In this document: positions 1 through 64,000 of the stretch, in pieces
Position numbering within the stretch: the first letter of the stretch is position 1
Layout of the letters: each line of letters opens with the position of its first letter
Assembly: GCF_963676685.1 (NCBI RefSeq)
Contig: NC_092345.1
Span: 89,652,001-89,716,000 of the forward strand
DNA: 64,000 nucleotides
Direction of reading: 5' to 3'
Source of the DNA: Mytilus edulis
Taxonomy: Eukaryota
Notes under the pieces: model-generated
What the model was told of the DNA's origin: nothing
The model's database searches: none
What the model saw: only the letters and a program-made list of their open reading frames with translations
Made by a program: the position numbers and the translations under genes

Positions 1-2
1 TT

Positions 3-47
3 AAAACTGACGAGGAAAGGTAACATACGGCCAGCGAAAGCTCTTTT
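3..47 (+). ncRNA. Putative minimal type I hammerhead ribozyme just upstream of a tRNA-like SINE head
   Basis: CTGACGA at 7-13, GAAA at 36-39, palindromic AGCT helix III then C (CUC site at 41-43), AAAA/TTTT as short helix I; helix II irregular. Confidence 0.45.
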
Positions 48-52
48 TAGAG

Positions 53-241
53 AGCCCAGGTGGTCGTGTGGTCTAGCGGGACGGCTGCAGTGCAGGCGAT
101 TTGGTGTCACGATATCACAGTAGCATGGGTTCGAATCCCGGCGAGGGAAGAACCAAAAATTTGCGAAAGCAAATTTACAGATCTAACATTGTTGGGTTGA
201 TGTTTAGACGAGTTGTATATATATATATATATATATATATA
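53..241 (+). mobile_element. tRNA-derived SINE with (TA)n tail
   Basis: A-box TGGTCGTGTGG 61-71, B-box GGTTCGAATCC 128-138, (TA)n 215-241; degenerate copies near 19086-19250 (+) and 50394-50557 (-). Confidence 0.75.
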
Positions 242-332
242 TTACCAAAGAATGGTGGTGAACTTTTCATCTTTGTTGATAAACACCCAAATTGAACCAT
301 TCATATTAACATTCTTAGAATGGCACGTACTA

Positions 333-1030
333 AGAATTGGTTAATTACAGTGAAGGTCGTATAACAAGAATTGGTTCAATCGATGAAGGTCATATGACAC
401 GTATTGGTACGTTACAGTGAATGGTCACAAAATAAATGATGGTTCATTACAAGGAAGGACACATAATGAGTATAAGTTAATTACAGTGAAGGTCACACAG
501 TAATTATAAGATTATTACAGTGAGGGATATAATAAGTATTGGTTCTATAGGTAAAGGTCACATAATAAGTTTTGGTTCATTATAGCGAAGGTCACATAAT
601 AATTGATGATTCATTACAGTGAAGGTCACATAACGAGTATATATTCATTAAGGTGAAGGTCGCATATTGAGTATAGGTTCTTTTAAGTGAAGGTCGCATA
701 ATGAGATGTTTATTAAGGTGAAGGTCGCATTATAAGTATTGGTCCATTACAGTGAAAGACATAATAAGTATTGCTTCAATCGATGAAGGTTACATAAAAA
801 GTTTTGGTTCATTACAATGAATGTCACAAAATAAATCATGGTTCATTAAAGTGAAGGTAACATTACAGATATTAGTTCATTAAGGTGAAGGTCACATCAT
901 ATCATTGGTTCATTACAGTGAATGTCACAAAATAAATGATGGTTCATTACATTTAAAATCACATAATAAGTATTGGTTCAATTGATGGAGGTCACATAAT
1001 AATTTTTGGTTCATTATAATGAAGTTCACA
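333..1030. repeat. Degenerate ~34-bp minisatellite, about 20 units
   Basis: Recurrent unit close to TATTGGTTCATTACAGTGAAGGTCACATAATAAG. Confidence 0.9.
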
Positions 1031-1227
1031 GTCTTAATATTGCCTCTTCATAGTTTAAAACACTGGCTTAGTATTGTATGTTTAAAGAGTACTGAAAAGT
1101 ATTAGTTTAAACAGGTCGTCACCACTTAATTTCTGACGTCTGAATACATTTGCATACAAATTTCCTTAAACACAAAATATACAAATATGCCAATGCGAAA
1201 TTGGCAATCGATCAAATGAACCATAAT

Positions 1228-1523
1228 GAGGGGGAGGACAGGGGTAAGGGAGACAGGGAGAAAGGGGGTAGGAGAAAGGAGAAAGGTGGTGGGAGAAAGG
1301 AGATAGGGAGTAGGAGAAAGGAGAGGAAGGCTGGGAGAAAGGAGAAAAAGTTGGAGAAAGGAGAAAAAATAAAATATCTCTCCTTTTAAAAAATGATCTA
1401 ATATTTCAAGAAAAAATATCTCAAAAGGAGATGTTTTATTCTAATGGGAGAAAGGAGAACGGGGATAGGAGAAAGGAGAAGAGGGTGGGAGAATGGAGAA
1501 GGGTACCCCCTGTCCTCCCCCTC
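1228..1523. mobile_element. Non-autonomous TIR element (MITE) with purine-rich interior
   Basis: TIR GAGGGGGAGGACAGGGG / CCCCTGTCCTCCCCCTC; 6-bp TSD CATAAT at 1222-1227 and 1524-1529; internal GGAGAAAGG repeats. Confidence 0.85.
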
Positions 1524-2928
1524 CATAATGCATTGTAAGATTAGTTAGCTATCACTAAAGAACACATACAATTTGGTTAAGGAGTGAAATTTTAAATTGT
1601 TTCTTGAAATCGGATGATTATTTTATCTGCAGTCATACACGTTTAAATTCATATAGCATAATCCTCAATTTGCAAGTTCTGCTTTGAAAAAAGGAATTTT
1701 ACCGGCTTCAGCATTCGACTATTTTCCCCGTCTTTTCAAAGTAACAAGACGGAGGGTTTGTTTTCTATTGTTATGTACGCTATCTGTGCTTTCACTTGAA
1801 ATTAGTAATCACGTGTCCATTTTATTGTAAAACTCCTTTGAGGTAAATTATGTAATTGGTTACAAGATGTTATTTGCACAAGGAATATTCGTATTGTGTA
1901 TGCTTCTATTTGTTTTTCAAAAAAACAATTCCTTTTAACTTTAATTCGCAGCTACCATGGCACAATGATCTTACAATATATCAAACATTACAGGCTGCAC
2001 AGCAACATGAGATAAACGAAATATCCAGAATTTATCCGCACTGGTTTCGTTGACTTTTTTATTTGACCTACTACATGTATTTGATAATTTCGTTAATATT
2101 GGTTTAAGATAACCATTTTAACAATTTGTTATAATATCAATAGGCTATGATACCTCACTTTATTCTGCCTTCTAGTTTTGTTTTTGGTATGTAGTTGGGT
2201 TGCTGTAAAATTGACATATACGTCACACTTCCTGTAATTTCAAGTTTGAAAAATGTTTGATGACACCATACTATACTCTTATTATATATGACTTTATATA
2301 TTATATCATATAACAAAAGTTAAGAGAAAAAGGGGACATAGAGTATAAGTTCATGACACAAAAGCACTTCACGCAAAGCAAAACAAAACAAATAGAAAAG
2401 ACTGTGATATCATTCAGGATTGACGAATGAAGTTAAGTTTATATAATAAATTAATTAAACAGTACTATCAGTATTTGCCTAAAAGCAATGATAGTGCAAT
2501 GTTCAGTTCATGTGGTAACATTAATAAAATATACTGATCATAATGAGGGTGTGTATCATTTGACTTTCAAGATTGTTTTGGACAAATTACCCTTTATTGC
2601 GTTTTATTGACCATTACAATGACAGAAATAAGTTAAATATCGTGAAATCTATTCTATATCAAATAAAAAGAAATGTGAGGTATATTTTACGAATATAAAA
2701 TACTCGCTTTCCTTATATTACAAGATAATTGAAAAGTCCAGGAGCCTCAGAAGTACATCTATACCCGACTTTGAAAGTAAATATACTGTGGAAAGAGTTG
2801 AATCCCGTTAAATTATAGTGAATGTTTACTGTCCACATAAATACATGCATTATCACTGTCAATTCTTTACTCAGTATTTATCTCTGTATCGTTTACTACC
2901 AATTATGTATCCTTGATGTTTGGAAAAC

Positions 2929-3290
2929 AAAAGTAAAATCACGAAAATACTAAACTCATAGGAAAATCAAATTGGAAAGTCTCTAATCACATGGCAAAAT
3001 CAAATGACAAAACACATCAAAAACGAATAAACAACAACTGTCATATTCCTGACTTGGTACATGCATTTTCAAATGTAGAAAATGGTGGATTAAACCTGGT
3101 TTTATAGCACTAAGCTTCTCACTTTGTACGACAGTCTCATTAAATTGGAATAAATTGTTGATACATATTTCATTTACAGGTAATATTCATCCGTTGATGT
3201 GTTTGAGCTTTTGATTGTGCCATTTGATCTATAAGGTCTTACCGTTTTGAATATCCCTCGGAGTTCAGTATTTGTGTTATTTTACTTTTT
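2929..3290. repeat. Two oppositely oriented fragments of a dispersed repeat
   Basis: 2929-3060 (AAAAGTAAAATCAC...GGCAAAATCAAA...CACATCAA) is the diverged reverse complement of 3185-3290; related pieces near 32715-32800 and 35786-35950. Confidence 0.7.
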
Positions 3291-3560
3291 GTCAAATTTG
3301 AAAAAAGAAATCAAATTTTTTCACATTTTCCTTATGTACTATTTGTTTGTCTTAGTCCCCAACAGCGCAACCGCAACCACGTTAACTTTTGGACAATTTA
3401 ACTATTCTACTGCCTATTTTCGTTCTTACGTAAGCGTATCAGCACCATACACACTTGTTTTTTTAGTTTCTTTCTATGTGTTTTCTAATTTTATATTCAA
3501 GTGTCAAGGGAAGCAGCTGTTATGAATGGAGGAGACTGCTCTTATTGCAGAGTCAAAAGA

Positions 3561-3815
3561 TTTTGATTGATTGACTTTTTGGTGTTGTTATGCCTCTTTT
3601 AAGCACCACTTTTGGGCTATTTAGTAGCGGCCAGTTTTTTTATTGGTGGAGGAAGCAGGAGCGCTCGGAGAAAACCACCGACCTTCGATAGGAAAACTGA
3701 CAATCCTAGTCATTTAAACTGGAGTCGAGTGGACCCGTACGAGCGGGGTTCGAAGTCATAACATCAGTGTTGACTGGCTTGTGATTACTTTGACCACTCT
3801 GCCACCGAGGCCTCT
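3561..3815 (-). mobile_element. tRNA-derived SINE with V/Meta-type central motif
   Basis: Minus strand has a tRNA-like head (GGCCTCGGTGGCAGAGTGGTC...TTCGAACCCC), motif GGTTTTCTCCGAGCGCTCCTGCTTCCTCCACC and a (CAAT)n tail; 11-bp TSD GAGTCAAAAGA at 3550-3560 and 3816-3826. Confidence 0.85.
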
Positions 3816-5178
3816 GAGTCAAAAGAAGTTTGGAGCAAATATCATAACATAATATTGAGCAGGAGAATATATCAAAGAAAATTGAGTAAATTGAAGTTTA
3901 CGCAGAAGAAGTAAGATAAAATCGATCGTTTCAATGTAGTCATTTTAATCATATTTCCAAAGTAAGCACTCGTATGAGCATGTTGTGAAATTGGTTATAT
4001 CGCATCAAGCTCCCCTATTGAAAGAAATATGTAAGATAAAGTGTTTTTATTATAATACGCTACATTCAAAATTCTGTACTTAGGCACTTTCTATTAATCA
4101 CAATTTTCAAAGTTTGGACTTTCAATTGAATTTTGCCCAGACTACCTACATTTTCGTGTTTTAGTCAAAAAGTTTGCGTTTTTTCGGAAGGTTTTGTATT
4201 TTCTTATTTTACAAACTTTTGGGTTGTTTCGTATTGGTTTCCCTTTATTTCGATAGACACATTTTAGCAGTATCTAACCTTCGACGCATTTAATCTTGAT
4301 TCGTTACAAGGCACTTTCAAACCGTCTTTTCTCATTCCAGACTGTCTGTATTTTCGGTACTAGGGTGGTTTATAAGAGACATACCTTCTTACTTAAGAAG
4401 GTAAACGAGAAAAGATACAAGGGATGCAAACGTTAATGGTAGGTAAAATTTACCAGGTTGAACAGTAAGACTCTACAAACCACTATTTGACTGATACTAA
4501 TTTTAAATTATCATTGTCTTAAATTATCTTACCCAACAAGATCTTATTCAAAAGCCTATTTCACTCCCATTTATAATTTTTAGTGTGATGTCAAAATATT
4601 TATGTTATGTATTTGTGAGTTTAACAAAAATATAAAAAAACTATCTTCTCAAGGTTGTTGCAGAAAAAAGATCCATAAAATAGATGTGTAATTATTAAAA
4701 GAATTGTCAAGTATGAAGCTTTAATTTAAATCGTCATATGAATACTTCTTTTGTAAAATAAATATCAGAAAATAGAGAGTATCAAAATATAAAAACAAAT
4801 GACCATGCGCACCTTAAGTATTAAAATTTATATCATTAACTACAACTACTAAAGCTTTCACGTTATTTACTGGTTAAATCTATTATCGAACAAACCAAAT
4901 ATCACCCAAGTTAAGAACATTGTCTGATTATTAACGCTGAGTTATGTGACATGGTATGATATTTTTCGTGGCAATGTTAGTGTTGGAAATCCCATCAGTA
5001 TGTAAATGTTACGCTAAGATTGTCTGCAGAAGACTTGTTATTCTTTAAATCTGTCATATTTGAGCTTTTTTATTATCTCGCACCAATACCTTTTCAAGCA
5101 GTTTGTCGATACAACGCACAATTATTGTTAATATGAACTTTTTTTTCATAGATAGGGGTCGAAGTAAACAGTTGTTTA

Positions 5179-6593
5179 TGCCCGCGTCACACTGTCCCGA
5201 TTTTTACGCCGATGAAAACACGATTATGTAAATTTTCAAAATCGGGACTGATCGTATCCAGATCGGGCTATTCGTAGTGCCATCTTTAACCATCGTAGAA
5301 CCATCGGCCACTTTTTCTAGCCTTCGGGGACAACTTCGGGAAGGGTTCTAAATTTTTTAACATGTTAAAAAATCCCCGAAGGTGCGTCCGATGTTGAGGG
5401 TTCGTATTGAGTTCGTATCACCATCCTCACCATCGTAATGTCACCGCGAATGCATCTTTGAACATCGTATTGCATTCGTGTTTCCATCGTTTCCATCGGG
5501 CAGTTTTGACATTACGATGTCTACACGAATGAACCACGAAGCTACCCGAAGGTCTTGCGATGGCAATACGACTTCGTGAAGACCTCGTTATCCCGTCGTG
5601 TTGCCATCGAATAAAAGTACGAAGGCGACAAGATGAAACTACGATGGCAATAAATCCAGCTAAATGTAAGTTAATTTTCGCGCTAAAATACATTTAAAGT
5701 GCCATTCGCGATATGCACTGGTCAGTCTAATACGACAGTTAAGAAAGACGTTCACAAAACATGGAGCTCATATCATATAATTCTATGAGAACAAGAAAGG
5801 CGACAGCGTTGTTTCTATTAATTCAAATGGAACAAGAAGAGCAGCAATTACAGGCTCAGGATTTACTTTTACAAATTAAATATTATTTTTTGTCAATTTT
5901 TCATATCAAGTTACATAATGAAAACACTGCAGGTACACGTATATAGGGAAACCACATTTTTCTTCATTATTCTGATTTTTTATGTATCGTCTAAGTTGTT
6001 GCCACACGAATGTTTACTCCATAACCATTTTGTTTTCTATATGTCATATTTTGCCGCATTTGTTGCTTTCCCCACATCCTTCCTTTTGTCTCTATTTGAA
6101 TGCAGAGACTCAGAGTCAAATTTTACCCTTCAAGCCCACGGTCTTCCGTCTTATGATTAAACCAGAAATTAAATGTACAATATAATATATATTCAATATT
6201 GATCAAACAATTTAAAACGCATGATGTCTTCGGCATATAATTTAAATGCATCGTAAGCTGTATACGACGTCTTTTAGACATCGTATGGCCATCGCGCAAT
6301 CATTGTAATCCATCGTGTTGCCATCGTAATCCATCGTGTAGCCTTCGTGATCCATCGTGTAGGCTTCGGCTGAGATATGAAGCTTAAATACCCGTCTTCG
6401 GTTAACCTTCGTATGTCCATCTTTTGCTATCGTATATAATTTCGGCACCATCGTATAGGCTTCGTTATTCGTTGTACTTGCTTCGGTCACTTTTTGGTAT
6501 TTTAACGAGATCGGGACCAACTTCGTACGAACTTACAATTTTCGCATTCGGGTGTCCATCGTATATAAAAATCGGGACAGTGTGACGCGGGCA
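5179..6593. mobile_element. Non-autonomous PIF/Harbinger-type DNA transposon
   Basis: 28-bp TIR TGCCCGCGTCACACTGTCCCGATTTTTA; TTA TSD on both sides; many subterminal CATCG/TTCGT motifs; short ORF remnant at 5761. Confidence 0.85.
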
Positions 6594-7591
6594 TTAAAGT
6601 AAACATGACTTATTATTAAATAATAGATCAACGTTGCTAGAATAATCAAGTTGATAATCATTGTGCCATGTGATTCCTCACAAATCAATTGACTATCATA
6701 ATTATTTATAGATTATGTTTTTGCGTAAATAACATTGTTGTTTATATCAAATGGTCATGTTATTGACAAAAAAATAGAAAATATGTATGCTTACATGAAG
6801 TTTACGCCTACAATAAAAGTCTCTAATGAAACTCCCTCGCTTCTTTCTCATTGTTGTATACGACTGAGTGTGTGCGTTGTTGGGGACTGGGACTTGGTTC
6901 ATGTACATTTAAAAGTTAAATATGTGTTCTTTATAGCTACATATTTTACCGTCAGTTGCTTTTGTTTTCCATAATAATGGTTCAGAGACAACAGTTGGAT
7001 CGTCTCTTTTGTCTGTGGTCTGAATATCAATGTCGCCGTAAGAAATCATTATGAGAGGTCACGATTAGAATAAAAACATTGATTTAAATATACACTCAAA
7101 TGTGTTTGTAGTGAAAGCTCTGAATAATGTCGTATTTATATAAACGATATGCCTCGTGATTTTTGAATTTTAAATTTTTTTAAATTTTTGCTTTGTATGT
7201 ATACATCTGGTTTGTATATTGATACAAAAATCTCAAATGCGACTGTTAGCGAGATGTTTCTGTTTTACATAAAGATGCGTGAAGTATTAAAAGGTCTAAA
7301 ACAATCTTATCATACAAGATAAAACATAACATTGATATCTGACAGATTTGACAGCTAAATGAAGTTTCTTGATAGTTTGATAACACTTATAACATTTATA
7401 TTTTTTCTAGCGGAAATCACTTTCCATAAAAATCAATCTGTATTCTTCATCGTAGTCGTTGTTGTTTATGCGTTATAATATCAAACCACATACATAATGC
7501 GAGCACCGTTTGATGTCAGGTATATAATAAGCGGCCATACACGCACAGATAGTAGGCGATATCCAGTGGCAATGAGCTAACTACTTATTAA

Positions 7592-8027
7592 ACATACATA
7601 TTAAATACAGACACTCACATACGCTTTCAATACAGACACACGCTTTCAATACAGACACTTACATACGCTTTCAATACAGTTTTTGTTCATACATAAATAC
7701 AGACACTCACATACGCTTTCAATACAGTTTTTGTTCATACATAAATACAGACACTCACATACGCTTTCAATACAGTTTTTGTTCATACATAAATATAGAC
7801 ACTCACATACGCTTTCAATACAGACACTCACATACGCTTTCAATACAGTTTTTGTTCATACATAAATACAGACACTCACATACGCTTTCAATACAGACAC
7901 TCACATACGCTTTCAATACAGTTTTTGTTCATACATAAATACAGAAACTCACATACGCTTTCAATACAGTTTTTGTTCATACATAAATACAGACACTCAC
8001 ATACGCTTTCAAATTCAGTTTTTGTTC
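7592..8027. repeat. 48-bp minisatellite with 25-bp sub-units
   Basis: Near-identical units CAATACAGTTTTTGTTCATACATAAATACAGACACTCACATACGCTTT. Confidence 0.95.
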
Positions 8028-8569
8028 TCCCCGTCTTGTTTATTTTCTTACAAAACAGAGGAGATGTGATTACCAATTAAAACACTATTCGAAACCCACA
8101 TGGCAACGATGGGAACAGAAACAGATCATCAAACAGTCGTGAACAATGATCAAAACTGTATCATATATAATAAAGGTACCAATTATGAATAAAGTGGAAG
8201 GGGGCCAAAAGAGAAAACCTTATCCTGATAAATAATACTACAACAAAAAATAAATATGCCTGATACCAACCACTACACTACAGCATCATGACACGAGACA
8301 GGCAATTTAAGTATGTGACGGGGTTTAGCTATTTTATTTCTACATATTATGTACGGGAAAGGTACTGAAAGAAAATTCAAACATGACGAAAATAATTTGG
8401 TGCACAAAAAAATATATACCGCTTTCGACGTATATATAAGTGTTGCAGAAATACATGTAAGTAATGAGTTCCTCTACGCATGGTTCTTAAGAGATAAGGT
8501 AAGAAGAACAGTCATAGAAATTGAAAACGCTTGGGTATTTTTTTTAAGACATTAGGTTTAAAAATGTAT

Positions 8570-8853
8570 AAGCTCATCAAAGATGTCAGGATTGCATTTT
8601 TGTATCTGCGCTGGACGCGTGTTTCGTCTAAAAAAGACTCATCAGTTAGGCTCGAATAAAAAAAAAGTGAAAAAAGGCCAAATATAGTACAAAGTTGAAG
8701 AGCATATGTCATAAGGCCAACAATTCCTTAAAGTTTTTACAGCCAAGGTTATCTATTCTTGAGCGAGAAAGCCTTGGTATTTCCAAAATTCAAAGTTTTG
8801 TAAACAGTTAATGTATTATTGCGACCACATAAATGATAACTCATGTCAACACA
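8570..8853 (-). mobile_element. Retrozyme-like repeat monomer with hammerhead core (helix I degenerate)
   Basis: Minus strand CTGATGAGTCT...AGACGAAACACGCGTC at ~8609-8654; homologous to 49494-49770 and 33225-33405. Confidence 0.75.
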
Positions 8854-9250
8854 TGGCGTAAATTGTCCTTGCTAATTGAAAACTGAACTCAAGGGATAGA
8901 CATTAACAGGATAAATCTTTCGAAACTTAAACATTTAAAAAGATGGAATGTTTTTGCACATGAGGGTTTCGAACGCACCTTTCGGATAAGCAAGGACGTT
9001 AATTTCAACAGGAAAACAAATCTCCAATATATGTAGGATTTCAAGGATTTCCAGGATCCGTATTCATGTTTTGGCTGCAGAGCTTACTAGTATAAAGTAC
9101 AAATGTAAGTGGTGTTTCTATGTTGCAAACTGTGATGTCCCCGTTTCACAAAGACACATAAAGCCGATTGTTTATTACTGTAACATCGACCTAGATATTG
9201 ACCTCTAGAATTATTATTAATATGGATAAATTAGTAATTTACCTGTTTAT

Positions 9251-10195
9251 TTGATGAAGTCTATAGAAAATGCATGTAGTATATTTGACAATATAACATT
9301 CACAATACACGGGGATAAAAGTAAAGCACGAATATCAATAATGTTCGGACAAAGTGATAATAAACAAAGAAAACGAAAATCAAAATCTACGGAACACCGA
9401 AATAACAAAAGAATGGCTGAATATATTCAAAAAGTTGCAAAAGTAGATGCATGTCCAGATAGAAATAAAAGTATTTTACAAGAAACTTTCAATATCGATG
9501 ATGATCGATTAAAGGAAAATGAAACCGCAAATCTACAGAGCGCAGAAACAAACACTATAGTAGGGAATGGTGAGCTTAAATTACAGGAAAATAATGCACT
9601 TTTTTCAAACATACATTCCGAAAAAGTGGAATTGGAAGATTTAAACAATGTTACAAAACAACCAGAAATTAGTGAACATCAATTATTCGAAACTATGAAA
9701 ACAGATGAAAGCGATACTACAATATCAACTCGAAATGAAAATCCAGAGCAGTCAGANNNNNNNNNNNNNNNNNNNNNNNNNNNNNNNNNNNNNNNNNNNN
9801 NNNNNNNNNNNNNNNNNNNNNNNNNNNNNNNNNNNNNNNNNNNNNNNNNNNNNNNNNNNNNNNNNNNNNNNNNNNNNNNNNNNNNNNNNNATATAACGGC
9901 TTTTGAAATCGACGATATTATTTCAAAAGCGGTGATAAAGAAAAGTAGACTGTTCTCTGATAAATTCATCGCGAAACTGAAAGGAACCGGGAACATTATA
10001 AAATATGATCGTGGATCTGATGAAGTAGAACAAGTGAATCCAAATGAAGTTGATTATCAAATATATAAGAAAAATGTAGAACATGACTTTGTGGACGTAA
10101 GAACTTATGGATTTCGTCCGGATGATACTAACGATAAACTTTTGTTGATGGCTAAATTTACTTTTGACAAAAAACTGTTCGTTTATATGAAATGA
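9251..10195 (+). CDS. Intronless ORF of unknown function, probably from a mobile element; spans an assembly gap
   Basis: 314 codons, open on both sides of the N gap; basic patch KQRKRKSKS; out-of-frame ATG at 9222 suggests a frameshifted start; A-rich tract at 10626-10659. Confidence 0.45.
   Translation: MMKSIENACSIFDNITFTIHGDKSKARISIMFGQSDNKQRKRKSKSTEHRNNKRMAEYIQKVAKVDACPDRNKSILQETFNIDDDRLKENETANLQSAETNTIVGNGELKLQENNALFSNIHSEKVELEDLNNVTKQPEISEHQLFETMKTDESDTTISTRNENPEQSXXXXXXXXXXXXXXXXXXXXXXXXXXXXXXXXXXXXXXXXXXXXXXITAFEIDDIISKAVIKKSRLFSDKFIAKLKGTGNIIKYDRGSDEVEQVNPNEVDYQIYKKNVEHDFVDVRTYGFRPDDTNDKLLLMAKFTFDKKLFVYMK
9757..9890. other. Assembly gap
   Basis: Run of N. Confidence 1.
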
Positions 10196-12531
10196 TTGAT
10201 GTTTATATTAGATAAATTTTAAATTTTGAATATTGATTTCCCTGATTTCGACATGTTCGAATAACTTTCTTTTTCTGTAATATTTCAACTAACAAGTCTC
10301 TTAGTAAACAGCTTACAATGTCAAAATAAAGTTGATATGTGACGGAATTGGAAAACCATCTGCATATATTCAATATTTGTTTTCATGCTATTTGTGACTG
10401 AGAGCAATGTTGTGAAATATAAATACGATTGATTGTTGTTGCTTTTAGATAGTTTTTATTAAATTTCTTTAAATTTAAAGATTAGAAAAGAAAAAAAATC
10501 GTAATGCTAATGATGTAATGGGTGAGAGTATGCATGTGTGTACTGTTGTATGAACTATCTTCATAATATTGAAAATATGATATACATAACGAGTGTATAG
10601 TATGTATAGATATGTAGTATGATGAATAAAAAAAAAACAATAATAAAAAAAAAAAAAAATGAATATCATTACACTGCTTGTGTCGTAAGATTTTATTGTT
10701 AAAAAAAAGTCGGAAGATACCAAGAGAAATGAAACTCATAAGTCATAGTTATATTATTTTATTCTGCTTTTTTTTCATTTTTTTTATAACTACATAATGA
10801 TTTTATTTATCAAATATTGCTTGTTACATAAACCATCAAGATTCCCAGCTTCTCTTGACGTACCCTGTTACAATCCACTGACTACCCAGGGAATAATCAG
10901 CTGATTAAATTATTTGACATACATTTTGTTTACGAAACTCTATAATAGCAATAGTTAACAAAATTATTCATTGATCATGTTTCTTTTAATTGAAAGTAAC
11001 ATTGGACTTATTGTCTTATGTCCATTTATATTGGTATCTACTCTCTTGGTGTATTCATTAACAACAAATCTGTAGACGTCTTTGTTTTTTGTTTTCTATT
11101 CAGATACATAGTACGACTTATATGTTGAAAAAACTAATAATTGTAATCAAAATGTTTATTGAGTAATACTTGTTGTCTGTACTTTTGTATCCAAATATCA
11201 TGTGTTGTAATTTTATTGGAAAATCTAAATTACTCTTTTTTTAAGAGGTCGTATATTGTAGCCAAATCTTGTCAAATAAGAATAATTGAAAATATAATGA
11301 GCATAGTCTTCATCTATGTTACAAAAACTACACAAACTGATATTAGTTTTTTTATTATTGAAATAGATGCATTTTGGTTGGTACAATAAACTGTAGTAGT
11401 TTCCATCTGTATATTTTTAATTTATTTTCAGTAAAGTATTTGTAAATAAAGTTATATAACAAACAAATAATTTATTAGAGTTATTATATAATGAAAAAAA
11501 AATGTTTTTGCACATGAAAAAAAGATGATTGATTGTTGGTTGTTTAACATCCAATGCAAATTTAAGTAGATGTGGATTCATTGTGAATTAACAACATCGG
11601 CCCAACAACACCATAAAACTTAGACATGCGACTATAAATAACAGACTAGAGACAATACAGTATTGACTTTTCCAAGATACAATCAAATCACAGTCCCTAC
11701 TTTGACAATCTGGTCAATGTTTTAATACTTCTAATTGAAACATTGTCAAAGAACATGATGGTATCTAATTTGATAGAAAATACTATTAACATTGTGTATT
11801 GAGGACCAAATTAACCACTGAATAGATATGTTGATGGTGATTTATATTCAAGGGATGAAGTCAGCTTGACAATTAATTTTAGGAAGCGTGAACTTGATTG
11901 TATTTGACATTTTATCTGAATTGTTCCATTCAATAGGTTGAATGTACAAATTATAATTACCGTTCAAAAAATTCAACATTATCATTTGCATTTTTATGTT
12001 TAAAATTAGCTTTCTACGCCTTTATAAAGCTTTACACATAAGCAATAGAAAGAGAAAAGTATTCTTAATTGTGTATTTTGAGAAGAAGAAAGTGTTATTC
12101 GGGAATGTAATGTAATTTTATTACAAAAACTGCGAAATATTAAATCTAAATACCGCATTAAACATCTCTCGTTTAATTATTTGCATAACAATTTGGTTGC
12201 TTTGATTTTCCAATATTTGTTTCCTTTGAATTGAAATTGACATATACTCGACAAAACAGTTGCATTGATAACAGATCTTCCCTTACAGTTAAAAGGTATT
12301 CGCAACTAAAATTCGTTTCACATTTAAAATTGTGAGAAAAAGGCTTAATCTACACTTACTATGCTGATGGGTAATGCTTTTATAGCATATAGAGTCAGTA
12401 TTCCTCCCGGTCTCATAGTATGAGAAAATGTATATTTGTGGAAATATAGTCTTCATCCCGAAATAGTGAACCGCAAAAAAATGATAGCAGGTTATACTTT
12501 GAATTGTTTCCATGAAGCTTTTCGCTCGTAA

Positions 12532-13111
12532 AGGAGTAGGTCTGGTAAGGGCCGATTTCAGCCTCAATTTTCAAGATCATCTAACGAAAGATTTTAGACA
12601 CTTTCTAAACACTTAAGTGTCTATTTCAATTGATTCAATTAGTTAACGGGGAAGATTTTAACTTAATAAGTCATTTAAAACGCCCCGATTCAAGCTTAAA
12701 TATGAAAAATCTATCAAATATGCCAAAAATCGTCACTTTTCAGATGGTTTTTGTCAAAAATGAAAGTGGCAGTATCCGTGTTCATCCTCAACCTTTATAT
12801 ATATTATGTATTATCATCAAATACAACTTACATTTCAATATTATGAATGAACACGAATGCGGCCACTTTCGTTTCAGACGGAAACCGTCTAAAATTTAAC
12901 TAAAATGCTACAATTGTGAAGATTTCAGTAATTTAGCATGACTTAATGATGCTAGTACCCGATATATGTGCATTGTTTTGTCAAAAACAGCCCATATTTA
13001 TATAGCAGAAGCATTCTACTTTGCAATAAATATCTAAACAATTACATTTTCACAATTTTCTAAAACTGCTATATTTTGAGGCCAAAAAGGGGTCTTACTG
13101 AACCTACTCCT
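12532..13111. mobile_element. MITE, Kolobok-like ends, copy 1
   Basis: TIR AGGAGTAGGT...ACCTACTCCT with TTAA-like flanks; closely similar copy at 41945-42527. Confidence 0.85.
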
Positions 13112-13850
13112 TTATAATGTCCATGAATTGTAAATATTAAACTGCAAATACTGTGCAAAAAGGGAGCATGCACTAAAAATGCCTGTCAATCCCAAAAACT
13201 TAAAGAAACTGGAAATGTTGAAAGTCAAAAATATTTAGTACTGAAAATAACATATTATTTATCGATACGTGGTAAATTTAAAATATAGTTATTTTCAACT
13301 CTCAAAATTAGATTTTGGTTGAAACTTGTTCATTCGATGGCAGATCTAGACAAGTGGTTTACCAAATTTCATTACGATTCAATGAGCGGTCATGTCCTTT
13401 TTTCTAATGATAATGTAAAAACACTTTTTTAACATTTATTTTAGTTTATTATCCTTTTAATTTATTGACGGTTTTCAATTCGCGGTAAATAATAAAATCT
13501 GTGACCGAAATATGTATTTAAACAAGCTGTGTAAAATAAGAAAGAATCATCATAGTTATAAAATTTTTGATAGGTTTTTGTTAAGTTATGATGCCATGAT
13601 TATATGTGGGAATTATATGTAAACACGTTACAGTTGTCTTTCTTCTTATACATAATCAGGCAATATACAGGAAAAACCCGTATATATACAATATGAACAA
13701 TATTGGGGTTTTTTTTCACGTATATATGTGTTATGATAACATATTAGAAAAATCTTGATATTTATAACATTCGTCAAAAAGTGATCGTAACAATTAAAAA
13801 TGCTATTTTTGCTTTACTTGTAATCTATGTTCTTGCTTCACTTCTGAGAT

Positions 13851-15030
13851 AAAAGAAACGACGGTCACCAAAGTCCAAAATAAATTGACAACGCCATGGC
13901 TGAAACATATACAATAGTACACAAATATTACACAAAAAATAACAGAGACAACTAAAGTCTGGACAACATATACGCCACAAAAAACGGGATGATCACAGGT
14001 GATTAAGAAGGGTCAGCAGATCCTGCTCAACTTGTGGCGCCTATCGTGTTGCTCATGTTATTACTTAATTAATTGACAGGTCACATTCAGGGAAAAGGGG
14101 ACGGGAGTGTAGTTACGACATTTGGAACATACCCACTCTAATGAGTGAAACGGACATTTCATATCAGTTAACCAACTCGTGATGGTGGCCGTAAAATTTA
14201 CCAAGGTAAGATTTCGACTTCACCACTTGGAACTCTTGGTTTAAAAACTTCTTGTGAGCAGCAGCCCTCTATCGATGAAATCATGATAGCAAATGCAAGA
14301 CCTGAAATATCGTATCAACTGGGAGATATATATTATGTATGCATGTGAAGCTGGAATGTTGTTACATAGGGATGAAAAGGTCCAAATTTGGAAGCTGAAA
14401 TCTTCTCTTTTGTCATAAAATTTTGTTTTCAACCGACCCTCATTGTCATGCAATTTCTAGATTCAAGTTAAGATAAGGCAAACTTAACTGGTGTATCCTT
14501 TATCGGACGTTCGATGGGATAGATGCGTTCAATATAGTCCCAAAACTTTAAATTAATTAGCGAGAGAACATTATCTGTAAAGTTCAAAACAACTTGAAGG
14601 ATCCTGCTTATTTCCCTTTTCCAAAATGTTTCTGTATGATATCAACCTGATTGGAATGAAGAAAAAAGTCGGCAAGAAGAGAGAAACAGTTGTTTCAAAT
14701 TTGAATGCCGATTGTTTGTTGAAAAACATATCATTCAAACGTTATATATATGTTGTCAATCACGACATCAAGCATCTTGTCAATGTTATTTTCAGAAAAT
14801 CAGTGTTTGAGTCAGAATGATTGTTTACAAAGTATGATTTATCCCTTTCTAATACAAGATACTTGTGTTTACGGTGGCCATTTTTACTTATGAAACAGAG
14901 TAGGGCCAATTCTTTCAATTTGTCTTTCAATAAGGAATTGGAAATACTTGTATAAAGTGTAGAACAGTCAAATAATTTAATACTATTGCATGATGGAAGA
15001 ATTTTAGATTATATGTTCTCTAAAAGATCG
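13851..15030 (-). mobile_element. Degenerate Penelope-like retroelement (RT remnant plus 3' repeat)
   Basis: ORF 14241-14453 GRLKTKFYDKREDFSF...YISQLIRY matches the RT C-terminal region of the copies at 43206 and 55789. Confidence 0.85.
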
Positions 15031-15769
15031 TTGGGTCTTTAACATATGATTCATTTAAACAATATATGGTATATTGAAATAGCGATTGTGTATTTTCTGT
15101 AATAAATTATCTGTTATAAAACAGAAATTTCAGTGGCAATACTCTATCATTTTTTCCAAATTCGTAGGATAAGGTTTCGGGAAGTGATGATAAAAATGTC
15201 TTTTCTTTTTCAGTTTTTCTTTACCCTTGGAATCGCTACGATGAGACGAGCAATGTTCGAATGGATTTTAAAACATGTTCTTATTTTGTGCTGCTTCACC
15301 AGTAGATGGGCGCCCGTAAACATGTTTAACCCCGCCGCATAATGTCTTTGCCTGTCCCAACTCGTAAGCCTGTAATTCATTGGTTGTCGTTTGATGCTTT
15401 ATGTCAAAACATATTCGTTTTTTATTTGTTGTTTTGTTTATAAATTAGTTCTTCAGGTTTCTTGCTTGGATTGTTTTGCATTAGTCATTTCGAGGGCTTT
15501 AATATCTTGCTATGCGATATGTTGCTAATCGCCGTACGGTTCCGTATATATTTTTACTTTTACTTTATTTAGTTTCGGTGAAGAGCTTTCTCATTGGCAA
15601 ACAAACACAATTTCCTTATTTGTATATAACAATTAAACGATCGAATTCATAAATGGGGAGATTGCAGAATTGTATTTCAAAAGTTAATCAAATCACTGTG
15701 ATCAAAATTGTGATTCTTTTACCTCATAACTTTCTTAACTTACAATTAAGAAAACCTCGAGTCTGTGAA

Positions 15770-16283
15770 AAAAATAGGGGCGAAAGATACCAGTGGTACA
15801 TTCAAACACATAGATCAAAAATAAACTGACAATGCCATTGCTAAAAAGGAAAAAGACAAAGAGACAAATAAATATACACAAGACTAAACATAGAAAACTA
15901 AAATCTAAGCAACACTGACCCCACCAAAAATTGGGATTGATATCAGGTGTTTTTGAAGGGTGAGCAGATCCTGCTCCAAATATGGCACCCTTCGTGTTGC
16001 TCATGGTATTACTAACCCAGTAAATAGTCTAGTTCGGAGTGTCACATTCGTGAAAAGAGAACGGGATGTACGACATAAGGAATATATTCGATATCGTTTG
16101 AGAGAAGGATATTCCATAACGTTCAACCAACTCATGATGGCGTCCGTAAAACTAACGAAGGTATGATTTCAACTTCACCATTTGGAACACTTCGTTTGAT
16201 AGCGTCTATTTGAGCAGCATTCCGTTATCAGGGAAATCATGATAGGAAATACAAGCTCGGAACATCGTATCAATTGGGAGATA
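15770..16283 (-). mobile_element. Penelope-like 3' fragment, interrupted by the 16284-18654 element
   Basis: Homologous to 55490-56085; resumes at ~18657-18685 (TCCGTATGCAGGCGCTGCTG). Confidence 0.8.
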
Positions 16284-18654
16284 CAGCCCGTAACAGAGTA
16301 GTGATCGAATTCGCGTTTCTTTACCGTCAGAATAAGTTACGTTATCGACAAACTTATTTCAGAAGTGACATAATTTAATTTTCTTCATCGACAAAATAGT
16401 TCATGTCCAACGTGTAAGTTTTCATTGTTAAGTCGAAGTTTTTTTAAACACAGTAAAACATTTTTTATAATCAACCTCTGTCATTGGCATTTTCATTTTA
16501 ACGGTAAAGGATCAAATACGGGATCTCCGAAATTTCTATCATTTGTTACGAGGAAATCATTATTCAATCGAACATATGTCTTTGTTCATGAGACATATTA
16601 TGAAATACAAAGGAGTTGAAATGATCAAATACTTTCGAACTGACGGAAACAAAAATACATAATCTAGAATGTGTGTTCTGTCATAAACAATGGCTTCGTC
16701 GTGCGAATCGACGAGATCATGTTACATGTAACTGATCTTAGCTGTAGAAACAGTTGGTGCGACCTCGATAAAATCTTTATCAATTTAATATAAGCGATAA
16801 ATATTCATGACTACAATGATAATGAATTTATTGGAGTCACATCCACTGTTTCTACTATAAACATGAACTCGTCGGTTAGTGCAATGAAGACACTTTTAAA
16901 GATTGAGATTGTTGGTTTATTCTTTACACCTTCGAGGTATTAAAATTATTTCAGTGTTTATTTAATTTAAAAGTTAAATTTATTTTGAAATCTCTTCTGT
17001 TTAAAATTGTCCAAACTTCCGTTTAAGATTTCTGTGGTAAACTATCTATTCTATAGTTCGGACCATTTTATAATCAATACCCTTTTGTACAAGAATACTT
17101 TCTTTATAGAAGTATAGATCTGCTGGTTATAGATTTTTTTTTATAATTATGAAAGAAATATTCATAATTCTCAGAAAGTTTTCATAAATATTGTAAGATA
17201 CCACTAATCGTTCCAACAATCTAGACAACAGAGACAAACAGGGAAAAAAATATGAAAATGAAAAGATATGACTTAAGTGTTAGCATGTTCAGGGAGACGG
17301 TACCCAATTTACAAAAAAATAATTGATGTTTTAAGGAACCGTAGAGGTCTCCACAGGTTTTCAACAAGGGTAGAATTCAAAACCTTGAATATGAAAGCCT
17401 CGAAATCCATGATACTTTTTCTGTGCGGTAGTTATATCTACAAAATCCAATCATGTACACGACATATAATACATGTATATTCATACATGTAAATTTATAT
17501 ATTGGGAATTTATTTTTGTTTCCAAACAGAATTATAAGGTTATGTATAAGTGCCTCCGTTCACTGCACAATTGTTAATTGTCTTCCTAAAGACCAGCAAA
17601 AATAAATGGCACAAGTTCACGTAGTCATAAAAAAAGTCGTATAGTTTACGTTATCGAACAAAAAAATCAGAAATACGGAATATTATATGTGAATGATTAG
17701 GAAATCCGTTTCCCCTACATGTTTTAAAAGTCAAAGAAAATGTTCCCTGATACAAACGTTTTAAGAACCAGCTTTGTGTAACCTATAGACAAATTCGACT
17801 GGATATAAGAAAGTTAATATGTTTACTCTGATTTGAATTAGAACTTTTTTTAGTAATTGAGAACCTATGTTGTTTATGGGTAATAGGTGAAATGTTGCAT
17901 GATCCCTCAAAATGACAGCAAGCGCAGTTTTCCGGACGATTTTCATTTGTACACTGCTAAAAACTGTCAGGTCCTGGCCATGGTATATTTTGGAGAAATT
18001 TATTTTTACTGATTTTTACTAAAAAAAAAATATTCTCTGTGTGTGCCTTTGGCAAGAAATAGTGTTGCTCGTTATTTTGTGATATTAAAAAATATTCTCA
18101 ACAAAATTTTCCCGTTTAAACTGTCCTAGAAAAAATTTTGGCATGTGAAACGGACTGAAACGGACGAAGACATATTCTAACAGAAGTACAAATACCAGTC
18201 CTCCCTTTTGTGTATACATATGAGAAAACATTTCAAAGTTATTGATTGAATTCAAATCCATCACACATACGGTACACATTGTAGTCCGAAAAAATAAAGG
18301 ACTTCATTCCTATCAAACGGCTTTTTAATTGTTTACCAGTAAATTTCTTTTAGTTTTCAAGACGTCCTTCCATAAATCTTTTTTTTTTTTCTGTTCTGAC
18401 TTTGAAGAAATGACTACTTTTCGCACAATCGAAATGGTGCATGGACATATTTTGTTTCATATTATCAGAGTTATTTTCAATATTATCGGTATTAAACTTC
18501 ATTATCGATACATGAAAGTTTGTCAGCATTGTCAATCTTTTTAACGTTAAAGTACCAAATATAGTTCGGTCACTACTCAATTAAGTTTGTCGATAACGTA
18601 GCTAATTTTGACGATAAAGAAACATCAATTCGATCACTTCTCTGTTACGGGCTG
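16284..18654. mobile_element. Non-autonomous Tc1/mariner-type element, ~2.37 kb
   Basis: ~75-bp imperfect TIRs CAGCCCGTAACAGAG...GTTATCGACAAACTTA; TA TSD; no intact transposase ORF. Confidence 0.85.
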
Positions 18655-18795
18655 TATTTAATCCGTATGCAGGCGCTGCTGAAACAATTCCGCAAGATTA
18701 AAAGAAACTGACAATTTGTTTATTCTGATTTTAAGAGAAACACATTTATCTCTTTAACTTTGTTCGTGTTTGGCTTTATAAATATTTTGATATGA

Positions 18796-18839
18796 GCGTC
18801 ACTGATGAGTCTTATGTAGACGAAACGCGCGTCTGGCGT
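18796..18839 (+). ncRNA. Type I hammerhead ribozyme with intact core, in a retrozyme-like repeat fragment
   Basis: GCGTCA-CTGATGA-GTCT(TATGT)AGAC-GAAA-CGCGCG-TC-TGGCGT: helix I, helix II, palindromic helix III, GUC site. Confidence 0.9.
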
Positions 18840-19085
18840 ACATAATTATAATTCTGGTATCTTTGATAACTTTTATCTCAATTGGTTTAATTTTTTATTC
18901 CTTTTCTGTCCTTGGGCAAAGCTAAAATTAAAATTAGCTTCAATTTCTTTATTTTCATATACGTAATTTATTCCAGCGACTGCATCTTACGATCCTTTAC
19001 GACAGATTATTCAGCTAAACTGAAATCAATTCCTTCTTCATGTCTGATACATCATGTAAAGTAATTTTATTACAACTCTGGATTC

Positions 19086-19250
19086 TACTGACGAGGAAAG
19101 GTGACACTGGACCATCGAAAGCCGAATTTTTAGTTTAATCTAGGTGGTCGAGTGGTCTAGAGCGCTGGAAACTGGCACGATATCCCAATAGTATGAGTTT
19201 GATTCCCTGCTCCAGCAAATTTGCAGATGTATCATTGTTGTGCTGATATG
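19086..19250 (+). mobile_element. Degenerate copy of the hammerhead-like + tRNA SINE at 1-241
   Basis: ACTGACGAGGAAAGGT...CGAAAGC followed by AGGTGGTCGAGTGGTCTAG and CACGATATC. Confidence 0.7.
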
Positions 19251-20244
19251 TGTTTTCTGACGTGTATCACCTTCACGGGTTATCCAATGGATGGAGTTGT
19301 CAATTGTCTAGACGTGCGTATATAAATATATTCCAATATATTTGGTTAAATTTTAACCCCCAAGACAACCCGAACACATTATATTTTCGATGGATATTGT
19401 TTATTGAAAAACATGTTAACTTCAAATTAATTATACATAAAAAAAATTTAGTTAATTCAATCGGCAGTTTGATTTTTTTACTCAGATGCATCGAAATACA
19501 GTCTCTCTTATCAAATGCTGCTGTGTTTCTGTTTTGCCAGACAATCGTTTCCGTTTGTCTGTTTATGTTAATGTTTAACGCATATAGTTGCAGTAGGGGT
19601 TAAAGGAAAAACGAATATAGTGTAGCAAAGGAATCTTTTAGATTTACTTTTTTTGTTTTTTATACGTAGTAATAAATATCAAGAACTTTATAATACATGG
19701 TGGGCAGTGCTTAATCACGTGATTAATGACTTGTCAAATTCTGTCACGACGTGTCTTTTTCCGGCCTGTTGTTTGACATTTTTTACGTTTTCAGACATTA
19801 GCCTTATCATATTTCATATCTATATTTTTTATGTCGGCAATTAATTTTTTTACTAGTACATGTATGGGTTAACTGTATGTACATGTAAATGTGTGACTAA
19901 ATACGCCAACAACAAAACATCAAAACTTGTGTTTTTCATACATTTAATATCTTCGGAAATATCTTTTTTTAAATATCATGACAGCTGTATCAAATAGTGA
20001 CACCGATAATTCCATATTGTTGTTTGGTTTTGCCAATCATCAGTTTTCATAACATAAACTTCTTTTCATACTCAGTATTTGAAAATCACTTTGTTCTTCA
20101 ATCCATTAAACCTTGTTGCTCAAAACTATTCTACCGTAAGTCGTTGACAATGCTTTGCATGTGCAGATATATTTCAAATGTTCTTATCAAATATTTAAGT
20201 TATTTTATTTTAACTACTACCTTATATTTATTATGAATGACGTC

Positions 20245-20330
20245 TCAACCTTTCGGAATTTTAGGTCCTCAATACTCATTGATTCGAACTTTAATTGAGC
20301 ATCACTGATGAGTCTTTTATAGACGAAAAA
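20245..20330 (+). repeat. Truncated retrozyme-like fragment (hammerhead 5' half)
   Basis: CACTGATGAGTCTTTTATAGACGAAA then homology ends. Confidence 0.7.
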
Positions 20331-21137
20331 TAATTGTCCGTTAAGGTTGCTGACTACCTGTATATATGTACAAATTTTATTACAAACAAGTTTTTTGCAT
20401 TGACATAAGTATCATGACGGAGTAAGAATATGATATATATTCGTAATATTTGTACGAGTAAGGTACCATTCACTGTACATTGCCTTTACAAAACGTTTTA
20501 AAGTTCTAAATTAAGAGAAAACTATAACATGGTGTCAAATATTTCAAGAATTCGTTTATGATTGATAAATTGCATTTAGAAAATTAATATATATGTCATG
20601 TACATTAGAATAATATTAAATGAGTTTTTGCCTGTTACATTTGATTGTCCAAACCACATCTGAATTTAGCTCTGAATCATTTTATAAGTGCTCCTCGTGA
20701 AGGTTATTCGAGAAACTCGTGATGTGTTAAATTTTTATAATCTTTTTTTAATTAGAAAAATAATAAATATGAATGTACAATGTATGTATGATAGTAAATA
20801 CGTTGATTATTAATAGTTACGGTTATATGTAGCAGCAATATATCTCCTACAGACCGCAACAAAATGTCAACTTGCAATAATACATCCTCTTAAACCAGTA
20901 ACGAATCAAATTCATGACGTCATCAGTGACAACATATGTGATTTTAAAAAGTTTGCAAACTGTGCTATGATACACAAATGTCATTGCAAGAAACCGTATT
21001 AATAGTTATTCTCGTAGAACATATGTATATATATATTAACAAAAATCAAGACTTTTACACCAACGTTCATGCAATAATCCTATAATATAGATCAGTCGAG
21101 AAAAGTATTATAAGGTAAAGAATTAGAGAAATATTAA

Positions 21138-21695
21138 GGTGGCTTGGGCCTATTCGAAGTTTCTATCAGAAGTGCCGTAATTTTTATTATTTCATTCTTT
21201 ACAGAAAGTGATTCAAATTGGTCGAAAAAAAATAGGGGGTCACGGACCATTTAAGTTCAAAATTTTACTTTTAAACAGGTATGTAAAAGGGACAATTTTT
21301 CAATGAAATGATAGGGAAAATAGAGGTGTTGACATATTTTTATCGGAATATCAAACAAACGTTCTATGACACATGGTCCAAAACTGTAATACAAAAAAGC
21401 TGAACTATAGCTTCAAAGGATTAGCAAATAAAAACCTAGGTTACCGATAAGGAAAAAAAAGATATTTTGCCTTATAACCCAAATGTTGGCCGGAAAATGG
21501 TGAAAATGGGTGAACTGTTATTTTGACCCTTTAACAAATACGGATAATAACGAAAATATTCTATTAGTCACATAATTACAATGATTAAACATTTCTAATC
21601 AATCAAAATATTTAAAAAAAAAAAATCGAATTCGCGACAAATACTTTTGTAATTCATGCGTGAAATTATGCGCAGTCGAATAGTCCCGAGCCACC
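21138..21695. mobile_element. MITE with TTAA TSD (Kolobok-like GG ends)
   Basis: TIR GGTGGCTTGGGCCTATTCGA / TCGAATAGTCCCGAGCCACC; TTAA on both sides. Confidence 0.85.
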
Positions 21696-21985
21696 TTAAG
21701 TGACGCTTTATAATTAGATTTTTATGCACGTAATTTATGTTTTATTATAACTGGTATATTATTAGGTCAATGATTTCGTATCAATAAATTACTTAAAACT
21801 TTTATTAATTTTTGATATAAAGATTTGGTTTTGAAATGTAGCCTTTACTGAATAATTCTATGAAAAGCGGCCGGTCATATCCTAATTTTAACGGTAAAAT
21901 TGTTTATAAAGCCTGTCGGTGGTTGCTGTCTGTCATATATGGTGTTCGTTGAATGCTTTGTCATATTAATATGAGGCAGGCATAA

Positions 21986-24787
21986 CCCAGACAACATGAG
22001 TATGTTGGCCCAACATTGGCACAATGTATATCATTAAATTGGCCCATCGTTGTATTTTAACGTTGGCCCAACGTATAAGTGCAAAGTGGGCCTACGTTGG
22101 CCCAACATGATGGCTTCATGTTGGCCCAACGTTGTACGGTTATATGCAATACATAGAGCCAACGTTGGCCCATTGTATGAAAAACGAAATCCATGTTGGC
22201 TCAACGTTGGACCAACGTAGAAATATCTTTTCTTATGTTAGCACTATGTTGGTCCAAGGTAGGTATTTCTCATTTTTATGTTGGCAATACGTTGGTCTAT
22301 TGTTTCAACCAAATTACGATGGATGCTGCATGAGGAGCTGTATATGATAAATACTCCGGAGCGCATTTGATCTTTTTTTTTGTTTTCCAAACTGCCAAAG
22401 TTTAAGGTAGCAATTCTGTATTTTTGTATTACCCATTGTTGTTACTGTCCTTGTTTTTTTCATGAACTTTGCCTCTTTAATTTTAGGCATTTTATTTATT
22501 GTGTGACGCTAAGATATTTCTTTGGCAATGTTTGATGGATCGACCAGATAAACTCTGTGTCATTTGGTGTCTTGTAAAGAGTTGTCTCATTAGCAATCAT
22601 ACCACATCTTCTTTTTTCATATCAATTTCATTTATTTCTTTAACAGAACAAATGACGTATGGCTTATGGTTAGGCGATTAAACAAATAGTTTTTTCGGAG
22701 ATGTAATTTTAGTTGTATTGGTTCCGGATCCAGAATGAAAATTAAATAATTCAGAAGATGAAACTTTATTTATTTTAAATTTAATATCATTGGTCGTCAC
22801 CACTATTAGTGTCCTCCTCAATTTGAACTTCAACAGTGTCATTATTATTTATAATTGTTATTCTTTTTTTCCCTTCTCTGTTTCTTGCCACCTTCTCTGT
22901 CAAGGCTTAAGCGCCGTCAATCTTTAGCTGCATCATCTATTTCCTTATCCGAAGACTCTTTACAGCTATGTTTTTTTCTAACCGACTCTGTAATAAAGTT
23001 ATAAGTAAACTTGAATTGCGTATTTGCCTAATGCATGCGTGCGTAATCTCCCTTCTAGATATGTAATATAAATTAATGTATATTCTAAATAGTTTAAACA
23101 CTATTTAATACAAAATAAAATCTTAAATAACCATTTTGTTTTATATTGCCATTTGGTTATTTGTCTAATGGTCAGAAATTCATTAGTATTAGACGGATTT
23201 GTGGGTATAACAAACCCTTATTACTATTATTTCAGAATTCGGTATCATGCTTTATATATTCGTAATATACATGATATATAAAGAATAATTTAGATGTGTA
23301 TTAATGAACAGTTATATATTTGATATATAACATGTATAAAAACACTGTTACACAAGTCATTCAAGTGTATATATGATTAGGTTTCACAAATATATCGTAT
23401 CTGTTTGCATGCGATAAACTAACAAATTCATTAATATTTTAATGAAGTTGAAATCATTATACCACATTTTTGAAAAAAAAATACGGAATAAGGTACATCT
23501 TAAGACAATTTTATTCCATTAACTTCAGTAATGATCATACATGTTGTGGTTATAGATTTATATATTTTACCATTTGTTTGAAGATACTAATGTTCAGTGG
23601 CAAATATTTCATGATAATTGATAAGATTGAAATGATTTAAAATCTAGAAAATATTTCGCCCGAAACGTATAATTTTCAAGATCAGCATTATAAAATGATA
23701 GAAATTAATATATGTTTTGATTTTTAACAACATCCCTCAGATTAAAAAATCATATGGTATTTGTCATTCTGAATCGTATATATATATCAGATTTTTTAAA
23801 GTTACAACTTACATGTTACTATATATCTTTCTCTTTGAATCTCAGATGACATGATTTTCTCTTTTTGTTTTCTTCGTATCGCTGCTTTCTTACAAATACA
23901 CAACAGGAAATAATCACAAAAGTGACCATCCCATTACATTCAGATTTCCTATAAACTTAATTACCATAGCAACTATCTTTGAAATTTGTCGAACATATGG
24001 TCAGCCATATCAGAATGGGCTTGATTAACAGACTGGCTGTATCAAATATCACTCTGCATATAATTGCTATTATTATGTTTCACAAAGTTTAATGAATAAA
24101 GTTATTATAAATAATGATTGCAATAAATTTTAATTTTTAACCAGGCAATCTATGTTTACGATATACATTTTTTTTATTACAGTAATGATATTCCAGTATA
24201 AATTTTACCTGACTTATATATAGAGTATAATATATAATCACGCAACGTTGGGCCAGTATTGGCCCAACATAGCGGAGTTGTAAATGTAATTTCAGTTGAT
24301 AAACACTTTCGGTATAACATTAACTTTTCATAAAGTCTGCTGCAATCGAAATTATCCGCCTCCCAATAGAAATAGAGCGTAAAATATGATATTATCAATT
24401 ATATTAACACAATTTCATATCGGCCCTATGTTGCTACTAACATAATGCCAACATTTGCCCGATTATTTATAACCAACATGAGATAATAATATGAATTTAC
24501 AACAACAGACCAACGTTGGGCCAATGTTGTGCAGCCGACATCAACGTGCGACCAATGTACCGACAATTTGCTAACGTTGGGCCAATGTTGTGCAGCCAAC
24601 ATAAACTTGCGACCAACGGACCGACAATTTGCCAACGTTGGGCCAATATTGTGCAGCCAACATAAATTTGCGACCAACGGACCGACAATTTGCCAACGTT
24701 GGGCCAATGTTGTGAAGCCAACACCAACGGTCGACCAACGGGCCGACCATTTGCCAACGTTGGCCCACTGTTAGTCTGTTGACTGGG
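21986..24787. mobile_element. Non-autonomous EnSpm/CACTA-like element
   Basis: Ends CCCAGACAACA / TGTTGACTGGG, AA 2-bp TSD, dense palindromic CCAACGTTGG subterminal motifs at both ends, ~61-bp tandem units at 24509-24770. Confidence 0.8.
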
Positions 24788-24796
24788 AACCTGTGA

Positions 24797-25250
24797 ATGG
24801 GGACGAAGTCTGTATGTATTATTTTTTTAATTCAATCACGTTGATAGAAGAAACCGAAATACCGTACGTAACGTGCCCGATTTTGATTCTGTTGTTAGGG
24901 AATATTAGCTGTGACTTTCTTTAAGTTATGACGTCATATTCGATGTAAACAAAAGAAACGCTTTCATCAGGTAACGTTTTTTCATATCAGACAATTATCA
25001 AAATTGAATTTGTATTGAGATCCAATCTTATATTTTACTAGACTGATAAATATATTTTTTTTCAATGTCTCATGCAAACAAGACAGATATCTGCGCAAAA
25101 GCGGAGAAAACCGGAACAGGAAGTAGATCTGAAAAAAAAGTTAACGATTTTGAGTTCATTAGTAGAATGAAAAATTCGGGAAATTTTCCCGATTTTTTTT
25201 TTTTTTTTTTTTATTGATTTTTCTACCGTAATTGGGGACTTCGTCCCCAT
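24797..25250. mobile_element. MITE
   Basis: TIR ATGGGGACGAAGTC / GACTTCGTCCCCAT. Confidence 0.7.
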
Positions 25251-25922
25251 ATAAACTGTTGATTTTTTTCTCGGGTGAATTACATTACATCATCTCATAT
25301 TTGTACCTCACTATAAGACAGTGACTTTGTTCATTTTAGAAGATTTGCACGGCTACATGAAAATCCTGAAAGTGACAATATTTGGTGGATAGTTGCCTAA
25401 TTAGCACATCTCCTTGTTTTAAATCGACTGAAAAAACAATACTTTTATAAACTACAAAGTTTATTAATAGATCTTAAATATGAATACCACTTTGTTTTTA
25501 AATTTAGACAATTTGGATGAGATTTTTGTTGAACTATACTTAAGTAAGAGAGAGACATTATATACAAGTAAAATCCAACAGAAGACATAACAAAAAGTAG
25601 AGATCAGAGTAATTGCTTATTGTTGTTGACCTTAAGATAGCGGTTAGTATATATAGAACATACGCGAATTGTAAAATAAAAATAGCATTTAATTTAAATA
25701 AAAAGTAAGTGGTTCCAAATTCATAAATTGCGCCCTCATAAATTGCCACGCTCTAATCGTGCTTGATTTATAATGAACTTGTTTTGTGTTTGTGTATTTT
25801 TATCGTTGAAATGAAAAGATTGTTTATTGTTTGGATTTTTTTTATATTTATAAAAACGATATGATGATATGAGAAGACAAAATATACATGTACTTAAAAT
25901 CAATTCAATCCAACAACAATAA

Positions 25923-26947
25923 TTACAATAAAAACGCCATTGGACTATTTTCAAAAAGTGTGGATCCTAGCTGAGATCTTACTTCTGAATTCATTGCTGA
26001 CATCGGCATACCCATTGACAACGCACCTGCACCACCCATTTCAGTCATTCTATCCTGCATTATTTCCTGAGCGTCACTTGCTCCTTCCTTCATGGCTATA
26101 CTCCTAAACATCATATTGTATGGCGATGTTTTAGAAGACGCTTGCCCAGATGTTGATGGGCTTTGTCTTAAAGTTGACATTTGCATACCATTAAATTGAC
26201 TATTAGAATTTTGTTGGGACATTCCATTATTATTAACACTTTTCCCGATGTTATTAAAACTGTGTCCGTTGTTATTAACACTTTGTCCGTTGTTATTAAA
26301 ACTTTGTCCGTTGTTATTAACACTTTGTACGTTCATAGACACACCGTTCCCACTGTTTGAACTTTTAGCTTGTAATGCTGATAGTCTCTGCATTAATTTT
26401 TGAAGAATGAGTCGTTTTTGTTCATCTATTTTAGAAAGAGATGGCGCACTTCCAGCCTGTTGTTTATTAACAGTTTTTAAATTGGATTGTGTAGACTCTG
26501 GATGTGTTAATTGAACACGAGGTTTTGGTTTCTCTGTCGGTAATGTTAGAGTCCTCACATGGGATTTATCTGGTGTCTTTGTTAGGGTTGTCGGATATGA
26601 TTCCGCTACAAACGAATTTCTGACAGTTCTTGGGTTCACACTTTTTAGTGCATTTCTTTCTCTTAAGAATGCGGTTATCGTTTCTAAATCCTGATCAAGT
26701 AATGGAGTATTCAGCTGTGCACTTGACTGACGAGATTTAGTACTAGTTGTTCGAGAAAATAAATCAAGCTTAGGACTGTTATTCGGTATTGTTTGACTTA
26801 ATCCCCGTAACTGTGGTGTTGACTTTTCTACTGGTGTGCTCACTTTTCTACTAGGAATCGATTCCAATATAGGTTTTCCAGATAATAAACTTAATAAATC
26901 GTAACTTTGGGAAGATATTCCATTTTGAGCAGGTTTGTAACTGAATT
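25923..26947 (-). CDS. Gene A last exon: Ser/Thr/Gln/Asn-rich region, (QSxNNNG)x5 and Met-rich C-terminus
   Basis: Long ORF; polypyrimidine tract + CTTACAG acceptor (phase 1, exon start 26947) or second AG 7 nt further (phase 2, start 26940); stop at 25923; AATAAA near 25823. Confidence 0.85.
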
Positions 26948-27217
26948 CTGTAAGAAGGGAAATAAAAAGTTTGGCTTCATAAACTTTAAATAAATCCAAC
27001 TACCTTTTACATTCTTATTTTCGTCGGTTTATCGAAGGATTTATTCATATAATTTCGAAGTGAAATTCACAGCTATTATCTTAACACAAATTTTCATGTT
27101 TGCCTTTTGAATATTTATTTGAATAAATTTTAATTTACAGAATAGTACATTTATTTGATTAAAATGTTTATATTGCATTAAATTATTAAATAGAGGATTC
27201 CTAGGTTTCTTTTTTTT

Positions 27218-29607
27218 TTACTTTGGTGGAGGCGAAGGAGGTAATTCGTTCGTTGTCCATACTTGATATACAGGTGTAGTGCCTGTGTTATCGATGCGAG
27301 ATTTCACATGTGTGTATGTTAATGTTTTATAATTAATATCAGTATCTAATAATGGAGGAATTGGAGGCGGCTCTGCTATTGTATATGTTTTTGGAAGCAA
27401 GCCAGCATCCATCTGTCTTTTTTGTAATCGTAGTGCATGCACAATGTAAAACTCGTTTGCTTCTGTATCATCGAGAATTTCTATATTTGTATTGTTGCGT
27501 GCTTCTCTTTTTGTGCTGTTGTGCATATATGCAGTGTTCTCGCTAGTTGAGGTTGTTTCTAGTATTATAGGTTCTGTTTTGTTTAAAGGTTTAAGTAATA
27601 ATACGTCATTGTTTGGTTCTGGTGCATTTGTTGTTGTAGGTAAAGATGTATCTAAATTGTTTATTTTACCTGCTGTTTTGGACTTTCTGCGTTTGCTTTT
27701 AGGTCGGTTATGATCAGTTCCCTGTATTGATGGTTGCGATGCCCCTGAAGAAAATGAAAAATTTGGAATAACATTTTGAACTGTTTGTTGATTTTCATTG
27801 CTTTTTGTACTAGTGTGAGGAGTCTCGGAATCCTGATTAGTAATTTTTTTTTGTTCAGATGTACTGGTTTCATTGACCTGCTTTTGATTTTTACCCTTAG
27901 AAGAGTCATTTTCAGATGTGGATATGGTTTCTAGATTTTCTTTTTGCTCTTGAAGCACTTCAGGGGACTTCTGTTCATTTACTGGTTTAGACTTAATCGT
28001 CTCATTATCTTGTTTGTCTACCATTTTGTTTGATTTTTTGCTTTCCGGCTGGTTCTGTGAGTTATTATTTTTCTTTCTTCTTCTTTCTTCTTTTAACTTT
28101 TTCATTAGCATACTTCTTTTTTCTAGCAATGTTTTAAGAAGAGAAAAGGGAAGGTTCCCTGTTTTTTTAGCTTCTTTTAGTTGCTTTTTTATCATTTTAA
28201 GTACTTTTGTGGCTGACATTTCTTCCTGAGGGTTTGGTGTTTTGTCTTCAGAAGGAGACGCAGGTTTCGGTGTTGTAGGTGGGGGTGTTTTTTGTATTTT
28301 TGTATCAGATTTTAATAATTTACGCTGAGACTTATTGACTGGCTGCATGACTGGAGTAGTTAATTTTTGAACAGATAATACGCGATCAATTTGAGATGAG
28401 CTTTTTATATTCGTCTTGGATTGGTCCATTTTCATTGTTTCTGCTTTTGAATCTAAACGATGATTAACAGCAGGTTTAGTTTTTGTACCATCTACGTTTC
28501 TCCAGTATATCCACTGTTTTGGTAGTGTATTGACTTTTGGTATTTGCATTTGTTTTGCAAGAGGTGGTGCTTCAGAAAGCCTCTCCGTCTTTTTTTCTGT
28601 TTTTGAATCCAAACGAGGATAAACAGCAGGTTTGGTTTTTGTACCATCTGCATTACCCCAGTATATCCACTGTTTTGGTAGTGTATTGACTTTTGGTTTT
28701 GCAAGAGGTGGTGCTTCAGAAAGGTTCTCTGTCTTTTTTGGAATTATTGGTTGTGGTATCGTTCTTTGATGCTGGTTGGGTTTATTTGTTTGTTTAGATT
28801 TAATTCGCGATGTTCTCATTCCAATAGGCACCGACGAAGGGGAATGGTTGCGAAGTGGTGGAGAAGCAACCGGACTCACTAGTACAGAAGGTCTAGTGGG
28901 GGTTGGTGTTTTTGGTGGGAAAGCTTTTAATATTGAATTGGCTAATGATTGGAAATTATCTAAGGCATTTTTCTTTTGTATTGTAGGATTTTGTGTGCTA
29001 TGAGTTTGCGAAAGAGGCGTTATAATATTGGATTGCAATGTAGGTTTTGTCAAAAGATTCTGAAAAGATGCAATTAAATCTTTAATTTCTCGGAAGGTAG
29101 GAGTTGGTTTAGTAGTCAATAATTGGGAAGGATTTTGAGAATGGCTTCCTGGGTTTTGAAACTGATTTTGAGTACGCATATTCCTAAATGCTCCAACCAC
29201 ATGTTCATTTTGTGCTGGAATGAACGTTCTCTCATTATTGTGTCTTGTCGGCAAATGAGTAAATACATTCTGTGTTGGAATAATGTTTGATCCAGAAGGA
29301 CCATTTTCCAAAAACATAAGGTGCTCTAAATCATTTAACACATCGGGTGGAATATCTTCTGGTCTAACATTCTGGAAAAGGTCCAAAATTTGCTGAGTAT
29401 TGAGAGATGACGGAGAGAACATATCAATTTGTTGTTTCCTTTGATTATTCAGTCTTGTTGGCTTTTGAAATGAAGACGGGACAGAATTTACATTCGTAGG
29501 ATACATAGTTGGTGATGATAGAAGCAAAATTTCTTTTTGAAGGACATCAAGAGGCATGTTTGCAAGCTCAGGGTATGCAGTTGCTAATCCGTCAATGAAT
29601 GCCAGTC
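27218..29607 (-). CDS. Gene A exon 3: ~795-aa Pro/Thr/Ser/Gln/Lys-rich low-complexity region
   Basis: TTTTTTTAAAG acceptor, phase 1, in frame with the 779-aa ORF; ends at TAA 27218 or at a weak donor AA|GTAAAA after 27222. Confidence 0.9.
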
Positions 29608-31132
29608 CTTTAAAAAAAGTATTTCAAGTATATAAGACAACGATCCTACCAAATTACGAAACACAATTATAAACAACGTAATAATATGCCTCCAAATTTA
29701 AAGTCATACATAAAAGTGTCTTCAATCAACCGGATTCTCAAATTTTGGTGGTTTTGAATGTTTAATAAGATTGTTTCCATTAATCTTTCAAGACATTCTC
29801 AAAATAATCCAAAGAAGCTATTTTTCGAGTGCCTTGTTGTCTACCCAGAAGTTTGACATAAAAAAAAAGTAACACTTTATCAGTTCATGTTCAAAGCACT
29901 TTTCTCTATTTACCTTCATCAAGAATGTCCAAACACAAGCATTTGTAAGCCAATGGTGATTAAATATCTTGAATATGTTAGGAACTACATGTATATGACC
30001 AAAGGGGACATACAAAGTATCAAAGATCAACGTACACTGGGTGAGTTTGAATTTTAGTTTCTTAGAACTGTTTTTTTTTATAAATTAAGAGAGTTTAATA
30101 GAAGTTGGTTGGTCATTATGTTATTACCTAATCACTTTTAACTTACCTGATCAAAAAACAATTGATATGATTTCTAAAATCCATAATTTAATACCATTGA
30201 TTTTTAAAAAGTAATCTTTACATGTAGGTATTTCTTAAGCCTCAAATTGGATTGTTTTTATTTTTGATTCCAAAACAAACCCACAGAAATAAACTTGTAT
30301 GCTGCCTACGCAATTTACGGTGTTTTTCTTCCCTATAATTTCTTATAACTTTCAGTTTTGACTGACCATAAAAACAAGATGAAAATAAAAATTCAGATAG
30401 AAAATATAGAGTATTTGCATTACATGATAATAAGGCCTTGTAATGACTCGCCAGTATTTTTACCTAAAACTATTTTTTTGTACTGTTTACCTTTTGGTTT
30501 CCTCATGGTTATAATGAAATGTTAAATTCCCGTTCTCAATATAACACAGTTTGCGCAAAGATTTTAAGCATGGCGTGTGAAGTGATTCTTTGGAAACAAA
30601 GGCAACTCGGTTATTTGATCATGCAAAACAATTAAATTTAGTCTATATCAAATGGGTATAAATGACTATTTACACAAAACAAACATTGGTTGGAGAGTTG
30701 TCTCATTGACATTCATATCACATATTCATATATCTATGTTTTTTTAACAAAATAAAAAGTACCGAATGTTTTTACCAGATACAAATTTGACAATTAATGT
30801 CGAATAAGCTTGAAGCCTAAGTATTTAATAACCAAACCTTATTAAAACGCGGAAGACCACAAAAAAGAAATCAGCACTTAGCATCTTTTAGAAATTATGT
30901 ATTTGTATATTTATCTGGAGATATATAGGATCCTAAATATTCACAAAATATACATTTTTAAAAGGATAATAAGATAAACACATTCTCTTTCGATCTGCTT
31001 GTACCGAAATCATAAGGATTAACCCATTAAAATCCCGAGAATGTTCCATTTACATATGACAAAAGTCTTTATAACGCCTGTTTAATTCCTTACTTGGTTT
31101 AGTAGAAAAATATTCGCTTGTATTTTAGAAAA

Positions 31133-31322
31133 CCCCGGATCAAATACTTGTATATCAAATGAAAGAACCTACCCCGGATCAAATATTGATATATCAAATG
31201 AAAGAACCTACCCCGGATCAAATACTTATATATCAAATAAAAGAACCTACCCCGGATCAAATACTAATATATCAAATGAAAACCCCGGATACTATACTTA
31301 TATATCAAATGAAAGAACCTAC
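31133..31322. repeat. 39-bp minisatellite (5 units) that includes the exon 2 splice donor
   Basis: Unit CCCCGGATCAAATACTTGTATATCAAATGAAAGAACCTA starting at 31133, 31172, 31211, 31250, 31283. Confidence 0.95.
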
Positions 31323-31478
31323 CAGGTGACCATGCTCCAGAAGATAGTAGAGAACATTCACAAGTTGTTGGATCAAACTCAGTCCCTGGAGCACAATGTC
31401 GTTCATGTGCAATATTATGTACCATTTCTATATACCTCTTTGCATCACCGGGTACAACTGTTCTGCTGTATGGACATC
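31323..31478 (-). CDS. Gene A exon 2: Cys module resembling a reduced chitin-binding type 2 (peritrophin-A/CBM14) domain
   Basis: GAATAG|...|GTAGGT, phase 1-1, 156 nt: GCPYSRTVVPGDAKRYIEMVHNIAHERHCAPGTEFDPTTCECSLLSSGAWSP; CAPGTxFDxxxCxC motif; absent from the ORF track. Confidence 0.85.
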
Positions 31479-31606
31479 CTATTCAAAACAAACGTATATG
31501 TAATAAATTGTTATGTAATGTCATCTACTTTAACCTAATATGCAGTTTAATGTGTAACTTGTTTTATCCTGTTGTTTGTCTCCTCTCTTTGTCTTTCTTA
31601 TCTTAC

Positions 31607-31655
31607 CTTCCTTTTTTACAAGAAAGAATATAATCAATAGAGAAAAAGTTGTCAT
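31607..31655 (-). CDS. Gene A first coding exon: putative signal peptide
   Basis: MTTFSLLIIFFLVKKE + G|GTAAGA phase-1 donor, 128-nt intron to exon 2. Confidence 0.75.
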
Positions 31656-31869
31656 CTATTGCAATAACTTTCTTCTGCATCTTGTTAAAATCAAAGTTAT
31701 CATTTTTGCGTACCATATATGTACCCAAACCATTAATGTCATTCAGAGATACATTTCATCGGGAATCACCATATAAAGGTTTTGAAAATTATATCCAAGC
31801 GCTACATGTGCAATGAAAAGGACTTGCTGGTGTTTATTTGATGGTATGTTATAGTTGTGCTAACGGTGT

Positions 31870-32255
31870 TCGAAGCGGCTTGATCATCACATCAAATGTT
31901 GAAGTATGTGCTTCATGAGTTGGTCGACCGTTATGGTATATCCGTTTCACATATGATAACGGATCATAATGTATTAACTACAAACCTGTACTCTTTTATC
32001 GACTTATTCTTAGTATTAGGTTCGTAATGACATGAGCAGCACGACGGGTGCCAAATATGGAGCAGAACATACTTATCCTCTTTCAGAGCACCAGAGATCA
32101 ACCCCAGTATTTGGTGAGGTTCGTGTTGCTCAGTCTTTTGTTTTCTATGTTGTGTGTTGTGTACTATTGTTTTTCTGTTTGTGTCATGTCGTTGTCAGTT
32201 TATTTTCGACATATGAGTTTAAATGTCCCTCTGGTATCTTTTACATCTCTTTTAG
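31870..32255 (+). mobile_element. Degenerate Penelope-like 3' fragment
   Basis: CATGAGTTGGTCGACCGTTATGG (HELVDRY) and 3' repeat homologous to the reverse complement of 55490-55790. Confidence 0.7.
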
Positions 32256-33224
32256 ATTTTGTTAACATGAACTATTAAAATAATGATGAAAAAAGTAATC
32301 AATATTATATAATGGAAACATGTATTTATGTTCTTTATATGTAGCCGTACGAAGATTTCATTATTTTCAGACTGAAATATATATTTCATTCAAACATGAT
32401 GTTCGAAATATAATAAATTTTAGTTCCTTTAAATACAAAATAACAGATCCATCAATTGTAAAATGATGTTACACATTAGATGTTTGATCATATTTATTTT
32501 TACATAACGTTTTCTGCAGTTGTCCTGATCAGTGTTGTTATACTTGTATTCCATGTTTATGTTTGCATTTTTGTTAAACAATTGTTTGTTTATGCTTTGC
32601 AATAAGGAGGAAATCAAGGACAATTGGATATATATCTAGCTTTGTAACATCTTAAAATAAATTATTGTTGTGGTTTGTTGTATTAACAGATGGAGTTCTT
32701 GGGAATAATTTTAAAACATTAAACGAATGGATAACAACTCTCATATTCCTGACTTGGCACAGGCATTTTTGTATGTAGTTAATGATTGATTAAACCTGAA
32801 TGAATGATATGAAAAATTATTGCTTGAAACTAAGGGAGAACTTGGTGTTGTCAATTGAAATGAAACTGACGACGTCCTCATAGGTAAAATAACGATAAAC
32901 ATATAATCATAATTGGTAATCTCAATTCGACTGCATTTCTTACTTTCGCCATACCGGCTCAAGCGAGAAAATCAATCGAGTTGAGATGATAAACGATAAT
33001 CTATAAATATCTGATCACTTTAATCGTGACAAAATAAACCTTACAATTGATGTACAAAACACTATTTTGTATCATATAATAACTAGTGTTCACAAAATAT
33101 AACTATCTTGCAGCTTCCCACAGTGACAAGACTTCATTTATCTTTAAGACTTCGAGTTTTGTTTTTACAATCTAAATGATTTCATTTTCCATTGTTTGTC
33201 GTTAGAATTATTGATCTAAGTCAC

Positions 33225-33405
33225 TATAGTTATCAAAAGTACCAGGCTTTTAAATTAATACGCCAGACGCGCGTCATCAGTTACGCTCAAATCAAAGTTG
33301 TTAGAAAGTTCAAAGTTGAAGAGCATTGAAGACACAGAATTCAAAAAAGTTGTGCCAAATACGGCTAAGGTTACCTATGCCTGGGATAAGAAAATCCTTA
33401 GTATT
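33225..33405 (-). mobile_element. Retrozyme-like fragment with internally deleted hammerhead
   Basis: CGCCAGACGCGCG joined directly to TCATCAG; helix II and GAAA missing relative to 49533-49577. Confidence 0.75.
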
Positions 33406-33890
33406 TGTGCGATACACAAACAAGGGTTGTTTTATTTATAAAGGACTTTCAAACCTGTGGTATATAGCGCAATTGAAGATCACATTCCTGAAATAAGCGG
33501 GTCTTATGCATTAAAATTGATACAAGATACCATAATGCGTTTTATTAAGTTCCTTACACCCTTTGACGAAACTGTTTATTATTCGTGTGTATTACCTTGT
33601 CCTATAGTTAGAGGTAGCCATAGGCTGGACCATGCTATCACGAACTTGAAGTTCATTACGATCTGCAATAAAGAGATAACATTTTAAAATTAAAAAAAAG
33701 TAAAATGGTTTGAACGGTTTTATTCCAATTTTTATTTGAAATACTCTTTTGTACAAATGCATTCCTTGAAAAAATATGTCTAAAGTTTTAGTTGGTCTTC
33801 AAAAGATGACTTTCATACCGATACTCGTATTTTGCCAATCTATTCAACAGTCACACTAAAATAAAATGATTATTACTGGATAAAGTGTTA

Positions 33891-34400
33891 ATATAAAAAA
33901 GAATATGTGGTATGATTGCCGATGAGACAACTCTCCACAAGAGACCAAAACGACACAGAAATAAACAACTATAGGTCACCGGACGGCCTTCAACAATGAG
34001 CAACGCCCATACCGCATAGTCAGCTATAAAAGGCCCCAAAATGACAATGTAAAACAATTCAAACGACAAAACGAACGGCCTTATTAATATAAAAATAAGA
34101 ACGAAAAAGAAATATGTAAAATTGAGAATGGAATGGGGAATGTGCCAAATAGACAACAACCCGACCATAGAAAAAAACAACAGCAGAAGGTCACCAACAG
34201 GTCTTCAATGTAGCGAGAAATTCCCGCACCCGGAGGCGTCCTTTAACTGGCCCCTAAACAAATATATACTAGTTCAGTGATAATGAACGCCATTCTAATT
34301 TCCAAATTGTACACAAGAAACTAAAATTAGAATAATACAAGACTAACAAAGGCCAGAGGCTCCTGACTTGGGACACATATAAACCAACGACAACCACTGA
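33891..34400 (-). repeat. Nested dispersed repeats (Penelope-associated 3' ends)
   Basis: 33891-34115 matches 37822-38020; 34117-34375 is the reverse complement of 54475-54735. Confidence 0.75.
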
Positions 34401-35572
34401 ATTGCAGCTGATTTAGTAAGATGATTCTATCATATGAAGATTATCAAAACAGTAAAAGAATGACATTTTCTGTGGCAAAAACTTGCAATTGACCAATGAA
34501 CCATGATAGTTAAATAAAAGACATGCGAAACCTATCAGATGTACAAGTAAATATAAAAAAAGAAGATGTCGTATGATTGCTAATGAGAGACGAAATATAC
34601 TAAAGGAACATTCAAATTCTAAAGCAAACTGACAATGTTATGGCCAAAAACAAAAACAACGAAACAACAGATCACAAAACACAACAAAAAAGGTGCAACA
34701 CGAACCCCGCATAAAACGTGGGGGGAGTGGTTATATCGTAAAGACGTACAATAAATGGACTTTGTCAGTGTATTGTTTTTTCAAAATACAATAAAAAATA
34801 TTCACTTTCGGTAATTGTGATCAAATACACATATAACATGGACCTTTAATCAATAATCATAAACGTTCTAAGAAAACAAAACATAACAGGAAACTTCTAT
34901 CATTAACTTCCTTTATTCAGAATATGTCCCTAAAAACCGAATAGTTTATGTAAATAATTCATTATCCGGCACTATTCTGTAGAAGGGTTCTGTTAACCTT
35001 GCCCTACTCAGTTGCAACGTTGTCTTTATGAAAAAAATGATATAATTGAATTTTTTTACTAAAAATAATACTTATTTTTTATCCCTAATAGAGGAACCCC
35101 ATATTGTGGAGAAAAGTAGCATGGCACAAAATGACATTTCAAAAATAGTTCCAACTGCAGTATAAAATAAGTGAATAGTTTAAAAGTGACATGTGTAAAT
35201 CATCATATATATAATGTATATGAACAAAGTGAACAATTAAAGAATCAGATACTAAAATTTACATTTGGCACAATAGACCAATAGGTCACGTCTTAATTTC
35301 ATTCATTTAAATATTTTCATGTTTTCATATCACGTATTAATGTCTATTTAAATATTTAAAATATTAAAGAGATAAATTTGTATAAATTAACTGATTTTCC
35401 TGTGCACACAATATGCTTCTGTATTTCAAATAGTCTTAGTCAGGTGCATTTGAGGTCAAGAATGAGGTCAACTCAAAATAAGTGGTTTAAAAGCATAAAC
35501 TACCAAAAGTTTGAAAAAGGGGCAAAAACTCCTAAACCAAACATCAATTTAATTGAGTGTGTCATTGTGTTG

Positions 35573-35643
35573 TTAAATAATCATGATTGGGCTGTAAATG
35601 GGATGGTGAATCCCCGCGATGTCACTATTGTGGTTATACTCTT
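35573..35643 (-). pseudogene. Candidate short or degenerate phase-1 terminal exon
   Basis: TTTGTTTCTCAG acceptor then xEYNHNSDIAGIHHPIYSPIMII*; a shifted frame continues FNNTMTHSIKLMFGLGVFAPFSNFW* to 35500. Confidence 0.3.
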
Positions 35644-36732
35644 CTGAGAAACAAACTAATTAGGATGATGAACACACCATACATAGTTAACACATTTGAT
35701 TAATATTAATTTACTACTTGTATATCTGTGATAGACTTGACAGTTGGCGTCTGTGGATACATGTAGATGTTATCCTTATATGAAGAAAAAAGTAAAATTT
35801 CAAAACCAAACTACGAGGACAATTCTAAACGGCAAGTACCTCAGCAAATGGCAGATGGCAAAATCAAACACATCAAACAAATGGATAACAACTGTCATAA
35901 TTTTGACTTGGTACAAGCATGCTGGCAATGTTTGATTAAACCTGGTTAATAGCAGATTTTACGTGTGTCGTTTAAAGAATGCCCTCAAGGTTTCTGACAC
36001 ATTGGAGTATGAAAAAACAGGTTATCTTTTAATTTCATTACGACTTTTTTCTAAAACACTGTACAAGTAACATGTAGCAGACACTAAAATTTAAAGCAAA
36101 AAAACGTATGTATCATCTTATATGAAAAGGTGGATATCAATTATACGACAACGACAAAGCACCCTAACAGAATATAAATACAAAAGACATTCAAAATGTA
36201 GCATACAGTCTTTTGCAGTAATCGTGTGTCAAGCTCTTTACTGGCCACTTTAACAATTGAAGATACAACAAATGGAAAGTGTAGAAGACCTGATGACAAC
36301 GGTCAGTTAGATATATGATAATTGAATGTAAACAAAATTGTTCTTTCTTTTTTCCCCTAATTATTCGTTGTTTGGATTAGCGTATTTTGTGCAAAGCCTT
36401 TTGTTATCCTCCTTCAGCTTGGTATTCACATCCTTTTTCATTATAACAGATTAAAACAATCATATATTGAAGGTTTTAGAGACAAACTATCTGAAAATTA
36501 TATCCATATTTAACTTGTCTTTGGTGTGTAACGGATATAAGATTCAGACATGCTGCACTGTCGTTTGTAACGATGTATAATTATCAATGGTAACATAAAA
36601 CTGGTAAACAGGATACAAGTCCTTCGTCGTCTTTCTGCAACAATGATTATGGTAAAAAAAAACATGCAGTTCGTTCAAATTCATCACTTCTGATGACAAT
36701 ATGACGTAATTCCTCATTTAAATGATACTTAC

Positions 36733-36796
36733 GTGCTAAATGAATCCGAGTACAAAAAAATAGAGAAATTAGATTTCAGATGATGTATTTACACAT
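36733..36796 (-). pseudogene. Candidate disabled signal-peptide exon
   Basis: MCKYII*NLISLFFCTRIHLA + C|GTAAGT, phase-1 consensus donor, one in-frame TGA. Confidence 0.35.
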
Positions 36797-38399
36797 AATA
36801 TTCCTGAGTTTAAATATCGACTTCAAAATAAGCAAAAAGGAAAAATCACAAACACAAGGCGAAATTGAAGCTTTAACATATCACAATAGTTTAAACAAAA
36901 TGGTCGCATATGTCAAATTTAGATCGTGTCATGCATAACAATTAAAGTAATTAATAATTTTAATTAACTTACATGATGAATAAGATTGCAAGACTTTTAT
37001 AAACAATGAAGTTTAACTATGCATAATTTTTATGTTTTCCCAGTTGCTACATTGACACGTATCTTTGGGTTTTTTTAACATGTGCGTATTTAAATTATTT
37101 TTAAATTTCAATTCTGAAAAAATTGTGGTTTCGTAATGAATATTTACGTTATTTGTTGACATGAACTCATGATAAATACATAAATAAGAATGCAAATGTT
37201 TACACTGCTTCGTAACTCATATTTTAAAATGGTTTTAGTGATATATATGTACATGATTTTTGTACATTGTATTCTGCTGTATTGTTGTTAATACATATGT
37301 TGGTAGAAAGTTTGAAAATTTTATATTACACTAACTGCACTGTAATTAGTTAAGCTTAACAAAAATCACAAACAGAAACGATTCTTTTAATCTGAGCTTA
37401 TTTAAAGAAGTAACATTTAAGTAAATAAAAATTTTAATATCTGCTAACAAAAGCAGGCGATGCAGTGATGATAGACTCTCCTAATTGGCTTTGTAACCTT
37501 AATTTGTCTCAAAGAATATAGTACTTTTTCGAACACCGGTATGCTACTGTTACCTTTATGTTTATTTATGTTTAGGGGGTATTTATAAAATAACAAAAGG
37601 CAAATAGATATAACTGACATCATCAAGATACTGTTGTTTTAGACAACATATGAATTATTTATTTTTTTACTAGACAGGGACCAAGCTGTGCTGCTCTTCT
37701 TGTTGATTTTTTTCCATTTGTTCGTGTGATGAAGATTTCAGAATAATGAAAAGAATTTTCCATGATATTAATGACTTACTATCAATGAACAATTACATTA
37801 GATGTATGTTTCATTATAATATATAAAAAAGAAGATGTGGTATAATTGCCAATGAGACAACTATCCACAAAAGACCAAAATGACACAGACATTAACAACT
37901 ATAGGTCACCGTACGGCCTTCAACAATGAGCAAAGCATATACCGCATAGTCATCGACATGTATTATAGGCCCCGACAAGACAATGTAAAACAATTCAAAC
38001 TAGAAAACTAACGGCCTTACTTTATTCTGATTGGCTAACTGTACATCACGTATTATGCCTTAAGCAATTGCATCATTCAATAAAACTTATCATTCATGAT
38101 AACATGTGGTCCTACAATAAAGTGCACAGGTGAATTAAATTCAAAAAATTATAAAATTCGTGTTATCAGGATCATAGCCTAAAAAATGTAGTTATAAGTA
38201 TTGAATGCTTCTTTTTATAACTTCATAGGGTTGTAAAAGCGTTGACCGTGCGCGCTTCATACAAAATGTACTTCGGTCAACGCTTTTATAAAATAACGTG
38301 CCTATGAAGTTAATAAAAGAAGCACTCAATTCTTAAATGATTTAAAAGTTATAGACTGTTGAGTGGATTTTTTCAAACGAACTAGAATTAAAGGATAGC

Positions 38400-38760
38400 T
38401 TGAATACAGTTTGGTCTGCTTCATAACGGTACTCTAAAAATATATCTACATTAAGGGTCAGTTGATGACTTTTACAAAAGAGATAACGTCGATTTTCATA
38501 TTGTAAATTTTCTATTTATAAGTAACAACATTCTTGCATCTTCTGCATATGTGGCATTTTTCCTAGTTGGTGTGCTATTTCAAGGACGGCGTTTATACCC
38601 TGATTACCTTGATAGAGGGTTTTTTTTTTTGCTTACAAATGAGTTAATGACTCAAGGTTTGTAGATTTCAAAGATGATGTCATATTTTCAAAAGATTTAC
38701 GAGAAGCAAAATGATTTGATTAACAATTACAAAAGATCTGTGTTAATGATGACCAAGGGT
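38400..38760 (+). mobile_element. Highly degenerate Penelope-like RT fragment
   Basis: CTTTTACAAAAGAGATAACGTCGATTTTCATATTGTAAATTTTC resembles the YDKRDDFNFxIVNF coding segment. Confidence 0.6.
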
Positions 38761-40498
38761 ATATTTCAATCATGTCTACCATCTCTTTATTATTGCTTCA
38801 TAGAATCCGCTTTTTGTTGAGGATCATATCGTTCAATCTTTATGGATTTTTTTGGGCACAATTCATGTTGTATATTCTAAAACATCATGAATTTTACTTG
38901 CAATACAGTCTCCTGGTTTAATTTACGATATAACTCTGTAAAAAGTTACTTCTATGTACAGTCTTATGAAGTTCGTTTTCTTTTTTCATCATTTATTACA
39001 TGACAAATTTGACTTGCCATTGACTTAGTCATGTGCAAAACGACAGCACCTCTGGAGGTAACAGAAACTGCTTATCCTCTCAGGGCAGCTAAATTACCCC
39101 CAATTACATTGATTGTATATGTTGGGTTTTATGTTGATCATTGTAGCGTGTTATGGGTCTGTTGTAAGTCTCCTTGTCTTTATCCATTGGTCATTGTGAT
39201 TTCGACTTATGAAGTTTGATGGCCCTGTCGTATCTATCTCATATTTTCCTGCACGAAATCGGTAAAGAGGGCACACTTTTCGATCCATTGCATTATCTTT
39301 CACTTCAAAGCAAACCTTTAAAGGACTAGTACATTGTAAAACTGGTAATTTTTGAAGTAGACAAATAATTCTCAGTTGCATATTCATTATTATATCTGTA
39401 TCATAAGCTAGTACTTTCATATATTCATTAAAACAATTGGTCTTATATAGCTGCTGTAAAGGTGTTTGATGTACAAGAAAATCCCAATCAATGTAGTTAG
39501 TAAAATAGTATATTTCATTGTTTGTAGCCGTTTCAAAGGCCTATTTATTTGTTGAGTAATCAGATTCGAGTAAAGAATCAAATGAAATGTAAGTCAATGA
39601 ACAGGCAACCTCGCGACATCATGACTGTTTTAACAATTTGTCAAGCTCGCAATAAACTATAAGTTTTTAAAAGGTCATCGTTACAATTGAATCCATTCAT
39701 AAGTTCAAACAATTTTCAATTTTTCAGTCAATCAACTGGTTGGCTGCTTCAAACAATTCAAATATTTTTTTCTTAAAATTTACCAAATCCGTCGTAAAAC
39801 TAGTATCACAATAGAAAATTACGATGTGACATGATCATACTTAAAGAGACCCAATGTTGTGGATGCTTTATCGTCTCATTACGACTTATATGATGTTGTC
39901 AAAGCCTGCAAAACACACTTCACATTGTTTTTAAATGAAAAAAGCATGTACTTGTAATGTCAAACTAACGAAGTTGGAAATCAACATATACCCTTTTCCA
40001 TTCGTGCAAAGAAAAGATAATCACTATTGCGTCTTTTTTTCCACCTGTTTGTATTAAGAGAGAACGACAGAAAATAGCTCTGTACTGATACCATTAATTT
40101 CACAAAAGACTTAATATTCGACTAACTAAAATTCTAACGTTTTTACTGCCATTTTATTAAGAATTAGATGGCCTTTAGACATATTGTAATGAGGTATAGT
40201 AACTCAGTGGTGTCAGTCAAAAGTTGGTGCTCATAATATTCTAAATGCTGATATGCGCAGTGCTGAAACATCGGCTACATAGTCACATAAAACAAAAGTT
40301 TTTTTTTCAATTGACATGAATTATCATTGAAATGGTCATACTTATAAATTAACTGTTTACAAAACTTTACATCACTAAATACTAAAGCTTTTCGGCCTTA
40401 GGAATAGATTACCTAAGCTGTGTTAGGCAAAACTTTTAGGAATTGTTGGTCCTCAAAAATACTATTTTCTTGTTTTAGATAGTTAAAAATCATACTAA

Positions 40499-40940
40499 GT
40501 GAATAACAACACTGATTTCAACAAATATACAGAACATGATATCATAAAAAAAGCTGTAATTTTGACCGACAACATCTTTATTGATTTTGGTGGATTGATA
40601 TTTCAACCGTCATCGATATTTCAATATGTACTAGTGAACATCTCGTTTCGTTGTTTTTTTCTGAAGCAGAATTTATACAGAAAATACTCAATGAGAAAGA
40701 AAAAGCTTACTAAACATTTCTTGATTTTACTTTCAGATGTATTGGGTATAACCTGTCAGTCAATTTGACCATCCCATTTGACCAAGTGAACTTAAAAACT
40801 ATGTTTACTTTCTAAACTAGAAGGTTTGCCTCCTATCGTTATCTGTTTTGGAAAAGTGAGACCAATGAACAATTCCAACAAGATTATTTGTCCAATGTGA
40901 CGATTTCAATTCATCAATGTCAACTTCCCATTTCTAAAGA
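40499..40940 (+). mobile_element. Degenerate Penelope-like RT fragment
   Basis: KYTEHDII...DNIFIDFGGLIFQ similar to the 43206 RT. Confidence 0.65.
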
Positions 40941-41944
40941 CATCAGTAATAAAGACAACAGTAGTATACCGCATTTCAATAGTCATAAATCTTGCACATT
41001 TTGGAGTTGATGCGATTTCTACAGGGTTTTTTTAATGATTTTTGAGATTCGAACATCGACAAATTACTTTTGGGTCTAAAATGCATTTCAAAGAGATACA
41101 GATACAAATTTGAAAGACATTTTCGAACTCAAACGTCGATGACACACTGACAACACCATGGCAAAAATGAAAAACGAAAACAATACAAACAACAGTATAT
41201 AAAACACAGAAAAACATAGAAATCTAAAGACTGAGCAACATAAACCCAACAAATGCTGGAGTGAGGTAAGGTCCTCGAAAAAAATAAGCTGTAATTTTTT
41301 GCACCCGTCATGTTGCTCATGGTAAAAGAAGGGCGAAATATACAAAAAGGGGCATTCAGACGTATACGTATAAAACTAAATGACAACGCCGTGTCAAAAA
41401 AGAAAAACAGTTAGTGGCAATTCCATGATGTCATAATCGATGACGATGAAAACTTTTAATTTGATTGAATCTCTTAAAGTTATGTTGGTTTTTTTTTTTA
41501 TTCAAATGCAGTTCAACGAGTTATAAATGCATAAAATGTTCCATGCAATACACTTGAATTGAGTGATAAATATAACCTCTTGTATAAAGTTATATCTCGA
41601 AACCAATCCTATGGTATTGAAGTAAGTCATATAAAGACAGTTCTAATACACATTATTTCAAAACATAATCAGATATATTATTTTTACTGGTGTCTGTGAT
41701 ATATCAATGTACTGGAGATGTTATATCATTCTGTCGTTCGTGTTCTGAGGTATACTAGAATGGTTACTAACCTTGATATTTAATTGTCTCGTTGTATTTG
41801 ATATTTTGTGTCGCATCATTAATTAAATGTCAGTAGAACATTCAAAGAGCAACAGGAGATACCATAAAACATCATTGACAAATGTTTGTATGCATTTAAA
41901 TCATGTTAATTTTTACGTTTACAAGATCTTACGAATGATTTTAA

Positions 41945-42527
41945 AGGAGTAGGTCCGGTAAGGACCGATTTTGGCCTCAAATTTCAGGTTCATCTGACGA
42001 AAGATTTTGACCACTTTTTAAACACTTAAGTGTCTATTTTATTTGAATTAATTAGTTTATGTGAAAGATTTTAACAGATTTAGTCATTAAAAACGATCCG
42101 ATTCAAGCTCAAATATGAAAAATCTACCTAATATGCAGAAAAATGTCACTTTTCAGATGGTTTTTGGTAAAAATTAAAAGTGGCCGCATCCGTGTTCATC
42201 CTCAACCTTTATATATGTTATGTATTATCATAAAATACAACTTACATTTCAATATTAAGGATTAACACGATTGCGGTCCCTTTCGTTTTACACGAAAGCC
42301 GTATAAAATTTAACTAAAATGCTAGAATTATTAGGATTTCAGTAATTTAGCATGACTTAATGGTGCTAGTACCGGATATATGTGCATTGTATTGTAAAAA
42401 AAACAGCCCATATTTATGTAGCGGGAGCATTGTACTGTCCAATAAATAACTAAAGGTTTACATTTTAACAATTTTGTAAAACTGCTATATTTTGGGGCCA
42501 AAAAGATGTCAAACTGAACCTACTCCT
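41945..42527. mobile_element. MITE, Kolobok-like ends, copy 2
   Basis: Same TIRs and interior as 12532-13111; TTAA on the left flank. Confidence 0.85.
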
Positions 42528-42701
42528 TTCAGCTACTCGGATTTTTTCAATGTGTTGATTTAAGACAGAATGCTCTCCGAAATATAGCCTCTATTTAAAA
42601 GTATGTTTTCTTCTCATGCATTTGCACGTTTTAATATAATTTTGGGTCTTTAAAGCTCTTCAACTTAACACTTGTTTGGCTTTTTGACTATTTTTATCCA
42701 A

Positions 42702-42745
42702 GCGTCACTGATGCGTCTTATGTAGACGAAACGCGCGTCTGGCGT
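42702..42745 (+). ncRNA. Hammerhead ribozyme copy with a core substitution (CTGATGC)
   Basis: Identical to 18796-18839 except A>C in the CUGAUGA box. Confidence 0.75.
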
Positions 42746-43229
42746 ATCAAATCATAAACCTGGTACCTTTGATAACTATTTATATAAAGAATTGTTTGAT
42801 AGAAAAATACGTAATTTCTTCAGAGTCCAAATGAAACATATTTGGTGAGTTCCTTTATCGTAATCCGACAAAAATGTAACAAAGAGGTTTTTTTTCTATT
42901 TCTATTATTTGGGGTATAAATATACATACACACAAACATGCAACATTCATAATTTCACACGTATACATCCACATCCACATCCATATCATTTTAGTCCAAT
43001 CAACCATCAATCTATCCATACAAACATTCACACAATTTTTACAAAATATGGTAAACCGATATCAGAAAAACAAAATGTGTAACCTTTGAGCTAGTTTAAA
43101 GCAATCATTGTTCTACTTGTTTCATTTCCATTGTTATTTCTGCTATGTTTGTACCTCTAAAGTTTCGAGGAGTCGATTGAGTGTGTAGTCAGTTGTACTG
43201 TTCAATTGTTAGGTGATGTTATGTTTTAT

Positions 43230-46200
43230 AACAATATATTTGTTGAGTTTGGAGGATTTATATTTCAACAGACAGTCGGTATTCCAATGGGTACTAATTG
43301 TGCACCCCTGCTGGCTGATTTGTTTTTGTATTCGTATGAAGCAGAATTTATTCAGAACCTTCTTAAAGACAAAAAGAAAAAGCACCTTGCGAAATTCTTT
43401 AATTTTACTTTCCGATATATTGATGATGTTTTATCATTGAACAACCCATATTTCAGCCAATACTTACATCTCATATATCCCAGTGAACTTGAAATTAAGG
43501 ATACTACCGATACTAGAAGGACTGCTTCATACCTTGATCTTTTCCTCAATATTGACGTAGATGGACGACTTCTCACGAAAATCTATGATAAACGGGACGA
43601 TTTCAACTTCCAAATTATCAATTTCCCATTTCTCAGCAGTAACATACCATACCCTCTGCCCCTTCGTATGGTGTTTACATATCACAATTGATACGTTATT
43701 CACGTGCTTGTTCACACTATACGGACTTCATATACAGGAGTGTGCTCCTTACGCAGAAACTGCTCCAACAAAGTTATGAGGAGGACAGATTAAAATTGAC
43801 ACTCAGTAAATTTTATGGACACCATCACGAATTGGTGTATCCATATGATGTCTCTTTAACCAAACTAGCTAAGGACATTTTTACCACATGGTAGATTGTG
43901 GTTTGTCATTATGTCGTCTAATCTTTTAATTACCAAACGTGACTTATTCCCGATTGTGACTGTTTTGCTGAATGTGAATTCGCATTACTATAAGACGTGT
44001 TTCTGTACTTGTTTATCCCAAATTCATGTATTTAGTTTACATGTTTAATGTTATATTTGTAATCCTCATCGGATTTTGTCAAATGTGTTGACGTCTTTTT
44101 ATTATATTTAGGTGTTACGGATAGAAAAATTAATCACCGCCTTTATTAATTATATTAAATTTTGTACGATTATTTACGTTTGAAGTTGGATTCATAACAA
44201 ACTGGACATATATATATTACAGTTAATTGCTATTAATAAGTATTGCAATAAGCATTTTGTTTAAATTAATTATCAGTATTTAGTTCTGATATAATCTTAA
44301 ATCAATCCTAATTCTATCTCACTTTGATAATTTTTCATATGTGACGTCATGCTGTTTCTAAATTTCATAAATTCAAATGTGGCATAACGTTTGTACCTTT
44401 TCGCCATCGTATGTGACGTCACATTTTTGTAATTACGTTGACGCCTGGACTGATTCGGGTGTGTCTATTCTGTGTTAAACTTTAATAGCATTATGTATTC
44501 GGGTTTAGTTTTCTGTAATTAGTTAATACTTCAGTTTCATTATGTATATCTCTTTCATATTCATTTGTTAAAATTTACTGTTTGCTATAGCATGAATTGT
44601 TCTATATAATAAGGATGTTCTTATCCCGGGCATAAAAACAATGCCGTATTTGGCAAAACCTTTTCAACTTTTGATCTTCAGTGCTGTACAACTTTGTACC
44701 TTTTTCACTTTCAATCTTTTATATCTGGGCGTTATGTATTCGGGTTTAGTTTTCTGTAATTAGTTAATACTTCAGTTTCTTTATGTATATCTCTTTCATA
44801 TTCATTTGTTAAAATTTACTGTTTGCAATAGCATGAATTGTTCTATATAATAAGAATGTTCTTATCCCGGGCATAAAAACAATGCCGTATTTGGCGAAAC
44901 CTTTTCAACTTTTTATCTCCAGTGCTGTACAACTTTGTACTTTTTTCACTTTCGATCTTTTATATCTGGGCGTCACTTGTAAGTCCTGTGTGGACAAGGC
45001 GCGTTTTTGGCGTATTGAATTTTAAACCTGATGCTTTTTGTTATCTATTAATCATGTTTTTCTTTGTCTAATATGTTCTGCTATTTATTTGTATTGTAGT
45101 CCTGTAATATTATGTTGTCATTTCAATGTTATATTTAACTTTGCCATTAAAGTGCGAGGTTTGGCATGCCACAAAACCAGGTTCAACCCACCACTTTTAT
45201 TCCCCTTTAAAAGTGTCCTGTACCAAGTCAGGAAGATGGCCATTGTTGTATTATTGTTCGTTTCTGTGTGTGTTGCATTTTAACGTTGAGTCGTTTGTGT
45301 TTTCTCTTATTTTTGAGATATTGAGATAAGACGTGGCACGGTACTTGTCTATCCCAAATTCATGTATTTGGTTTTCATGTTATATTTGTTATTCTCGTGG
45401 TGTTTTGTCTGATGCTTGGTCCGTTTCTGTGTGTGTTACGTTTCGGTGTTATGTCGTTGTTTTCCTCTTATATTTAATGCGTTTCCCTCGGTTTTAGTTT
45501 GTTACCCCGATTTTGTTTTTTGTCCATGGATTTATGAGTTTTGAACCTGATGCTATTTGTTATCTATTTGGCATTTGGCAAAACCTTTTCAACTTTTGAT
45601 CTTCAGTGCTGTACAACTTTGTACTTTTTTCACTTTCGATCTTTTATATCTGGGCGTTATGTATTCGGGTTTAGTTTTCTGTAATTAGATAATACTTCAG
45701 TTTCATTATGTATATCTCTTTCATATTCATTTGTTAAAATTTACTGTTTGCAATAGCATGAATTGTTCTATATAATAAGAATGTTCTTATCCCGGGCATA
45801 CAAACAATGCCGTATTTGGCAAAACCTTTTCAACTTTTGATCTTCAGAGCTGTACAACTTTGTACTTTTTTCACTTTCGATCTTTTATATCTGGGCGTCA
45901 CTAGTGAGTCTTGTGTGGACAAGACGCGTTTTTGGCGTATTGAATTGTAAACCTGATGCTTTTTGTTATCTATTAATCATGCTTTTCTTTGTCTAATATT
46001 GTCTCCTTTTTATTTGTATTGTAGTCCTGTAATATTATGTTGTCATTTTAATGTTATATTTAACTTTGCCATTAAAGTGCGAGGTTTGGCATGCCATAAA
46101 ACCAGGTTCAACCCACCACTTTTATTCCCCTTTAAAAGTGTCCTGTACCAAGTCAGGAAGATGGCCATTGTTATATTATTGTTCGTTTCTGTGTGTGTTG

Positions 46201-46499
46201 CATTTTAACGTTGAGTCGTTTGTGTTTTCTCTTATTTTTGAGATATTGAGATCAGACGTGGCACGGTACTTGTCTATCCCAAATTCATGTATTTGGTTTT
46301 CTTGTTATATTTGTTATTCTCGTGGTGTTTTGTCTGATGCTTGGTCCGTTTCTGTGTGTGTTACGTTTCGGTGTTATGTCGTTGTTCTCCTCTTATATTT
46401 AATGCGTTTCCCTCGGTTTTAGTTTGTTACCCCGATTTTGTTTTTTGTCCCTGGATTTATGAGTTTTGAACAGCGGTATACTACTGTTGCCTTTATTTA
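43230..46499 (+). mobile_element. 5'-truncated Penelope-like element: RT plus tandemly repeated 3' region
   Basis: GIPMGTNCAPLLADLFLYSYE and RYIDD motifs; frameshift near 43652; stop at 43894; ~925-bp direct repeats (ORF offsets 45038 vs 45963), each with a degenerate hammerhead (44970-45013, 45894-45939). Confidence 0.9.
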
Positions 46500-47111
46500 T
46501 ACAGAATGTTATTCAAATAACATAAAACGTATTTCTATAATTTTCACCAATAGTCAATACAATAGTGTTGAGATTATTATTAAAGCAACAAATTACCCGA
46601 ATTACCCGAATTACCCGAATTGAATGGGATAATAAGTTATTTCTTTACCTTGTGTTGTGTTCAACATATAAATAAAAGAAATGACTAAACATCTAAAACA
46701 TCAAAAGGAAACAATATGTGAAGACCCAATGGTGATAAGTGTGGTGAAATATTCAAATAAACACGTCTTGATATTCAAGCACAACACTAATGAATATATA
46801 TATACTGACGCGAACTCCTTAAAAAGCCACGAAGGACATGAATAATTACATGCTAGTACCTCGGACACAGGTATATAATGCTTGTTCTACTATCTAAAGG
46901 AAGAACTTAAGTCAAGTAAATTCCCAATAAATATCAATACAAAAACTTCCAAAATTATAATAACACTTATTTTAATGTATTCCATATACAATACAAGGTT
47001 GTTTTTTTAACAAAATAATAAATATTTAATACTTTACAAGACAATACTGTTCAATATTTAACAAACGAGGTTTCAATATATATTCTGCGTAATTAATCAA
47101 ATCCTGTAGTC

Positions 47112-47305
47112 CTAAAACAGTGATTCATACAATATGTAATTAGATAAACCAGAGTTTCCTCCAAAAAGTCCATTATTTGATTGTGTATTTTGTTGTGCTT
47201 GTTGTTTCTCAAGATTGGCTAGCCTGGCAAGGATGACTTGAACATATCGCAACATTTCATTACCAGAATTACCAGCTCCTCCATGCAAATGTGACCCATG
47301 GATTC
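47112..47305 (-). CDS. Terminal exon E5: GIHGSHLHGGAGNSGNEMLRYVQVILARLANLEKQQAQQNTQSNNGLFGGNSGLSNYILYESLF*
   Basis: TTTCTTTACAG acceptor, phase 1; clear paralog of E4. Confidence 0.8.
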
Positions 47306-48793
47306 CTGTAAAGAAATTATAAAAAATAAAAATGTAAAAAAAGGCTTGGAAATAGTTATTGAAAAATGATACCAATTTGAAATATATTTATTGGTATCCA
47401 AGCATGCATTCTTGAAGTAATAGTAAATATGAAGTTATGTTATTGTACATAATTATATTGATAGTAATATTTAAGTGCTATGCTATAAGATATATAATAC
47501 ACATATAAATACAGTGCATAATAGGAAAAATGTATAGCAATAATTATACATACCTCAAATGAAGACAACTAATTTTGAGTTCTGTCCTATATGGGTACAA
47601 CATTTATTTGTTTTCACGATCACATATGATGAAGGCACTTTGGTTTTGTTTCAGTTAACTCTCAGTAAAGTTACAAAATTAAATATGTAAAATTGTATGA
47701 TACATTAATACATAACCATAAATCTAACGCCATGTTCGCACAAAGGTTAGCAAATTAGACTTCGAAAATATATAGAATAACTATTTGATAACTGTATGCA
47801 AGACTCATGAATGAGTATTAATCGATGAGCTCCAGTGCATCTCTCTCCTGTTTTGAGTAGAGTAAAAATAAAATATATGTTTTGAGACAACACATAGCTG
47901 GTTTCTTTATATTGCAACTCTTAGGGTAAGGTCGATCGATTCGGGTCTATATACCATGGCATAAAGAACCTTCATTAATATAACGACGATTAAACTTCTT
48001 TTTTATTTTAAATAATTATGAGCTTACATTCCCCGCAAAAATCTATCTGAATGCAGCAGAAAGGATAAATTTAGATATCTGATTTTCGAAAAGTATAATG
48101 ACAATGTTTGAAAATTAATAATTATCAGAACAAAACATTTTCGCGTTTGTATCAAACAAAAAGAATAAAACTAACATACGTAAATTTCGAGAAAATTAAA
48201 GAAATTTTTCACTCACTGTTTATCCACTCATACTTCTCAAATATACAGTACTGTTATGTGTTATCAATTGTAAGTCGTAAACAATACACGTTTTCAAGAA
48301 TAATAATATTAAAAACAAAAATCAACTAACATCATATCTTTTTATACTGCATTTGAAATTGTAATATCCTCTGATTAAATAAGCCAATGCTATATAGAAT
48401 TTCATTCAACTTTTGAACTGAAATCTGATATTTTTATAGTTATTAATACATACTATAGACACAACGAATTTCAAATCAGATAATGTAAAATGATTTATTT
48501 TTGCAAATTCAATTTACAATATTATTTCTATCATGTAATGAATAAAAGCATACAAACAAATATTTTCAAACAGAAACACAAGGTCGTGTGAGGATGTCCA
48601 ATATTAATAGAATTCGCCGTACTTAGATTGTCTAAAACTGTCATCTTAATTCATGTAAAACAAACAACATCATTTTTTGTGTAATTTTGTTTAAAACGTC
48701 GGTTGAAAATGTCTTTGCTGCTGATAATTTGATGAAAATACATAACCATATCCATCGATTTCATATCCTTTCGCAACTTAACAGCATGTATGA

Positions 48794-49023
48794 TCATTTG
48801 AACAAGTGTTCCATAACCATAGCATTTCGTAGACTGTTTCCTGAGCCGAACCAACCACCGCTACTTTGCTTTTTAGACTGTTGCTGTTGTCGTTCTAATC
48901 TCTGAATACGTGCTAGAATCAATTTGACATATTTCAAAAATAGGTCATTTGAGGTTCCTGATGTAGATGGTATGCTTGCGCCGAGGCCACCATGTGTATC
49001 CATTCCATATCCAGGACCCAAAC
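48794..49023 (-). CDS. Terminal exon E4: GLGPGYGMDTHGGLGASIPSTSGTSNDLFLKYVKLILARIQRLERQQQQSKKQSSGGWFGSGNSLRNAMVMEHLFK*
   Basis: TTTTATTTTATAG acceptor, phase 1; AATAAA near 48494; paralog of E5. Confidence 0.8.
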
Positions 49024-49128
49024 CTATAAAATAAAAATAATACTATGTTCTAAAAAGAGAAGCAATTATTTAAAGAATATTTGGAAACTTTAATGAATAT
49101 TTTTGCAATTTCTTGCAAACTAATAAGC

Positions 49129-49312
49129 TAACCATTTGAAGCTACATAACAAATACCTATGACGCTCTAAAGCTGCTGCTTAAAACATGTGTATTGCCCT
49201 TTGAAGCTACATAACAAAATGCCTATAACCCTTTGGAGCTACATAACATATATGTATATATAAAACTCTCTGAAGCTACATTACAAATGTTTATAACCCT
49301 TTCAAGCTACAA
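49129..49312. repeat. Degenerate ~32-bp minisatellite
   Basis: Recurrent CCTTTGAAGCTACATAACAAAT. Confidence 0.75.
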
Positions 49313-49493
49313 CAAAAACCGCCACAACTTTCATTCTATGTATACATTGTTTTTATTACCAATGCACATCTGTTAGTATTCAAATTCCAAAAACAAAATT
49401 TAAACATAGGGCTTCTAAATCTCATTTACGTTTATGGAATTGATGTTTTAACGATAAATGTTGTGAGTCGGTTTTAATATATTCCTACATAGA

Positions 49494-49770
49494 TAAATTC
49501 ATCATTGATACCAGGATGGAAATTTTATAGTTACGCCAGACGCGCGTTTCGTCTACAAAAGACTCATCAGTAACGCTCGAAGAAAAAAAATGGTAAAAAG
49601 GTCAAATAAAGTACGAAGTTGAAGAGCATTGAGGACCAAATATTCCTAAAAGTTTAGCCAAATACAGCTAAGGTAATCTATTCCTGAGGTATAAAAGCCT
49701 TAGTTTTTGCAAAAATTCAAAGTTTTGTTAACAGTTAAGGTATACTTATGAACATATCAATGATAACTTA
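49494..49770 (-). mobile_element. Retrozyme-like monomer with intact hammerhead core at ~49533-49577
   Basis: Minus strand GCGTTA-CTGATGA-GTCT(TTTGT)AGAC-GAAA-CGCGCG-TC-TGGCGT. Confidence 0.85.
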
Positions 49771-50393
49771 GGTTGCGATAACATCTTTAGTCTTGATTAC
49801 TATTAGTCTTATTTCATTAAAGTTTACGGTTGTGATTTTAAACGATTACCAACGTCCGATTTTTATTATTTTATCTAAATAGTCATTACGAGGCGGCAAA
49901 AGAAGTTATCAACTTAATGATCGCCGCAATAATCCAGGTAGAATCCAGGTAGGTAGAATTATTCAAATTGGTAATTTGAGGGTTCATTTGTGAATCCTTG
50001 TTTTTTCTTTTTTTTTCTCTTCACCTAACGTTTACTCTGCCTGAAGTGGTTGGAAACTTAATGTTTTAATATCTCTTAAATTATACAATGGGAATTTTAG
50101 TTGTGAAAAAATGGTATAAATCATGTCAGGACTGCAACCCCAACTACGGATATGCTGATAGCACAGGGGACTGCCTAGGTTTATAACACATTACATAATG
50201 CATGGTGCTAACTAGCGAATTTCTTCAATCGTAAAGGATAAGTGCATGTTCTAACAATGCAGTGACGTAAATGTGTTTCTTTTATAAGCGTCTTTGTGAC
50301 AACTTTACGACAGACTATCTCCTTTGGGTAACAAAGGGTTAAACAGGTATAACACCACAAATCACATATACTTCGTCTCAAATTTACCAGAAA

Positions 50394-50557
50394 AATGTTA
50401 GATCTGCAAATTTTGGTTCATTTCTACGGGACTTGAACTCATGACATCAAGGCAACTTTGCCTGCATTGTGTTCAACCCACTAGATTACACTGCCAACTA
50501 TAGGGCTATATAAATACAGCTTTTGAATGTCGAGCAATACTATTCATCCTCAGCGTT
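50394..50557 (-). mobile_element. Degenerate copy of the SINE at 1-241
   Basis: Minus strand TGCAGGC...GAGTTCAAGTCCCG...GAACCAAAATTTGCAGATCTAACATT. Confidence 0.6.
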
Positions 50558-52701
50558 ACCTAGGTTTATAACATGATGTAAGGGGGCATATAGAAGGAAT
50601 ACCAGGCAGATATGTTTGTCAGTCGGAAAGGACAATAAATACATGTACTTACCGTGTAGTCAAATGAGTGCCATCAACACCAAATAAAATTACACAACTG
50701 CATAGTTTCCTCCTCTAACTTAAGATGATAAAACAATCGGTTTTCATTTCGGGAGGTGTTTTAGTCTCGTATGTATTGAACAAGTACGACCAATTAGAAT
50801 ACAGTTCATGTAAATGAAATTGTGTAATGACTATGTAATGCATTTGAATATGACGGTTGTTTCCATTCGTTCCGTTGATTGATAAATATCACGTCTGATT
50901 TTGTCAGTTTATTTGGACTTCCCCCTTTTTTAGTTTATTTTGTACTTTAATCGGTTAGTTGTTTGGGTTTTAGGATACATAACAATTGTATTTATTTTTT
51001 AATAAAAAAAAAAATTGTTTATGCTAGCTGTGTTTTGTGCAACAACCCTTGTCTTTGGATTTGAGTTTTGTTATTGTTAATTAAACAAAGGCAAGAAATA
51101 CGTTTTACATAGAATGTGTCGGCTGTGTTAGACGAAAATGACTATTGTAAAACCATTCCAACGGGAAACCAACGGTCTTATCTATATAAAAATATGTTAT
51201 AACATAAAACATTTTGAAAATTGGAACTAACGTATTATTCTTATAATAGTTCTTATACCACTTTATTTCCTTGAAATAATGTATAAATCATACAAGCAAG
51301 TCTTTTAGATAAACAAATTCAAAACAATCTACGCATGTACGGTATCGATAAGAATAATCATTTTAAAAGAAAATTTTAGAAGGATATAAAAGGTGCTTTT
51401 GGGTCTGATACCTATTAATGATTACTGCTAAAATGTACGGTAAAAGAAACGATGTTACGACCCCTTTTTTGAAAAGGGATACTAAAATAAGACGATGTGA
51501 TACGGTTGTGAATCGGACAACTTTTTACCAGAGACTAAATGAAGTTGAAGTTAACAACTGTAGGTAGCCATAAAGACTTAAAAATTAACAAAACCTTTAC
51601 CACTCTAATTTGTCCTTATATAACAAAATGTACAAAATTCAATGAAAAAACATTTAAACGAATAAAAAATATGATATACAGCCGCATACAACATTACAGT
51701 CTCCTGACGCGAGAAAGCCATATACAGAATGTGACTGGGTTAAATTTGTTTTTTGACACCAAACCTCCGGGCCTTAACCTAGGACAAAGTTGTAACATCA
51801 CAATATAAAAAACATAATATACAAATCATTTAAAAAAACTTGATTCAACTGATCGTCACAGAGCAAAAAATAGTAACAAAAAGACTTAACATACAAAGTA
51901 CCGATTTATGAGTACTCACAATTATTGAAAAGTAGTTCAAAGCCAATAATAACTAATAAGAAAATCATTTATCGAAGACTAAAATATAATCCAGTATCAA
52001 CCAATACATTAAGTGTAAATACTTCATAATCAGTCTGAAAAACATGTTCTTCTGCAATCCCAAAATATAAGTATCGACAGAACGTGCATGTAGGACCGAA
52101 CATGGTTAAAGCTATATAGCAATGGCATTAAGTTATAATGTTATATATATTTTTTACCAAAATCAATGTTCTGCATGCATTGATTTCATCAATATTGAGT
52201 AATAATATAACTGTAAATCTATCAAAAGGAGTGAACCAAGTCCGGAAATTTCTGAGCGAACATGTACACAATACCAAAAAAATAGACGAAGGCGTAATAG
52301 CTTAATAACGGCAACAGTAGTATATCGCTGTTCGAAATTCATAAATAGATAGAGAGAAAAAAGTCTGCGTTACAAAGATTGATAGCAGTATCTACAAGCT
52401 TTTAATCGTGTACCTTTCTGATGTTTCTTGGAAAAACAAAAAGTCAATTAAGTTAAGCTTCAGGGTGTGTCCTATCTGATACATCATACCCATATGTTAC
52501 TCCTTACTGTCCAATCAGTTTGATTAGAGACGTTTTAATTGTTATTACTTTCTATTTCCAACTAACGTTAACTTAACTTAATCAAATACAGTTGTACATG
52601 AAGCATATTGCTAGCTTTAACTATATGATCAGCCTTGACTGTACTTATATTTTACTATATCTGACCTAAGATATTATTATATTTAAGTTTACACTCAAAC
52701 G

Positions 52702-54735
52702 ACTCATCCAAACTCTTTTAGGTCATTTTTTAGTAGCAATAAACAAAAAAACTATGTCAATTGGACATGCTTTGATACTATATATGCCCTTGAATTTTTA
52801 CTAGATAACATTTTTGTTCGCTTTGGGGATTCCGTATATCGTCAGATTATCGGAATTCCAATGGGGACTAACTGTGCACCACTTATTGCGGACCTGTTTT
52901 TGTATTGCTATGAGTTACAATTTGTGACAAAAATAAGCAAAGACCCATCGAAACAACATCTGATAAACAAATTTAATAATACTTTTAGATACTTGGATGA
53001 TATTTTGGCTCTCAATAATGACGACTTCAGTATGTATATTAAAGAAATTTATCCTGTTGAACTTACTTTAAATAATGCTAATACTAACAATGACCACTGC
53101 CCTTTCCTCGATCTTGATATCTATATCACTAACGGAAAGCTGAATACTAAAATTTATGATAAAAGACATGATTTTTCATTTCCTATAGTTAATTATCCAT
53201 TTTTAGATGGTGACGTTCCCTTGTCACCATCTTACGGTGTTTATATATCTCAACTTGTACGATTCGCTCGTGTATGTAACAATGTTTTAGATTTTAACGA
53301 GAGAAATTTATGTATTACTGAAAAATTATTACACCAGGGTTTTCGATATCACAAACTAGTCAAAACATTTACTAAATTTTATCATCGGTATAAGGACATC
53401 ATTCGTAAATATAGCTCAACATGCAGACTTCTTATACGTTCAGGTATTTCACATCCAACTTTTTATGGAAATATTCTTTATAAAGCACAAAGGTGTCAGT
53501 ATTCACCTCAAAAACTAACAAAACCTTTGAATAGACTTATTAAGAAGGGATATAGTTACGATACTGTTGTCAGGTCATTAAAGATTGCATATTTTGGCGT
53601 TAATATTGATTCACTTATAGGTTGCATTTCTGTAAATATTGACAATGCAATTTCCCATAGGAACTCCTTTTACGGCTAAAACTGTACCACTTTTACTATG
53701 AAGTTTTTGAAAAAAAATCTTATCCTAGAATTGAAAGTTCATATGCACCACATTTTTTTTCAAAGGTCAAAATATAGGGCTGTGCGGCATATTTTCAACG
53801 TTTATATGCCCTGAACTTCTCAGAGTTTAAACTTACACTAATTTTCTTAACTACCCCTACCTCGAATGAAAGGTTACCACAGATTTCAATGTAAACAATA
53901 TGCACGTGTTTATTTACTGGTAACATTCCCAAGTTCTGTCTCTGAGATATGGAACACAGAGAGCATAACTGGGAACCAGTATGTAAACAAAATGAATTTT
54001 CTATGAATATTCAATTACTCCCCAAAAGAGGCGTGTTTTGAGAAACAGCTGTATTTACAAAGTGCAACCTATAGGGTCTTTGCATCGGAACTAAACACAT
54101 TTATTCAAAAACCAGTTGTTGGCATGACACGGGTTATGTTCTTCTCATATATGTTATGATGGTATGATACTAAACCCCTAAAGGGAAGGATTGTGCCTGA
54201 TGTTCATATGATGAAATCATAATCTTTCAGTCAGTTTAATTGAAGTCTGGAGCTGGCATGTCAGTTAACTGCTAGTAGTCTGTTGCTATTTATGTATTAT
54301 TGTCATTTTGTTTATTTTCTTTGGTTACATCTTCTGACATCAGACTCGGACTTCTCTTGAACTGAATTTTAATGTACGTATTGTTATACGTTTACTTTTC
54401 TACTTTGGCTAGAGGTATAGGCGGAGGGTTGAGATCTCACAAACATGTTTAACCCCTCCGCATTTTTGCGCCGGTCCCAAGTCAGGAGCCTCTGTCCTTT
54501 GTTAGTCTTGTATTATTTTAATTTTAGTTTCTTGTGTACAATTTGGAAATTAGTATGGCGTTCATTATCACTGAACTAGTATATCTTTGTTTAGGGGCCA
54601 GCTGAAGGACGCCTCCGGGTGCGGGAATTTCTCGCTACATTGAAGACCTGTTGGTGACCTTCTGCTGTTGTGTTTTTTTCTATGGTCGGGTTGTTGTCTC
54701 TTTGGCACATTTTCCATTTCCATTCTCAATTTTAT
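52702..54735 (+). mobile_element. 5'-truncated Penelope-like element with an open RT reading frame, interrupted by a MITE
   Basis: GIPMGTNCAPLIADLFLYCYE and RYLDD motifs; native end IDSLI-GSLHRN* resumes at 54074. Confidence 0.92.
53620..54069. mobile_element. 450-bp MITE inserted in the RT C-terminus
   Basis: TIR GGTTGCATTTCTGTAAATA / TATTTACAAAGTGCAACC; TATA TSD at 53616-53619 and 54070-54073. Confidence 0.85.
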
Positions 54736-54962
54736 TGATTAAGTGCGAAGTTGACGAGTATGGTTTGGGCAAATATAGTCAAGATTGCGGTTTTTTTTTC
54801 GGAAAATGATAACCACATGAGACAATGAGACAACTCTTTATATAAGTCACAGTGTATAAAAATTTAACAGTTATAGGTCAAAGTACGGCCTTCAACGCGA
54901 AGCCTTGGTTCACACCTAACAGCAAGTTATTAAGGGCCCCAAAATGACTAGTATAAAACAAT

Positions 54963-55343
54963 AGACCACTTTCGAGTTCATCCGTCACTGAAAAAAACTC
55001 GTCAATTATACACGCCTTTATGACCTCATTTACCAGATAGAGGGGGTCGCCTGTATCCCTGCACTATTTACTTTCATCAAGCGTCTTAGTGATCGTCATT
55101 GTGCAGGATAAACTAGAAATTATGGTTGTTCTGTAGGTACTTAATGACAATTCCCTAATGACAGCAATGCTGATTGTCAATTTTGAGAATTCAATTTGCC
55201 GAATGATTCGTTCAATATAGAATTATAGTTTTCCAACCACTCGCTCAACATTGGAATGGAAGTGACGACGCCCCTAAACGCACAAATGACGTTCACTAAA
55301 ACCAGAGTTTTTGACGGAAATGCATCGAACTCGAAAGTTGTCT
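54963..55343. mobile_element. MITE with apparent AT TSD (ISL2EU-like), nested in a dispersed repeat
   Basis: TIR AGACCACTTTCGAGTTC / GAACTCGAAAGTTGTCT; splits the host motif AAAACAATTCAAAC. Confidence 0.8.
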
Positions 55344-55489
55344 ATTCAAACAGAACATCCAACGGTCTTATCTATATATATAAAAAAAACAGAAACGAGA
55401 AACACCTATTAACCAAACCAAAAAACGACAACCACTGAACAACAAGTGCCTAAAAATGCAGCGTGTTTACGTTTTAATAATGTATTATA

Positions 55490-56085
55490 AAAGAAGGACG
55501 AAAGATACCAAAGGGACAGTCAAACTCATAAATCTAAAACAAACTGACAACGCCATGGCTAAAAATGAAAAAGACAACAGAAAAACAATAGTACACATGA
55601 CACAACATAGAAAACTTAAGAATAAACAACACGAACCCCACCAAAAACTAGGGGTGATCTCAGGTGCTCCGGAAGGGTAAGCAGATCCTGCTCCACATGT
55701 GGCACCCATCGTGTTGCTTATGTGATTACAAATCCGGTAAATAGTCTAATTCGGTAGGTCACATTCATGAAAGGGAAGGGGATTGTAGTTACGACGTAAG
55801 GAACATATCCGATATCATTTGTGAAACGGTTATTCCATAACGGTCAACCAACTCGTGATGGCGTCCGTAAAATTTACGAAGGGATGATTTCAACTTCACC
55901 ATTTGGAACTCTTGGTTTAATAGCTTCCTTGTGAGCAGTAACCCTCTATCAAGAAAATCATGATAGGAAATGCAAGCACGGGAATATCGTATCAATTGGG
56001 AGATATATACCCCGTATGCAGGTGCTGCTGGAATGTTGCTACTTAGAAATGGAAAGTTCACAATTGGAAAGCTGAAATCATCTAT
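55490..56085 (-). mobile_element. Well-preserved Penelope-like 3' fragment
   Basis: ORF 55789-56061 NFPFLSSNIPAAPAYGVYISQLIRYSRAC...KFYGRHHELVDRY followed by the 3' repeat. Confidence 0.9.
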
Positions 56086-56179
56086 AACTACTTAAACAGA
56101 CACACTAAATGTCAATTGAAAAGGCTTAACTGATAAAAAAAAAAACATTTAAACAAAAAATATTGTTCAGTATAGTTAT

Positions 56180-56818
56180 GGTCAAGGAATAATAAATGGG
56201 CTATGTCGCAGATATTGCTAAAACTTTGCATACAACCTTGGCTCTGTGAACTACAACTGAAAATCGGAAAAATAATGCATTTGTCTCTTTTATTATCTGA
56301 AATATTACAGATTGATGTCTTTTGATATAGGTGAATATTTGTATAGAAAGCACATAGAATTGACGAATAAATATATAAAATTTGTCTTAAAATCGCCAAA
56401 TCTCTAATTCTTATCCATAGTTTTCCTTAAAAAAAATCTGTATGTTGTTGAGATAAATTTCTGTTTAAATGATATAAAATAATCATATGATCACCGACTT
56501 CGTTTTTTTTTTGTTGCCTTGTTGGTAGTGAAATATTTTTCACAAAAAAACACAACTTTTAATGATGTATACCGTAAAAACTATGAAGTAGAATTAGAGA
56601 TTTGGCGATTTTAAGACAAATGTTAGAAGGTATTATGCCGATTTTATGTTCTTTCTGTACAAATGTTCACCAATTTTGTAAGAACTCAATCAGTCATATT
56701 TTAAATGATAAATGAGAGAAATGCATAATTTTTTCCGATTTTCAGTTGAAGTTCATTGAGCCAGAGTTGTATGCAAAATCTTAAATATGTGACATAGCCC
56801 ATTTACTGTAACTTGAGC
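56180..56818. mobile_element. Fold-back element with long diverged inverted arms
   Basis: 56195-56425 is the diverged reverse complement of 56575-56803 (e.g. TTGTCTTAAAATCGCCAAATCTCTAATTCT / AGAATTAGAGATTTGGCGATTTTAAGACAA). Confidence 0.85.
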
Positions 56819-58050
56819 TTAAGTTCAACAAGCAAAATACGAATGTTTACAGTCTGTGATGTGTAAATAAGTTAAACGATTAAAGAAAAATAACAACAAC
56901 GTCACACTCTCACTGCAGCGTTTCATTATGTATTACAACATGTTGTCTGTTTTTTTATAGACAGCATGGTTCATTTGCCATTTTCTCGTACAATATAAAA
57001 ATGAAAAGATGTGACACATTTATAAAAGTGTGCTTATTTATCTTAACTTTTTAACTCTTCATGGAAAACTAAATAGATCTATATGGTGTGTTATTCTGGC
57101 CATGACACAAAAAGTTACGATATAAATAAAGACGATGTGGTATTATGTCATTGCCAATGAGACAAATATTCACAAGAAACCAAATGGCGCAGAAATGAAC
57201 TATAGGCAGTACACAAACGAACGAAAATAAATATGTAACACAACAACAAACGAAAACCACTTAATTACACTCCTGACTTGTGATAGGCACATACATGTAT
57301 ACAGATTGTCATGGGGTTAAATAGGTTATCGGGATCCCAACCCTCACCTTACCTGGGACAGTGGCGTAACAGTACAAAATAAGAAAAACAATGAAAATCA
57401 GTTGAAAAAGACTTCACTCATAACAAAAACACATAGTAGTCGTGGCCGGGTACTTTTACATCCTAATAACAAAAAGACACTAAGTATATATATCTGAGAG
57501 TACTCGCAGTTACAGACAGCTAGTTCAAAGCCAATGGCAATTTCTAAAATAAATCATACAGTTAAGACTAAATTACCATCAGTACACATACACATCCAAT
57601 GGAACTAGTGTAAATATGTCATACACAGTCAGAGAAAAACTTGACCTTGTGCAATGTCAAGATACAGGTACCGACATATTGTAGAGCCATGAATGTGCAT
57701 ATGAAACATTTGAAACAACAATGCATGTTTGTATTTGTTTTCTCTGATTTTCGCAGGTGTTTGACACACTAGCTATAGAGGAGGATTATACCTTATACCA
57801 TAAGCCACTTCTCGTTCTTTCAATACTCGAACTTAATTAATTCCAATGTCCAATTCATACCCGGTGTTGTTTCTTTTCTTATCTCCAATTACTTTTTCAA
57901 AAGAAATATTTTCTGTTTTACATTAGAAAATTTTACCATGACTATTATTTTAAATTTCAACAAAGATTGATCTTATTTCAGCAGAAATGATGCATTCCAT
58001 TAAACAGTTTGTGCATATACAAAACAGTTGTGTGTTGTATGATTCGTATC

Positions 58051-58460
58051 ATGACGTATACAAACAAATGTGAAGGATGGAATCGTGACGTTTACAAACA
58101 AATGTGCATAATAAGATGGAATAGTCACGTTAAGATACATTGGTGCGTAATAGGATGAAATAATGACGTTTATAACACATGTGTGCGTAATATGATTGAA
58201 TGGTGACGTTTACAAACAAATGTGCATAATAAGATGGAATGGTCACGTTTAGACACATGTGTGCGTAATATGATTGAATGGTGACGTTCTACAAACAAAT
58301 GAGCATAATAGGATGGAATCATGACGTTTACAAATGTGCGTTATACTATGAGCAAGATGGAATTGTGACGTTTACAGACAGATGTGCATGTCAGGATGGA
58401 ATCATGACATTTACAAAATGATGTTCGCTATATGATGATTTCATGACGTTACAGACATAT
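58051..58460. repeat. Degenerate ~39-bp minisatellite
   Basis: Unit close to TGACGTTTACAAACAAATGTGCATAATAAGATGGAATCG, about 10 copies. Confidence 0.85.
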
Positions 58461-59457
58461 AGTTTACACAAAATGTGTACATGGTAGCTGTTCGTTTGTT
58501 GTTCATTATTGTGATTGTTGTTTTGATTGTTCAAATTAAGTGCTTATATTTGTGAACATGTATTAAACACTGTAGTTGAACTCAGTAGTTTGTTTGAATT
58601 ACCGCACAGCAAGAATCATTTCTACAAGAACAAAACTGTGCTAGAAAAAGAGCAATAGATTGATAAGCGAATAGACAAAAGAAATGTAAAACAATACGAT
58701 ATGAACAATTTTCCCATATAAACAAAAATTTTCATCCTTTTCCTTCATTTAATGATATTTAACTGGCTTTCTAAGTGTATATGTGGATGCTAAAAGTGTT
58801 CCTTAAATATATTGGAACATTTATGAGAACATTAAACTCCTTGTACGGTGTGTTTTGATAATTCTAATACTGGGCATATCATGTCTGGCATTTGTAGATA
58901 TCAATGCCTAATTTGACTCGTATCTGGGTAATCAGAACATGGGAGCATAGAAGCAAGCTGATTGAATGAGAAAATCTGAGTTTATTTTGTACAGAAATGT
59001 GCGTATAAACATGAATTTGCGGTTAATGTTAGCGAATATACACAGCATAAAATATTAGCAGCAACTTTTGAACAAATCAACATAGATATATACATATATG
59101 TACAATAAAACAACGTGTAACGAAATTATTCAGCTTCTTGACTATATTTCACCAATGCCTGTGCAGGCAAGTACATCTATCTATCCTATGAGCTGTGTGA
59201 TAACTTGAATGTGTCAGATTAAAGTGTTGCACATTCTATAAGATTCATCGAATTGTCCTATTCTGTTAATACTGACAAGTAAAATAATACATTCACTAGG
59301 TGAATATTTCATTGGAAATATTATTAGCCGGTTTTCAAAACGTGCAACATTTTCTTCTTTTATCTTATACCTTTTTCAAAAGAAATTCGCATATTACAAA
59401 ATCAAATTATAGATTCCCTCCAGATCCTTAACTTATTTATTATTATTTCAAATATAT

Positions 59458-59708
59458 TTAGAACATTCCCATTTCGCTAAATAAAAACATATTGGCCATA
59501 TTGTTAAAAGGAAGGCCTTGTCTCATGCCACCTCCTCCTCCTCGCATCATTTGTGACATCATCATCATTGGCAGAACATTATCGTTCCCCATCATCATTG
59601 CCATGGGAAACATACTGTTCATTCCTCCACTTTGGCGCTGTGCCATCTGAGCTTTGGCTAATAAAGCTAACCTTGCTCTTTGTTCGTTCATCGCCTTGGC
59701 ATTGGCTC
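59458..59708 (-). CDS. Terminal exon E3: Met-rich, GANAKAMNEQRARLALLAKAQMAQRQSGGMNSMFPMAMMM...FLFSEMGMF*
   Basis: AATTTCAG acceptor, phase 1, in frame with ORF 59458-59691. Confidence 0.88.
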
Positions 59709-60353
59709 CTGAAATTATTTCGTCTTTTTTTAAAGATAGGTTTTAACAAACACATTGCGTGAGCCTTTTTGATATTAGTTATTTAAGGTAACTTGATGAA
59801 GCATTGATTGCTACAATCAGTTAGAAAGATTTGTAAGCACAGTAAAACTGTTGTGTGGCATCCCTACGTTTAACTTTTAGACTTTTTTTCTAATAACCAA
59901 AGTGATTTCCCCCTTTAATACAAAATTCAGCATAGGAAAAGTTACTATTTACTAGAGACAATATAGTATGCCATTTTTATGTATCACTATATTGATTAGA
60001 CTATATAACATGCATTTAGATCTAACATAGCAAGCTACACATATTATGCTTGTTAGCTTCAGTGAGATCATTGAAGAGAATAAAGGTTGATTGATAGATA
60101 TGTGTTTGGCTACAAATATAGACATCAAGCAAGCAAGCAAGAAATTAATTAATTAAACAAAAGCAAGGCTTACACCACGAGTTTGTTTAGTTTATTTTTT
60201 ACAAACAACAGCACGTGAAAAGCAAACAACACAATCAACAAATACAGGCCAAAGATGTCTGTTTTATAAATATCGACGGATAGTATCACACAGTCATTAA
60301 CGTTCATAGATCACATCTTATGTTACAGTCACTGTCTATGGGACACATTCAAC

Positions 60354-60673
60354 CTAATTAAACATGCGGTTCATTAAAAGCATATTCATAAGTCCGCCGC
60401 CACTTGATGATCCTTGGCCGGATGAAGCACCTCCTTGACCTTGGGACATTAATAAAAGTGGGAGCATAGATTCGCCCATTCCTCCTTCAGCCATCAACAT
60501 AAGGGGCATCATGCTTCCCATACCACTTCTGCCACCTCTACCGGACATGAGCATCTGAAGCATCAGTGGGTTCATTTTGCCACCTTTTCCCATTGCCATC
60601 AATGCTGGCAACATGGCACTGCTGCTACCTCCACGCATTTGTCTGGCTGCTGCTTGTCTGGCTGCTGCTTGAC
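60354..60673 (-). CDS. Terminal exon E2: Gly/Met-rich, GQAAARQAAARQMRGGSSSAMLPALMAM...MNMLLMNRMFN*
   Basis: GTTACAG acceptor, phase 1; AATAAA at 60191-60196. Confidence 0.9.
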
Positions 60674-61684
60674 CTGTAACATTTATTGTGTGTTATACTC
60701 GTTATAGAATGTCATTTTGTCCACTTTCCACGTGCTGTAACCAACATGCAGTGTGATTTAATGTTGCAATAATAAATACGTAAGAAGCCGTATTCATCAC
60801 CTACTGAAACAGTCTTTTCGTTATGATTGTTTATTTTTGCTTTTCATATAATTAACTTGAGAATGTTATAAGAAATAAAAATGAATATATGTACTGGACG
60901 ACTAAAGAAACGCAACACTAAAATGTATTTAAATTCGAAGGTTTGGTATTGCTTTTTGATAGATATAATGCTAGAATTCAAAACGAATCGCTCATTTTTC
61001 ATCAATAATTTACATTCTAATTCAAATTTAACGGAATTGTAAAATGAAAAATCAAATGCGAAATTAATTCAAAACTATTATCTGAAAAATAGTCTTTGTT
61101 TTAATGTTATCTTGCAGTATGACTTAAGCTACCCGCTCCCCTAAAAGAGAACGTTGGGATAGTTGTTCTTCTGTGATAGCTAGAAAAAAAATCTTACTTT
61201 ATTAATATAATTTGACAAAACTCTTTGGATTAAAGATGTTGATATTTCTATTACTATGAAGTAAACATCGTGTGTTTGAAATTAATTTTGAAAAATGGGG
61301 TGTTGTGTTTCTATATGCGTTCAGTTTATGATATAGTTGAAAACCAAAAGATTGTAATGTTCGTGCACTTGAGGTTATATGAGGTTTGTTTTCTGCTAAA
61401 AATCCAGCTGGTCTGACAGCCAATGATATGTTAATACAGGTACTCGGTCATTTACTTTAAACATGCACTTCAATGTAAATGATGAGGAAGGAAGAGGAGA
61501 GAAAACATAGAAGTATTACACGTGTTACATAAATGAAACACAAAACAAACAAAATGCATTCAATATATTTACTGAAAAACAACAAAATTGGATACACGTA
61601 ACAAAAAACCGACAATGTGACACAGTCTATGACACAATCCACACTTGCAGAAGTCTTGTGTAAAGAAGATTAGTGATGATTCCA

Positions 61685-61827
61685 TCATTTTCTTTGGTTC
61701 ATTAACAGAAATGGAAGCATATTAGTGTTTCCGCTTCCGCCCGAGAAAGCTCTACTAAACATTTGATAGCGCATGAGGTCCTTTCCAACATCGCTTCCCA
61801 TCATCATCATCATTCCTAAATTTGGAC
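61685..61827 (-). CDS. Terminal exon E1: GPNLGMMMMMGSDVGKDLMRYQMFSRAFSGGSGNTNMLPFLLMNQRK*
   Basis: Pyrimidine tract + TGATAG acceptor, phase 1; AATAAA at 61198-61203. Confidence 0.85.
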
Positions 61828-63467
61828 CTATCAAATATGATGAGAGACAAAAGTATAAGAAGAAATACTTATGTTCGTTTAATTGACTACATCGTATTGA
61901 AGTGTGCAAATCAAAATGTTTTTTGCTTTCTTAATAAATCCATTAATTATTTTTTTTTAAATTCATTACTTTGTCATTTAATTTTAATTTTTAAATGAAA
62001 ATCAAATTGATATGAAACCACATTGAAATTGATAACAAAAGTTAGGCTAAACTGCAGCTAATTAAAAAAAAAAGGTAGAATTAAAAATGTATATTTAAAT
62101 TTTTAAACTAAATTTCTAAATTAAAAAAATAAATTGCAGAATTAAAATTTGCTAATAGATCTACATATCTAACAGCTACATACTTGACTTCTACTCTACA
62201 GATATATACGTTACATCACCTAAGCCTTTGTAACATAATCGTTCTATCGATGTTATAAATATAATATTCTTCATATCAAAGTATGAATATTGAAAGTCAT
62301 AAGAAGGTCACATGGAAAATTATCAAGATTTTTTTGGCCGCTTCGTCATATTGACAGTTTAACTACTATTTCGCAAGATTCCAAAAATGCTTATATCTGT
62401 CAATTGTCACATGAATGACCGGTCGTATATAAAATCGCTGTCCTTCATGTTAATATTATGGATATGTTGACATTTTATTGGAGTCAGAGAGTGTGTTTCC
62501 AATATATAAGATAATTAATGCGTATACGAAGTTCTAGTGGATCTTAAGGCTTATCAGAATTTGTCATCAGATGCAATAAAAGGTGTATAAAATATTTTAT
62601 ACTGTAACGAAGTACCACAAATTGTCACAGCAAATATCAATAAAATTACCTAAGCGAGGAACTGGTATAAAGAACTGATAAGGAATGAATTAGCATAGCT
62701 AGCACTCATGTCAATGAAAATAATTAATTACGTATATATTTATAGATCTAGAACAAAATTCCATTTTCCTTTCTGCCATTTGAACAAAATTATTCTTAAA
62801 TTACAGGAAAATTTTACTTGAAAGATATTGAAAACAGTAAGTTATCCATCTAAAGAAATTAGTTCTTAAAACGTTTGTGCAAAGGATTGCTGTTAAAAGA
62901 CAGAAAAGTTAGTTCATTAAATCGTTGAGTCATGCGATACTAAAAACCGTGCAAATAGTTGACATATGAACCATAAAGTTTTCTCGTTCAATTGTTGAAT
63001 ATTTCAATCTGTTTATAAACTTTATCTATTAGATATTTGGAGAGAAGTAAAACGATATATAGAACAAATTCATGAATTCGAATAGCATCCACACATTCTC
63101 ATTTTGTTTGGATGAAACTTGGTTAACATCGCCATGACAACTCCTGTTGTTATATAACGACAAAGAAGCCGATGAAAATACAGAATTTATTTCACATGCG
63201 AAATTTCGGTTTTCACTTTTCTGAGAAATTAAGGTATTTCCTTTCTACCAACATTAATTAAACTTTTTTTCATTTTAACTAAACTAATTAACGTTGAAAT
63301 ATAAGACAATTTGCTCGAGTTTTTACAGTGCTGTTTTTGTTACCAAACACGACGTTATTGGAACTTGAAACTTACAAAATAATGAGGTTTTTTTGTTACA
63401 GTAGTCAACCTAATTTGCACGGTTGTATTTTGATATTGGTATGATATAATTGTGCATGAATACTCAC

Positions 63468-63537
63468 CAGCGGCCTGTGATCGGACATGAGCTACCATCA
63501 CACACAACACTAAGGCAATTATACATATGGACTTCAT
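63468..63537 (-). CDS. Signal-peptide (leader) exon MKSICIIALVLCVMVAHVRS-QAA
   Basis: TTTTACAG acceptor 7 nt before the ATG; classic n/h/c regions with V-R-S cleavage motif; G|GTGAGT phase-1 donor; a non-coding first exon must lie further upstream. Confidence 0.92.
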
Positions 63538-64000
63538 TGTGTTACTGTAAAATAAGCAAAGTCAATTATAAATACGGACTTCATTGTGTCTCTGAAAAAT
63601 GAGCAAAGTTAATTTATCGCTATGGTCTTAGAGTAAGAGGATTAACAAGATTTTGTGTGAATGTATAAAGAGATCTTTATCGCAACATCTTAATGGTTAA
63701 TTCAATTTAGGAGAACAAAACTTGTCAGTTCTGGACCATAAAGAGTTTATCAAAAGTGCACACAAGTTAACCAAATCGCGTCTACCTGTAATTTATTTCA
63801 ATGTTGGTTATATGCAAGTTCAGCGAATGGTTTCTGGTCAATTCAAAACAACATTGCATTTGTAATTAGTGTTGTCCTATTTTTTCTCGTGATTTTTGAC
63901 AGGAATAATTTGAATTTGGTTTGGAAATTTTGAGTTGGCACAAATGTCGTACATTAACAGATGATGAATAAACCACAAAGTCTGTTTTTCTTCCGCTCAA

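Follow-up and report, generated by a model that had tools for sequence, protein, structure and literature searches.

The window analysed here, a stretch of 64,000 nucleotides of Mytilus edulis contig NC_092345.1, carries on its minus strand a single exon encoding a signal peptide (the leader) and, downstream of it, five open reading frames, E1 to E5 (Table 1). An earlier sequence-only reading had placed all six at the same coordinates, and its acceptors, Gly codon, stops and predicted product sizes (70, 129, 106, 99 and 87 aa for the leader joined to E1 through E5, respectively) were all reproduced.

Table 1. Features of the leader and terminal-exon locus, in window coordinates
Feature	Position	Strand	Start or extent	Stop	Residues past junction Gly	Poly(A) hexamer (distance past stop)
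47-nt tandem duplication, 85% identity	63512-63605	-	spans leader acceptor, short 5'UTR and start codon
Leader exon	63468-63544	-	acceptor ag/TAACACA; exon start 63544 if the downstream duplicate copy is used
E1	61685-61827	-	acceptor ag/GT, 61827	61687-61685	46	AATAAA, first at 61203 (482 nt)
E2	60354-60673	-	acceptor 60673	60356-60354	105	AATAAA, 60196 (158 nt)
E3	59458-59708	-	acceptor 59708	59460-59458	82	AATAAA (17 nt)
Transposon-like ORF, long E3-E4 intron (from translation; outside the coding gene)	55789-56061	-
Transposon-like ORF, long E3-E4 intron (from translation; outside the coding gene)	52861-53679	+
E4	48794-49023	-	acceptor 49023	48796-48794	75	AATAAA, 48499 (295 nt)
E5	47112-47305	-	acceptor 47305	47114-47112	63	ATTAAA, 47030 (82 nt) and 46976

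The leader and its proposed terminal exons

The coding part of the leader starts with an ATG at 63537 and comprises 23 codons plus one nucleotide, followed after 63468 by the phase-1 donor CTG/GTGAGT. The encoded signal peptide has an n-region of MK, a hydrophobic core of 14 residues and then VRS/Q, where cleavage is predicted by the -3/-1 rule to leave a mature N-terminus of Q-A-A-G. A degenerate pattern allowing up to two mismatches found the leader once in the 1.37-Gb genome. Besides a broken 47-nt duplicate just before the leader, the window contained no second leader-like exon, none occurred within 30 kb upstream, and the spacers separating the terminal exons held no signal-like phase-1 exon, as the earlier reading had maintained.

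The upstream copy of the 47-nt duplication has an acceptor-like AG (would-be exon start 63591) and an ATG at 63584, which opens an upstream ORF of 16 codons whose TGA overlaps the main start codon (ATGA). A transcript-like public contig, L008, has a single copy of the duplication, and in it the 5'UTR exon is joined to the upstream-copy form AGACACAATG. This 5'UTR exon lies approximately 2.5 kb past the end of the window (window-equivalent 66038-66099) and ends in the donor CAC/GTAAGT.

Each of the five terminal exons has a phase-1 AG acceptor, completes a Gly codon with the last G of the leader and ends in its own stop. A poly(A) hexamer, AATAAA or ATTAAA, was found past all five stops, where it had earlier been noted for most of them. 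The predicted products are small, Cys-free and of low complexity, have only the signal peptide and the mature Q-A-A-G in common, and fall into two sequence groups. E1, E2 and E3 are Met/Gly-rich: E1 contains 20% Met and a single M-x-P-hydrophobic motif, E2 19% Met and 20% Gly with four such repeats, and E3 23% Met with two. E4 and E5 are a pair of paralogues (approximately 40% identity) with a helix-like segment in the centre (amphipathic, L-I-L-A-R-I...Q-Q, in E4). The description of all five products as Met/Gly-rich thus holds for E1-E3 (19-23% Met) but not for E4 (4%) or E5 (2%). In a search of the genome E1, E2 and E3 were single-copy, and E4 and E5 matched only each other. A Pfam search gave no match, and neither did a protein database search with E2.

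The spacers are short (1011 nt between E1 and E2, 645 nt between E2 and E3, 1488 nt between E4 and E5), with the exception of the 10 kb separating E3 from E4, to which the transposon-like ORFs contribute. Both of these carry the motif Y-G-V-Y-I-S-Q-L; a Pfam search with the ORF at 52861-53679 returned no match. A neighbouring gene for a secreted protein (31655-25923) likewise has successive phase-1 exons, each terminated by a stop.

Splice junctions and alternative gene models

Leader junctions to three of the five exons are documented in close relatives: to E2 in L008, and to E4 and E5 in RefSeq models. L008 is a spliced contig of 1.1 kb from another individual or species, 95-97% identical at the nucleotide level. 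It consists of the 5'UTR exon, the leader and E2 with the junction exactly at 63468/60673, and its ORF has the 129 aa predicted for leader plus E2. Nucleotides 1-62 of L008 map to the 5'UTR exon (L002, positions 2099-2038), nucleotides 65-141 to the leader, and nucleotides 139-1100 to 60674-59705; this last part runs from E2 through its 3'UTR and the spacer into the first bases of E3. The two RefSeq proteins, both of Mytilus galloprovincialis LOC143064966, have a 24-residue N-terminus identical to that encoded by the leader. XP_076094322.1 (isoform X3, 99 aa) corresponds to leader plus E4 in 98 of 99 residues, with one substitution, and XP_076094323.1 (isoform X4, 86 aa) corresponds to leader plus E5 apart from a one-codon indel and one substitution. 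The association of E4 and E5 with the leader, previously regarded as the weaker link, is instead the best documented. The intron spliced out of L008 contains E1, and the one implied by the RefSeq model of leader plus E4 contains E3. Leader junctions to E1 and E3 would follow the same pattern; the proposal of one leader serving alternative last exons stands on documented junctions for E2, E4 and E5 and on inferred ones for the other two.

The near-identical products of a single-copy locus indicate, at the level of sequence, that the locus is the orthologue of LOC143064966, which is annotated as an uncharacterized protein in a different assembly (chromosome of 115.9 Mb, compared with 108.1 Mb here). 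The multi-isoform state of the locus is therefore already publicly annotated. To our knowledge, Gnomon gives additional isoforms only where transcripts support them. Among leader-sharing proteins of 54-173 aa, neither isoform X1 nor isoform X2 turned up, an absence that is uninformative because the protein database also lacks the 129-aa product of L008. An exact-peptide text search of the literature found no paper, and LOC143064966 could be linked to no name, function or publication.

Alternative last exons are defined by a common promoter and 5' exon, and by at least two terminal exons with their own acceptor, stop and poly(A) signal. Here the former is seen in L008, in the unique leader and in the assignment of X3 and X4 to one LOC, and the latter in all five exons. 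The core reading of the locus, in which one leader is spliced to any one of several last exons, is supported, three of the five junctions being documented. We consider it likely that a single transcription unit, orthologous to LOC143064966, comprises the leader and five alternative terminal exons.

The same exons might have belonged to tandem two-exon genes, whose own leaders were overlooked by the earlier reading or lost to assembly collapse. Phase-1 introns after signal peptides are usual in secreted proteins, which makes the phase match weak proof of a shared leader, and the 47-nt duplicate of the leader's start is present. However, the leader is unique genome-wide and missing from the spacers, the leaders of X3 and X4 are identical in the RefSeq assembly, and L008 splices the leader past E1 to E2. 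Furthermore, a divergent mytilid has leader, E1 and E2 in this order with no second leader (contig L009, see below), and together with the RefSeq assembly this contradicts the collapse of duplicated leaders. A cluster of separate genes is accordingly contradicted already, and we regard it as highly improbable.

A different arrangement would be that the exons are mostly internal, joined through weak internal phase-1 donors, e.g. GAG/GTGGCA at 59532 and GTG/GTTGGT at 48856, into longer products such as leader-E3'-E4'-E5. In support of this, two database models chain the exons: CAG2195223.1 of M. edulis (E3'-E4'-E5) and CAC5410772.1 of M. coruscus (leader-E4'-E5). They use weak internal phase-1 GT sites, and the earlier statement that the exons cannot be chained was therefore too strong. 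G/GT phase-1 sites occur in every Gly-rich exon, and X1 and X2 could be longer than the proteins surveyed. The internal donors nevertheless fit the consensus poorly, scoring at most 3 of 6 compared with 5 for the leader donor. Both chained models look like prediction artefacts, CAG2195223.1 having no signal peptide and CAC5410772.1 carrying the leader behind 51 extra residues, and X3, X4, L008 and a further contig product, P0013, all finish in a full terminal exon. Joining of the exons as the main mode of expression is in our opinion improbable, and so is the associated proposal that the stop-bearing tails are used only when polyadenylation beats splicing.

Conservation in other mytilids

Genomic DNA of the divergent mytilid (L009) contains the leader (533-604), an E1-like exon (3428-3576) and an E2-like exon (4462-4775), with the phase-1 ag/GT acceptors kept. 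The E1 orthologue is 54% identical and has an open frame and a stop; for E2 the identity is 60%, and conservation extends to the 3'UTR and the AATAAA. In P0013 the leader of L009 (24/24) is fused to an exon of the E4/E5 type in a 99-aa ORF (contigs of up to 1.2 kb). ORFs of E3 are kept in M. edulis (P0005) and in another mytilid (P0007), the latter with 65% identity and including the C-terminal motif. Judged from these sequences, the arrangement of a leader with alternative exons has been kept since distant mytilids diverged.

This conservation bears on the speculation that only E2, E4 and E5 are live, E1 and/or E3 being decaying duplicates that serve as intron or 3'UTR and yield no protein. 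The documented leader junctions are indeed those of E2, E4 and E5. E1 is a short exon with its first AATAAA at a distance of 482 nt, the acceptor of E3 has a poor pyrimidine tract, and the passage of L008 from the E2 3'UTR into E3 could be read-through. Against decay, the E1 copy of L009 keeps its frame, stop and phase-1 acceptor, E3 is kept down to its C-terminal motif, both frames are open despite an AT-rich genome, and GC is higher over the exons. Loss of E1 or E3 as coding exons is consequently unlikely, and a leader serving five terminal exons remains the preferred reading.

Proposed mechanism and relation to known systems

According to this reading, the mRNA would consist of the 5'UTR exon, the single signal-peptide exon and one of E1-E5, which would carry the whole mature protein. 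The phase-1 donor of the leader would pair with one of five phase-1 acceptors, and the mRNA would be ended by cleavage and polyadenylation behind the selected exon. Choice of a distal exon would need the proximal acceptors to be skipped and their poly(A) sites to be read through. Both the use of the poly(A) sites and a regulated choice of exon are presumed for this locus.

Genes in which common 5' exons are joined to one of several alternative 3' terminal exons, each having a poly(A) site of its own, include CALCA (Calcitonin/CGRP), lola and mod(mdg4), and arrays of alternative 3' exons of the lola/mod(mdg4) type expand through exon duplication. The products of these genes share substantial mature sequence; at the mussel locus the shared part is limited to the signal peptide plus four residues, and the mature proteins would be in essence unrelated products of one promoter. 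A mollusc parallel is the FMRFamide gene of Lymnaea stagnalis, which gives two mRNAs that share no more than the 5' exon for the signal peptide; this exon is spliced to E2 or to E3-E5, leading to different secreted products (PMC4208409). The FMRFamide gene of Helix aspersa behaves likewise, and Haliotis asinina presents a similar case (PMC4208409). The mussel locus is thus another mollusc gene with only the signal exon common to its mRNAs, but instead of two choices, one of them a multi-exon branch, it has five, each a single terminal exon. Furthermore, its products are low-complexity proteins lacking the regular dibasic or amidation sites of FMRFamide precursors. A neuropeptide precursor was rejected, as there are no regular KR/RR-flanked repeats and related sites are limited to RK at the C-terminus of E1 and a single KK in E4. 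The locus therefore resembles the FMRFamide gene in its splicing and is not a member of that family. In insect serpins, e.g. PpSerpin-1 of Pteromalus, duplicated alternative C-terminal exons diversify a secreted protein (PMC12758981). These share with the mussel locus the selection of duplicated terminal coding exons by alternative splicing; unlike it, they exchange just the reactive-centre loop and keep the large remainder of the serpin unchanged.

Met-rich low-complexity regions, often with Pro, are present in secreted, insoluble matrix proteins of bivalve shell and ligament, namely LMP, NU-5 and MRNP34 of Pinctada and scallop abductin (PMC7591529; PMC13080008). The E1-E3 products are similar in their predicted secretion, Met content and M-x-P-hydrophobic repeats; those of E4 and E5 are not Met-rich, and bivalve Met-rich matrix proteins, at roughly 45-120 kDa (PMC7591529), are far larger than the products of the locus. 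A role of these products in extracellular matrix or biomaterial may be suggested. More tentatively, the locus could act as a conserved secretory switchboard, from which secretory cell types or life stages each pick a single protein out of five unrelated ones of matrix type. All would rely on the same promoter and signal exon, with the choice of splice site coupled to that of poly(A) site, for example in the larval versus adult shell field, in mantle zones or in the ligament-forming isthmus.

The finding does not change any paradigm, since the mechanism is already known and the isoforms are already in RefSeq. The locus offers a compact natural system for the competition between splicing and polyadenylation. 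Surveys of proteomes or transcriptomes based on gene counting would undercount or mis-join the products of such loci, and the protein that the two published Mytilus annotations above build by chaining these exons is probably spurious. Where unrelated proteins carry identical signal peptides, they may come from one gene and not from a gene family.

The proteins of bivalve shell, ligament and byssus are mostly fast-evolving low-complexity sequences, and their diversification is usually ascribed to gene duplication and domain shuffling. At the present locus one signal exon would serve five mature proteins, each complete and made to the exclusion of the others, and these belong to two or more sequence families. 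Duplication of terminal exons rather than of genes might, as a speculation, be a general way for bivalve secretomes to diversify, and one that has been overlooked.

The leader exon and its terminal exons

The sequence-only reading had described one signal-peptide exon followed on the minus strand by five alternative terminal coding exons (E1–E5). A single leader with a phase-1 donor was confirmed, as were five exons that start with ag/G at the expected acceptors, complete a Gly codon and remain open to their own stop. The exon ORFs reproduce the product sizes of 70, 129, 106, 99 and 87 aa, and a poly(A) hexamer, reported behind most of the exons, in fact follows all five as AATAAA or ATTAAA. 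The hexamers stand at 61203 (E1), 60196 (E2), 59441 (E3), 48499 (E4) and 47030 and 46976 (E5). GC content is 0.49 on E2, 0.41 on E3 and 0.39 on E4, compared with ~0.30 in the surroundings. The window contains one run of N (9757–9890).

Coordinates of the leader and terminal exons in the window and in L009, a contig of a divergent mytilid
Feature	Position	Strand	Description	Stop to hexamer (nt)
Leader ORF	63537-63468	minus	donor CTG/GTGAGT, one codon base left over (phase 1)	
E1	acceptor 61827, stop 61687-61685	minus	46 residues past junction Gly	482
E2	acceptor 60673, stop 60356-60354	minus	105 residues past junction Gly	158
E3	acceptor 59708, stop 59460-59458	minus	82 residues past junction Gly	17
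E4	acceptor 49023, stop 48796-48794	minus	75 residues past junction Gly	295
E5	acceptor 47305, stop 47114-47112	minus	63 residues past junction Gly	82
L009 leader orthologue	533-604		acceptor upstream, donor CAG/GTCAGT, phase 1	
L009 E1-like exon	3428-3576		54% identity to E1	
L009 E2-like exon	4462-4775		60% identity to E2	

The absence of an intact signal exon between the terminal exons held throughout. A 24-nt leader probe allowing 3 mismatches matched, besides the leader itself, just one broken copy lying 47 nt upstream of it. Sensitive BLASTN and tBLASTN searches of the window and 30 kb upstream found no further leader copies, and an exon scan for ATG-hydrophobic-GT phase-1 mini-exons gave no credible candidate in any spacer. 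In the whole 1.37-Gb assembly there is a single occurrence of a degenerate pattern of the conserved leader half (≤2 mismatches). E1, E2 and E3 are single-copy, and E4 and E5 match each other only. Furthermore, the spacers (E1–E2 1011 nt, E2–E3 645 nt, E4–E5 1488 nt) are too short to house a promoter, a first exon and an intron comfortably. What looked by eye like a decayed leader in the E2–E3 spacer (~60080–60000) was dismissed as chance, unsupported by BLAST against the leader and by the exon scan.

A 47-nt tandem duplication (63512–63605, minus strand, 85% identity) repeats the leader acceptor, the 7-nt 5'UTR and the first 8 codons. If used, its upstream acceptor (exon start 63591) would add a uORF of 16 codons, with its stop codon and the main ATG overlapping as ATGA. 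L008, a spliced contig from a close relative, has a single copy of the unit, a hybrid of the two in the window (MKSVF... versus MKSIC...).

Evidence for the leader junctions

The exons were searched one by one, and joined forms were taken from naturally joined public sequences (the leader+E4 protein P0002, P0004, the 99-aa ORF P0013 and L008). A cluster matched by the E4 search led to XP_076094322.1, isoform X3 of LOC143064966 in Mytilus galloprovincialis, an 'uncharacterized protein' of 99 aa made of the leader joined straight to E4, with a single substitution. Searching with the leader region of X3 retrieved isoform X4 of the same locus (XP_076094323.1), whose 86 aa are leader+E5; this search spanned proteins of 54–173 aa and did not bring up isoforms X1 and X2, which the 50% clusters of the representative search may conceal. 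The distal exons E4 and E5 are therefore annotated isoforms of one RefSeq gene, and the earlier view of them as the weaker link was not borne out. As a rule, the NCBI pipeline retains additional isoforms only with support from transcript alignments. At a guess, leader+E2 (129 aa) could be isoform X1 and leader+E3 (106 aa) isoform X2, since X3 and X4 fit a numbering by falling length. The multi-isoform status is thus already in the RefSeq annotation; a text search by exact peptides, LOC number and contig accessions found no paper on the locus.

One scan of public metagenome contigs with the degenerate leader pattern returned two loci, L008 and L009. L008 (Ga0314667_10177372, 1101 nt) is spliced and transcript-like. 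Its nt 1–62 match positions 2099–2038 of L002, the DNA beyond the window end, and represent a 5'UTR exon that precedes the leader by 2.5 kb (window-equivalent 66038–66099, just outside the window) and ends CAC/GTAAGT in the M. edulis genome. Nt 65–141 are the leader and nt 139–1100 are colinear with 60674–59705; the leader–E2 junction joins exactly 63468 to 60673, skipping E1 and giving an ORF of 129 aa. The contig continues beyond the E2 stop and AATAAA, across the full E2–E3 spacer and into the first five bases of E3, and therefore some RNA is extended past the E2 poly(A) site. Use of the distal exons would require such read-through. The position of a TATA-like TTTAAAA, which precedes the start of L008 by ~40 nt (L002 2100–2145, minus; window-equivalent ~66100–66145), suggests that the gene promoter lies just outside the window. 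E2 had no match in a set of 5.8 billion proteins; the 129-aa product of L008 is missing from that set as well, which makes the blank uninformative.

One leader with alternative last exons is thus borne out for E2 by L008 and for E4 and E5 by X3 and X4; the leader–E1 and leader–E3 junctions were unobserved. E1 sits in the documented leader–E2 intron and E3 in the documented leader–E4 intron. Both are kept as open frames and require a phase-1 donor giving a G, and, weak internal sites aside, no donor within reach other than the leader provides this.

The exons had also been said to be impossible to chain. Phase-1 G/GT sites are available inside every Gly-rich exon, and minor chained isoforms could be spliced through them, as in two gene models that use internal phase-1 donors: CAG2195223.1 of M. 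edulis, which joins E3'-E4'-E5, and CAC5410772.1 of M. coruscus, which joins leader-E4'-E5 (E3' and E4' being cut short at internal GT sites). In the window the internal donors lie at 59532, for a junction to 49023, and at 48856, for a junction to 47305. These donors are poor, and one of the two models lacks a signal peptide while the other has it buried. We take both to be artefacts of predictors unable to model alternative last exons. As worded, the claim goes too far, given the weak internal sites.

The encoded proteins and neighbouring features

The signal peptide has an n-region MK, a hydrophobic core of 14 residues and V-R-S ahead of Gln. Under the -3/-1 rule the mature protein would begin with Q-A-A-G, whose Gln is a candidate for conversion to pyroglutamate. 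Cys is absent from all five mature parts and none matches Pfam; P0002, the only protein queried against the ESM Atlas, gave no usable match.

The description of the products as Met/Gly-rich fits E1–E3 (Met 19–23%, Gly 12–20%) and fails for E4 and E5 (Met 2–4%). The motif M/x-x-P plus four hydrophobic residues occurs once in E1, four times in E2 and twice in E3, and all four E2 positions are kept in the E2 of L009. In hhalign comparisons E1 and E2 reached 43–54% probability against E3, with the M-x-P motif in common. E4 and E5 are ~40% identical (E ~1e-12), with a central L-I-L-A-R-I/L...Q-Q segment. A common origin of all five exons was not supported: an E4/E5 HMM did not match E1–E3, and hhalign gave 2–3% probability. 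By eye, E3 has a helix segment like that of E4/E5 and, at its C terminus, a similar hydrophobic-x-E-x-hydrophobic-F tail. With no statistical support for homology between E1–E3 and E4–E5, the supposed Met/Gly-rich family resolves into two protein families under one leader. Growth by duplication of terminal exons, as proposed, is shown for E4/E5; for E1–E3 it is plausible.

In Pinctada, Met-rich regions, often with Pro, characterise insoluble proteins of shell and ligament (PMC7591529; PMC13080008), and on this ground an extracellular-matrix role is a reasonable, if rather tentative, guess.

A neighbouring gene (25923–31655, minus) has its own leader (31655–31607, donor AAG/GTAAGA), a Cys-containing exon (~31478–31321) and two very large low-complexity exons (29609–27218 and 26949–25923), each with a phase-1 start and a stop. 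Its layout is the same alternative-last-exon arrangement. The C-terminal part of the second large exon shows weak likeness to E3 and E5 (tBLASTN E 0.03–0.5). Within the 10-kb E3–E4 intron lie two transposon-like ORFs in opposite orientation (52861–53679, plus, without a Pfam match; 55789–56061, minus) that have the motif Y-G-V-Y-I-S-Q-L-(I/V)-R in common. The same intron holds tandem-repeat-like ORFs on both strands (58000–58420, repeated ...HHSIILRTHV... translations), probably a minisatellite. An RVT_1-like fragment at 43206–43691 (plus) scored E 0.003, below the cut-off.

Conservation across mytilids and comparable genes

L009 (JYMV01006359.1) comprises 5357 nt of genomic DNA from a mytilid that is more distantly related. 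Its E1- and E2-like exons have ag/GT phase-1 acceptors and their own stops, with no second leader in between, and the E2 3'UTR including AATAAA is well conserved. Intron sequence directly preceding the E2 acceptor (ACAGCACGTGGAAAGT...; 60700–60745, minus) is conserved at L009 4400–4461 (plus), although identity of the E2 protein is only 60%; this sequence may act in splicing regulation or as a branch-point element. P0013, from ENA contigs of ≤1.2 kb, has the L009 leader (24/24) fused to E4/E5-type sequence, and thus in the divergent mytilid too one leader serves both exon kinds. E3 also has orthologues: one from M. edulis matches it without a difference over 54 aa, and P0007, an E3-type ORF of another mytilid, is 65% identical.

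The mechanism is alternative last-exon use, a coupled choice of 3' splice site and poly(A) site, for which CALCA and lola are further analogues. Among molluscs the nearest precedent is the FMRFamide gene of Lymnaea, whose two mRNAs have only the signal-peptide exon in common (PMC4208409). Another parallel comes from insect serpin genes, in which alternative C-terminal exons have been duplicated (PMC12758981). The mussel locus is unusual in having five branches, each a single exon with an entire, unrelated mature protein, and the conservation of this arrangement across mytilids is notable.
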